Source: Candidatus Electrothrix sp. GW3-4 (lineage in GTDB: Bacteria; Desulfobacterota; Desulfobulbia; Desulfobulbales; Desulfobulbaceae). From it: 32,000 nt of DNA. This document shows, piece by piece, positions 1-32,000 of the stretch (position 1 is the stretch's first letter; the number at the start of each line of letters is the position of its first letter). The notes under the pieces are model-generated. The model was not told the DNA's origin, did no database searches, and saw nothing but the letters and a program-made list of their open reading frames with translations. The translations under genes were made by a program, and so were the position numbers. The stretch spans positions 3,780,001-3,812,000 of the forward strand of contig NZ_CP147990.1 in NCBI RefSeq assembly GCF_037902255.1. Reading direction: 5' to 3'.

Positions 1-142
1 TGCTGATCAGGTGGATTTCCGTGGGCACAAAGGCCGGGCTGCTGTCCACGGCCAGTTTGTACAGGGTTTCCGTAAGGATTTGTGGAGTCATGCCGATGAC
101 GGCAAGGAGGATGCGGCGGGGATATTCGTGGGGTTGCGGCAT
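1..142 (-). CDS. First 47 codons of a CRISPR-associated CARF-type protein (Cas_NE0113/TIGR02584-like). The gene runs off the left edge.
   Basis: Too short for the ORF track. The reverse complement of 1-142 reads MPQPHEYPRRILLAVIGMTPQILTETLYKLAVDSSPAFVPTEIHLIS. A GGAG (complement of 151-154) lies 8 nt upstream of the ATG at 142. The ILLxVxGxTPQxxTETLYxL opening matches my recollection of the NE0113 CARF family. Only 47 aa are visible, so the family assignment is tentative. Confidence 0.45.
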   Translation of the reverse strand, partial: MPQPHEYPRRILLAVIGMTPQILTETLYKLAVDSSPAFVPTEIHLIS

Positions 143-244
143 GGTTCGGGCTCCGGGTACGTGGTGAATCGGCGGGTTGCAATTTCGCCGTTATGGTACC
201 CGGTTTAAGCGGGAATTGCCCAGGCCGCAGGGTTGCGGGAAAAA

Positions 245-586
245 TCAGGACTCCTCGTTTAACAGTTCCAGACAGGATGATCTCAGCGGTCGGAGTTTGC
301 TTTGCACAATATCCCACACCATAGGGATACTCACACCGAAGTATTCATGAATGAGAATATTGCGCAAGCCGATAATTTTTCGCCACTCCACCTCGGGAGC
401 CTTTTCCCGGACAGAGACAGGTATCTTTCCGGCCGCTTCGCCGATTATTTCAAGATTCCGAATAACAGCGTCCTGTTTTTCTTCATTACTCAGAAAAAGT
501 TCCTGATTCTGACGATGGGTATACCTCTCTATTTTTTCGACAGCAGCGATAATGTCTTCAATATAGATTTTCCAGTCTCTATACAT
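245..586 (-). CDS. hepT: HepT (DUF86) HEPN-domain RNase toxin
   Basis: 113-aa [11 protein letters not shown] matches the Rx4HxY HEPN motif. It overlaps the upstream mntA-like gene by 8 nt. Confidence 0.85.
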
Positions 587-866
587 ACAGGGTTTCCTGT
601 TGAATCATCTTTTTCAGTCGTTTTTTTACGGTCTGCTCCATAACGAGATCAACCGGTCTCCCGAAGAGGTCTTCCAGATAAAATTTCAGTTCCATATAAT
701 GGTCAAAGGTCGGTTCCGAAAAAGTGACCAGGATATCTATATCGCTTTTGCTGTGTATGTCATCGCGGGCATACGAGCCGAACAGGCCGATGCTGTTTAC
801 TGAAAAACACCGCTCAATATGCTCTTTTTCATCTTTTAGCGTCGCCAAAATACTATTTTTTCTCAT
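579..866 (-). CDS. mntA: MntA minimal nucleotidyltransferase antitoxin
   Basis: 95-aa [18 protein letters not shown] matches the GSx10DxD nucleotidyltransferase motif. It sits upstream of hepT and overlaps it. Confidence 0.85.
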
Positions 867-1231
867 AGGATCCCCGTGAAATAATCACAGTCCGCCGAAT
901 GGGCAGTACATGGTATGTACCATATTGTACCGATTTCAGTTGCGTTTGACAACTACGGAAAAAACGGTATTTTTACTGGTGTCCAAGCTTTGCTTGGGCA
1001 TCCTGAATACAGCAGTTCGGGCTTCGGAACATGAAGCGGAGCTTCAGAAAAAGCAGTTCCCAAGCCGGAGCTTGGGAACCAGAGAAAACCTTGATGCCCA
1101 CCGTAAAACGATGGGCTATTTTCGACCGGCCCCTCTGGGGCGGCGGGAAAACAGCGTCCCGGAGGGACTGCCGAAAATAGCCCGGTCTTTCAAGGCCGGG
1201 ACTGTACAACGCGACCTGCAAGGGAGTTACC

Positions 1232-2170
1232 TCACCTTTCCAATAACTGATACCGCCCAAACCCCTTACTGGCCTGCTTACCGATATGCAGCCGCTGCCC
1301 GAGCAAAAGAAAAGGCCAGAACAACTCCGGCTCCGCAGGCGCAAAATCCACTGTCCCGAGAAAGCCCCTGAACTCGACCACCCTGCCCTGTCGCGCTGAC
1401 CAACAGGTGCTTGTGTGCGGGCGCAGGTCAATACTGATAAGCTCGGACTGGGCTGCCCGTTCCTTGAGGGCCCGGAAGTCGGCCTCCAGGGGACAGCCCA
1501 TATAAAAATACTGGAGCAGAGAGACGCGCCGGATCACGGCCATGAGCAGGCGGCTGATCTCAAGGGTGTCCGGGCGAAAGGCCTTATCCGAGGGCAGATA
1601 GGGGGTGAGGAATTGGAGGCGCACAGCAGCAGGCGCAGGCGGCATCGGCATTGGCTCCATAATACTCTCCCGAACCTCACCCTGCTGTTCCCAAATCAGC
1701 CGTTGACCACTGGGCAGTATCTGACTGACCTGAACCAGTTCAGCCTTTGCCCTGTCCGATCCAAAGCCCAGCTGCCCGGATTTTGCCATGGCCCGGACCA
1801 CCGCAGGCAGGCGTTTGCAGGCCGCCCCGGCCAGCACCAGGCCGTGGCTGAATTGCCCACCCGGCGAAATATTCGCCGCACCGCATTGCTCACTATGAAA
1901 GATATGGGGCAGGGGAACGGTGCCCACCTTGCGCATCATTTCTGCCTCGGGCGGTCTGGGGCCTTTGATAAAAAAGGCGAAATCGCATTGATGACGGAGC
2001 ATGCAGTCGCTACAGTCGGCATTCGGGGCGATGCAGCTCTGCTGATGCAGGGCCAACCCGAACACACTGCGCCGGAGTGGATCGGAAAATTCCGGCAGGG
2101 TCAGGCGGTCACGGGCCGTAAAGGTGAAGCGATATTCAGCAAGGAGGAGTTCCGGGGTGCAGTTGCGCAT
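1232..2170 (-). CDS. cas6: Cas6-family pre-crRNA endoribonuclease, paralogue 1 (large variant with a Cys-rich motif)
   Basis: From ORF 1232-2266. The C-terminal glycine-rich loop HIGKQASKGFGRY is typical of Cas6 RAMP proteins. It is about 85% aa identical to the ORF at 10274-11221. I set the start at ATG 2170 (MRNCTPELLLAEYRF) because it aligns with the RBS-preceded start of the paralogue. In-frame ATGs at 2233 and 2266 cannot be excluded. Confidence 0.8.
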   Translation of the reverse strand: MRNCTPELLLAEYRFTFTARDRLTLPEFSDPLRRSVFGLALHQQSCIAPNADCSDCMLRHQCDFAFFIKGPRPPEAEMMRKVGTVPLPHIFHSEQCGAANISPGGQFSHGLVLAGAACKRLPAVVRAMAKSGQLGFGSDRAKAELVQVSQILPSGQRLIWEQQGEVRESIMEPMPMPPAPAAVRLQFLTPYLPSDKAFRPDTLEISRLLMAVIRRVSLLQYFYMGCPLEADFRALKERAAQSELISIDLRPHTSTCWSARQGRVVEFRGFLGTVDFAPAEPELFWPFLLLGQRLHIGKQASKGFGRYQLLER

Positions 2171-2294
2171 AACGTTTTTTTCTTTGCGGCGGAAGGAAAA
2201 AGAGACAACCACCTGATTCGTCCACACATTCATGGCAGCATATCGAAGAACATAGCAAACCGCCACCCCCTTGTCAACGCAGCTTTTTTAGGGA

Positions 2295-2322
2295 TTGACA
2301 TCTTTCTTTATAGTGGTAATTT
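2295..2322 (+). promoter_or_regulatory. Candidate sigma70-type promoter for the cmr operon
   Basis: TTGACA (2295-2300), a 16-nt spacer, then TAATTT (2317-2322). It lies about 55 nt upstream of the cmr1 ATG, in the divergent cas6/cmr1 intergenic region. This is a pattern match only. Confidence 0.3.
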
Positions 2323-2377
2323 GAGAAAATTCATAAGGATATTGACAGGGCATCCTTCATCTTCAAGGAGCAGGATT

Positions 2378-3703
2378 ATGAGATTGCGTGTACCCGACAA
2401 GAACCCGGACGAAGCACAAGGCATACTGGACAGCCTGAAAGCCGGGGATAAAGAGCGGAAAAAGGAGAAATGGCTGAGCTACAAGATTGAGGTCATCACC
2501 CCGATCTTTGGTGGTGGGGTAGAGGCTGGAAAACCGGATACGAAGATGCCGGTGCGGGCTTCGGCTATCCGAGGCCAGCTGCGGTATTGGTGGAGGTTTT
2601 TGGCGACCAATCGTCGCATTGATCCTCTTTCTGGTGAAGACTTGTTCAAGGCTGAACGGGATATTTGGGGTGGGATGGCTGAGCCGGGGGAGGATTTTAG
2701 CAGCAAGGTGAGGATCAGGGTTGAAAACGTCACCTCTCATATTACCCCTCAACCGTACAATGAAGGAGGGGCACCTTATGCGTTGTTTCCAGCTCGTGAA
2801 CAAAAAAAAACGCATGATCCTGCCAAAAAATTAATCTGGCCCAAGGTGACCTTTGACCTGAAGGTACGTGTCTTGAAAGACAAGGTACCCAAAGAAGAAG
2901 ATCGAGAAAACATCAAACGCGCACTGCGCTGGTGGGCAACGTTCGGCGGCATAGGAGCGCGTACTCGTCGGGGATGCGGAAGTCTCTATTGCGCTGTTCT
3001 TTCTTTTTCCAGAGAAGAAGCTGAAGAAGAAGCAGACAAAACAGGATGTGAATTGGTTATCCCCCAAGGAACTGAATATGCTTTTGAAAAAGCCACCGAT
3101 GCTTGGAAACGCTCGATAATAATTCTACAGCAATTTCGTCAATTATTTAACGAGACAGGAAAATGGATCGGCGTAGGCAGAAGAATAAACGAGCAAAACA
3201 GGAAACAACCCGGAACCAGCCGCTGGCCTGAGGCAAATGCAATACGTGAAACAACAGGAAAGTCGTCAGATAAACATAGACCTCGTTCCACTCCTCCAAT
3301 ACTTTTCCCGCGTGCCATGTTCGGAATGCCACTCGGGTTTGCGTTTCTCAGCCGAAGTGACCGGGGAAAACCACCGGAAACGGAATTACTCCCGGTAAAA
3401 GGTGATCATGTTTTTGATCGTCTCGCTAGTCCTCTTATCCTCAAACCGATAGTATCTGGTGGCAGATTTAAACCAGCAGCTCTCCTGATGCCATGTTCCC
3501 ATATTAAGGAGTTAGGTTTGAAGTTACGTTACAAAAAACAACTTATCGAAAAACAAGAGAAAAAAACGGCATCTAAACGAACATTTGGGCGTGGGATATG
3601 GTGGGATGAAAGCAAAGCAACACTCGTTGATCCAATCAAGGACTACGGCGGCACTGACGCCCTCACCGCCTTCATGAACTTCTTTGCCAGGGGAGGAAGA
3701 TAA
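2378..3703 (+). CDS. cmr1: Cmr1 (type III-B RAMP subunit)
   Basis: This is the internal part of track ORF 1415-3703. ATG 2378 is preceded by AGGAG (2366-2370). ITPIFGGG and IRGQLRYWWR are RAMP motifs. The stop overlaps the cas10 start (TAATG). The upstream part of the long ORF is antisense to cas6. Confidence 0.9.
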   Translation: MRLRVPDKNPDEAQGILDSLKAGDKERKKEKWLSYKIEVITPIFGGGVEAGKPDTKMPVRASAIRGQLRYWWRFLATNRRIDPLSGEDLFKAERDIWGGMAEPGEDFSSKVRIRVENVTSHITPQPYNEGGAPYALFPAREQKKTHDPAKKLIWPKVTFDLKVRVLKDKVPKEEDRENIKRALRWWATFGGIGARTRRGCGSLYCAVLSFSREEAEEEADKTGCELVIPQGTEYAFEKATDAWKRSIIILQQFRQLFNETGKWIGVGRRINEQNRKQPGTSRWPEANAIRETTGKSSDKHRPRSTPPILFPRAMFGMPLGFAFLSRSDRGKPPETELLPVKGDHVFDRLASPLILKPIVSGGRFKPAALLMPCSHIKELGLKLRYKKQLIEKQEKKTASKRTFGRGIWWDESKATLVDPIKDYGGTDALTAFMNFFARGGR

Positions 3704-5613
3704 TGAACGATCAGGAAACCTGGCTCATCAGCCTCTCCATCGGCCCGGTTCAGGACTTCATCTCCGCTGCCCTCCGTACTCGTGACCTCTGGTTCGGCTC
3801 TTACATGCTTTCGGAAGTGAGCAAGGCCGCTGCCATCACCATAAAAAAATACAGCCCGGATGCCATTGATCTCATTTTTCCAGCCGCAGAAAACAGCGAC
3901 GAACTCAAACCAGATGAAGTCAATGTCGCTAACCGGATTGTGGCTGAAGTACAGGGAGGCGAAGAAGCGGTGAAGGGAGTCATCAACGCAGGGAAAGACG
4001 CTGCAAAGCAGAAACTCACCGACCTGATTGAGCAGGCCAAGAGCAAGGCGCCAATTTCTTTACGTGACGATATTTGGGAGATACAGGCCAAACCTGAAGA
4101 CCTCCTTGAACTCTACGGTACAGCCGTACAGATCAGCGACAAGGGCTACCCGGAGGCCTGGAAACGCCTAAGCCAACTGAACTCGGCACGAAAAAACAGC
4201 CGGAATTTCAGTCAATCTGCGGAGAAACCCAATGATAAGCCTTTTTACGGCCTGCCCAAATCTTCCCTGGACGGACGGCGGGAAACGGTTCTGGAAAAAA
4301 TAGACGACAAGGAAAAAGATAAACGCATTCGGCGCAGGCTGCGCATGGGTAAAGGAGAGCAGCTGGATGCGATGGGGCTGGTTAAGCGACTAGCTGGCAA
4401 AAACCCAGATCAGTTCACCCCCACCACCCGCATCGCTATTGATCCGTGGATACGGAAGATCAAGGAGGCTGAAAATGGACAGCTTGATCTGGAAAAAATC
4501 CAGGCTAAGCTAAAAACTCATGCAGATGCATTGTTACGTGCTGGCTTGATGACCCATGTGAAAGGCAATAAACGGAAAGACGAACTGGAGGGAATATATC
4601 AAGATGTACCCTTTGATGCGGGCTTGCTGTACCAAGGTGTACTTGATGAAGCCATCCGGAAAAGTAGGGAGGAAAAAAACTCCAACGAACTGGAAATTCT
4701 GAAAAAACTGCGCAATAAATTGGTTTCTATCTGGAAAAATCACGGTAAACCCTGCCCGTACTACGCCATGCTGCTTGCTGACGGCGACAACATGGGACGC
4801 CTGATTAAAGCTGCTCAAAGCGACACGCATCATAAAAAAATTTCGGAATGCCTGTCCGCCTTTGCTCAAGGCGTACCGGCTACCGCAAGAGATCATCAGG
4901 CCCACTGCATCTACGCTGGTGGCGATGATGTCCTGCTCATGGCACCACTGGATAAGGTGCTTGAACTTGCCGACGAGTTACGCAAAGCCTTTACGACAAC
5001 ATTACAAAGCATTGCCGCTGAGTTAAAAAAAGATGCCCCCACCTTCAGCGTCGGCATCGTCATCGCCCATATGCAGACACCCATTGGTCGGGTGCGCAGA
5101 CTGGTTAAGCGGGCAGAGGCTTTGGCAAAAGGTTCAGACACAGATAATCCCCGCAATGCCCTGGCAATCATCGTTGCCCCCCGTTCCGGGGCAGACATGA
5201 GTTTCCGGGCCAAATGGGAAAGAGACCCGGCCCAAAAACAAGATGGTGATGAACTGAACGAGCAGAAAAGTCCGGTAGAAGAGCTAAATGAACTTGCCAA
5301 ACTGTATCGGGATGACAAACTGCCCTCCGGCTTTGGTTATGAACTGCGCCAGATCAACCAGCTGGTGCATGATATGAAGGACCAAGAAAAAGCAGGAGAG
5401 ATTGCCGAGCTGGAAATGCGACGTATCCTTAACCGTAAAAACCAGGGCGGAGGCGGGGAAAAGGTAACTGATGGCACCATAAAAGACGTCATTGCCCATG
5501 CTGAACAAAAAATGAGCGTCAAGGACGACAAAAAGCTTTTTGACTTTGAGGCTGTTTGCAATGAACACCTGATCGCCCGCTGGCTGGGCGCACACGGGGA
5601 GGAACGAGGATGA
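3703..5613 (+). CDS. cas10: Cas10/Cmr2 large subunit, HD-less, with an intact GGDD cyclase palm
   Basis: 636 aa. It opens directly with SIGPVQDFI..RDLWFGSYMLS. It contains LLADGDNMG and CIYAGGDDVLLMAP. No HD-type N-terminal domain is present. Confidence 0.95.
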   Translation: MNDQETWLISLSIGPVQDFISAALRTRDLWFGSYMLSEVSKAAAITIKKYSPDAIDLIFPAAENSDELKPDEVNVANRIVAEVQGGEEAVKGVINAGKDAAKQKLTDLIEQAKSKAPISLRDDIWEIQAKPEDLLELYGTAVQISDKGYPEAWKRLSQLNSARKNSRNFSQSAEKPNDKPFYGLPKSSLDGRRETVLEKIDDKEKDKRIRRRLRMGKGEQLDAMGLVKRLAGKNPDQFTPTTRIAIDPWIRKIKEAENGQLDLEKIQAKLKTHADALLRAGLMTHVKGNKRKDELEGIYQDVPFDAGLLYQGVLDEAIRKSREEKNSNELEILKKLRNKLVSIWKNHGKPCPYYAMLLADGDNMGRLIKAAQSDTHHKKISECLSAFAQGVPATARDHQAHCIYAGGDDVLLMAPLDKVLELADELRKAFTTTLQSIAAELKKDAPTFSVGIVIAHMQTPIGRVRRLVKRAEALAKGSDTDNPRNALAIIVAPRSGADMSFRAKWERDPAQKQDGDELNEQKSPVEELNELAKLYRDDKLPSGFGYELRQINQLVHDMKDQEKAGEIAELEMRRILNRKNQGGGGEKVTDGTIKDVIAHAEQKMSVKDDKKLFDFEAVCNEHLIARWLGAHGEERG

Positions 5614-6914
5614 GTGATAAAACCAACAACAGCCCCGCCTATCTTTTTGAACCAAAATCCCCTTTGGTCTTTCGTACAGGCAGACCCTTTGATCAGGCCG
5701 GTGACCCGGTTTCTTTGGACTTTCCCCTGCCCTCGACCCTTGCCGGGGCCTGTCGGACTGCAATCGGTGACGTAAAGAATCAACTTGAGGAGGGCGGGTT
5801 CAATTTCACCCAAAGAGGGGCTGAGCTGAAGGGGATTCCCGTGCATGGGCCACTGGCCGCCCTGATCACCGAAGAGGGAGCGGAGCCGCTTTTCCCGAAA
5901 CCGGCAGATGCCGTGTATATGCGAAAAGAAAGCAAGAAGGAAGATCCAGAGAGGAACAAGATAGAAACTGAAATCTTGCAATTGATCCCTGAAGATGCCG
6001 GGGCAGATACCTGGTCCGACCTACCCAAAGGATTATTGCCTGTTTATCCAGAAAAGGAACTTGCGGGTAAGCCTTATAAAGACAAAAAAAATGCCCGTTG
6101 GTGGTGCCAAGATCGGCTCACTGATTGGTTACTGAATAACGAAAACCTCAAGAAAATTGCCCCTAAAAATTTAGGCTGGTCAGGCCCGCAAAAAGAACTG
6201 CGCACCCATGTGCAGCTGGAATCAAAAACCTTGGCTGCTGCGCCCAGCCAACTCTTTCAGACCAATAATCTCTCTTTCGCTCCCGGACGATTAAACAAGG
6301 ATGAGAACAGGCACGAGGGCTGGACCGAGGAACAGTACGGTCTGCTGGCCCATCTGCCGAATGATGACCTGAAAGGTACGTCACAGCTTTTCCGCCGTAT
6401 CGGGGGCGAGGGCCGAATTGCGCATATGAAGCAGCATGCTGAAGGTTGGCCGGGAATCCCGGAAGCACTTTCCTCTGAGCTGGGTAAGCTGGAACAGGAC
6501 AAAGAAATCCGAGGTATCCGCCTTGTCTTGGCAACCCCGGCTTTATTCACCTACGGCTGGCGACCGGGCTGGATCGAAGATGATATGACGGGCTGTCCGC
6601 CGGGCTTTTCTAAAGATTCGGAACCCCGTATCCGCCTTCGCCTCCGGGCCTTTGTCACCCCGCGCTGGGAGCCGGTTTCCGGTTGGGATTTGGTGAAAAA
6701 TTCTCAAGATAATACTGAAGATAAACAGGAGAAAAAGGGACCAGGTGCTGCCCGTGCTGTTCGCCGGATGGTGCCTGCCGGTGCTGTGTACTGGTTTGAG
6801 GTCAGAGCAGGTCACGAACATCTCCCTGAACTGTGGCTACAACCTATCAGTGACCTCGAACAAGATCAAAATGACGGCTACGGCTTAGTTCTGCCGGGTA
6901 TCTGGAAAAGATAA
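5610..6914 (+). CDS. cmr3: Cmr3
   Basis: 434 aa. The N-terminal SPLVFRTGRPF motif is present. The start overlaps the cas10 stop (ATGA). It occupies the canonical position between cas10 and cmr4. Confidence 0.9.
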   Translation: MSDKTNNSPAYLFEPKSPLVFRTGRPFDQAGDPVSLDFPLPSTLAGACRTAIGDVKNQLEEGGFNFTQRGAELKGIPVHGPLAALITEEGAEPLFPKPADAVYMRKESKKEDPERNKIETEILQLIPEDAGADTWSDLPKGLLPVYPEKELAGKPYKDKKNARWWCQDRLTDWLLNNENLKKIAPKNLGWSGPQKELRTHVQLESKTLAAAPSQLFQTNNLSFAPGRLNKDENRHEGWTEEQYGLLAHLPNDDLKGTSQLFRRIGGEGRIAHMKQHAEGWPGIPEALSSELGKLEQDKEIRGIRLVLATPALFTYGWRPGWIEDDMTGCPPGFSKDSEPRIRLRLRAFVTPRWEPVSGWDLVKNSQDNTEDKQEKKGPGAARAVRRMVPAGAVYWFEVRAGHEHLPELWLQPISDLEQDQNDGYGLVLPGIWKR

Positions 6915-6937
6915 TAAACCGCACAGGAGAAAATATT

Positions 6938-7930
6938 ATGGAAACGATGTGTTACTATATCCACGCATTAACCGCCCTCCATGCGGGAACAGGCCAGGGT
7001 GTCGGGGTGGTGGACCTGCCCATTGCCCGGGAAAAATCCACTGGCCTGCCCATTGTGCCGGGCAGTGGGATCAAGGGGGTGTTGCGGGAGGAGTTGAATC
7101 CTTCAAATCCCGGAACGGACGACCTCCAACCTTGTAAAGATGAACATGGACAAGATCAATCAGCTGAAGAATGCTGGTTAACTTTGTTCGGGCCGGATGC
7201 CAAGAATGTTGAAACAGGAAAAGAAGGCAGCGGTTTTGCCGGGGCCTTGAATATCCAGGATGCCCAGCTGCTCTGCCTGCCGGTGCGCTCGGTGTACGGG
7301 GTCTTTGCCTGGGTAACCTGCCCGTTTATCCTGCAACGATACAAGCGGGATCTGGAGCAAATTCACTGCTCCTCTCTGCCGGAATTTCCTGCTCTGCCGC
7401 AACAGGAGCGTGGTTCAGAGGAGGCTCCCTTAGTATTGACTGCCCCAGGAAGTGCGCTGGCCCCTTCCGGCAAGGTCTTTCTTGAAGATCTCGACTTTCA
7501 GGTGGCCGATGACAGCGCAGGACAAACGACAGTGGGACAGCTTGCAGAGCGCATTGCTGGCGCTGTCTTTTCAACTGATGCTGATTGGAAGAAATTCTTT
7601 AAAGAACGTTTTCTGATCATCCCGGATAACGTATTCAGCTTTCTGGCTGAAACTGCCACCGAGGTGCGGGCGAGGATCAAGCTGAAAGAAGGCACCCGAA
7701 CAGTGGAAGAGGGGGCCTTGTGGTATGAAGAAAATCTGCCTGCTGAAACCCTGCTCTGGGGCATTATCGGCTGTGACCGTTCCCGCCGGGATAAAGACGG
7801 GCCGAACGCCGACCAGCTTATGCAGCATTTCCGGGATGAGATCGGTATGGAAAAAAGTTTACAAATCGGTGGCAATGCCACGGTCGGGCGGGGCCGGGTG
7901 CGTTGGATTCCCGGACCGGTGGGGGGCTGA
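6938..7930 (+). CDS. cmr4: Cmr4 (backbone RAMP and target-RNA cleaving subunit)
   Basis: 330 aa. ALTALHAGTGQGVGVVDLPIAREKSTGLPIVPGSGIKGVLRE includes the conserved Asp of the DLPI site. The C-terminal glycine loop is GGNATVGRG. AGGAG lies upstream of the ATG. Confidence 0.95.
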   Translation: METMCYYIHALTALHAGTGQGVGVVDLPIAREKSTGLPIVPGSGIKGVLREELNPSNPGTDDLQPCKDEHGQDQSAEECWLTLFGPDAKNVETGKEGSGFAGALNIQDAQLLCLPVRSVYGVFAWVTCPFILQRYKRDLEQIHCSSLPEFPALPQQERGSEEAPLVLTAPGSALAPSGKVFLEDLDFQVADDSAGQTTVGQLAERIAGAVFSTDADWKKFFKERFLIIPDNVFSFLAETATEVRARIKLKEGTRTVEEGALWYEENLPAETLLWGIIGCDRSRRDKDGPNADQLMQHFRDEIGMEKSLQIGGNATVGRGRVRWIPGPVGG

Positions 7931-7933
7931 GCC

Positions 7934-8380
7934 ATGCAGACACGACAGCAAAAGGATTCCCTCCGAGCCTTGGAAGATGTACAGGCAATCAGAGACAGTA
8001 ATGAAGATGACCTGAAGAAAACCTATGCCAGGGCCGTCTACCGCTTTCCCTTTTTGGTTCGGCAGAACGGTCTACAACAAACACTTGGTTTTTATGAGGG
8101 TAAGGCCAAGGATTCGTCCTCGTCAGGAACCGAGGGAGACGTTTCACACGGTAACGCTGAAGAAGAATTTTTAAAACATATTGCTCAGGTGCTGGGTATT
8201 GAAAGAAGTGACTTAATTTCTACGATCTCAGGGGCTGATGTAGAAAAATACATGTATCTATCCCGCCGCTGCCTTGAGGTTGCACTTTGGTATCGACGAT
8301 TTACAGCGAGTGTTCTTGGCGTTGATATTACGGGAAATCCAACTGAAGAGCAGGTGACAGCCGAGGGAGGCAAAGAATAA
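7934..8380 (+). CDS. cmr5: Cmr5 (small subunit)
   Basis: 148 aa, located between cmr4 and cmr6. Contains FPFLVRQNGLQQTLGF. The stop overlaps the cmr6 start (TAATG). Confidence 0.85.
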   Translation: MQTRQQKDSLRALEDVQAIRDSNEDDLKKTYARAVYRFPFLVRQNGLQQTLGFYEGKAKDSSSSGTEGDVSHGNAEEEFLKHIAQVLGIERSDLISTISGADVEKYMYLSRRCLEVALWYRRFTASVLGVDITGNPTEEQVTAEGGKE

Positions 8381-9636
8381 TGTCATTTCAGATGATCCGA
8401 CCTAAGCTTCCTCACAAAAGAGAGACTGATCAAACAGATTGGCAAAACTCTAGCCTATTTCTTGACAAGGGATTTCAAAAATGGGAGACAAACGATGGTG
8501 ATAGGGGAGAAGCCATAGGCAAGCACATCAAGGTTGCTTGCGAAATAGATGTACCTGAAGTCTACAAGGCAGCCTACACTCGATGGCTTGGAGAAACCGC
8601 CAACAAAGAGAGCTTTGCCCGTTGGTTTGGCAAACTCGATGGTACCCGTCTGTTCATTGGTTTAGGCATGGACCATGCACTGGAGGCCCAGGTCTGCCGT
8701 CACCCTGTCTACGGGATGCCCTATATTCCCGGCTCTGCCCTGAAAGGACTGGCCCGTGCTGAGGCGAAAAGATATGCCAAGAAACAGGAAGAGGAAGAAT
8801 CAAAAAAATTCAACAAAGTGATTGATATTCTGTTCGGACCGGATTGCAATGACTCGGATGATCCCGAGGCCGAAGCTAATACCGGCTACCTGATTTTTCA
8901 CGATGCTTGGTGGATTCCCGGCGGAAAAGCAGGAGGATGTCAACAAAAGCCCTATATCCCGGAGATCGTCACGGTTCATGCGGTTGAATATTATACAAAT
9001 CAAGGGAAAAAAGAAGCACCGCATCCTGATATGGAATCCCCCAACCCTAACCACCAAATCGCTGTTCAAGGGAGCTTTTATTTTGTGGTCGAAGGTGTGC
9101 AGCAATGGGCGGAACTGGGCATGAAATTTCTTACCTTGGGACTACAAGAAGAAGGAATTGGCGGTAAGATTAGCGCTGGGTACGGGTATTTTGTATGGGA
9201 TGAAAAAACTAAAAAAAATGGTGAGAATATCGCCAGAGAATGGGTCCAAAAAACCAAAGAAGCACAACAGCAAGTACGGATTAACAATCTAAGTGAATCT
9301 GAATACTTGGTTTATACGCTAAACAAACTGGTGGAGGAATATCAAAAAAACTCAAAGGTATTAGGGGAACGAGGAAGGAGTAAAATCCTACAGCAGGCTG
9401 CCGAGATTGAAAAGTACGAAAAATGGCCCGCACTATACAATAAAGAGAATGCCTTGGTGGCTGTTGCTCATGCCAAATCTGTAGCCACAATTACGAAAAA
9501 AAGAGCAGCAAAAAACGAAACCACAAACCACCATCGCAGAAAAAAATCGAAGCTAGAGCCAGAAAACGTCAGAAACAAAAGAATAAGAAGTAACTCTGAC
9601 TATCCCGAAGGGATTCTATTCACCAGCAAAGGGTAA
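8380..9636 (+). CDS. cmr6: Cmr6 RAMP subunit with a C-terminal K/E/Q-rich extension of about 146 aa
   Basis: 418 aa. The RAMP motifs YIPGSALKGLAR and GGKISAGYGYF are present. The recognisable core ends near aa 272 (about nt 9195). The rest is AT-rich, charged sequence ending in a basic tail (KKRAAKNETTNHHRRKKSK..NKRIR). Confidence 0.9.
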   Translation: MSFQMIRPKLPHKRETDQTDWQNSSLFLDKGFQKWETNDGDRGEAIGKHIKVACEIDVPEVYKAAYTRWLGETANKESFARWFGKLDGTRLFIGLGMDHALEAQVCRHPVYGMPYIPGSALKGLARAEAKRYAKKQEEEESKKFNKVIDILFGPDCNDSDDPEAEANTGYLIFHDAWWIPGGKAGGCQQKPYIPEIVTVHAVEYYTNQGKKEAPHPDMESPNPNHQIAVQGSFYFVVEGVQQWAELGMKFLTLGLQEEGIGGKISAGYGYFVWDEKTKKNGENIAREWVQKTKEAQQQVRINNLSESEYLVYTLNKLVEEYQKNSKVLGERGRSKILQQAAEIEKYEKWPALYNKENALVAVAHAKSVATITKKRAAKNETTNHHRRKKSKLEPENVRNKRIRSNSDYPEGILFTSKG

Positions 9637-9707
9637 CACCCTGGGTTAAGGACTTTACCCCGACTCGCTACCACGAATTTCATCGCAAACCATACAAGGT
9701 GTCAAGC

Positions 9708-10214
9708 ATGAATGATCTCAAAACCTGGTTGGAAAATATGGTCTTAACCTACAAGGTAATAACAATTATAATTTCCGGTGGGATACTATCTTTTTTTATT
9801 TATTTTTGGAGATATATAAAAGTTCAGTGGCGGTTTGGAAGAAATCTAAAAAGAGAAGTATACTTTCTGAAAACATCAGGCAAACATGACCTGCAAGCTG
9901 AACGAAAGAAACTGATTGATTTGAATGTATTTAATATAGCTGGAGAAGTTAAAGACATCTCAACGTCCACAAAAATATTGCAACCGATAAATAAAAATGC
10001 TGTTTATATCGTTGGCTACGATACTGACTATACTAGATATAAAGAACTTTTTGAGTCGGCAAAACCATCCGTCCCTATTATCATATTTGCCGATCAAAGA
10101 GAGATACAAAAATCAGAGCATTGGACAATATTCAATGAATATATTTATTGCGATGTAGCCAATACAACACATCGTCTTGCAATTATTTTGCTAAGTACAT
10201 TGAAAATTGTGTGA
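9708..10214 (+). CDS. Small single-pass membrane protein of unknown function, last gene of the cmr block
   Basis: The track ORF starts at GTG 9699. ATG 9708 (MNDLKTWLEN) has AAGG 8 nt upstream. One hydrophobic helix is present (VITIIISGGILSFFIYFW). It is followed by about 130 aa with an alternating beta/alpha-like pattern (VYFLKTSG, AVYIVGYD, PIIIFAD, YIYCDV). The gene is strongly AT-rich compared with its neighbours. Confidence 0.6.
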   Translation: MNDLKTWLENMVLTYKVITIIISGGILSFFIYFWRYIKVQWRFGRNLKREVYFLKTSGKHDLQAERKKLIDLNVFNIAGEVKDISTSTKILQPINKNAVYIVGYDTDYTRYKELFESAKPSVPIIIFADQREIQKSEHWTIFNEYIYCDVANTTHRLAIILLSTLKIV

Positions 10215-10273
10215 ATAGCTTGATCAACAATTCGACCTCCCAAAAAACTAATCAAACAATATCACAACACTTT

Positions 10274-11221
10274 TCAACCATCTCCCCAACTCAAAACCTG
10301 ATACCGCCCAAACCCCTTACTAGCCTGCTTACCAATATGCAACCACTGGCCGAGCCAGAGAAAAGGCCAGAACAGCTCCGGGTCCCTGGGCGCAAAATCC
10401 ACTGTTCCCAGAAATCCCCTCAACTCCACCTCCCTCCCCTGTCGCGCTGACCACCAGGTGGTGGTATGCGAGCGCAGGGCAATATTCATGACTTCGGACT
10501 GGGCCGCGCAGTCCTTGAGGGCCCGAAAATCGGCCTCCAGGGGACAGCCCATGTAAAAATACTGAAGCAGAGAAACACGCCGGATCACAGCCATGAGCAA
10601 CCGGCTGATCTCAAGGGTCTCTGGGCGGAAGGACTTGTCCGAGGGCAGATAGGGGGTGAGGAAGTGCAGCCGCAGAGCTGCGGGCGCAGGCGGCACCAGA
10701 GCTTGCTCCATAATACTGTCCTGAACCTCGCCCTGCTGATCCCAGATCAGCCGCTGGCCACCCGGCAACACCTGAGCAACTTGGAGCAATTCCGCCTTTG
10801 CCCTGTCCGAGCCAAACCCCAAGCGCCCGGATTTCTCCATAGCCCGAATCACCGCAGGCAGGCGTTTGCAGGCAGCCCCGGCTAGCACCAGGCCGTGGCT
10901 GAATTGTCCACCCGGCGAGATGCTCGCCGCACCGCATTGGTCGCTGTGAAAGATATGGGGCAACGGCACCGTGCCCACCTTGCGCATGATCTCCGCTTCT
11001 GGCGGCCTGGGGCCTTTGATGAAAAAGGCAAAATCGCATTGATGGCAAAGCATGCAGTCGGCACAGTCAGCATTGGGGGCAATACAGCTCTGCTGGTGCA
11101 GGGCCAGCCCGAACACACTGCGGCGGAGCGGGTCGGAAAAGAGCGGCAGGGTCAGGGGATCACGGGCCGTAAAGGTGAAACGGTATTCGGCAAGAATGAG
11201 ATGGGGTGTGCAAGGTTGCAT
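10274..11221 (-). CDS. cas6: Cas6-family pre-crRNA endoribonuclease, paralogue 2
   Basis: From ORF 10274-11272. It has the same HIGKQASKGFGRY loop and Cys-rich motif as paralogue 1. ATG 11221 (MQPCTPHLILAEYRF) is preceded by AGAAGG about 9 nt upstream. The ATG at 11272 is an alternative start. Confidence 0.8.
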   Translation of the reverse strand: MQPCTPHLILAEYRFTFTARDPLTLPLFSDPLRRSVFGLALHQQSCIAPNADCADCMLCHQCDFAFFIKGPRPPEAEIMRKVGTVPLPHIFHSDQCGAASISPGGQFSHGLVLAGAACKRLPAVIRAMEKSGRLGFGSDRAKAELLQVAQVLPGGQRLIWDQQGEVQDSIMEQALVPPAPAALRLHFLTPYLPSDKSFRPETLEISRLLMAVIRRVSLLQYFYMGCPLEADFRALKDCAAQSEVMNIALRSHTTTWWSARQGREVELRGFLGTVDFAPRDPELFWPFLWLGQWLHIGKQASKGFGRYQVLSWGDG

Positions 11222-11286
11222 ATCATGCCTTCTGTCTGAAAAAATGTTTCGCGTGGAGGGCTGTAGGGGCACGACGTGCCGTGCCC

Positions 11287-11592
11287 TTACTTCACCTCAA
11301 TAACCCGAAAGCCCTGATTACCAAAGCAGTAGATGACAAACAGGGCAATCCGTGCCCCTGGGTATTCCTGGCGCAGACCGTCGGCATAGCCAGCGATCTG
11401 TTCTGTATCTTGGGGCCGAAGCTGAAAATCCGCAATACTGGTTTTCATTTTTTTAAATTCGCTGTTGGAAAAATACTTAAATTCAATCACCCAGCGCAGG
11501 CCTGCGTAGATTTCGTTATACTTGGGCTTGTCAGTGGTCCATTCATTTTGAAAGGCTTTTTTCGCAAGGATACCCTGATGCTTACTTGCTGT
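11287..11592 (-). pseudogene. Probable 5'-truncated remnant of a PD-(D/E)XK-type nuclease gene
   Basis: The frame is open for 101 codons from an in-frame stop at 11593-11595. Its only start candidate is GTG 11490. It reads ..WTTDKPKYNEIYAGLRWVIEFKYF..DTEQIAGYADGLRQEYPGARIALFVIYCFGNQGFRVIEVK. The D-x13-E-x-K spacing and layout resemble the C-termini of the genes at 15366 and 20567. The family link is by eye only. Confidence 0.35.
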
Positions 11593-11845
11593 TCAAGCAC
11601 ACATAATACACAGATGCGGCTTGTTTGTCAGGTCGGATAAGGGGCGTTAGGGGAAAATGATGTTTTTTGAGGGGATTGCTGACTGATGCTTGCTGTTTTT
11701 CGTTTCCAGTAGCTCCAGCATATGTTACTATTATACCTGTCTTTAGATTGTTATGAGTAGGGGAACCGTCAAGCAATGGCTGGCGGAGATGATAGCGCAG
11801 GTGGTTTGTGCCTACTGAGAGAAAGGGGGGAAATCGGCCGGACAT

Positions 11846-12120
11846 GGAATTTTTTCAGGTTATTTTTTCTCGTTGTCATTATTCGTCATGATTAAAAAAA
11901 TGCATTTATAATTTTGATTTTTCAGGTAAAAATATTTTGAAAAACACTGTAAATTCAACTTTTAATACTGATTATGACAAAGTAGTCACGATGTCGTGCA
12001 ACGAATTGTATTATCGCTTGTAATGCCGATTCAAAATTCACAACTTTCAAAACCCGTTTCCATGTCGTTTTTTTACTTGCTTAATCTGCTGAATCTACTA
12101 TCGTTTGAAGCAAGGCCGCT
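11846..12120 (+). promoter_or_regulatory. AT-rich leader of CRISPR array 1
   Basis: About 275 bp of very AT-rich non-coding sequence immediately 5' of the first repeat. Orientation is inferred from the repeat 3' end ATTAAGAC, which resembles the canonical 8-nt crRNA handle. Confidence 0.5.
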
Positions 12121-14396
12121 GTCGTAGCACCTACCCTATGAAGAGGGTATTAAGACTTGGGCAGTTCCTCCCGTCCAAGAAAACTGGATGTCGTAGCACC
12201 TACCCTATGAAGAGGGTATTAAGACACAAGCATGGAGCAGGCTACAAGCCTGCTCCGTGTCGTAGCACCTACCCTATGAAGAGGGTATTAAGACGGGTAG
12301 GGATTTTACCAGCCAGAATAGTCCAAAGAGTCGTAGCACCTACCCTATGAAGAGGGTATTAAGACTTGATCGCTTGCCCGTAGCACCAGACATTCCGGTC
12401 GTAGCACCTACCCTATGAAGAGGGTATTAAGACCCATTTTGCCTAACTCTTTAAGTATCTGCTCGATGTCGTAGCACCTACCCTATGAAGAGGGTATTAA
12501 GACCTCTGAAAGTAACCTCCTCCACCTCATAGTACGCTGTCGTAGCACCTACCCTATGAAGAGGGTATTAAGACAGCGATGATGTTGCGGGGTGTAAAAA
12601 TCTTTTTCACGTCGTAGCACCTACCCTATGAAGAGGGTATTAAGACGCCATTCGTGAGCCTCTTCTTCAGAGAAGAAAGTCGTAGCACCTACCCTATGAA
12701 GAGGGTATTAAGACTGAGACGAGGAAGGACTTCCTCCCTCGTTTCCGTCGTAGCACCTACCCTATGAAGAGGGTATTAAGACCCCAGCGAAGAAAATCAA
12801 TCTTCTGGTTCTGGCTGTCGTAGCACCTACCCTATGAAGAGGGTATTAAGACACTCCTTCCGCCTGTGCCCCAGCGATGCTGGGGAGGTCGTAGCACCTA
12901 CCCTATGAAGAGGGTATTAAGACCGATTAAAAGGTCTCCGTTATCGCAGCTAGCGACTGTCGTAGCACCTACCCTATGAAGAGGGTATTAAGACAGTAGT
13001 TTTTTACACAAATGTGTCGCAGGGAAGAGGTCGTAGCACCTACCCTATGAAGAGGGTATTAAGACCTTAAATAATCCACCTCATTAGCGGTCATAACAGT
13101 GTCGTAGCACCTACCCTATGAAGAGGGTATTAAGACAACTTTGTAGTTCTTTGGGTATTATCATGATGTCGTAGCACCTACCCTATGAAGAGGGTATTAA
13201 GACTAAAAGGTGGTTGCGAGTTAGACACTGCTATCTCTGTCGTAGCACCTACCCTATGAAGAGGGTATTAAGACGACGAAATTGTTCAACGTGATAGCAA
13301 CTACGGCGGGTCGTAGCACCTACCCTATGAAGAGGGTATTAAGACAATTTTTTTCAGTTGTCTTCATTAGAGCATCCCGTCGTAGCACCTACCCTATGAA
13401 GAGGGTATTAAGACTCTTTAGTGTGGACACTATAATTTTCTTCTGGTCGTAGCACCTACCCTATGAAGAGGGTATTAAGACTTCACGCCTACTCCTTTCT
13501 TCGTGTTTTGCCCTCGTCGTAGCACCTACCCTATGAAGAGGGTATTAAGACTTTTGTTGCCCATGCCCTTTTTCTCGTATCGCTCCGTCGTAGCACCTAC
13601 CCTATGAAGAGGGTATTAAGACGTTACAATTAAGTTCAACTTTGCGACCTGAAGGGTCGTAGCACCTACCCTATGAAGAGGGTATTAAGACTTTCGAGTA
13701 AAAACTACTGCATACCTACCGAGATACGTCGTAGCACCTACCCTATGAAGAGGGTATTAAGACTTTTGCCCAGAAGAATCTCTAGAACTCCAGCTTCGTC
13801 GTAGCACCTACCCTATGAAGAGGGTATTAAGACAACATTAATATCATCACTACTCCCGTTAGTGACGTCGTAGCACCTACCCTATGAAGAGGGTATTAAG
13901 ACCGAAGGATTTTTGATCTTGCGACAAATCTGCACGAGGTCGTAGCACCTACCCTATGAAGAGGGTATTAAGACCGTTGGAGAGGTTGTCAATTGCTTCT
14001 TTCTCGGAACGTCGTAGCACCTACCCTATGAAGAGGGTATTAAGACTTCCTCTAGGCTCTCCATTTTTAAAGAAAATGGGGTCGTAGCACCTACCCTATG
14101 AAGAGGGTATTAAGACATGACGCTCGAGCGACCAGTTAAACGCAGGTACTGTCGTAGCACCTACCCTATGAAGAGGGTATTAAGACGCGTTGCCACTGCT
14201 GGCAACGTAACTTTCCGCTGTCGTAGCACCTACCCTATGAAGAGGGTATTAAGACCTCCTCAGCCTGCGCATTTGCTTGTGCGTCTGCCTGTCGTAGCAC
14301 CTACCCTATGAAGAGGGTATTAAGACATAGCCCGGCTTAGGCGGATTACCTTGAGCTAAGGTCGTAGCACCTACCCTATGAAGAGGGTATTAAGAC
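12121..14396 (+). CRISPR. CRISPR array 1: 33 repeats and 32 spacers
   Basis: The 36-nt repeat is GTCGTAGCACCTACCCTATGAAGAGGGTATTAAGAC. I saw no variant copy by eye. Spacers are about 31-36 nt by hand count. The repeat has an internal hairpin, TACCCT-ATGAAG-AGGGTA. Confidence 0.98.
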
Positions 14397-14531
14397 CAAA
14401 TTAACAGCGGGCTTTCGCCTACTCTCATCCCATCCTTTTTCACCTTTCTCTCTTATTCTGATTCCAAACTTTGAGCATATCGAATATAATAGCTTATTCG
14501 TCCTTGTTGCTTTGTCTCTAAGAGGGGAAAA

Positions 14532-14822
14532 GTGATTTACAATTTTGAGTGGAATCCGAATAAAGCCAAGAAAAATATCCGGAAGCATAAGGTCAGCTTT
14601 GAAGAAGCGTCTACAGTGTTTCGTGACCCAGCAGCTTTGACAATATTTGACCCTGACCATAGTGAAACGGAAGACAGGTGGCTAACAGTCGGAATTTCCA
14701 GAGCTGGCAAAGTGCTGTTGGTTTGTCATACATATAAGCAAGTTGACGTGGAAACGGCAATAATTCGTATATTTTCAAGCCGGAAAGCCACTGCATCTGA
14801 AAAAAGGGAATATGGTGAGTGA
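14532..14822 (+). CDS. brnT: BrnT (DUF497) ribonuclease toxin
   Basis: 96 aa, with a GTG start preceded by GAGGGG. FEWNPNKAKKNIRKHKVSFEEASTVFRDP...IRIFSSRKATASEKREY fits the DUF497/BrnT consensus as I recall it. Confidence 0.85.
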   Translation: MIYNFEWNPNKAKKNIRKHKVSFEEASTVFRDPAALTIFDPDHSETEDRWLTVGISRAGKVLLVCHTYKQVDVETAIIRIFSSRKATASEKREYGE

Positions 14823-15024
14823 GATGAGAAAAGAGTATGATTTTTCCCAAGGCGAACGAGGAAAATTTTTAAAAAAAGATGTCAAGCTCAACCTTCCTGT
14901 TTACCTTGAAGACGATATTTTTGATTATATTGAAAAAATTGCAAAAAAAAGAAAAGCTGATGTGTCTTCTGTTGTTAATCAGCTTTTACGTAGCGATATT
15001 CAAATGATTGAATCTGTTAAGTAG
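14812..15024 (+). CDS. brnA: BrnA-like antitoxin
   Basis: 70 aa. It overlaps the brnT 3' end by 11 nt. MRKEYDFSQGERGKF...PVYLEDDIFDYIEKIA...VVNQLLRSDIQMIE is the typical small antitoxin pattern found downstream of BrnT. Confidence 0.75.
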   Translation: MVSEMRKEYDFSQGERGKFLKKDVKLNLPVYLEDDIFDYIEKIAKKRKADVSSVVNQLLRSDIQMIESVK

Positions 15025-15053
15025 AACCTGATTCTTTCAGAGACTCGCGTTAA

Positions 15054-15089
15054 GCTGTAGCACCTACCCTATGAAGAGGGTATTAAGAC
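15054..15089 (+). repeat. Orphan or terminal CRISPR repeat of array-1 type (34/36 match)
   Basis: GCTGTAGCACCTACCCTATGAAGAGGGTATTAAGAC differs from the array-1 repeat only at positions 2-3 (CT for TC). It lies 657 bp after repeat 33. Confidence 0.9.
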
Positions 15090-15317
15090 CGTAGGGGCGA
15101 CCGGCCGGTCGCCCCTACGCCCCGTGCAATCTTTTCAGAAATTCCACCTTCTTCCGCAGTTGCCGTGTGTCTGCCCTTGATGTCTCCACCAAGACAGGCC
15201 GGGCAAACACCCCGGCTGAAAATGCTTTTTTCATCCCACCCCCTCCTTTTTCACCACCCCCAGAAAACATATTGATAAACCACCCAATACAGGTAGTATT
15301 CAGGTGAGAACATCCAA
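15090..15317 (+). repeat. Array trailer, copy A. It has a 30-nt perfect palindrome and a candidate promoter for the downstream gene.
   Basis: CGTAGGGGCGACCGGCCGGTCGCCCCTACG (15090-15119) is a perfect palindrome. By eye, the whole segment is identical to 20259-20500 except for a 14-nt indel. It also contains TTGATA (15272-15277), a 16-nt spacer and TAGTAT (15294-15299). Confidence 0.85.
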
Positions 15318-15365
15318 ACGAGCCGCCAACTTGCCCGGCATCCGTCCGACACCTGAAGGAGCAAC

Positions 15366-16925
15366 ATGGAGAAATTAGGCTTAGGGATACAGGAACTGGC
15401 TGTATTCAAAGAGAAGGGGCTGATCTATGTGGATAAAACCGAGCTTATTGAAAAACTGATAAACAGTGGCAAATACTATTTCCTCTCCCGGCCCAGACGC
15501 TTTGGTAAATCCCTGCTGGTCAACACAATCCAGGAGCTTTTTTCCGGCAACAAAGACCTGTTCACAGGCTGTCACGTACATGATTCCTGGAACTGGGAGG
15601 AGAAACACCCGGTCATAAAGATCAGCTTTTCAGAGATGAACTACCGGCAGGACGGTCTGGAAAAGGCCCTGGAGGACTCCCTGCTGCAATTAGCTGAGGA
15701 GCATGGTGTCCAATTTACTACATCAGGTTACGGCAACAGGTTTCTGGAGCTGATCAAGGCGGTGGGCAGGGAAACACCGGCGGTTGTCCTGATTGATGAA
15801 TACGATAAACCAATTATTGATTATCTGGAAAAATCCGCCAACGAACAGGCCGAAGCAAATCGGGAAATACTGAAAACCTTCTATACCGGCATCAAGGATC
15901 AGGACAGGTTTCTCCGCTTCCTCCTGATCACCGGGGTATCCAAGTTCAGCAAGGTTTCCATCTTCAGCGACCTGAACCACCTGACCGACATCACCGTGTC
16001 CAGGCATTTTGCTGCGATAGCCGGGTACAGCGAAGCGGAAATCAGGCGGCATTACCCACAGTACCTGACCGCGCTCAGCCGGGATTACAACCTCTCCGAA
16101 GACGAGATGATGAAGGAGATTGCCCTCTGGTATAACGGCTACTCCTGGGACGGCAAGACCTTCCTCTTTAACCCCTATTCGATCATCAGTCTGTTTTTTC
16201 ACCAGATATTTAAGAATTTCTGGTTCGAAACCGGCACCCCAACCTTTCTTGTTCAACGGATCAAGGAGTCTGGCCGGAAGATCAACGAGTCCATAAGCAA
16301 GGAGATCAACGAATCCGTCTTTAGCAGGTATGATGTCGATAATATGAACACCACAGCCATCATGTTTCAGACAGGCTACCTGACCATCAAGGAGTTTGAC
16401 TGGAGACGGAACAAGTACCGCCTTGATTTCCCGAACAAAGAGGTCCGTGAATCCTTTCTCCATTTTGCTGCGGAGCATTATGTGGGCAGCTCCCAGGATG
16501 AGATGGGCGGCATTACGGAAATGCTGGCCGAGGCCCTTGCCTTGAACGATATGCAGAGCTTTTTTATTGCCCTGCAAGCCCTGTTCAGTTCAATAGCGGT
16601 CAAGCAGCTGGACAAAGTGAAGGAATACGAAGGATTTTATCATTCCGTGATCTATATTGTCCTGAAGCTCCTCGGTATGCAGATCGCCTGTGAAGTGCAG
16701 TCAAATTTCGGCACCACAGATGCGGTCCTGCAAACAGCGGAACATATCTATGTGCTTGAGTTCAAAATGGGCACTGCCGCCTCGGCACTGGAACAGATCA
16801 AAAAGAGAAAATATCACACGCCGTATCTTGCCGATCAACGGGGTTTGGTGCTTGTCGGTTTCGGTTTTGACAAGGCGGAACGAAATCTGACGGATTTTCT
16901 TGCTGAGGAGATAGAGAATCGGTGA
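15366..16925 (+). CDS. AAA-ATPase-like plus PD-(D/E)XK (PDDEXK_9/DUF1703-type) protein, paralogue A
   Basis: 519 aa. The N-terminus YVDKTELIEKLI..YYFLSRPRRFGKSLL and VVLIDEYDKP fit the AAA-ATPase_like domain. The C-terminus TTDAVLQTAEHIYVLEFKMG..ALEQIKKRKY has the PD-(D/E)XK D...ExK core. Confidence 0.85.
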   Translation: MEKLGLGIQELAVFKEKGLIYVDKTELIEKLINSGKYYFLSRPRRFGKSLLVNTIQELFSGNKDLFTGCHVHDSWNWEEKHPVIKISFSEMNYRQDGLEKALEDSLLQLAEEHGVQFTTSGYGNRFLELIKAVGRETPAVVLIDEYDKPIIDYLEKSANEQAEANREILKTFYTGIKDQDRFLRFLLITGVSKFSKVSIFSDLNHLTDITVSRHFAAIAGYSEAEIRRHYPQYLTALSRDYNLSEDEMMKEIALWYNGYSWDGKTFLFNPYSIISLFFHQIFKNFWFETGTPTFLVQRIKESGRKINESISKEINESVFSRYDVDNMNTTAIMFQTGYLTIKEFDWRRNKYRLDFPNKEVRESFLHFAAEHYVGSSQDEMGGITEMLAEALALNDMQSFFIALQALFSSIAVKQLDKVKEYEGFYHSVIYIVLKLLGMQIACEVQSNFGTTDAVLQTAEHIYVLEFKMGTAASALEQIKKRKYHTPYLADQRGLVLVGFGFDKAERNLTDFLAEEIENR

Positions 16926-17226
16926 ACAAAATAACTTTTGTTATCAATACGCTTTCTCCTTGCCGGACATTAAGGTTGATTCACCCTGCCGGAGCAAAAT
17001 GCGCGAACCTCAAGCAGACATTTTGGGAAATACATTTTTATGGCCAATAACAACCCTGATACAGCAAGTTACACGGAAAAACAGAAAAACAGGTTCGCAG
17101 TGCTTGAAATTATTATAAAAAGAGGTAATATGAGGCCTGTTGTAACGGGTGTTGCAACCGGTCTGACAGGGGTTCGCGCAAACCACCTTGCAGCTCTTTG
17201 ATGTTAAAAGAGAAAAAAGGGTGACA
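16926..17226 (+). promoter_or_regulatory. Leader of CRISPR array 2
   Basis: 301 bp of non-coding sequence 5' of the first array-2 repeat. I see no similarity to the array-1 leader. Confidence 0.45.
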
Positions 17227-20200
17227 GTTGCAGCACCCCACCCTATGAAGAGGGTATTGAGACCCAGCCTGGAACATCAACGGTTGCCTTGTATACTGTT
17301 GCAGCACCCCACCCTATGAAGAGGGTATTGAGACTCAATTACTTTTGTTTTTTTCTTGCGATATATTCTTGTTGCAGCACCCCACCCTATGAAGAGGGTA
17401 TTGAGACATATCCACCGTTGCCAGATTTTTATGAGTCGCGTGGTTGCAGCACCCCACCCTATGAAGAGGGTATTGAGACATGGTTTTAACAACTCTGGGC
17501 CTAAAATCGTTTGGTTGCAGCACCCCACCCTATGAAGAGGGTATTGAGACAAGTGCGTATTCTCTAGCCTTCCAAGCTACTTCCGTTGCAGCACCCCACC
17601 CTATGAAGAGGGTATTGAGACACTTAACATTTTTTTTTCTCCGTTTGTTTTTATGAGTTGCAGCACCCCACCCTATGAAGAGGGTATTGAGACGAGGTCA
17701 AACTCTTCAGCGACTTCGCTGTCGCTGAGTTGCAGCACCCCACCCTATGAAGAGGGTATTGAGACATCGGAAGCTTAATTTCAGACTCGCCAGAAGGATG
17801 TTGCAGCACCCCACCCTATGAAGAGGGTATTGAGACGCCCATCAACAATCCTTATGCGCCGGGCCGGACTTGTTGCAGCACCCCACCCTATGAAGAGGGT
17901 ATTGAGACTTGGCTTTGCCGGTCAAGAGCAATGGCAAAAAGACGTTGCAGCACCCCACCCTATGAAGAGGGTATTGAGACCGAGTCGATTACGAAGAAAT
18001 GAGCTTTGCGTACCGTTGCAGCACCCCACCCTATGAAGAGGGTATTGAGACCGAGCTGGAGCACTGAGCCTTTAAGGTCCCCCTCGTTGCAGCACCCCAC
18101 CCTATGAAGAGGGTATTGAGACCTGCTCCCTTCAGCATCAAAAACAACAAATCCCTGTTGCAGCACCCCACCCTATGAAGAGGGTATTGAGACAACCCAG
18201 CAGGGTAGTTATGCCCTCGCTCCGGGCACGTTGCAGCACCCCACCCTATGAAGAGGGTATTGAGACAAGTTCTTCATAGTATTCTGACAGGGCAATGAGC
18301 GCGTTGCAGCACCCCACCCTATGAAGAGGGTATTGAGACAGGAGTGTATGCATGTCTTTCGGCAACAGCGGTTGTTGCAGCACCCCACCCTATGAAGAGG
18401 GTATTGAGACATTGTCACTCAAATCTACCGAGGCGGTGAGGTCGTTGCAGCACCCCACCCTATGAAGAGGGTATTGAGACTGTCCAGGAGAGTTTTTTTG
18501 CGTAGCGCAACCAGAGTTGCAGCACCCCACCCTATGAAGAGGGTATTGAGACACGCTATTCTCCTTGCCCCGTTGCCGGGGCGGTTGGTTGCAGCACCCC
18601 ACCCTATGAAGAGGGTATTGAGACCACGTCTTGTCAGTGCCTTTTTTGCGCTGGATTTTGTTGCAGCACCCCACCCTATGAAGAGGGTATTGAGACCCCT
18701 AAAGGATCTTGCCAGATCATGATATCCTCGGTTGCAGCACCCCACCCTATGAAGAGGGTATTGAGACTGCTCCCGTGTTGGTCGTTGCGATACCGGATAA
18801 AGGTTGCAGCACCCCACCCTATGAAGAGGGTATTGAGACGTCGCAGAGTAAGGTCGCTGTCCACATTTAAAAGTTGCAGCACCCCACCCTATGAAGAGGG
18901 TATTGAGACAGCTTCAGCCAGCACCTCTTCATGCCACCCTTCAGTTGCAGCACCCCACCCTATGAAGAGGGTATTGAGACCAGGCGAAAGCCTCGGTATT
19001 GTTGCGGCTGCTACCGTTGCAGCACCCCACCCTATGAAGAGGGTATTGAGACATGCACCTCAAGGGCGTAGAGGGGTCAGGAAAGTCAAGTTGCAGCACC
19101 CCACCCTATGAAGAGGGTATTGAGACTTGTATTCCTGCGGCTCTACCACTATCTTATATGGCGTTGCAGCACCCCACCCTATGAAGAGGGTATTGAGACC
19201 GTTTACGTTTGCGGCGCTTTGCGCGCCTATCCAGGTTGCAGCACCCCACCCTATGAAGAGGGTATTGAGACAGGTCACAGAGCAGAGTCTTTGGCTTAAT
19301 ACGGGGTTGCAGCACCCCACCCTATGAAGAGGGTATTGAGACCATTTGTCGCGTGGTATCGCCCGCAAAATATATGAGTTGCAGCACCCCACCCTATGAA
19401 GAGGGTATTGAGACTACATTGTGAGCAGGTTATATCAGGCACGATTCCGTTGCAGCACCCCACCCTATGAAGAGGGTATTGAGACCTCCTCGCCCCGCTC
19501 CGGGGCGGTTGTTTTTAGGTTGCAGCACCCCACCCTATGAAGAGGGTATTGAGACGTATGGTTGACCATGCAATTCTCTTTTGTATCAAGTTGCAGCACC
19601 CCACCCTATGAAGAGGGTATTGAGACACCGCACTGATCCAGGGTTTTAAACTCAACCCGGGTTGCAGCACCCCACCCTATGAAGAGGGTATTGAGACAGC
19701 CAGATCCCTGGATCTAGAAAGGATATATTCCGTTGCAGCACCCCACCCTATGAAGAGGGTATTGAGACCGCTCTCCAGCTCCACACGTCCTTTGCTGCTG
19801 CGTTGCAGCACCCCACCCTATGAAGAGGGTATTGAGACGTTCCGTATGGTAAAAATCCACGGTAAAACTTTGTTGCAGCACCCCACCCTATGAAGAGGGT
19901 ATTGAGACTGCCAATAGCCTCCCGGTCCCTTTTCCGCCTCCGTTGCAGCACCCCACCCTATGAAGAGGGTATTGAGACACTGCGGGGGTAATGCGTGGGG
20001 GTGGGGTACTTGTTGCAGCACCCCACCCTATGAAGAGGGTATTGAGACAAAGAGATAGAGGCCCAACTCAATGCCCGCCGCGTTGCAGCACCCCACCCTA
20101 TGAAGAGGGTATTGAGACGCCAATCCATTCACGCATCATGGGAAACCGCTCGGTTGCAGCACCCCACCCTATGAAGAGGGTATTGAGACCTTGCCCGCCG

Positions 20201-20258
20201 TGTTTGTTGATTACTGTTTTGGTTGCAGCACCCCACCCTATGAAGAGGGTATTGAGAC
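17227..20258 (+). CRISPR. CRISPR array 2: 43 repeats and 42 spacers
   Basis: The 37-nt repeat is GTTGCAGCACCCCACCCTATGAAGAGGGTATTGAGAC. I saw no variant copy by eye. Spacers are about 32-37 nt. It shares the CCCTATGAAGAGGGTATT core with array 1 but differs in the 5' third and at one handle position. Confidence 0.98.
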
Positions 20259-20500
20259 CGTAGGGGCGACCGGCCGGTCGCCCCTACGCCCCGTGCAATC
20301 TTTTCAGAAATTCCACCTTCTTCCGCAGTTGCCGTGTGTCTGCCCTTAATGCTTCCACCGAGATGTCTCCACCAAGACAGGCCGGGCAAACACCCCGGCT
20401 GAAAATGCTTTTTTCATCCCACCCCCTCCTTTTTCACCACCCCCAGAAAACATATTGATAAACCACCCAATACAGGTAGTATTCAGGTGAGAACATCCAA
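20259..20500 (+). repeat. Array trailer, copy B (palindrome plus candidate promoter)
   Basis: It starts immediately after the last array-2 repeat with the same 30-nt palindrome (20259-20288). It is identical to 15090-15317 apart from a 14-nt insertion (AATGCTTCCACCGA). The TTGATA/TAGTAT pair is conserved at 20455-20460 and 20477-20482. Confidence 0.85.
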
Positions 20501-20566
20501 GCCTTGCAAGGTGGGCTACCGAGGTAAAACGATAAGACAGCCCCGTATATAGATTCAGGAAAAGAT

Positions 20567-22132
20567 ATGAAAAAACTCAGCCTAGGCATCCAGAACTTCC
20601 CAGCCTTCCAAGCCAACAACCTCATCTACGTCGACAAGACCCAGCTTATCCACAGGCTCATAGACGACGGAAGCTACTACTTCCTCTCCCGGCCCCGGCG
20701 CTTCGGCAAATCCCTACTGGTCAGCACCATGCAGGAACTGTTTTCCGGCAACAAAGAACTCTTCAAGGATTGCTGGATCTATGACCAATGGGATTGGGAG
20801 AAAAAATACCCGGTCATCAGAATCAGCTTTGCCGAAATCGACTACAGAAGCCTGGGCATGGAAAAGGCCTTGGAGCTTTTTCTTGCAGACCAGGCTGAGC
20901 AGCATAATGTCCGTTTGACCTCAACGAGTTACGGCGGTCAATTTTTAGAGCTGATCAAAGAGGTGGGTAAAGAAACACCCGTGGCGGTGTTTATTGATGA
21001 ATACGATAAACCAATCATCGATTATCTTGAACATACTCATTTCGAACAGGCCCTGGAGAACCGGGAAATCCTGAAAACGCTCTATGCCGGAATCAAAGAT
21101 CAGGGAAAATACCTGCGCTTTTTCTTTATGACCGGCGTGTCAAAGTTCAGCAAGGTCTCCATATTCAGTGATCTGAACCACCTCACCGACATAACCCTGA
21201 TTCGCCATTTTTCCGCAATCACCGGCTACACTGAAGCGGAAATCAGAACATATTACGGGGCCTACCTTCAGGCCTTGGCCGATGAACTCGGGTTGTCACA
21301 GGACGACACCATGCAACAGGTCGCCCAATGGTACAACGGCTATTCCTGGGACGGCAGCGCCTTTCTCTTTAACCCCTATTCGGTTCTACGCCTCTTGTAC
21401 GAGCAGGAATTTAAAAATTTCTGGTTTGAAACCGGAACCCCGACTTTCCTGATTAATAGGCTCAAAGAGAGCGGCAGAAAGATCAATGAATCTATCAATA
21501 AGGCGGTCAAGGAATCAGCCTTTAACAAGTATGATATTGATAATATCAACATCACCGCCATCATGTTTCAGACCGGCTACCTGACCATAAAAAAGGCGGA
21601 CAGGAGTTGTGGCGAATATCTCCTTGAATTTCCCAACAAAGAAGTGCGAGATTCTTTTCTGGACTTTGCGGTTGAGCATTACGCCGACAGCTCGCGGGAT
21701 GAGATGGGATCTGTTGTGGAAATGCTGCTTGAGGCCCTTGAGCAGAATGATATGCAAATCTTTTTCACGGCCCTCCAGGCCTTATTCAGCTCAATAACGG
21801 TTAAACAGCTGGATAAGGTTAAGGAATATGAGGGGTTTTATCATTCCATCATCTATATTGTCCTGAAGCTCCTCGGTATGCAGATCGCCTGTGAAGTGCA
21901 GTCAAATTTCGGCACCACAGATGCGGTCCTGCAAACAGCGGAACATATCTATGTGCTTGAGTTCAAAATGGGCACTGCCGCCTCGGCACTGGAACAGATC
22001 AAAAAGAGAAAATATCACACACCGTATCTTGCCGATCAACGGGGTTTGGTGCTTGTCGGTTTCGGTTTTGACAAGGCGGAACGAAATCTGACGGATTTTC
22101 TTGCTGAGGAGATAGACAAGGACGTTGGTTAG
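20567..22132 (+). CDS. AAA-ATPase-like plus PD-(D/E)XK (PDDEXK_9/DUF1703-type) protein, paralogue B
   Basis: 521 aa with the same domain motifs as paralogue A (YYFLSRPRRFGKSLL, VFIDEYDKP, YVLEFKMG). Roughly 70% aa identity to A over most of its length. The last 266 nt are near-identical to A. Confidence 0.85.
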   Translation: MKKLSLGIQNFPAFQANNLIYVDKTQLIHRLIDDGSYYFLSRPRRFGKSLLVSTMQELFSGNKELFKDCWIYDQWDWEKKYPVIRISFAEIDYRSLGMEKALELFLADQAEQHNVRLTSTSYGGQFLELIKEVGKETPVAVFIDEYDKPIIDYLEHTHFEQALENREILKTLYAGIKDQGKYLRFFFMTGVSKFSKVSIFSDLNHLTDITLIRHFSAITGYTEAEIRTYYGAYLQALADELGLSQDDTMQQVAQWYNGYSWDGSAFLFNPYSVLRLLYEQEFKNFWFETGTPTFLINRLKESGRKINESINKAVKESAFNKYDIDNINITAIMFQTGYLTIKKADRSCGEYLLEFPNKEVRDSFLDFAVEHYADSSRDEMGSVVEMLLEALEQNDMQIFFTALQALFSSITVKQLDKVKEYEGFYHSIIYIVLKLLGMQIACEVQSNFGTTDAVLQTAEHIYVLEFKMGTAASALEQIKKRKYHTPYLADQRGLVLVGFGFDKAERNLTDFLAEEIDKDVG

Positions 22133-22194
22133 CAAGGCGACACCTGCCCTATGAAGAGGGTATTGAGACCGTAGGGGCGACCGGCCGGTCGCCC
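22133..22194 (+). repeat. Degenerate CRISPR repeat plus truncated trailer palindrome (third copy)
   Basis: ...CACCTGCCCTATGAAGAGGGTATTGAGAC (ends at 22169) keeps the 3' 23 nt of the repeat exactly. Upstream of one mismatch a further CACCT matches the array-1 repeat. CGTAGGGGCGACCGGCCGGTCGCCC follows. A diverged homologue of the trailer (TGCCGTGT..GACAGG..AACACCCCGG) comes next. Confidence 0.8.
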
Positions 22195-22376
22195 TGCCGT
22201 GTCTCTATTCTTGCAGTTTTCATCGAGACAGGTCAGGGCGAACACCCCGGACAGAAACTGGCCTTGGTGTCCACCGCCCCGACGAACATTACAGAACCGC
22301 CTCTGCACCAAAGACCCAAAAATCCCCCCGCAATCCGCAACCATTCGCAATAATCCCACCACCCCACGACACTCCC

Positions 22377-22405
22377 TTGACGTGACAGCAGCTTACGTTT
22401 ATTCT
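22377..22405 (+). promoter_or_regulatory. Candidate hemL promoter
   Basis: TTGACG (22377-22382), a 17-nt spacer, then TATTCT (22400-22405). It lies about 75 nt upstream of the hemL ATG. This is a pattern match only. Confidence 0.3.
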
Positions 22406-22479
22406 GTACCAGCGCATATACATACGCCCAACGAAAAATCCAATCATCATCTCAACCCATAACCATTCCATAACTATCC

Positions 22480-23772
22480 ATGAATACCACAAATTCCGCT
22501 GCACTCTTCAAAAAAGCCTGTCAGGTCATCCCCGGCGGTGTGAACTCCCCTGTCCGTGCCTGTAACTCCGTGGGCTGCGATCCGCTTTTTGTAGCCAAGG
22601 CCCAAGGAGGCACCGTCACAGATGCGGACGGCAATGAATTCATCGATTTTGTCGGATCATGGGGGCCCATGATTCTTGGCCACGCCCATCCCGAGGTGAC
22701 CAAGGCGATTCAGGAGGCCCTGCCCGACGGAGCCAGCTTCGGCGCCCCCACGGCCTCTGAGGTGGAGATGGCGGAACTGGTCTGTGACTCTGTCCCCTCC
22801 ATAGAAAAGGTACGCTTTGTCAGCTCCGGCACCGAGGCCACCATGAGTGCCATCCGCCTGGCCCGGGGGTATACCGGGCGCAATATGGTGATTAAATTTG
22901 ACGGCTGCTACCACGGTCATGCCGACTCCTTTCTGGTCAAGGCCGGGTCCGGGGTCGCCACCCTGGGTATTCCTGGCAGTCCGGGTGTGCCTGATGATAT
23001 CGTTAAAAACACCCTCTCCATCCCCTATAATAATATCGAGGTGCTGGAAAAGACCCTGCGGGATGCCACCTTAGATATCGCCTGCGTAATCATTGAGCCG
23101 GTGGCTGGCAATATGGGGGTCATCGTTCCCGACTTGGCCTTTTTACAGAAACTGCGGGAGCTAACCGCTGAACTGGGCATTGTCCTGATCTTTGACGAGG
23201 TCATCACCGGTTTTCGGCTGGCCCTGGGTGGGGCCCAGGAACGCTTTGGCATCTTGCCGGACCTGACCTGCCTGGGTAAAATCATCGGCGGCGGCCTGCC
23301 CGTTGGGGCCTATGGCGGCAAAAAAGAAATTATGGATAATATCGCCCCAGACGGACCAGTCTATCAGGCTGGCACCCTGTCTGGCAATCCCCTAGCTATG
23401 GCTGCGGGTCTGGCCATGCTCAAGACCGTGCGCAAGCCGGGATTCTACCAGGCGCTTGAAGAAAAAAGTGATCGCTTTGCAGAGCGGCTGGCTGAAATCG
23501 GCGACAAGGCCTCGGTACCCGTTGTTCTGAACCGGATCGGCTCCATGATGACCTGCTTTTTCACCGACACTCCGGTAACGGATTTCGACTCTGCTATGCA
23601 GGCCAACACCGATCGTTATGGCCAGCATTTCCGCCAGATGCTGGCACACGGTGTCTGGCTGGCCCCTTCTCAGTTTGAGGCCCTGTTCATCTCTGCTGCC
23701 CACAGCCCGGAACAACTGGAAAAGGCCCTTGCCGTAATTGAGATATCCTTAACAAAATTGTCTGGCATGTAA
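22480..23772 (+). CDS. hemL: Glutamate-1-semialdehyde 2,1-aminomutase
   Basis: 430 aa. VIPGGVNSPVR, FIDFVGSWGPMILGHAHPEV and CLGKIIGGGLPVGAYGG (PLP-lysine region) are characteristic of HemL. Confidence 0.95.
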   Translation: MNTTNSAALFKKACQVIPGGVNSPVRACNSVGCDPLFVAKAQGGTVTDADGNEFIDFVGSWGPMILGHAHPEVTKAIQEALPDGASFGAPTASEVEMAELVCDSVPSIEKVRFVSSGTEATMSAIRLARGYTGRNMVIKFDGCYHGHADSFLVKAGSGVATLGIPGSPGVPDDIVKNTLSIPYNNIEVLEKTLRDATLDIACVIIEPVAGNMGVIVPDLAFLQKLRELTAELGIVLIFDEVITGFRLALGGAQERFGILPDLTCLGKIIGGGLPVGAYGGKKEIMDNIAPDGPVYQAGTLSGNPLAMAAGLAMLKTVRKPGFYQALEEKSDRFAERLAEIGDKASVPVVLNRIGSMMTCFFTDTPVTDFDSAMQANTDRYGQHFRQMLAHGVWLAPSQFEALFISAAHSPEQLEKALAVIEISLTKLSGM

Positions 23773-23849
23773 AAAAAAATATTGCACTTGTAGCTGTTGC
23801 GTGCTATCTCTGTCCAATTTAACGGGACATCCGATGCAGGAGTGGAATA

Positions 23850-24077
23850 ATGGCCAAGGAGGAAGAAGGGATATTCACTGAACTGGCCCGCTATGGTCAG
23901 ATTGGAACGACCTTTGCTGCTTCCATTTTTATCGGCTTTGCCATAGGCTGGTGGCTCGACAATAAATTCTTTGCCGGACGGACCACGCCGTGGTTCAGCT
24001 TTATTTTTCTTGGATTCGGAATCGCCGCTGGTTTTAAGCATCTCTGGGATCTGAGTAAAAAAATATCTGATGACTGA
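23850..24077 (+). CDS. AtpZ/AtpI-family small membrane protein of the F-ATPase operon
   Basis: 75 aa with two hydrophobic helices. It lies immediately upstream of atpI and atpB, and its stop overlaps the next start. Confidence 0.7.
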   Translation: MAKEEEGIFTELARYGQIGTTFAASIFIGFAIGWWLDNKFFAGRTTPWFSFIFLGFGIAAGFKHLWDLSKKISDD

Positions 24078-24513
24078 GGCAAGAAAGAGCAGGATCGGCA
24101 AGAACGACGAGCTTGTTCTGCTGCATATGGTTGAACGCTTTAACCTGATTCTGCTGGCCCTGTTCACCGCAGCCAGCTGGTCCTTGGTTGATTGGCCGTT
24201 TGCCCAGTCTGTCTTAATAGGCGGAGCATTAGCCAGCGGCAGTTTTTTCTGGCTCAAACGGACCGCAATGCGATTTGCCCACCAAGCCGCAACACAAGGA
24301 GATGGCTTGCAAAAAAACAGCAAATCGCTTTCAGCCAGCTTCGCGATCAAATTCAGCATCCGTCTTTTTGTCCTCGCCTTTCTGCTGCTTCTGCTGAGCA
24401 TAACATTCAGCATAAACGCGATAGGGCTTGTTATCGGGTTGTCCACGGTCATGTTAAGTGTCATTATTGTCGTCCTCTTTCAGGGGCGAGTAATATTTCA
24501 GGAAAATATGTAA
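24070..24513 (+). CDS. atpI: ATP synthase protein I
   Basis: 147 aa, hydrophobic, located directly upstream of atpB. Confidence 0.6.
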   Translation: MTEARKSRIGKNDELVLLHMVERFNLILLALFTAASWSLVDWPFAQSVLIGGALASGSFFWLKRTAMRFAHQAATQGDGLQKNSKSLSASFAIKFSIRLFVLAFLLLLLSITFSINAIGLVIGLSTVMLSVIIVVLFQGRVIFQENM

Positions 24514-24525
24514 GGGAGTTTGGGC

Positions 24526-25248
24526 ATGGAACATCCAATTCTATTTATCTCGGTTATTCTTGACTGGATAGGTCTGCCGGTTCCGCACGGACCGATCGGT
24601 ACAACATTTCTGGAGAAGTTATGCGAACCGTATATGACCTATACGTGGCTGGTCATGGCCTTTCTTTTTGTCGTACCCAAGCTTACTCTCAGCAAGCTGG
24701 AGCTGGTCCCCGGCACCGGGCAAAACTTCTGGGAGGCCTTGATCGGGGGCATGATGGACTTCTTTGCTGAACATATGGGACGAAAAAAGGCCAAGATGCT
24801 CTTCCCGATCTTAGCCACCTTTTTTCTCTATACCGTCCTTGCCAATATGATCGGCCTCCTGCCTGGTTTCATGTCACCAACATCCAGCCTCAATATCACC
24901 CTGGCCATGACCATCATTGTCTGGGTTATGCATCATGTTCTGGGGTTTCGTTATCACGGCTGGAAGTATTATAAGCATTTCACCGGTCCGATTCCGCTCA
25001 TGGCACCGTTTATGATTATCCTGGAGCTGATCAGTAATTTTGCCCGACTTGTTTCCCTTTCCATGCGACTTTTCGGAAATATTATGGCAAAAGAAACACT
25101 GCTTGCAGTTCTGTTCACCCTGGCTGGAGCCTTCTTTGCCCCCCTGCCCATTCTCGCCCTTGGTGTACTCGTCTCCCTGATTCAAGCGGTGGTTTTTGTT
25201 CTCCTCGCTGTTGTGTACTGTGTCGGAGCAATGGAGCATGCCCATTAA
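24526..25248 (+). CDS. atpB: F0F1 ATP synthase subunit a
   Basis: The track ORF starts at TTG 24520. ATG 24526 is preceded by AAGGGAG. It is a multi-TM protein containing SLSMRLFGNIMAKE, which carries the conserved Arg of subunit a. Confidence 0.92.
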   Translation: MEHPILFISVILDWIGLPVPHGPIGTTFLEKLCEPYMTYTWLVMAFLFVVPKLTLSKLELVPGTGQNFWEALIGGMMDFFAEHMGRKKAKMLFPILATFFLYTVLANMIGLLPGFMSPTSSLNITLAMTIIVWVMHHVLGFRYHGWKYYKHFTGPIPLMAPFMIILELISNFARLVSLSMRLFGNIMAKETLLAVLFTLAGAFFAPLPILALGVLVSLIQAVVFVLLAVVYCVGAMEHAH

Positions 25249-25339
25249 GGAGTAACGCAGGAACTCAGCAAAAGAATTCACAAGATACAATAAAAGAAGA
25301 AAGTCAATATATCTTTTAACTATTCGGAGGTTTTGAAAA

Positions 25340-25600
25340 ATGGACAAACTTCATCTCGCATTAGTATGTTTTGCGGCAGCAACATCTATCGGACTGGCCG
25401 GTTTGGGTGCTGGTATCGGTATGGGTCGCGGTGTAGAAGGCGCATGCTTAGGTATTGCTCGTAACCCAGAGGCAAAAGGAATGATTACCACCACCATGAT
25501 CCTCGGTTTGGCTCTGATTGAGTCCATCGCCATTTACGGTCTGGTTATTGCTTTTATCCTGCTGTTCGCCAATCCGTTTAAGGATATGCTGATCGGTTAG
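25340..25600 (+). CDS. atpE: F0F1 ATP synthase subunit c
   Basis: 86 aa. A two-helix hairpin with GLGAGIGMG and the carboxylate in [15 protein letters not shown] lies upstream. Confidence 0.93.
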
Positions 25601-25650
25601 TGTAAACCGACCCAAAAAACACGTAGGGTTTTTCGTCACCATGTGGCATA

Positions 25651-25698
25651 CCCCAATAAAAAAGGCCGGAGCTTTTGCTCCGGCCTTTTTTATTGGGG
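25651..25698. terminator. Bidirectional Rho-independent terminator
   Basis: CCCCAATAAAAAA-GGCCGGAGC-TTTT-GCTCCGGCC-TTTTTTATTGGGG. A 9-bp GC stem is flanked by an A-tract and a T-tract. It lies between the convergent atpE and helicase genes. Confidence 0.85.
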
Positions 25699-25710
25699 TC
25701 GTACCCCCAC

Positions 25711-25761
25711 TTTTCTTGACCTACTTTTTTTGACCTACTTTTTTTGACCTACTTTTTTTGA
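25711..25761. repeat. 14-nt tandem repeat, about 3.6 copies
   Basis: TTTT(C/T)TTGACCTAC at 25711, 25725 and 25739, plus a partial copy. It lies in the intergenic region between the terminator and the helicase stop. Confidence 0.8.
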
Positions 25762-25779
25762 TGAGAAAGGGCGGGCTGT

Positions 25780-27933
25780 TTACTTCCTCTTACCCGATCT
25801 TCGCTCACCCTCATCCCTCCTTTTTTTCCCTTTTAAGCGAACCGGGGCCTGCACCGCCTTCAGATACTGCTTCCCGATGGCAAGATCAACTGCCTGCACA
25901 GACTCTTCTCCTGTCCTTTCCGATTCAGCAACACAAATACACCCTCCTAAACGCTCGGAAAAATCCAGATTGGCCTCATAGAGAAAACAGCTTGCCGCAG
26001 CCCTGCCCTTTTCCGTAGTAATGGGGCTGCGGCTGTCACCAGCCTTTTTGCGCCGTTCCAAACGGCTGTCCTGGGGATAGAGCAGGCAAAGCTCCTCCTG
26101 GGCTCGGGTCATAGCGACATAAAAAAGACGACGTTCGTCTTCAATGTCTTCAACCTCCTGTTCGCCCTTCTCCTGACGAAAGGGCACTGCCCCCTCTTCC
26201 AGGCCGGGCAGGATCACCAAGGGCCATTCCAGCCCCTTGGCCCGATGAATAGAGGTAATAAGAAGGCTCTCCTGTTCCCTGGTATACTTTTTCCCTGCCC
26301 CTTTCTCAGCAAGCCTTTCTATCTCACAGAGGAAATCGTCTACACTCAACCCCGTCTTCTGGGCAAAACGAACAAAGGAGCGGCAGGTTTTGATCTTATT
26401 TTCTGCAAGAGCGGGCCGGGCAGCATAGAGAAAATGGGCATAGAGATCGCTCTCCTCTATGAGGGTATTCAGCACGGTGAAGGCCCTTATTTGGGGTGAC
26501 ATCCTGCCAACCTTCCGCCAGACATCGGCCAAATCCAACATCCTGGAGGCCAGATAGGGCGAGTTGGCTTCATCAGCATAATGCTCAATCAAGGCGTCAG
26601 CTGCACCTGGATTCTGGAGAATATTATGGGCCAGGGCATGAAGACGATCTTTTTTGAGCCAGAGATGAGGATGGGTAAGCATGGCAAGAACCGTGGCAAA
26701 ACCCGTTTCCTGCTCCCCTGCCCCCTGTAAACTGCCTTGACAAAGCCGCAGATAGCCCAACAAGGCCCTGATCTCCGGGCAGCTGAACACCGTTTCAGAA
26801 CCTACAAGGCGATAGGGAATATTATACTCCAGCAGAGCCAACTCCACCGGAACGGACTGGGCATAGATCCTGACCAGGACTGCCGCCTCATCAAGCCCTC
26901 TGTTCGCCCTTTGCCAGTCCTGCAGAATACCGATAAGGGGATGAACTTTGCCTTCAGGAAAAGAGCGGATGCGGGTATCGGGATTTCCAGACCAGGCCAG
27001 GCAGAGCTTCCGGTCCCGCAGCCTGTTATTGGAGATAAGATGATTGGCTGCCAAGGCAAGCCGGTGGCCATAGCGAAAGCTATAGCTCAGAGTATAGGTC
27101 GTTGGCCGGGGAAAATCACGGGCAAAACGGGACACAATATACTCTGGTTGAGCGCCGCGCCACTCATAAATACATTGATCCACATCACCAACCACCATAA
27201 CCTGGGCGCGTTGCCCGGCAATGTGGACCAGGAGCTGTTGCTGCACCTCATTAATATCTTGGTATTCATCAACAATAATATGATCCACATGATCAGCAAC
27301 CCAGCTGGCCAGCTCCTCTTGCTGCTGCATTGCCATGACCGGTTCGTGAATCAAATCCTGATAAAAACGGAGCCGGGCCGCCTTGCGCAGGGACTCAAAG
27401 CCCCTGTAGGCGCCCAGGTAATAAGAGAGCTGCTCCTCAAACCCGCAGGCAACAAAGACCTCCTGCGGGGCAGCGACATCAGACTTGACCCTGCTGATAA
27501 AGAGCAGAAAGCCCTCAACCCCCTCCTTGGAAGACCACGACTCATCGCCGTCAGCCTCTGCTGCATATTTTTTTATGGCCTCCCTGGCCAGCCTCTCTAC
27601 CTGAAATTCTTCCGTGACTAATCGATATCGGGGAAGATGCTGTCTGGCCGTAAAACTCTCAACCAGCCGGAGCCCGAGAGAATGGAAGGTACGCACAGCC
27701 GGTGACCGGAGACCCGTCCCCTGAAGGGACCGATGCAGTCGCTCTGCAAAAACAAAGCGGGCAGAGCGATTGAACATCAGCACCAGGATCTTCTCCGCTG
27801 CGATACCTTGCCGCAGAAGATGACCAACCCGACCTATCATGGCAGTGGTCTTACCTGAGCCAGCCACAGCACTGACCCGGGCATGACCTCTGCCATGCCG
27901 AATAATATCCTCCTGCTCTCTGGTCAGACGCAT
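25780..27933 (-). CDS. UvrD/Rep/PcrA-family ATP-dependent DNA helicase
   Basis: 717 aa. Walker A VAGSGKTT and motif II IIVDEYQDIN are present, along with a C-terminal helicase region (TSIHRAKGLEWP). Confidence 0.9.
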   Translation of the reverse strand: MRLTREQEDIIRHGRGHARVSAVAGSGKTTAMIGRVGHLLRQGIAAEKILVLMFNRSARFVFAERLHRSLQGTGLRSPAVRTFHSLGLRLVESFTARQHLPRYRLVTEEFQVERLAREAIKKYAAEADGDESWSSKEGVEGFLLFISRVKSDVAAPQEVFVACGFEEQLSYYLGAYRGFESLRKAARLRFYQDLIHEPVMAMQQQEELASWVADHVDHIIVDEYQDINEVQQQLLVHIAGQRAQVMVVGDVDQCIYEWRGAQPEYIVSRFARDFPRPTTYTLSYSFRYGHRLALAANHLISNNRLRDRKLCLAWSGNPDTRIRSFPEGKVHPLIGILQDWQRANRGLDEAAVLVRIYAQSVPVELALLEYNIPYRLVGSETVFSCPEIRALLGYLRLCQGSLQGAGEQETGFATVLAMLTHPHLWLKKDRLHALAHNILQNPGAADALIEHYADEANSPYLASRMLDLADVWRKVGRMSPQIRAFTVLNTLIEESDLYAHFLYAARPALAENKIKTCRSFVRFAQKTGLSVDDFLCEIERLAEKGAGKKYTREQESLLITSIHRAKGLEWPLVILPGLEEGAVPFRQEKGEQEVEDIEDERRLFYVAMTRAQEELCLLYPQDSRLERRKKAGDSRSPITTEKGRAAASCFLYEANLDFSERLGGCICVAESERTGEESVQAVDLAIGKQYLKAVQAPVRLKGKKRRDEGERRSGKRK

Positions 27934-28039
27934 AAAGAGGAGGTACGATCAGCGCATGATAACCAGCAGGAAAGGCTCATCATATGAGAGAAGCGGGTCG
28001 CCTGAACATGAAAGCAACAAGGGGAGGCAGGGAGAGTGA

Positions 28040-28348
28040 TCAGAGCAGACCGTCTGCTGTGGGGTCACCCGCCGTATCTTCCAGCTCCTCATCTTCATCA
28101 ACAGACGGAGAAATCTCAGGAGTAAGGGTCTTATTGGGCGCACGAAAGGATCTGGGGAGTTTTGATTCTGGCAGGACATGTTCTCTGATCTTCTCAACTT
28201 CTTTAGAGAGATCATGGTCCTGCTGGCAGACTTCACAGTCTTTAATATGCTGATCAATGAACTGCATCATACGGGCAGGAGCCATAGTTTCCTGCTTCAC
28301 GTGTGTATACCAGTCCTTGGTAAGACGAATTAATTGATTACATTGCAT
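28040..28348 (-). CDS. Small hypothetical protein with an Hx3Cx2C motif (zf-HC2/anti-sigma-like) and an acidic tail
   Basis: 102 aa. Contains QHIKDCEVCQ. It sits on the same strand as the helicase, just upstream of it. I preferred this frame over the overlapping ORF 27949-28257. Confidence 0.5.
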   Translation of the reverse strand: MQCNQLIRLTKDWYTHVKQETMAPARMMQFIDQHIKDCEVCQQDHDLSKEVEKIREHVLPESKLPRSFRAPNKTLTPEISPSVDEDEELEDTAGDPTADGLL

Positions 28349-28531
28349 GGGAAAACAGTGAGTATATTCGGTGGTTGATAAATAATCAGAAAACCCAAAA
28401 AAATATCTCTTGCGACCAATATTGCCGGGTTTCCATCATCCGAAGAAATGCGATTATTATAATAATAAGTTGTTTTTCAGGTCAATAGTTATTATATAGT
28501 ATATTGTGTTCTATTGCGTAGAGCTGCTGTC

Positions 28532-28629
28532 GGAAGTGGAAAGGGTACTGGTGGCCCTCCCGGACTTCAAATCCGGTGTGCCGGGTGAACAGCTCGGCAG
28601 GTGGGTTCGATTCCCATGCACTTCCGCCA
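28532..28629 (+). tRNA. selC: tRNA-Sec (anticodon UCA) with encoded CCA
   Basis: The acceptor stem pairs GGAAGTG with CACTTCC, followed by G-CCA. The anticodon loop is CTTCAAA within CCGGACTTCAAATCCGG. There is a long variable arm (TGTGCCGGGTGAACAGCTCGGCAG) and a T arm GTGGG-TTCGATT-CCCAT. It is 98 nt long and closely parallels the E. coli selC layout as I recall it. Confidence 0.85.
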
Positions 28630-28750
28630 TCTTATGCAGTTCATATCTACCCCTTCCGCTGATCGGGTCCAAGCCCGTTTTCTTCAACTCCGGGAGTGCT
28701 GTTCAATTTCAAAATTCCAAAACAACGGGGTTCGCCCTGAACAAAGAGGA

Positions 28751-29368
28751 ATGCCTGAAAAACTACCACGCAGCCTTCCCTGCCTTGATATTCAAGCCGG
28801 TATCAAACAGCTTGAAGGGAACAAAGACCTCTATAGCAAACTGCTGAAAAAATTTGCTGAATGCAATCATGATTTGGTCGAAAAAATAGCAGGTCATCTG
28901 GCGAATAACCAGGATAAAAAAGCCCGTCTCCTGGCCCATTCCACAAAAGGCGTCTCTGGAAGTATTGGGGCAACAGAACTCTATCTCGCCTCTGCCGCCT
29001 TAGAGAGTGCTATTACGCAGGGAAAACCAGAAAAAGCATTACACGACTTTGCCACCACCCTCAGGACTGTTCTCCAATCTATCACGGCTCTTCTCCACGA
29101 CCAAGAACATAATGATCCGCCCCCTGCTGCTGGAAAGGATCTGGACCTGGAGGCACTTTCCCCGCTCCTGAATGAGCTTGACACCCTTCTCCAGACCGGA
29201 GACTTCAAGGCCTTAGAGAGCTACGTCGCCCTGCAACAAGCCGTTGGCGAGACAGTCATCGCAGAAGAGGTCAATTCCTGGGAGGCATCTCTCAATCTCT
29301 TTGAGTATAAACAGGTCGCGGAAAAGCTGGCAATGCTCCAGATCAAACTCCGTAACCGTTCCCTTTAA
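28751..29368 (+). CDS. Hpt (histidine phosphotransfer) domain protein
   Basis: In frame with track ORF 28601-29368, whose 5' part overlaps the tRNA. The Hpt opening is LDIQAGIKQLEGNKDLYSKLLKKFAE and the phospho-His motif is LAHSTKGVSGSIGA. The start at ATG 28751 is tentative because the GAGG lies very close to the ATG. Confidence 0.75.
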   Translation: MPEKLPRSLPCLDIQAGIKQLEGNKDLYSKLLKKFAECNHDLVEKIAGHLANNQDKKARLLAHSTKGVSGSIGATELYLASAALESAITQGKPEKALHDFATTLRTVLQSITALLHDQEHNDPPPAAGKDLDLEALSPLLNELDTLLQTGDFKALESYVALQQAVGETVIAEEVNSWEASLNLFEYKQVAEKLAMLQIKLRNRSL

Positions 29369-29397
29369 GCCCCGCTCTTTTTCTGTCCAGAAGACGC

Positions 29398-32000
29398 TCA
29401 GGAGTACTCCTGAATAATTTCACGAATCAAATTGAGTGCATTCTTGAAATGAAATCCCTCAATATAACCTGTCATCCTTACCAGGGACGATTCATCCATC
29501 AGATCTCTCACAACATCCTGATTCCCCTCTAAGAACTGCAAGGAAGAAAAATCAGATTGCTCCAGGAGAAGCGCCAGCCGCTGCAGGATTTGCAGGGCCT
29601 TGCGGCGATCATCGTCATTCAGCGGTTCCGTCCTCGCCACCTGCTTGTTCTGCTTTTCCTCCTTCTCAACACGGGGAACGAGGTAATCAATGATCCGGCC
29701 CAGTTCCAAGGTAAGCGCATGGAAAACATCCTGAAAATCTTCAGCTGTTCCATAACTCGCTTTCTGTTCAGCCTGACTTGATAACTTCTGCAGATTCGAC
29801 ATGCCGATATTCCCGGCAACCCCTTTAAGACCATGGGCAAAAAGGAGGGCTTCTTTCCTATCATCCCTTTTAAGGAAGACCGGTATCTTGTCCAGAGATT
29901 CCTGCTGCTCCCGGCAAAAACTCCTGAGCAATTTCAAGTATAATTTTTCATTTCCTTCAACACGCTGAAGCCCTTCAGCAAAATCAATACCCGCTGGGGC
30001 CTCTCCTCTCTCTGCCTCAGCAAGGAGTTGTTGCAGTGGATCAACGATATTCCTCTCCTGCAAGGAAGGAGCGGAGAGCTGTCCGGCCTCAGCATCCTGC
30101 TTCCCGCTATTATGCCGACCAGCTGTTTCTCCAACCCATTTGCTCAACGCCAAAAAGAGATTATTCCGGTTAATCGGCTTAGCAATATGATCGTTCATAC
30201 CGATCTGGAAGCATTTATCCCGCTCTTCGCTCACGGCATGGGCCGTCATGGCAAGGATGGGCAGATCTGTTTTTCCCAGGTCCTGACGAATCGCCTTTGT
30301 TGCCTCATACCCATCCATAACCGGCATCTGAATATCCATGAGCACGGCATCAAAATCTCTGGCAGCCACAGCCTCAACCGCCTCTTTTCCATTACAGACC
30401 GTTTCCACATGCAGGTTTGCCTTGGCAAGGATCTCCTGAGCCACCTGTTGGTTGATCATATTATCCTCAACCAGCAAAATACGCGCATAGCGGATGGCCG
30501 TCATAGCTGCTGCGGTTTCACTTGTGCCACTGGTACCCTCGTTTTCTTTTTCCAGACCATTGAGGGCAAAACTCAGGGAGAAAGAAAAACTACTCCCGCG
30601 TCCCACCTCACTCTCCACAGACAACTTGCCCCCCATGAGCGAGACCAGTCGTTTACAGATCGTGAGCCCGAGGCCCGTGCCCCCGTATTTCCTTGCCGTG
30701 GAATTATCCGCCTGGGTAAAGGACTCAAAAAGAAGGGCTATTTTTTCCTGGGCAATCCCGATCCCGGTATCGCTGACAGTGAATTGGATAACTGCACGGT
30801 CTAATCTATGCTGCACGACCTTGGCTTGAACAATAATCTCCCCCTCATCAGTAAATTTAATAGCATTACCAATGAGATTGGACAAGACCTGATACAGACG
30901 CATGGGATCACCGATAACATGTTCCGGCAGATCCGAGGACAGATCAAGAATGAGTTGCAGATTCTTGCGCTGACTCTGCTCAGTGAACATCAACATCAAC
31001 TTATCAAACAGGCCAGACAGACCAAAATAGATCTTTTCAAGCGTGAGCATTCCGGCTTCAATCTTTGAAAAATCCAGGATATCATTAATTATCTCTAAAA
31101 GATTCTTGGAAGAAAAAAGAATCTTCTTCATATAATCAGACTGTTTATCGGTCAGCTCCGTTTCCAGGGCCAATTCAGAGAGATTGATAATACCGTTCAT
31201 CGGCGTCCTGATTTCATGGCTCATATTGGCCAGGAATTCAGACTTGGCAAGAGTGGCAGCATGGGCCTTATCCATAGCCTTGGTCAGCTCCCGATTCGAC
31301 TTTTCCAGCCGCTGGCGATAGGAAAGAAAAAGGGTTCGAACCTTATGAGAAAACAGCAGGGAGATACACAGGGCGCCGAGGAGGATAAAACAAAAAATGG
31401 CAAGAGAGATCCGTATCTTTTCGCGAAAGAGCTTTTTATGTTGTTCTTTAATGCGGTCGATTTGTTCAATCAGATCATCAAAGTAAAAGCCCCGGGCAAT
31501 AATCCAACTCCATTTTGGATAGAGTTTAAAATAGGACATCTTAGGACGGACTTCATCGCTTCCTGGTTTTTTATCCCGGTATTTGACAAAGACTTCACCA
31601 TGCTCTTTGAGACCGTTGAGAAATTTTTCCCGAAATTTTTCCCCTTCAGAGTCCTGATACTCATCACTGAGAAGGTTATTGATCGGATCCGGCTGATTAG
31701 GATTCACCAGCATGGTGGCGAATTTTTTGCCGCCCTTCATACTGCGGAGATCCAGGACGAACATATACTCGTTATCAGTTCGGTTGGCGTGCTGATTGAT
31801 GATGTTGGTGACATGCTGCTGGGCATCACGTTCAACTTCAACCAGATAATCACCTGCCCCGATATACCAGTCAAAGGGCTCAAAATGCTTTATATAGGCT
31901 ATTTTCTGAAAGAGTTTATCAGGGTCCTCTCCAGGCTTGGGCCAGAGATATTCATTGAATCCGCTACCGTGATGGCGGACAGTGGCAAACATACTGTTAA
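29398..32000 (-). CDS. Hybrid sensor histidine kinase (Cache-like sensor, TM, HisKA, HATPase, REC, Hpt). The N-terminus probably lies beyond the window.
   Basis: H-box MSHEIRTPMNGI is present. HATPase motifs are DTGIGI and GGTGLGL. REC is shown by ILLVEDNMINQQV...DAVLMDIQMPVMDG. Hpt is shown by FAHGLKGVAGNIG. The TM segment is ISLAIFCFILLGALCISLLF. The frame stays open upstream of the first Met (31992) to the window end. Confidence 0.9.
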   Translation of the reverse strand, partial: NSMFATVRHHGSGFNEYLWPKPGEDPDKLFQKIAYIKHFEPFDWYIGAGDYLVEVERDAQQHVTNIINQHANRTDNEYMFVLDLRSMKGGKKFATMLVNPNQPDPINNLLSDEYQDSEGEKFREKFLNGLKEHGEVFVKYRDKKPGSDEVRPKMSYFKLYPKWSWIIARGFYFDDLIEQIDRIKEQHKKLFREKIRISLAIFCFILLGALCISLLFSHKVRTLFLSYRQRLEKSNRELTKAMDKAHAATLAKSEFLANMSHEIRTPMNGIINLSELALETELTDKQSDYMKKILFSSKNLLEIINDILDFSKIEAGMLTLEKIYFGLSGLFDKLMLMFTEQSQRKNLQLILDLSSDLPEHVIGDPMRLYQVLSNLIGNAIKFTDEGEIIVQAKVVQHRLDRAVIQFTVSDTGIGIAQEKIALLFESFTQADNSTARKYGGTGLGLTICKRLVSLMGGKLSVESEVGRGSSFSFSLSFALNGLEKENEGTSGTSETAAAMTAIRYARILLVEDNMINQQVAQEILAKANLHVETVCNGKEAVEAVAARDFDAVLMDIQMPVMDGYEATKAIRQDLGKTDLPILAMTAHAVSEERDKCFQIGMNDHIAKPINRNNLFLALSKWVGETAGRHNSGKQDAEAGQLSAPSLQERNIVDPLQQLLAEAERGEAPAGIDFAEGLQRVEGNEKLYLKLLRSFCREQQESLDKIPVFLKRDDRKEALLFAHGLKGVAGNIGMSNLQKLSSQAEQKASYGTAEDFQDVFHALTLELGRIIDYLVPRVEKEEKQNKQVARTEPLNDDDRRKALQILQRLALLLEQSDFSSLQFLEGNQDVVRDLMDESSLVRMTGYIEGFHFKNALNLIREIIQEYS

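Follow-up and report, generated by a model that had tools for sequence, protein, structure and literature searches.

A type III-B CRISPR locus with an AT-rich gene behind cmr6

The DNA analyzed herein is a 32,000-nt stretch of the genome of Candidatus Electrothrix sp. GW3-4 (contig NZ_CP147990.1, positions 3,780,001 to 3,812,000), hereafter called the window, in whose coordinates all positions are given. Searches with Pfam and NCBIfam models, together with Tandem Repeats Finder, revealed a complete type III-B module comprising cmr1, cas10/cmr2, cmr3 to cmr6, cas6, and CRISPR arrays. The operon cmr1-cas10-cmr3-cmr4-cmr5-cmr6 occupies 2408..9636 on the forward strand, and consists of cmr1 (about 2408-3703), the signal synthase gene cas10/cmr2 (3703..5613; Pfam Cmr2_N and Cas10-Cmr2_palm2, NCBIfam TIGR02577), cmr3 (5610-6914), cmr4 (6938-7930), cmr5 (7934-8380), and cmr6 (8380-9636). 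Two cas6 copies on the reverse strand (1232-2266 upstream and 10274-11272 downstream; Pfam CRISPR_Cas6), which were 84% identical by BLASTP, lie on both sides of it. Tandem Repeats Finder delineated CRISPR array 1 at 12117..14397, with the 36-nt repeat GTCGTAGCACCTACCCTATGAAGAGGGTATTAAGAC, and array 2 at 17298-20258, with a repeat related to that of array 1.

At the end of the operon, an open reading frame on the same strand spans 9699..10214; it opens with GTG and contains an internal ATG at position 9708, from which a protein of 168 aa is read. This ATG is likely the start codon, since AAGGTG, apparently a Shine-Dalgarno sequence (9696..9701, forward strand), is found 6 nt upstream and the homologues described below likewise begin with MND or MNN. 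At the equivalent site, AAGGAG or GAGGAA was found in two related loci (L032 and L001). The gene (9708..10214) thus starts 71 nt past the stop of cmr6 at 9636, with the reverse-strand cas6 next downstream. Its GC content was 0.323 and its GC3 0.29, versus 0.45-0.60 for the neighboring genes and 0.497 for the whole window, and the description given by an earlier sequence-only reading of this DNA, namely an AT-rich gene of about 168 codons directly after cmr6 within a cas6-bracketed module, was therefore accurate. Given the base composition of the region, 168 codons would run without a stop with a probability of about 6e-7. A spurious open reading frame was rejected because the gene is conserved among homologues, and on these sequence grounds we regard it as real. 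Scans for promoters and terminators gave no signal above shuffled controls, and the predicted folding of the conserved intergenic region between cmr6 and the AT-rich gene was no better than that of shuffled sequence (z = -0.29).

A motif scan of Cas10 located GGDD at residues 406-409 (nt 4918-4929), and neither Pfam nor the motif scan detected an HD domain, the protein beginning directly with Cmr2_N; both features had been noted from the sequence beforehand. Among the larger open reading frames of the 32-kb window scanned with Pfam, no CARF, SAVED, or other known effector was detected, no CD-NTase was present among the window open reading frames scanned, and neither NucC nor SAVED-CHAT occurs as a neighbor in the window. 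Since no other known effector was found among these larger reading frames, the AT-rich gene is probably the sole output of the HD-less Cas10, and immunity conferred by the locus would thus depend on it.

A single-pass membrane protein with a predicted receiver-like domain

The encoded protein has a lone hydrophobic segment at about residues 11-35 (Kyte-Doolittle peak 1.86), preceded by a short N-terminus, and its transmembrane (TM) helix is placed at about residues 12-35 (9741..9812); family members as a rule have a lone N-terminal hydrophobic segment of this kind. Next comes a basic juxtamembrane stalk, RYIKVQWRFGRNLKR (9813..9854), which contains R42, N46, L47, and R49 conserved across the family. 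As such a basic stretch follows the TM helix, the positive-inside rule predicts an N-out/C-in topology with the C-terminal domain in the cytoplasm. When the full-length protein was modeled by AlphaFold2 (AF2) with 26 homologues (pLDDT 84.8), residues 2-47 formed one continuous helix leading into a (beta-alpha)5 domain (9855..10211), the presumed ligand sensor; the domain alone (residues 45-168) was modeled with a pLDDT of 91.1 and a pTM of 0.88. The single helix and the alternating beta/alpha domain that had been expected from the sequence were thus both recovered.

The fold itself differed from those that had been suggested for comparison, namely CARF, SAVED, and TIR, none of which appeared among the listed Foldseek matches of the AF2 model (for CARF, the top 50). 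The top TM-scores against the PDB (0.62-0.68) were instead obtained with the CheY-like receivers DesR, HupR, NarL, and AmiR and with the CpaE/TadZ pseudo-receivers, followed at slightly lower TM-scores by B12-binding domains and flavodoxins. No match reached E<=1e-3, the best E being about 1e-2, and because these matches are statistically weak, the receiver-like or flavodoxin-like assignment of the model denotes a fold class and not homology. Sequence searches were likewise silent: none of the 26 family members gave a Pfam match, including to Response_reg (PF00072) and the CARF families, and no NCBIfam family model matched the protein of the window or its 25 closest relatives, with sub-threshold noise only in both cases. 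When all PDB chains were searched with a profile at E<=10, one unrelated periplasmic binding protein was retrieved and nothing relevant.

The residues conserved over 110 family members were R42, N46, L47, R49, E65, F75, G103, Y104, P123, I125, Y145, N152, R156, and L157. N46 and R49 sit in the stalk between the TM helix and beta1. Y104 lies at the C-terminal end of a strand, Y145 directly precedes beta5, and N152 and R156 belong to the loop behind beta5 and the beginning of the next helix; in the model, Y104, P123, Y145, N152, and R156 lie at the C-terminal edge of the sheet. Flavodoxin-like folds bind their ligands at the C-termini of the strands, and the conserved residues point to a putative ligand site at this edge. 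In the alignment of 26 sequences, beta3 ends with G-Y-x, position 105 being variable, beta4 ends with a residue that is mostly Ala (position 128), and beta5 is followed by an invariant Asn (position 152). This alignment lacked the phospho-acceptor quintet of receivers; neither the acidic pair that follows beta1 in receivers, nor the phospho-acceptor Asp that closes beta3, nor the Lys that follows beta5 was present. The domain is thus not a phosphorylatable receiver. An enzymatic or pore-forming domain was not evident in the protein either.

One family under several labels

The sequence-only reading had recognized no family for this protein; the database searches did. Homology searches retrieved 25 homologues at E 1e-36 to 1e-92, a second, word-indexed search with a broad alignment added only eight further proteins, and the family profile matched 102 clusters (50%-identity representatives), mostly of similar length. 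A scan with the alignment of the close family found no relatives in viral contigs. The protein of the window matched the PADLOC model PDLC01057, "C3a59, trans-membrane (TM)", at E 8.9e-13, with residues 3-158 aligned to profile positions 4-153 of 167. C3a59 is cluster 59 among the type III accessory clusters of Shah et al., 2018; it was built from 7 genes with Nos7107_2826 as the representative, and neither a fold nor a function was proposed for it (PMC6546367). The protein described here is a divergent desulfobacterotal member, linked to the Nostoc representative through the HMM match alone.

The CBASS model "Effector 1TM" (PDLC00664) did not match the protein of the window even at E<=10. Relatives about 50% identical to it, however, matched both C3a59 and PDLC00664 (the latter at 1e-5 to 1e-10), and the protein is therefore tied to the CBASS 1TM label only transitively. 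CBASS "1TM" is reportedly an effector class of Millman et al. 2020, and it is a catch-all class and not a characterized family. The relatives in question share the length and architecture of the protein of the window and adjoin a CD-NTase as the sole candidate effector, whereas the protein of the window is paired with a Cas10.

A third label is Cam2, described by Hoikkala et al. (2024) as a protein with an N-terminal TM segment and a C-terminal REC-like domain, present in 26 type III loci and discovered in loci that lack a known effector and whose Cas10 is cyclase-positive and without HD; it was seen next to the cA3 effectors NucC and SAVED-CHAT, and was predicted to be a cA3-activated membrane effector (PMC11229360). 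The protein of the window agrees with this published description, by which alone the two were compared, in every respect (TM segment, REC-like domain, type III locus, and an HD-less Cas10 with the cyclase motif), and is likely to be Cam2. The family retrieved here is mostly CBASS-linked, a point absent from the paper of Hoikkala et al. The protein is thus an addition to an already catalogued family, which apparently goes under the three labels C3a59, CBASS 1TM, and Cam2 and which unites type III and CBASS members. The literature searched offered no experimental data on any family member, on Cam2, or on a CBASS effector combining TM and receiver-like parts.

Relatives adjoin two unrelated kinds of signal synthase

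The genomic context of the relatives was tallied over 35 informative distinct loci, comprising 7 type III loci, about 27 CD-NTase loci, and one orphan; in 34 of them, the gene directly adjoins a signal synthase. In the type III loci (the window, L001, L032, L034, L035, L006, and L004), it comes right after the last RAMP gene. That gene is cmr6 in an Electrothrix/Desulfobulbaceae MAG (L001-L003), in L034 and L035, and in L032/L033, in which the family protein is 55% identical; the gene of L033 is followed by a CRISPR array whose repeat is related to that of the window. In Desulfobacter curvatus DSM 3379 (L006) and a Desulfobacteraceae MAG (L004), the family gene ends a module of a short Cas10 and fused RAMPs, and cas6 comes next in L006.

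In the remaining synthase-linked loci, about 27 in number, the family gene directly precedes a CD-NTase gene in the same orientation, and these relatives include ones closer to the protein of the window than are those of L004 and L006. The partner CD-NTases carry Pfam SMODS with or without AGS_C and match the PADLOC "oligonucleotide cyclase" models. AGS-C-fused cyclases, which are without a characterized close relative, accompany most of the relatives. Several of the CBASS contexts were bare two-gene modules, often located inside restriction-modification islands, and others also included a Cap2-like E2. Since the non-cyclase gene of a two-gene CBASS module is by definition its effector, the family gene occupies the effector position there. 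In addition, the effector slot of a SMODS-HORMA-AAA (CdnC-HORMA-Trip13) operon in L028/L029 is filled by P0130, a divergent member with 26% identity, which stands in the place of the cA3-activated NucC. The orphan relative (L039) has direct repeats of about 146 nt on both flanks. Hosts of the family include Desulfobacterota, several CPR phyla, and one Woesearchaeota bin.

The pairing of the family with two unrelated kinds of signal synthase is thus near-obligate. Co-occurrence with cas10, which the sequence-only reading had proposed to analyze, was seen in the seven type III loci; most relatives accompany CD-NTases. The proposal that the gene is a candidate ancillary membrane effector of type III CRISPR was strengthened by the same post-RAMP position in six other type III loci and by the effector slot in two-gene CBASS modules. 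A neighbor-joining tree of the soluble domain, built without bootstrap, tentatively placed the two type III groups nested in CBASS-linked diversity.

Candidate ligand of the receiver-like domain

The identity of the signal was approached through the partner cyclases. The cyclase of the L028/L029 operon is a close full-length homologue of CdnC from E. coli MS115-1 (E 7.8e-78), and it is the only partner cyclase with a close characterized relative. Ec CdnC, as well as Pa CdnD, synthesizes cyclic tri-AMP (cAAA), the activator of NucC (bioRxiv 10.1101/694695). For the E2-linked and AGS-C-linked partner cyclases, the best solved relative was Pa CdnD or Ec CdnC as well, at a distant level. Considering the CdnC-type operon, these best solved relatives, and the adjacency of Cam2 to NucC and SAVED-CHAT, we infer cA3 as the leading ligand candidate for the protein of the window.

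An effector of the same kind might instead read another signal, whether cA4 or cA6, a cyclic dinucleotide, or SAM-AMP, and this we consider unlikely on balance, though it is by some distance the most serious competitor. The predominant messenger of type III systems is cA4 (PMC11229360), most of the partner CD-NTases bear AGS-C and have no characterized close relative, and the fused-RAMP loci L004 and L006 resemble III-D variants in which SAM-AMP, and not a cyclic oligoadenylate (cOA), serves as the messenger (PMC13294483). Against this, the sole partner cyclase with a close characterized relative is of the CdnC type, and CdnC makes cAAA. We know of no CD-NTase that makes SAM-AMP, which weighs against that part of the alternative. 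The occurrence of Cam2 beside the cA3 effectors NucC and SAVED-CHAT (Hoikkala et al., PMC11229360) also speaks for cA3.

Proposed mechanism and comparison with known effectors

Taken with the architecture and context described above, we consider it probable that the AT-rich gene encodes a signal-activated membrane effector of type III-B CRISPR gated by a cyclic oligonucleotide, probably cA3, and, as part of the same explanation and with the same confidence, that this family of about 170 aa is used interchangeably by CBASS and type III CRISPR. In the mechanism that we propose, the Cmr complex would recognize target RNA, whereupon the Cas10 cyclase (GGDD, no HD) would produce cyclic oligoadenylate, most probably cA3. 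The ligand would dock on the receiver-like domain in the cytoplasm, near the conserved Y104, N152, and R156 at the C-terminal edge of its sheet, and its binding may drive or reorganize oligomers. The TM helices, presumably joined rigidly to the domain by the basic helical stalk with its N46-L-x-R49 motif, would then perturb or permeabilize the inner membrane, and the infected cell would arrest growth or die. Compromise of the inner membrane is established for Cam1, Csx23, and Cap15, whose sensors have other folds.

Each of the known effectors shares part of this design. Cam1, composed of a TM region and a CARF domain, causes membrane depolarization upon activation by cA4, and it follows the same logic of an N-terminal TM region joined to a cytoplasmic nucleotide-sensor domain in type III loci. 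The sensor of Cam1 is, however, CARF, whereas the protein of the window had no CARF match in Pfam, among PDB sequences, or among the top 50 matches of Foldseek, the best of which were receivers. The likeness to Cam1 in architecture without homology, as put forward from the sequence, therefore stands, and a CARF protein or Cam1 homologue was rejected on both fold and sequence. Csx23, another small membrane protein, combines a TM helix at its N-terminus with a C-terminal domain that binds cOA and lies outside the CARF/SAVED superfamily; this tetrameric domain binds cA4, and its fold has been described as unique. The protein of the window showed no sequence similarity to any PDB chain, and Csx23 was not among the fold matches listed. 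NucC, SAVED-CHAT, and TIR-SAVED display the same pattern of one effector family serving both Cas10 and CD-NTase signaling, but all three act as soluble enzymes, NucC as a nuclease, SAVED-CHAT as a protease, and TIR-SAVED as an NADase, whereas the protein of the window is a membrane protein and non-enzymatic.

A broader proposal, which we hold more tentatively and at somewhat less than even confidence, is that a CheY-like receiver devoid of the phospho-acceptor has come to serve as a sensor of cyclic oligonucleotides, forming a class of its own beside CARF, SAVED, STING, and the Cap15 barrel. With the one TM helix attached to it, which is interchangeable, it would form a module of about 170 aa that passes between CBASS operons (of type I, of type II-short, and of type III with HORMA/Trip13) and at least two type III CRISPR architectures, and would most likely read cA3. 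Membrane effectors are the commonest and least understood output of cyclic-nucleotide immunity. Were the proposal true, this would be the smallest known membrane effector gated by a cyclic trinucleotide, and the Electrothrix-like locus would offer a natural test system. The union of type III and CBASS members in one family and the replacement of NucC by one member together provide independent and testable support for both cA3 as the ligand and a receiver-like nucleotide sensor.

The protein could also be an accessory membrane protein that is not gated by a signal, such as an anchor or regulator of Cmr or of the CD-NTase, or an immunity or regulator component, in place of a toxic effector. The lack of an evident enzymatic or pore-forming domain fits such a role, as does the receiver-like fold, which could mediate protein-protein contacts, and Cam3 has been judged a possible accessory protein and not an effector (PMC11229360). 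The two-gene CBASS modules, however, offer no alternative effector candidate, and the family pairs with unrelated synthases, namely Cas10, SMODS with AGS-C, SMODS with E2, and SMODS with HORMA/Trip13. Such a range of partners favors the sensing of a product that diffuses over the recognition of a partner protein, and we regard the accessory role as improbable. A subunit of the Cmr complex was rejected, as the family also occurs without cas genes.

Acquisition of the gene and remaining alternatives

Comparison of the window with L001, of a Desulfobulbaceae/Electrothrix MAG, revealed a tract at 9791..10210 (blastn, per-gene identities) with 96% DNA identity, versus 71-78% DNA identity (48-76% at the protein level) for the Cmr genes. 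In this tract, 128 of 132 residues of the soluble domain are identical, whereas the first 36 residues, including the TM helix, are unrelated in sequence. On the grounds of these differing identities, the segment encoding the sensor domain has moved recently between loci by recombination or transfer, in support of the separate acquisition that had been suggested from base composition, and the unrelated N-termini mark the TM helix as an exchangeable module. As for base composition, in each of the 11 further loci tested the family gene was richer in AT than its surroundings, and the low GC is thus a family trait and not the scar of a single insertion. A foreign origin, an amino-acid bias, or selection to keep a toxic product weakly expressed may underlie it.

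These data bear on the possibility that a mobile cassette encoding a small toxin or exclusion protein merely hitch-hikes between cmr6 and cas6, with no relation to CRISPR function. The very low GC (0.32 versus 0.50) and the recent recombination tract are what such a cassette would show, and the direct repeats around the orphan relative are cassette-like. The same post-RAMP position in seven type III loci of two architectures, the tight coupling to CD-NTases elsewhere, and the family-wide AT-richness argue against it, and we judge this origin still less probable than the accessory role.

A conventional membrane-tethered receiver phosphorylated by a histidine kinase is very improbable and was rejected for its missing active-site residues: CheY-like receivers are the best structural matches, and the window carries a hybrid histidine kinase gene (29398-31992) and an Hpt protein 19 kb away, but 0 of the 26 members match Pfam Response_reg, the acidic pair, the phospho-acceptor Asp, and the Lys expected behind beta5 are lacking, and such a kinase is linked to the family gene at no other locus.

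Mosaic structure of the effector gene

Comparison of the effector gene with its counterpart at L001, a locus from a Desulfobulbaceae MAG, revealed a sharply uneven pattern of similarity. Across the segment encoding the soluble domain (window 9791-10210 and L001 10084-10503), the DNA was 96% identical and 128 of 132 amino acid residues were shared, while residues 1-36, which comprise the TM-helix segment, were unrelated to those of the L001 protein, and the adjacent cmr genes of the two loci were only 71-78% identical. The effector gene is a mosaic, and this pattern indicates a recent recombination event in which one module was exchanged for another.

Past its RAMP domain, Cmr6 has a Lys- and Arg-rich C-terminal extension of ~145 aa (residues about 272-418, window 9200-9636). 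The terminal motif of this extension, YPEGILF..KG, along with the 71-nt spacer between cmr6 and the effector gene, was conserved at the DNA level in L032, the locus of another relative, although identity between the two is only ~69% overall. The folding of this spacer was no better than that of shuffled sequence (z = -0.29).

Genetic surroundings of the module

The cmr operon and the effector gene are bracketed by two cas6 paralogues (window 1232-2266 and 10274-11272, both on the minus strand), which are 84% identical and, sharing the same orientation, constitute long direct repeats that could provide a route for excision or exchange of the entire cmr-effector module. The long ORFs found antisense to both cas6 genes (window 1415-3703 and 10466-10885, both on the plus strand) were dismissed as mechanical artefacts of GC-rich antisense frames; the former, which opens with GTG and spans 762 aa, includes cmr1 as its 3' part, and the true cmr1 start lies near window 2408.

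Immediately upstream of the CRISPR module is a gene for a HepT-like ribonuclease toxin (window 245-586, minus strand; Pfam E 3.5e-28), overlapped by a 95-aa ORF on the same strand (window 579-866), which we take to be probably the MNT antitoxin. The equivalent side of L001 carries a HicB-like antitoxin gene.

Two CRISPR arrays were found at window 12117-14397 and 17298-20258, whose 36/37-nt repeats, GTCGTAGCACCTACCCTATGAAGAGGGTATTAAGAC and GTTGCAGCACCCCACCCTATGAAGAGGGTATTGAGAC, are related yet distinct. Since each array is followed by one of two paralogous genes of ~520 aa encoding AAA-ATPase_like and PDDEXK_9 domains (window 15366-16925 and 20567-22132), the array-plus-ATPase unit is present as a duplicate. 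The scanned ORFs of the window included neither cas1 nor cas2.

Genomic contexts of the relatives

In Desulfobacter curvatus DSM 3379, the type III module (L006 2479-11554) combines a short Cas10 (550 aa) with three large fused RAMP proteins (679, 461 and 806 aa), and at locus L004 the counterparts of the latter two are joined as a single 1269-aa protein. The slot occupied by the effector-family gene in these two modules is taken by CorA in III-D2 systems.

Among the CBASS-linked relatives, a CdnC-HORMA-Trip13-effector operon (L028 1-10431, and L029) lies amid MazG-like, DNA polymerase B exonuclease-like and ATP-cone genes, and these neighbors suggest the genome of a phage or other mobile element equipped with a CBASS system. 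Effector/CD-NTase gene pairs were also located within type I restriction-modification operons, in the gap between hsdS and hsdR (L016 6954-15044) or at the junction of the methylase and specificity genes (L022 398-6060).

A 172-aa family member (L039), with no synthase gene nearby, is flanked on both sides by imperfect direct repeats of ~146 nt (154-294 and 1745-1886) set 1591 bp apart, a layout that looks like a gene cassette and raises the question of whether it is integron-like. In another family protein, P0038 (332 aa), the TM helix and receiver-like domain typical of the family are preceded by a 160-aa N-terminal extension. This extension includes a signal resembling that of lipoproteins (…VVMSGCN…) and an acidic, highly repetitive PQE(D/E)VEVPQEEMQV tract.

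Follow-up and report, generated by a model that had tools for sequence, protein, structure and literature searches.

A toxin-antitoxin operon in a repeat-bounded slot on the trailer side of a CRISPR array from Candidatus Electrothrix

Results

The window analyzed here, a 32,000-nucleotide stretch from Candidatus Electrothrix sp. GW3-4, contains a type III-B effector operon (cmr1-cmr6, 1415–9636, plus strand) in which Pfam, NCBIfam and PADLOC identify Cmr1, Cas10/Cmr2, Cmr3, Cmr4, Cmr5 and Cmr6. The same three resources detect no cas6, cas1 or cas2 in the window. A search of the PDB with the long N-terminal extension of Cmr1 returned no relative. To the left of the cmr operon, on the side opposite to the arrays, the minus strand encodes an MNT-HepT toxin-antitoxin (TA) pair (245–866; MNT at 579–866, NTP_transf_2, E = 2.6e-16; HepT at 245–586, HepT-like, E = 3.5e-28). 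Genes for ATP synthase, UvrD and a histidine kinase nearby mark the context as chromosomal. Carriage on a mobile element was considered and rejected: there is no match in plasmid or phage collections, and the repeat core has 0 matches in viral contigs.

CRISPR array 1 (12121–14396, plus strand) consists of 33 identical copies of the 36-nt repeat GTCGTAGCACCTACCCTATGAAGAGGGTATTAAGAC and 32 spacers of 31–36 nt. Its leader (11860–12120, plus strand) is AT-rich, contains a promoter-like site at 11883–11912, and is conserved with other Electrothrix arrays; the same sequence also precedes arrays in loci L001 and L135 of related assemblies. Directly upstream of this leader, the plus strand can be read as the 3′ end of a hicB gene (GTVKQWLAEMIAQVVCAY*, 11762–11818), and this remnant matches the C-terminus of intact HicB proteins encoded ahead of the array leaders in L001, L002 and L139. 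The conserved AT-rich leader, the degenerate repeat copies at the far end and the ATTAAGAC tag at the 3′ end of the repeat indicate that array 1 reads on the plus strand. An 18-nt core of the repeat occurs 78 times in the window, compared to 0.05 occurrences expected, which rules out chance as the origin of these copies. An Rfam scan of positions 9500–23000 returned no family, CRISPR-DR families included.

A preliminary description of this DNA had placed a TA pair in a spacer slot of array 1, in an AT-rich stretch of 657 bp between the last regular repeat and a final imperfect copy that is followed by a conserved trailer. Our analysis reproduced this geometry. Repeat 33 occupies 14361–14396, and the next copy, matching at 34 of 36 positions, lies at 15054–15089. 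The insert between them (14397–15053, 657 bp) has a GC content of 38.2%, as against 46.8% for array 1 and 49.7% for the window, and the sequence beyond the last copy is 95–100% identical to the trailer of array 2. Both flanking sequences are direct copies of the array repeat that keep its register and orientation, and to this extent the insert is placed like a spacer. At 657 bp it differs from the 32 true spacers of 31–36 nt. The insert is no true spacer, and nothing points to its acquisition by the adaptation machinery. It lies at the trailer end of the array, and cas1 and cas2 are both missing from the window.

The first part of the insert (14397–14531, plus strand) comprises a degenerate trailer, a promoter, an inverted repeat and a Shine-Dalgarno sequence, and is 89% identical to the orthologous region of L135. 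The −10 box TATAAT reported previously at 14485–14490 is present, with a −35 element TTCCAA (14462–14467) 17 nt upstream. An inverted repeat, CGAATA-N8-TATTCG (14481–14500), is a candidate operator, and AGAGGGG at 14521–14527 would serve as the Shine-Dalgarno sequence of the toxin gene. The upstream region of CRISPR-embedded brnTA cassettes is homologous to trailers, not to the sequence upstream of BrnTA copies outside CRISPR arrays.

BrnT/BrnA (PF04365 and PF14384) is a type II TA system first described in Brucella abortus. The toxin gene of the insert (brnT, 14532–14822, plus strand) begins with GTG and encodes a 96-aa predicted RNase toxin of this family. The PF04365 model (BrnT_toxin, DUF497) is matched over positions 1–77 of 77 (E = 1e-26), and the protein also matches a solved toxin structure (PDB 7vd7, E = 1e-15). 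The partner gene (14812–15024, plus strand) follows in a toxin-first two-gene operon and starts either at 14812, where it overlaps brnT by 11 nt and encodes 70 aa, or at 14824, giving 66 aa. This pairing is kept in all homologous loci. The earlier designation of the two genes as a brnT-brnA pair co-oriented with the array therefore stands as regards the toxin, the orientation and the pairing. It does not stand for the name of the partner: a Pfam search finds no match to PF14384 (BrnA_antitoxin), and returns DUF6364 alone, below threshold (E = 0.0037).

The partner belongs to a conserved family of 66–70 aa proteins encoded downstream of BrnT genes, the members of which are either unannotated or assigned to DUF6364; a look-up of the exact 66-aa sequence retrieved no record. 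Its AlphaFold model (pLDDT 77) consists of an extended segment or strand followed by two helices, as in ribbon-helix-helix (RHH) proteins. Foldseek ranks CopG, Arc and RHH antitoxins highest, with probabilities up to 0.99 and with E-values that are non-significant for so small a domain. In a profile search, a CopG-family protein and VapB26 come up as weak additional matches. The model thus predicts an RHH DNA-binding fold for this antitoxin, outside the Pfam BrnA family. Between array-embedded copies, dN/dS is 0.15–0.25 for brnT and 0.05–0.21 for the antitoxin gene, ratios that show purifying selection on both genes of the cassette. Judged by sequence, the insert is an intact type II TA operon of a BrnT RNase toxin and a small RHH antitoxin in a trailer-side slot. 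It resembles BrnT/BrnA systems in its full-length BrnT/DUF497 toxin, the leading position of the toxin gene and the overlapping gene for a small antitoxin with a modeled RHH fold. It differs from them in that the antitoxin, with no Pfam BrnA match, represents a separate DUF6364-related family, that the promoter appears to derive from a CRISPR trailer, and that the cassette is flanked by CRISPR repeats.

The imperfect terminal copy of the repeat (GCTGTAGC..., 15054–15089, plus strand), which we call a relic repeat, has its hairpin-plus-tag half intact. Like repeat 33, it keeps the 6-bp stem, the 6-nt loop and the ATTAAGAC tail. In a comparison of the window with L135, its 3′ 23 nt are 96% conserved, whereas its 5′ 13 nt are 43% conserved and the flanking non-coding DNA is 28–64% identical. 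The L135 variant of the relic repeat carries a 1-nt insertion. This pattern hints that the relic repeat has a function, or that it is subject to gene conversion. The comparison with the L135 orthologue is the sole unbiased hint of this kind; from our census of relic repeats we claim no selection on the 18-nt core, because this core itself served to find them.

The relic repeat is followed by a trailer unit (15090–15365, plus strand) that includes the 28-nt perfect palindrome GTAGGGGCGACCGGCCGGTCGCCCCTAC (15091–15118) and folds at −39.5 kcal/mol (z = −4.7). A promoter-like TTGATA-N16-TAGTAT in this unit (15272–15299) lies upstream of a gene with AAA-ATPase_like and PDDEXK_9 domains (Pfam E = 8e-58 and 1e-16), which occupies 15366–16925 (plus strand) and is followed by leader 2. 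Array 2 (17227–20258, plus strand) contains 43 copies of a 37-nt variant of the repeat, GTTGCAGCACCCCACCC...ATTGAGAC. Its last repeat directly abuts the trailer, with no TA pair in between. This second trailer unit (20259–20566, plus strand) is 95–100% identical to 15090–15317, and the similarity between the two trailer regions extends over 15063–15317 (array 1) and 20232–20500 (array 2). A second AAA-ATPase_like/PDDEXK_9 gene (20567–22132, plus strand) likewise lies between two repeat copies: 1 nt past its stop codon stands the solitary relic repeat AAGGCGACACCTGCCCTATGAAGAGGGTATTGAGAC (22134–22169, plus strand), followed by GTAGGGGCGACCGGCCGGTCGCCC. The same arrangement of ATPase gene and solitary relic repeat recurs in a metagenome locus (L025). 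The pattern used for the metagenome search was loose, and real repeats were present in 12 of the 118 stretches that it found.

Five or more further Candidatus Electrothrix assemblies carry the brnTA cassette with the same repeat junctions and behind unrelated spacers, at loci in E. communis (CP130629.1, L001) and E. marina (L002/L013) and at L003, L139/L140, L135 and L132. Homology of the cassettes ends at the two flanking repeats. The preliminary description had proposed to ask whether the same TA pair occurs at unrelated sites outside CRISPR arrays. Among close relatives, with BrnT proteins of 83–100% identity from several species, the cassette is always located between a repeat and a relic repeat. 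BrnT homologues outside CRISPR arrays, at ordinary chromosomal sites, appear only at about 66–80% identity. The link between cassette and array is thus, by this comparison, evidently not accidental. Some distant BrnTA copies are also situated between direct repeats, namely 183-nt units in L141 and L142 and octamer tandem arrays in L145; Rfam scans of L141 and L142 gave chance matches alone. All of this evidence comes from the single genus Electrothrix, so that some recurrences may descend from few ancestral events.

Genomes with cassettes that are about 99% identical share 0 spacers. By this measure, the neighboring spacers have evidently been turned over completely. In L135 the array has collapsed to a leader, a single repeat, brnTA and the relic repeat, such that brnTA is its only "spacer". 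We also considered recent horizontal transfer of the cassette, as gauged by the divergence of Cmr4, and discarded this approach: the protein is a mosaic in its own right, its N-terminus near-identical and its center divergent, which makes the test uninformative.

The brnTA slot is one of 37 oversized repeat-bounded slots, of about 12 types, across Electrothrix loci. Their cargo includes two BrnT pairs, two VapBC-type pairs, HigBA, MNT-HepT, UPF0175/DUF3368, XisHI, Rpn nucleases and AAA-ATPase/PD-(D/E)XK genes, and all slot genes supported by Pfam or NCBIfam lie on the repeat strand. Relic repeats usually begin 1–45 nt past the last stop codon of a cassette, and several of them have no tag altogether or carry an indel in it. 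Most slots stand behind a unit in which a repeat is joined to a GC-rich hairpin, of terminator or REP-like type, and to a promoter of the sigma-70 type, TTGCCA-N17–18-TAYAAT; the common promoter unit is found upstream of 10 of 14 cassette starts.

Several loci record changes of cargo. In E. laxa (L006) the boundary repeats are present and the slot is empty. L001 and L048 share a relic repeat, which stands after VapBC in the former and after MNT-HepT in the latter, and the L048 slot keeps about 100 nt of the 3′ end of vapC. Similarly, the HigBA slot in L011 keeps a 3′ remnant of brnA2. These junctions show that cassettes are present or absent, and are swapped, between conserved repeat boundaries.

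The combination of a repeat with the GTAGGGGC hairpin could be read as a dispersed MITE. We rejected this reading after a genome scan found the unit at 10 loci only, all in Electrothrix assemblies. Each of these loci has other repeat copies on the same stretch, and only two of them are in the complete E. laxa chromosome (OW818652.1). Hairpins of the GTAGGGGC type alone also occur elsewhere, sometimes truncating the repeat after ...GGGTATT.

Discussion

The comparison of loci identifies the trailer side of arrays in the Electrothrix lineage as a chain of co-oriented gene cassettes, mostly RNase-type TA pairs and PD-(D/E)XK nucleases. We consider it slightly more likely than not that these are self-retaining addiction cassettes, which would be kept and shuffled through recombination at the repeat copies. 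Recombination between direct repeats would readily remove the DNA between them, and addiction modules, the loss of which is punished, would be over-represented among what survives. Repeat copies in several co-oriented arrays per genome would provide homology for unequal crossing-over and for homology-anchored capture, by which cassettes could be shuffled and replaced. At the present locus, brnTA would be transcribed mainly from its own trailer-derived promoter, possibly with some read-through from the array, and would probably control its own expression through the inverted repeat that spans the −10 box. This mechanism is drawn from comparative anatomy only; no recombination intermediate or excision product was observed. 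Survivorship alone leaves the strict co-orientation of the cassettes and the position of the relic repeat near the last stop codon unexplained.

The preliminary description had further suggested that the TA pair stabilizes the array. The absence of shared spacers next to nearly identical cassettes and the collapsed array of L135 speak against this idea. Because the genomes share no spacers, the cassettes do not seem to protect them. A TA pair in the terminal slot penalizes only deletions that include this slot, and it therefore protects itself rather than the spacers. The net effect on the CRISPR system would be small, in that the cassette would penalize loss of the terminal slot or of the whole array end, not loss of spacers. 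Any benefit of the cassette to the array is hypothetical.

The recurrence described above bears on the notion that a TA pair once landed, without consequence, in the oldest and least-used spacer of an array. TA modules are mobile and common in defense islands, selection on the trailer end of an array is weak, and distant BrnTA homologues do occupy ordinary chromosomal sites. The arrangement is nevertheless conserved down to 83% BrnT identity in several species, equivalent slots hold about ten other gene sets, and both genes are under purifying selection. This recurrence largely refutes a one-off neutral accident as far as sequence comparison can tell, and we consider it very unlikely. A different proposal, already raised in the preliminary description, links the cassette to RNA processing. 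The array transcript would run into brnTA, and Cas6 would cut repeat 33 and the relic repeat, each 8 nt from its 3′ end, freeing an mRNA of the TA pair that bears a crRNA tag at the 5′ end and a hairpin at the 3′ end. Expression of the TA pair would then be coupled to transcription of the array and to the machinery that matures crRNAs. Several features fit this proposal: the stem, loop and ATTAAGAC tail in both flanking repeats, the conservation of the 3′ 23 nt of the relic repeat far above its surroundings, the co-orientation of all cassettes with their arrays, and the short distance of 1–45 nt between last stop codons and relic repeats. Moreover, the stretch from repeat 33 to brnT contains no strong hairpin. 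Its first 60 nt fold at −5.6 kcal/mol (z = −0.6), while most other upstream units fold at −17.7 to −28 kcal/mol and two units upstream of VapB at −9.9 and −8.6 kcal/mol; read-through from the array into brnTA is possible at this locus. On the other hand, the window contains no cas6, the cassette has a conserved promoter of its own, and several relic repeats have lost the tag or carry an indel in it. In the L132 orthologue and in most cassette types, a terminator hairpin, often with a T-run, separates the upstream repeat from the promoter, such that cassette units as a rule look insulated from the array. Finally, a 5′-tagged RNA loaded onto Cmr would not survive as a message, because it would be cut back to the length of a crRNA. 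On this balance we judge processing of a TA mRNA from the array transcript to be unlikely.

The junctions of the cassettes bear on whether the repeats, or the units of repeat plus hairpin, serve as recombination sites at which a dedicated enzyme could capture, excise and reorder cassettes in the manner of an integron. Modular units with conserved boundaries, variable order, presence/absence polymorphism and strict co-orientation would be expected of such a platform, and the cargo is made up mostly of promoter-bearing TA pairs, as in sedentary chromosomal integrons (PMC13108822). Candidates for the enzyme would be the adaptation integrase, a nearby reverse transcriptase, or the Rpn or PD-(D/E)XK nucleases of the cargo; genes for both nuclease types and a reverse transcriptase fragment do occur in or beside slots. 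Yet neither the window nor the flanks examined contain an integrase, cas1 or cas2. Cassette replacements leave 3′ remnants of the previous cassette, so the right-hand junction appears to be illegitimate rather than site-specific. The boundary unit to the left of a cassette differs from the one to its right, so that there is no signature of a target-site duplication. Plain homologous recombination between repeat copies suffices for the orders seen, and a dedicated enzyme seems to us decidedly improbable. The solitary repeats could also indicate supervision of the toxin by the effector, since such repeats beside toxin or defense genes are a hallmark of CreTA and crlRNA systems (PMC10097628; bioRxiv 10.1101/2024.12.27.630466). 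An RNA transcribed from the relic repeat together with the DNA behind it would guide Cmr to the brnTA promoter or mRNA, and the toxin would be freed once the CRISPR effector is lost or inhibited; cleavage at the terminal repeat would indeed yield a crRNA-sized RNA with tag and hairpin. However, no 40-mer following a repeat shows complementarity of at least 8 nt to the cassette mRNA. On the opposite strand, these 40-mers give only a trivial self-match and one 8-nt match within the range of shuffled sequences. Here toxin and antitoxin are both proteins with a predicted RHH repressor of their own, and the described examples use DNA-binding type I effectors (PMC10097628; bioRxiv 10.1101/2024.12.27.630466) where this locus encodes type III-B. 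We give this scheme hardly any credence.

A bolder version of cassette retention, which we put forward tentatively and consider improbable as a whole, would give the CRISPR repeat of cable bacteria a second role, as the boundary of a cassette platform on type III-B arrays, built of units of repeat, terminator hairpin, promoter and cargo. The relics would then be kept because they function, either as recombination sites for the capture, reordering and exchange of TA and nuclease cassettes between arrays or strains, or as Cas6 sites that set transcript ends. This would in effect be an integron-like system made of CRISPR parts.

Several known systems share features with this arrangement. Sedentary chromosomal integrons such as the Vibrio superintegron carry promoter-bearing TA cassettes (PMC13108822, PMC11023631). 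Like them, the Electrothrix loci contain a long array of direct repeats with interspersed co-oriented cassettes of variable order, among which self-promoted TA pairs are over-represented and from which TA loss by repeat-mediated excision would be punished. In contrast to integrons, the boundaries consist of CRISPR repeats plus trailer hairpins instead of attC sites, neither the window nor the flanks encode an IntI integrase, the spacer array that bears the cassettes at its trailer end looks functional, and the replacement junctions look illegitimate. With CreTA and crlRNA systems the locus shares degenerate or solitary CRISPR repeats beside a toxin gene and the tie between toxin and CRISPR locus. 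In those systems, DNA-binding effectors act with an RNA antitoxin or guide that is able to pair with the toxin promoter (PMC10097628; bioRxiv 10.1101/2024.12.27.630466), whereas here both components are predicted proteins, the effector is of type III-B, and guide-target complementarity is absent.

TA genes around CRISPR-Cas loci, with a proposed role in maintenance, have been described for vapBC in Sulfolobales (PMC4390879) and for the Synechocystis plasmid pSYSA (PMC4963859). The MNT-HepT pair left of the cmr operon and the hicB remnant before the leader resemble these associations. In the accessible portions of those two accounts, the TA genes lie among cas gene cassettes or on a CRISPR plasmid; the pair discussed here is located between array repeats, behind a common unit of repeat, trailer and promoter. 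RNA anti-CRISPRs (Racr) are solitary repeat units on phages and plasmids that inhibit the host system (PMC10651486). They share with the relic repeats the occurrence of single CRISPR-like repeats outside a regular repeat-spacer series; the relic repeats of Electrothrix are chromosomal, adjoin their cognate array and match nothing in phage, plasmid or viral collections. Our literature search found no published description of TA cassettes between CRISPR repeats at array ends. By analogy, the arrangement may be regarded as a variant of the known association of TA genes with CRISPR loci that parallels the TA cassettes of integrons.

CRISPR arrays are usually viewed as pure lists of repeats and spacers, and array finders stop at the first oversized gap. 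In Electrothrix, the trailer end can hold a structured and conserved chain of TA and nuclease genes, with relics of the repeat at the boundaries. Should these relic repeats prove functional, they would offer a testable link between crRNA processing and TA expression, a testable route for repeat-mediated exchange of defense genes, and a testable parallel to the TA cassettes that check recombination-prone arrays in integrons. Even if they are neutral, these loci would provide a natural example of addiction modules that persist where direct repeats delete all else, and would show that such modules do not preserve spacer memory.

Array 1 Ends in a Toxin-Antitoxin Cassette

In the window, the genes of a type III-B locus (cmr1 to cmr6, 1415–9636) are followed downstream by two co-oriented CRISPR arrays. 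Array 1 (12121–14396) begins behind an AT-rich leader (11860–12120) and consists of 33 perfect copies of GTCGTAGCACCTACCCTATGAAGAGGGTATTAAGAC, separated by spacers of 31–36 nt. The preliminary description had placed a toxin-antitoxin (TA) cassette in a slot of this array, that is, in an oversized interval between two repeat copies. This physical observation is confirmed. Repeat 33 is separated by 657 bp (GC 38.2% vs 46.8% for array 1) from a relic repeat at 15054–15089 (GCTGTAGC...), which differs from the array 1 repeat by two mismatches (34/36 match), and the TATAAT box lies at 14485–14490 as described. An hicB remnant (last 18 codons, 11762–11818) directly precedes leader 1; an intact HicB gene occupies the equivalent position ahead of array leaders in E. 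communis CP130629.1 (L001), E. marina (L002) and a further locus, L139.

The first 255 nt of the trailer behind the relic repeat match the stretch behind array 2 at 95–100% identity (15063–15317 vs 20232–20500), including 139 nt without any difference, whereas the ATPase genes behind the two trailers share only ~72–77% DNA identity. The contrast suggests that the trailers are kept alike by gene conversion or are under strong constraint. Each trailer contains the perfect 28-nt palindrome GTAGGGGCGACCGGCCGGTCGCCCCTAC with REP-like GTAG...CTAC ends (15091–15118 and 20260–20287), which also occurs in L001 (11700–12000). Related GTAGGGGC hairpins are scattered through Electrothrix intergenic DNA. 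In several loci they shorten a repeat directly after ...GGGTATT, as if such hairpins insert at the repeat 3' end.

Several other features of the window deserve mention. An MNT/HepT pair (245–866, minus strand) lies on the side of the cmr operon away from the array, so that TA modules bracket the cmr genes and array 1. The segment at 10292–10591, downstream of cmr6, is an 86% identical copy of the cmr1 upstream region and start (1241–1540); split into three short ORFs (10148–11239), it looks like a decayed partial duplication. The 171-aa protein encoded after cmr6 (9699–10214) matches the PADLOC type III-associated transmembrane family C3a59. For the N-terminal extension of Cmr1 (~350 residues, 1415–2482), no relative was found in Pfam or the PDB. 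Cmr4 is mosaic among Electrothrix genomes (window 6938–7930 vs L001 982–1950 and L002 310–1344): an N-terminal stretch of ~135 residues with ~99% identity gives way to a highly divergent centre that contains indels, and identity over the whole protein is 75%. Four tandem copies of the 14-nt unit CCTACTTTTTTTGA (25706–25761) adjoin the 3' end of a UvrD-like helicase gene (25780–27933, minus strand).

The Cassette Encodes BrnT and a Predicted Ribbon-Helix-Helix Partner

The toxin gene brnT (14532–14822) starts with GTG behind AGAGGGG. Its product matches Pfam BrnT_toxin from end to end (E=1e-26) and the solved toxin 7vd7 (E=1e-15). The overlapping antitoxin ORF starts at 14812 or 14824 and ends at 15024. 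A Pfam search of its product gave no BrnA match; the protein belongs to a conserved family of 66–70 residues encoded behind BrnT genes in many genomes, some members of which are assigned to DUF6364. A structure model built from 18 homologues (pLDDT 77) predicts an unstructured N-terminal third with an invariant EYDFxxGxRGKF motif; behind it come LPVYL, in extended conformation, and two helices. The closest structural matches of this model are CopG, Arc and RHH antitoxins. Taken with the Pfam results, the model identifies the pair as a BrnT toxin with a predicted RHH antitoxin, BrnA-like in layout and not a member of the BrnA family.

Among array-embedded copies, dN/dS is 0.15–0.25 for the toxin and 0.05–0.21 for the antitoxin, low values which indicate that selection maintains both genes. 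The antitoxin gene occurs as two alleles with ~22 differences clustered within 100 nt (window 14845–14945 vs L001 10330–10430), one shared by the window and L003, the other by L001 and L002. The brnT gene and its 5' region are almost invariant; the cluster looks like a recombination patch.

The promoter of the operon reads TTCCAA-N17-TATAAT, and an inverted repeat across the -10 box (CGAATA-N8-TATTCG) is a candidate operator. The usual order ahead of cassettes is a repeat, a GC-rich hairpin (often with a T-run) and a promoter-like TTGCCA/TTGCAA-N17-18-TAYAAT. In 10 of 14 such units the first 60 nt fold with -17.7 to -28 kcal/mol, and the promoter-like element is likewise present in 10/14. Both window trailers, with their palindrome, are versions of this unit. 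The region 3' of repeat 33 is a decayed one: the hairpin is lost (-5.6 kcal/mol), and the CCTTTTTCACC motif and promoter are kept. In the orthologous cassette of L132 the hairpin is intact. These observations indicate that the brnTA promoter probably derives from an array trailer and was not brought in with the TA genes.

The Cassette Stays with Arrays While Spacers Turn Over

An identical BrnT protein is encoded in three further assemblies, and relatives at 83% identity in two more contig sets. We compared the cassette loci L001, L002/L013 (E. marina), L139/L140, L003, L135 and L132–134. Except in L132, the cassette starts directly 3' of a repeat with the junction C[A/T]A[A/G]ATTAACAGCGG..., and wherever the contig extends far enough it ends with a relic repeat and a GTAGGGGCGAC... 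hairpin. In L132, a 22-repeat array leads into a truncated repeat, a terminator hairpin, the promoter and brnTA; beyond lies a repeat fragment, then a pair of relic repeats that enclose a 35-nt spacer, and after these XisH/XisI with one more repeat behind it. Across species, repeat copies thus bound a TA operon that is intact, under selection and equipped with a conserved promoter.

Homology of the window with L001/L002 extends from inside the upstream repeat to ~13 nt past the relic repeat. Upstream of the cassette, the spacers differ in all three; downstream, the cassette adjoins an ATPase gene in the window and, in both L001 and L002, a VapBC cassette. A comparison of the spacers of both window arrays with the other loci found none in common. 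Spacer turnover around a near-unchanged cassette has therefore been complete. In L135 the array has collapsed to leader, one repeat, brnTA and relic repeat. The proposed link between cassette and array is real and old, with relatives at 83–100% BrnT identity lying behind array repeats. The further proposal, that the TA genes stabilize the array, finds no support as regards spacers: the collapsed L135 array speaks against protection of spacer content, and so does the lack of spacers in common.

Outside CRISPR arrays, we found BrnT homologues with ~66–70% identity and a further one in L141/L142 whose antitoxin is 80% identical. All of these resemble the window cassette in the coding region only. 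The L141/L142 homologue lies in a TA island with PIN, MNT/HepT and ParE/Phd pairs. Between these cassettes recurs a 183-nt direct repeat (L142 667–849, 1401–1583 and 3130–3312, 95–96% identical; four related copies in L141), which contains hairpins and a terminator-like element and has no Rfam match. The island represents another type of TA cassette array bounded by repeats. In L145, a BrnTA homologue (69% identical) is flanked by tandem arrays of the octamer AGGCACTG (3704–3790 and 4497–4561).

Slots Hold Many Exchangeable Cassettes

Scanning one genome per species with a repeat end joined to the hairpin returned ten loci. All came from Electrothrix apart from a short contig in a Robiginitalea bin, whose sequence is near-identical to that of an Electrothrix locus. 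A scan of metagenomes contributed twelve more real loci. Defining slots as intervals of 300–3000 nt between successive repeat copies on the same strand, we counted 37 slots of ~12 types. Their cargo comprises the BrnT pair of the window, a second BrnT pair (toxin 47% identical, antitoxin unrelated), a DUF2281-like/PIN VapBC pair, a second PIN pair, HigB/HigA, MNT/HepT, UPF0175/DUF3368, XisH/XisI, Rpn-family nucleases, AAA-ATPase/PDDEXK_9 genes and an RT fragment with HicB and leader; one slot is empty. All family-supported slot genes share the strand of the repeats; a few longer ORFs that run antisense overlap these genes and are themselves without family support. The window contains a further example. 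ATPase gene 2 (20567–22132; AAA-ATPase/PDDEXK_9, 1.9 kb) has the last repeat of array 2 on one side and, one nucleotide past its stop codon, a solitary relic repeat (22134–22169) with a GTAGGGGCGACC hairpin behind it. This gene is therefore also bounded by two repeat copies; the metagenome locus L025 has the same layout. An RVT_1 gene or fragment without adjacent cas1 separates the cassette chain from the leader of the next array in L001 (12065–12697), L002 (12021–12473) and L135 (391–861).

Cassette order varies among genomes. Slots may also lack cargo; E. laxa (L006) has an empty one. The degenerate repeat CGCTACACTGTCGCCCCATGAAAAGGGTATTATGAT stands behind VapBC in L001/L002/L139; in L048, a near-identical variant stands behind MNT-HepT, preceded by a surviving ~100 nt of the vapC 3' end. 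L011 carries HigBA where L001/L012/L139 have the second BrnT pair, of whose antitoxin gene L011 still retains the 3' half. Behind the next L011 cassette, VapBC, a relic repeat and then a regular repeat enclose a 32-nt spacer, which places these cassettes inside an array. Many other TA and nuclease cassettes thus occupy equivalent slots, with presence/absence and swapping. In the replacements the left boundary is kept and the right break falls inside the old cassette, a pattern which suggests that one side was joined by homology and the other illegitimately, and which does not look like a site-specific reaction.

How Cassettes May Persist between Repeats

The explanation we favor, with somewhat better than even confidence, is that modules whose loss is punished persist between repeats, are shuffled by repeat homology and guard only themselves. 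Since DNA between direct repeats is readily deleted, the surviving content would be enriched for such modules. The many co-oriented repeat copies would provide homology for unequal crossing-over and for capture from other strains anchored at such copies. The order in L011, for instance, would result if the relic repeats that follow the first and the second BrnT pair of L001 recombined. A TA module would guard itself and whatever a deletion removed along with it. This largely neutral, selfish-element explanation fits most of the anatomy. It does not explain the strict co-orientation of cassette and array, nor why relic repeats follow so closely on the last stop codon (1–45 nt past it in most cassette types). 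Nor does it explain the conservation pattern between the window and L135: at dS ~0.35–0.44, the hairpin-plus-tag half of the relic repeat is identical at 23/24 positions, whereas the 5' 13 nt are 43% and the adjacent non-coding DNA 28–64% identical. The conserved half could have been converted from the upstream repeat or be under selection for a function.

This pattern leaves some room for the preliminary proposal that Cas6-type processing of the flanking repeats would release the TA transcript, which we rate as unlikely. Several facts speak against it as a general rule: terminators precede most cassettes, some relic repeats lack the tag, the cassette has its own promoter and the window contains no cas6. 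A dedicated cassette-moving enzyme could in principle explain the exchanges; it seems less probable still, given that the loci contain no candidate gene and that the illegitimate right-hand junctions are a poor fit. CreTA-like guidance failed a complementarity test, and we regard it as very improbable. Self-guarding modules shuffled by repeat homology remain our preferred account.

Relation to Known Systems

A full-text literature search retrieved no paper on TA genes in repeat-bounded CRISPR array slots, and none on Electrothrix CRISPR loci. In Sulfolobales, vapBC pairs are reported to be interspersed among cas genes, where a role in maintenance has been proposed for them (PMC4390879), and the Synechocystis defence plasmid pSYSA is reported to encode both TA and CRISPR systems (PMC4963859). 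CreTA and crlRNA-supervised defence systems use solitary repeat units (PMC10097628; bioRxiv 10.1101/2024.12.27.630466), and phage RNA anti-CRISPRs are a further known neighbour (PMC10651486). The closest analogue in logic is the promoter-bearing TA cassette of sedentary chromosomal integrons, which is lethal to the cell if cassettes are excised too often (PMC13108822); Electrothrix shares this logic, but with parts that come from a CRISPR array. Within the single genus to which it is so far limited, this anatomy is striking, recurrent and apparently undescribed.

Follow-up and report, generated by a model that had tools for sequence, protein, structure and literature searches.

Organization of the CRISPR region

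The window, that is, the whole 32,000-nt stretch of DNA analyzed here, encodes two cas6 genes and carries two CRISPR arrays whose repeats share an 18-nt core. All features given below with coordinates lie on the forward strand. Array 1 (12121–14396) comprises 33 copies of a 36-nt repeat, GTCGTAGCACCTACCCTATGAAGAGGGTATTAAGAC, with its leader at about 11640–12120, and array 2 (17227–20258) comprises 43 copies of a 37-nt repeat, GTTGCAGCACCCCACCCTATGAAGAGGGTATTGAGAC. Between the last regular repeat of array 1 and the "terminal" repeat at 15054 sits a cargo unit (14397–15053) with repeats on both sides, which encodes a brnT/brnA toxin-antitoxin pair: brnT (14532–14822, PF04365) and a brnA-like ORF (14806–15024). 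The same unit is found at the same position in E. marina (L028, L050). This pair, the mosaicism of genes A and B, and the homology of the junctions had been overlooked in the preliminary description of the locus.

The terminal repeat of array 1 (15054–15089), altered at its 5′ end (GCTG, not GTCG), is followed by a palindrome (copy 1, 15090–15119), a trailer that includes the region upstream of gene A (15120–15365), and gene A itself (15366–16925). The placement of gene A between the array 1 terminal repeat and the array 2 leader was described correctly beforehand: a 301-nt leader ("leader 2", 16926–17226) directly follows the gene, and array 2 comes next. Behind array 2 lie palindrome copy 2 (20259–20288), a trailer with the gene B upstream region (20289–20566), and gene B (20567–22132). 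A solitary repeat with a degenerate 5′ half (22133–22169) starts on the base after the gene B stop codon and is followed by palindrome copy 3 (22170–22199). Gene B is, as earlier proposed, flanked on both sides by a repeat plus palindrome (copy 2 upstream, the solitary repeat and copy 3 downstream), with the third junction directly behind its stop codon. The solitary repeat is probably the remnant of a collapsed array, the leader of which persists in L131. A diverged trailer with the hemL upstream region (22200–22479), conserved in L035, L047, and L131, leads to the housekeeping gene hemL (glutamate-1-semialdehyde 2,1-aminomutase, 22480–23772), a conserved boundary that closes the variable region on the right.

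Repeat-hairpin junctions and trailers

The palindrome, CGTAGGGGCGACCGGCCGGTCGCCCCTACG, is present in exact form as copies 1 and 2, and with three mismatches, all at the right end, as copy 3; no match was found in 100 shuffles. All three copies begin right after the final base of a CRISPR repeat (…GAAGAGGGTATTRAGAC), these repeats being located at 15054–15089, 20222–20258, and 22133–22169, in agreement with the threefold junction first reported. The three junctions, whose alignment at base level had been suggested as a check, all descend from one ancestral module rather than having arisen independently. Copies 1 and 2, perfect 30-nt palindromes with identical sequences, form a GTAG-headed, REP-like hairpin; the first 32 nt of copy 1 fold as RNA at −27.9 kcal/mol, without a T-run downstream. 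Copy 3 has its left REP copy intact (22171–22194) and continues into an ancestral trailer, TGCCGTGTCTCTATTCTTGCAG, common to this copy, E. laxa, E. marina, and L131. Two separate REP copies occur in L131 and L028 where the window has a single palindrome, and the perfect palindrome would be a fusion of two REP copies via deletion between them.

The trailers behind the first two junctions are essentially identical when compared together with their palindromes (15090–15317 versus 20259–20500), so that the identical stretch of about 230 bp noted previously is real except for one 14-nt tandem insertion in the second copy (15120–15317 versus 20289–20500). The first trailer (15120–15365) also holds the right half of a second REP type (GTGTCTGCCC), and its 15232–15365 portion is conserved upstream of orthologues of both A and B. 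Each trailer carries a sigma-70-like site (TTGATA-16-TAGTAT, at 15272–15299 and 20455–20482), as expected of the candidate promoter proposed there, although the promoter scan overall was not enriched (16 found versus 13.1 expected from shuffles).

Genes A and B

Genes A (519 aa) and B (521 aa, 73% identical to A) encode DUF1703-type proteins with AAA-ATPase_like and PDDEXK_9 domains. HMM searches confirmed the proposed domain content, with both genes being paralogues that match PF09820 (E about 1e-57) and PF08011 (E about 1e-16). Walker A (GKS, residues 47–49) and Walker B (DE, 144–145) motifs of A are invariant across the family alignment, as are its nuclease residues D452, E465, and K467. 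The gene B product was 100% identical to a Ca. Electrothrix sp. GW3-4 protein. No PADLOC, NCBIfam, or PHROG model matched either protein, and the family as represented in Pfam is without CARF, SAVED, or other cyclic-oligoadenylate-sensing domains. DUF1703 is known as a multicopy family of unknown function whose paralogues recombine readily (PMC6387759). A and B are most likely autonomous, ATP-dependent PD-(D/E)XK nucleases of a defensive or selfish, multicopy, recombining kind, which probably have their own promoter and act outside the Cmr pathway.

Identity between the two units is mosaic: the trailer and the final ~295 nt of the genes match at ~100% of nucleotides, the part in between at only ~70%. 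The C terminus of gene B is 95% identical to an A orthologue and 81% identical to its own orthologue (P0013). The last ~100 residues of gene B are A-type, which indicates gene conversion, and the identical trailers and gene 3′ ends probably reflect a recent conversion between both units.

Recurrence of the module and variation of its cargo

Across 185,579 species genomes, true junctions were detected only in Electrothrix spp. and one Desulfobulbaceae MAG, with relatives compared as genome fragments. Among the 38 unique terminal or solitary repeats in Electrothrix/Desulfobulbaceae CRISPR regions, 26 had GTARGGGC either 0–1 nt after the repeat or replacing its last 5 nt, and ~5 more were followed by degenerate GC hairpins (total about 31/38). 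All hairpin variants fold stably despite differing stem sequences, and a T-run resembling an intrinsic terminator accompanies 11 of 25 hairpins. The hairpin is also carried by 27 stretches of viral contigs and by Electrothrix housekeeping intergenic regions, and hence is not CRISPR-specific.

The preliminary description had linked a single nuclease/ATPase family to the array ends. This coupling did not survive comparison with relatives, as the module bounds many unrelated cargo genes in Electrothrix, with cargo other than A and B in at least five species. Cargo classes separated by the module include toxin-antitoxin pairs, Rpn/Transposase_31 nucleases, and DUF1703 genes. In L028 (E. marina type), 10 successive units of repeat(s), hairpin, and cargo were found, all cargo being co-oriented with the repeats: PIN, a reverse transcriptase fragment with HicB, BrnTA (twice), MNT/HepT, DUF1703, and UPF0175/DUF3368, with Transposase_31 in 4 of the 10 units. 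Distances from cargo stop codon to the next repeat were 0–46 nt. What follows array 2 differs among strains: gene B occupies this slot in the window, L131, and L035, E. marina (L028/L029) has a Transposase_31 gene there, and the slot is empty in E. aarhusensis (L047), where the order is leader 2, single repeat, hairpin, and hemL. Orthologues of A and of B occupy the same positions in other Electrothrix lineages, and leader 2 also follows the A orthologues in L028, L029, and L032, the B orthologue in L131, and, in part, that in L035. The repeat variant downstream of the UPF0175/DUF3368 pair stays with this pair in both E. marina and E. aarhusensis, with a different left context in each. Hybrid repeats were also observed, which share the CTRAT 3′ end and GCAGACC hairpin but have a 5′ half of either the array 1 or the array 2 type.

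Origin of the repeat-bounded units

The anatomy of the locus, the homology and mosaic identity of its parts, the variation of cargo among strains, and the absence of CRISPR linkage across the family lead us to infer that recombination at repeats and hairpins shuffles defense or selfish cargo within the CRISPR region, with no new CRISPR helper protein involved (probability roughly 0.6). The ancestral module would be a terminal CRISPR repeat followed immediately by a GTAG-headed, GC-rich, REP-type hairpin, recurring in cable-bacterial type III-B CRISPR regions and separating co-oriented cargo genes. Dispersed homologies (CRISPR repeats, REP hairpins, leaders, and paralogous genes) would provide the substrates through which unequal crossing-over, deletion, and gene conversion duplicate, swap, and delete units and reduce arrays to a lone repeat. 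The two DUF1703 paralogues, A and B, would be old, both in the order array end, own promoter, gene, and leader-2-type leader/array. Recent gene conversion in GW3-4 may then have homogenized the 228-nt trailers and the final ~295 nt of both genes, while the deletion between two REP copies may have created the palindrome and loss of the leader behind gene B may have brought the solitary repeat against the stop codon. Both toxin-antitoxin genes interspersed in CRISPR-Cas regions (PMC4390879) and recombination within and between arrays (bioRxiv 10.1101/2022.05.19.492656) are known. Nonetheless, the 0–1 nt adjacency and 0–46 nt stop-to-repeat gaps look tidier than a passive process would leave, and repeats of 36–37 nt with 18 nt of invariant core come close to the shortest homology that RecA-dependent exchange can use.

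An alternative is a dedicated site-specific system, integron- or transposon-like, in which a recombinase or transposase (a REP-associated tyrosine transposase, a Xer-type enzyme, or Rpn-like nucleases) inserts units of hairpin, promoter, cargo, and partial repeat at the repeat 3′ end or hairpin center. The preliminary description had likewise envisaged a cassette that targets or recombines at the repeat/trailer junction; the recombining module holds, in a wider form, but no sign of an active site-specific targeting mechanism was found. The uniform junction (26–31 of 38 repeats), the shared orientation of all cargo, the varying content of the same slot, and the abundance of Rpn-like genes at these loci all fit such a system, and the palindrome of the window could represent an "empty site" whose halves are split around cassettes totaling ~8.6 kb in L028. 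GTAG-headed palindromes also resemble the REPs mobilized by RAYT transposases. However, no integrase or RAYT gene is present in the window or beside the units, the sole tyrosine recombinase seen (L043) scores as XerC/XerD rather than integron integrase, L131 has complete REP copies on the flanks instead of half-sites, and hairpins are also found well away from any repeat. The 5-nt stretch that joins GGGTATT to GTAG is highly variable or absent, which, with the variable 0–46 nt gap, fits drift and deletions better than precise cleavage, and we regard a site-specific system as unlikely. The cargo-adjacent repeats might alternatively act as RNA elements that tie toxin and nuclease expression to an intact CRISPR-Cas system, in an addiction or regulatory circuit like that of CreTA, where ectopic degenerate repeats can control toxins (PMC9458426): either Cas6 would cleave cargo transcripts at a solitary repeat in their 5′ or 3′ untranslated region, or a crRNA-like RNA made from repeat plus palindrome would be loaded into Cmr. 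Cargo consisting mainly of toxins and nucleases, two cas6 genes, and partly degenerate solitary repeats 0–46 nt past cargo stops and directly 5′ of a stabilizing hairpin are consistent with this, and a self-complementary "pseudo-spacer" could pair with any transcript bearing the same hairpin. We consider it decidedly unlikely, given that pseudo-spacers had no complementarity to cargo genes beyond the palindrome itself, that a −28 kcal/mol hairpin is an improbable guide, that the toxin-antitoxin pairs have their own protein antitoxins, and that known CreTA acts via DNA binding by a type I effector, not type III; many solitary repeats also have a degenerate 5′ half, for which weaker Cas6 recognition would be expected.

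That A and B are true type III-B accessory proteins, either nucleases recruited or activated in interference or leader/array factors, is very unlikely. A CRISPR-ancillary role had been put forward for them, and three PF09820 lineages do lie within Electrothrix CRISPR regions (A, B, and a 507-aa gene beside cas6 in E. aarhusensis L038), which would allow a lineage-specific functional link. A CRISPR leader follows the gene in the window, L028, L029, L032, and L131, and PF09820-type ATPase domains are present in some defense systems, namely, RADAR RdrA, PARIS, and Old-tin (reviewed in PMC10952713). The CRISPR-adjacent cases nevertheless collapse to two or three orthologous positions, and hence few independent events. 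A survey of homologue neighborhoods, an earlier suggestion, largely refuted the role: no array was found at any of the 80 best metagenome loci (791 kb, 34%–70% identity) or at five closer loci (L030, L132/L133, L134, L135, and L136; 62%–84% identity), which represent four independent contexts with L132 and L133 being the same locus, and the gene tables of two further loci (P0014, P0015) contained no cas genes. The closest homologue of A beyond its orthologue group (84%, L030) sits amid housekeeping genes. Relatives also retain the array end with no gene (E. aarhusensis) or with Transposase_31 in the gene B slot (E. marina), and the missing PADLOC match and cyclic-oligoadenylate-sensing domains likewise argue against a role in interference. 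A one-off local segmental duplication confined to this genome, with no wider pattern, would account for the direct orientation, 5.2-kb spacing, and near-identical flanks of the two units, but is highly improbable: it is refuted by relatives, in which A and B have orthologues at the same positions and the module bounds other cargo, and the gene middles have diverged by ~30%. Only the homogenization of the flanks is both recent and local.

Comparison with known systems

The genes themselves resemble the DUF1703 family (PF09820 + PF08011) in domain architecture, length, catalytic motifs, and multicopy nature, and recombination or gene conversion between paralogues, as seen here, has been reported in Cardinium (PMC6387759). 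Placement of two paralogues at array ends has no earlier description and is not a family property (0/80 loci). Toxin-antitoxin genes are similarly interspersed in the CRISPR-Cas regions of Sulfolobales (vapBC; PMC4390879) and located beside arrays in C. difficile (type I; PMC5961336), where toxin-antitoxin and nuclease genes accumulate in variable, recombination-prone loci; in Electrothrix, however, the cargo lies between the repeats themselves and not merely beside arrays or between cas genes, each bounded by repeat and GC hairpin in a long co-oriented series. CreTA shares degenerate ectopic repeats adjoining toxin genes, but the loci here are of type III, not type I, have protein antitoxins, and lack a spacer-like guide with complementarity to a toxin promoter or mRNA. 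Integron cassette arrays are comparable in their co-oriented, promoter-poor or self-promoted cargo split by a recurring structured repeat, in their frequent toxin-antitoxin cassettes, and in slot content that varies by strain. Unlike integrons, the Electrothrix loci are without an IntI integrase and attC core-site (R′/R″) organization, and the boundary is an imprecise CRISPR repeat plus hairpin. The hairpin matches REP/REPIN/BIME elements as a GTAG-headed, GC-rich, multicopy, intergenic palindrome that can form inverted doublets (viral contigs, L030, L131), although no RAYT gene was seen and many copies with a T-run resemble plain intrinsic terminators; its systematic site right behind CRISPR terminal repeats is new. 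Known array dynamics include collapse to one repeat, a variable 3′ end of the last repeat, hybrid repeats, and relatives without shared spacers, all of which are paralleled here, except that the segments exchanged are whole genes rather than spacers.

Organization of the CRISPR region

Two CRISPR arrays with the repeat core CCCTATGAAGAGGGTATT in common accompany the type III-B locus cmr1-6 (about 1415-9636, + strand) in the window: array 1 with 33 copies of a 36-nt repeat (12121-14396) and array 2 with 43 copies of a 37-nt repeat (17227-20258). The cmr operon is flanked by two cas6 genes, both oriented away from the arrays' direction (cas6, 1232-2266, and cas6-2, 10274-11272, both - strand), and these paralogs are in part 86% identical at the nucleotide level (1241-1540 versus 10292-10591). 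The first copy overlaps a long ORF called as cmr1, and the true start of cmr1 is probably later than that of the called ORF. Each array ends near a DUF1703 gene, namely gene A (15366-16925) at array 1 and gene B (20567-22132) at array 2, and a brnT/brnA toxin-antitoxin pair (14397-15053) is located between the last regular and the "terminal" repeat of array 1. The preliminary description of this DNA was accurate on the junctions and on both genes, as the palindromes do follow repeats and genes A and B both carry PF09820 and PF08011, but it overlooked the brnT/brnA pair, the mosaicism of A and B, and the homology of the junctions.

A protein annotated from Candidatus Electrothrix sp. GW3-4 is 100% identical to that of gene B, and the window is from a cable bacterium. 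The window encodes no adaptation genes. On the E. laxa chromosome (L033), two cas2-like, one cas1-like, and one reverse transcriptase-like ORF (judged from N-terminal sequence only) were found just 3' of an array with the same end of repeat, hairpin, and TGCCGTGTCTC trailer. At the left end of the window is a HepT/MNT toxin-antitoxin pair (245-866, - strand), which shares approximately 81% identity with a pair making up one repeat-bounded unit of the orthologous E. marina-type locus L028. Two conserved elements, non-coding or unknown (1-240 and 976-1087, the latter with several short hairpins, e.g., GTTCCCAAGCCGGAGCTTGGGAAC), are found again, with 84-93% identity, where CRISPR and toxin-antitoxin genes lie in six loci from other Electrothrix/Desulfobulbaceae (L028, L033, L037, L038, L048, and L050). 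An Rfam scan of the whole window returned only a tRNA-Sec gene (28532-28625, + strand; RF01852, 74.9 bits), with no match in the trailers, and a 14-nt tandem repeat of four units, CCTACTTTTTTTGA (25706-25761), lies just downstream of a UvrD-like helicase gene (25780-27933, - strand).

The palindromes are REP-like hairpins

Exact copies of the palindrome CGTAGGGGCGACCGGCCGGTCGCCCCTACG lie at 15090-15119 and 20259-20288 (junctions 1 and 2), and its third copy at 22170-22199 (junction 3) has three mismatches, all at the right end; 100 shuffles yielded no matches, and at all three junctions the palindrome starts at the base after the CRISPR repeat ends. The element GTAGGGGCGACCGGCCGGTCGCCCCTAC and its variants are short, GC-rich, imperfectly palindromic, and headed by a conserved GTAG, the trait that defines repetitive extragenic palindromes (REPs). 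A fourth GTAG-headed hairpin, GTAGGGGCACGACGTGCCGTGCCC, was located at the start of cas6-2 (11263-11290), and because this copy adjoins no repeat, the hairpin family is not tied to repeats. Likewise, 30 GTAGGGGC sites occur in 124 kb of Electrothrix loci, housekeeping regions included, and palindromes with this head lie between housekeeping genes in further Electrothrix genomes (L132 and L030). The 24-nt hairpin core GTAGGGGCGACCGGCCGGTCGCCC was detected in 27 IMG/VR contig stretches unrelated to the window repeat, where it is multicopy in diverse viral contigs (at least 10 sites on one 34.6-kb contig, counted over three stretches) and often arranged as inverted doublets with conserved spacers, resembling REPINs or miniature mobile elements. 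The repeat core itself is absent from IMG/VR, and there are therefore no viral solitary repeat units. The palindrome is thus a REP-like hairpin and not a CRISPR-specific element, and no RAYT (Y1 transposase) gene is present within the 32-kb window.

The most plausible role of the hairpin would be that of a terminator at array ends or cassettes. A terminator scan of the window called none at any of the three palindromes, and no T-run follows the hairpins of junctions 1 and 2. Of 25 junction hairpins from relatives, 11 carry a T-run resembling that of an intrinsic terminator, with 5 or more T among the 8 nt that follow the stem. Hairpins were folded per sequence, as MAFFT placed the hairpin types in different pairing registers, and a covariation test was set aside because a single consensus structure would miscount pairs across these registers.

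A repeat and hairpin module recurs in cable bacteria

Scanning one genome per species (185,579 species) for the pattern GAAGAGGGTATT-N0-6-GTAGGGGC recovered true junctions only in Electrothrix (laxa, aarhusensis, marina, YB6, and an uncultured Electrothrix), one Desulfobulbaceae MAG, and one evidently mis-binned contig. Among the 20 genome hits, 5 from other phyla lacked the repeat core and were attributed to chance. The mis-binned contig (CAZEQO010000250.1, 2.5 kb, from a "Robiginitalea sp." MAG) carries two repeat-hairpin junction regions as in the E. aarhusensis locus L038 and UPF0175/DUF3368 cargo ORFs that are those of the E. marina locus L041, and to judge from this content was probably assigned to a Bacteroidota MAG in error.

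Across all Electrothrix-type loci compared, we collected 38 unique terminal or solitary repeats, of which 26 have GTARGGGC 0-1 nt downstream or in place of their last 5 nt, and about 5 further ones are followed by degenerate GC hairpins. Several stem sequences occur (GCGACC/GGTCGC, GCAGAC/GTCTGC, GCGATC/GATCGC, and GCGGA/TCCGC), and all fold stably. The 5 bases between GGGTATT and GTAG also vary (AAGAC, GAGAC, CTGAT, CTAAT, ATGAT, AAGGT, or none), which is known behavior of degenerate terminal repeats. The junction of repeat and hairpin is a recurrent module in cable bacteria, and the three junctions in the window are homologous copies of it.

Repeat-bounded cargo varies between relatives

A long series of such modules was found in L028, where the gene A ortholog is 98% identical and ten successive units, each consisting of one or more repeats with a hairpin and then cargo, are arranged with all cargo in the orientation of the repeats. 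In order, the cargo comprises a brnA-like ORF; a PIN pair; a reverse transcriptase fragment with HicB; BrnT/A; Transposase_31 with DUF4351; MNT/HepT; two Transposase_31 genes; the DUF1703 gene, followed by leader 2 and array 2; a further Transposase_31 gene; and UPF0175/DUF3368 with PIN pairs. The brnT/brnA unit is also present in E. marina (L028 and L050), at the place equivalent to that in the window, and another BrnT/A unit occurs later in L028. In other species, HigB-like toxins and more PIN pairs are found as well, with an IS110 transposase 3' of one array end. The Transposase_31 proteins are homologs of Rpn-family recombination-promoting nucleases.

The same slot can hold different genes. 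After array 2 there is gene B in the window, L131, and L035, and a Transposase_31 gene in L028 and L029, in both of which it is followed by a repeat, a hairpin, and the TGYCGTGTCTCTATTCTTGCAG trailer as at 22133-22260 in the window; in E. aarhusensis L047, nothing but leader 2, one repeat, and the hairpin lies directly upstream of hemL, the conserved right border. All that is left of array 1 in L032 is leader 1 and a single repeat, ahead of the A ortholog. In two species, the UPF0175/DUF3368 pair has retained a repeat variant of its own downstream (GTTTGAAC), with a different upstream hairpin type in each. Furthermore, 5' repeat halves of both the array-1 and the array-2 type are joined to one CTRAT 3' end with hairpin, and such hybrid repeats point to crossing-over within the repeat.

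None of the 74 window spacers matched the window outside the arrays or any compared locus, the 27 viral stretches included, and none is shared between the window arrays and L028, L029, L032, L035, or L131, even at the trailer end. Despite this, the genes flanking the window arrays are 85-98% identical to those of the relatives, which suggests fast turnover or wholesale replacement of arrays.

History of the junctions and of genes A and B

In L131, which encodes a gene B ortholog of 91% identity, the order is repeat, C, left REP copy, TGCCGTGTCTC trailer, right REP copy, GCCCCGTGCAATC trailer, and gene. The A ortholog of L028 is preceded by the same right REP copy and downstream trailer, although its left hairpin (of the GCAGACC type) and the intervening sequence differ from those of L131. 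At junctions 1 and 2 of the window, all sequence between the two REP copies is missing, and the copies have therefore been fused into one perfect 30-nt palindrome, while at junction 3 both the left REP copy and the ancestral trailer persist. The units of genes A and B form a mosaic, with nucleotide identity of ~100% over 15090-15317 and about 16620-16915 and ~70% in between. The same deletion at both junctions and this pattern of identity together show recent gene conversion between the two units. The direction was from A to B, because the last ~110 residues of gene B are 95% identical to the A ortholog and 81% identical to the B ortholog P0013. In L131, the B ortholog is followed by a full leader of the leader-2 type and a single repeat, whereas in the window the leader has been lost and a half-degenerate repeat abuts the stop codon of gene B. 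The original order around DUF1703 genes was therefore array end, own upstream region, gene, leader, and array.

DUF1703 proteins and the proposed link to CRISPR

Profile searches placed both Pfam domains in both proteins far above the cut-offs: 196 bits (gene A) and 192.9 bits (gene B) for PF09820 (cut-off 26.1), and about 61 bits each for PF08011 (cut-off 25.5). In the family alignment, Walker A (G47-K48-S49) and Walker B (D144-E145) are invariant, as are the nuclease residues D452, E465, and K467 (D...EXK) in 55 sequences, and the proteins are therefore probably active enzymes. They had no match in PADLOC, NCBIfam, or PHROGs and none in PDB by sequence-profile search, and the AF2 model (pLDDT 86) returned from Foldseek generic AAA+ matches alone, at TM < 0.3. 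On sequence grounds, the proteins are assignable as an AAA+ ATPase plus PD-(D/E)XK nuclease and no further. DUF1703 is a multicopy family of unknown function whose paralogs readily recombine (PMC6387759).

The coupling of genes A and B to array ends had been taken as a sign of a possible CRISPR-ancillary role, with enrichment of homologs beside arrays as the corresponding expectation. The survey found no such enrichment. No arrays were present in the best 80 metagenome homolog loci (34-70% identity; 791 kb, median length 9.2 kb, 39 of 80 at least 10 kb) or in five closer loci (62-84% identity; L030, L132/L133, L134, L135, and L136), which represent four independent contexts as L132 and L133 are one locus. 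The neighborhoods listed, including those of P0014 and P0015 (gene tables only), contain no cas genes; at the closer loci and at P0014/P0015, neighbors are housekeeping genes, defense or toxin-antitoxin genes (Abi_C, HsdM, TIR_2, HicA, and MNT), and tandem DUF1703 copies. Genes A and B encode PF09820 and PF08011 alone, with no CARF/SAVED or other domain responsive to Cas10 signals. That A and B are true type III-B ancillary proteins is largely refuted by the surveys and the relatives, and we consider it very unlikely. A third, distant PF09820 gene (507 aa) is located inside the CRISPR region of E. aarhusensis MCF Contig20 (L038, 4309-5832), between a GTAG hairpin and cas6, and a lineage-restricted link between DUF1703 and CRISPR may therefore exist.

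Directly 3' of cmr6 (9699-10214, + strand), the window encodes a small predicted membrane protein matching the PADLOC model C3a59 (E = 7e-13), which PADLOC lists as a trans-membrane protein. This C3a59-like protein is a more plausible candidate for a type III accessory than genes A and B.

Probable recombination at dispersed homologies

Copies of the conserved module of terminal repeat and GC hairpin are scattered over the CRISPR region, co-oriented cargo between them varies from strain to strain, and arrays collapse to single repeats, with hybrid repeats, REP-to-REP deletions, and gene conversion tracts all present. We favor, at a probability of roughly 60%, recombination at these dispersed homologies, with the cargo, A and B included, consisting of typical defense-island or selfish genes with their own predicted promoters, at 15272-15299 for gene A and 20455-20482 for gene B. 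Unequal exchange, deletion, and conversion would take place between dispersed homologies, and units might also be excised and re-inserted by exchange from repeat to repeat, which would preserve orientation; the many nearby Rpn-like nucleases could help such recombination.

The regular junction and the co-oriented cargo would also be expected of a dedicated site-specific system inserting the units, but no recombinase was found in the window or next to the units, the REP copies are complete instead of half, and the boundaries are imprecise, such that we regard this alternative as unlikely. Insertion of cargo as giant spacers via Cas1-Cas2 or RT-Cas1 was rejected since anything from 0 to 46 nt separates the cargo stop codon from the following repeat, the repeats on the right are hybrids or degenerate, and such an insert would not include the hairpin. 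Insertion at random within a spacer was likewise rejected, with no split spacer remnants flanking the units. The cargo consists of toxins, and repeats lie in its untranslated regions, as a regulatory or addiction circuit dependent on Cas6/Cmr in the manner of CreTA would have it. Against this, the only sequence to which the pseudo-spacers are complementary is the palindrome, and we hold such a circuit to be improbable. A purely one-off duplication is largely refuted by the surveys and the relatives and is very improbable.

Implications and comparison with known systems

Toxin-antitoxin genes are already known from CRISPR regions, as are recombining arrays, REP elements, and recombination among DUF1703 paralogs. 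The combined arrangement is undescribed in the literature searched, on PF09820/PDDEXK_9 and CRISPR, Electrothrix CRISPR and toxin-antitoxin systems, genes within arrays, and ectopic type III repeats. New relative to that literature is a series of whole genes between CRISPR repeats, each closed by a repeat and hairpin, with strain-variable content; in cable bacteria, toxin-antitoxin pairs, Rpn-like nucleases, and DUF1703 genes make up long co-oriented series of this kind. The results remove a false lead, as a status of the DUF1703 ATPase-nucleases as new type III accessory proteins is not supported, and they advise caution, as spacer order and "array ends" should not be read naively in such genomes. 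If only passive recombination is at work, CRISPR repeats and REP hairpins provide a clear natural example of portable homology reshaping a defense island; if there is an active mechanism or Cas6-dependent control, this would be a new coupling of selfish or defense cargo to CRISPR-Cas.

In its most far-reaching form, the type III-B CRISPR regions of cable bacteria would be an integron-like platform in which the repeat and REP/terminator hairpin, as a recombination site, would serve to capture, exchange, and insulate toxin-antitoxin and nuclease cassettes, and Cas6/Cmr might act on repeats in cassette transcripts, thereby tying cargo expression to an intact CRISPR-Cas system, a proposal that we consider unlikely. 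In CreTA, a repeat-flanked guide is partly complementary to the toxin promoter or transcript, whereas here the sole complementarity is that of the palindrome with itself. Integron cassettes adjoin an IntI integrase, whereas the window has no integrase; the recombinase of comparison locus L043 scores 322 and 305 bits as XerC/XerD versus 139.5 bits as an integron integrase (below the cut-off of 265). The repeats start with GTTGCAG, GTCGTAG, or GTTGGAA, none of which fits GTTRRRY, and while integron cassettes are delimited by attC sites with R''/L''-L'/R' and a GTTRRRY core, the boundary here is a CRISPR repeat followed by a hairpin.
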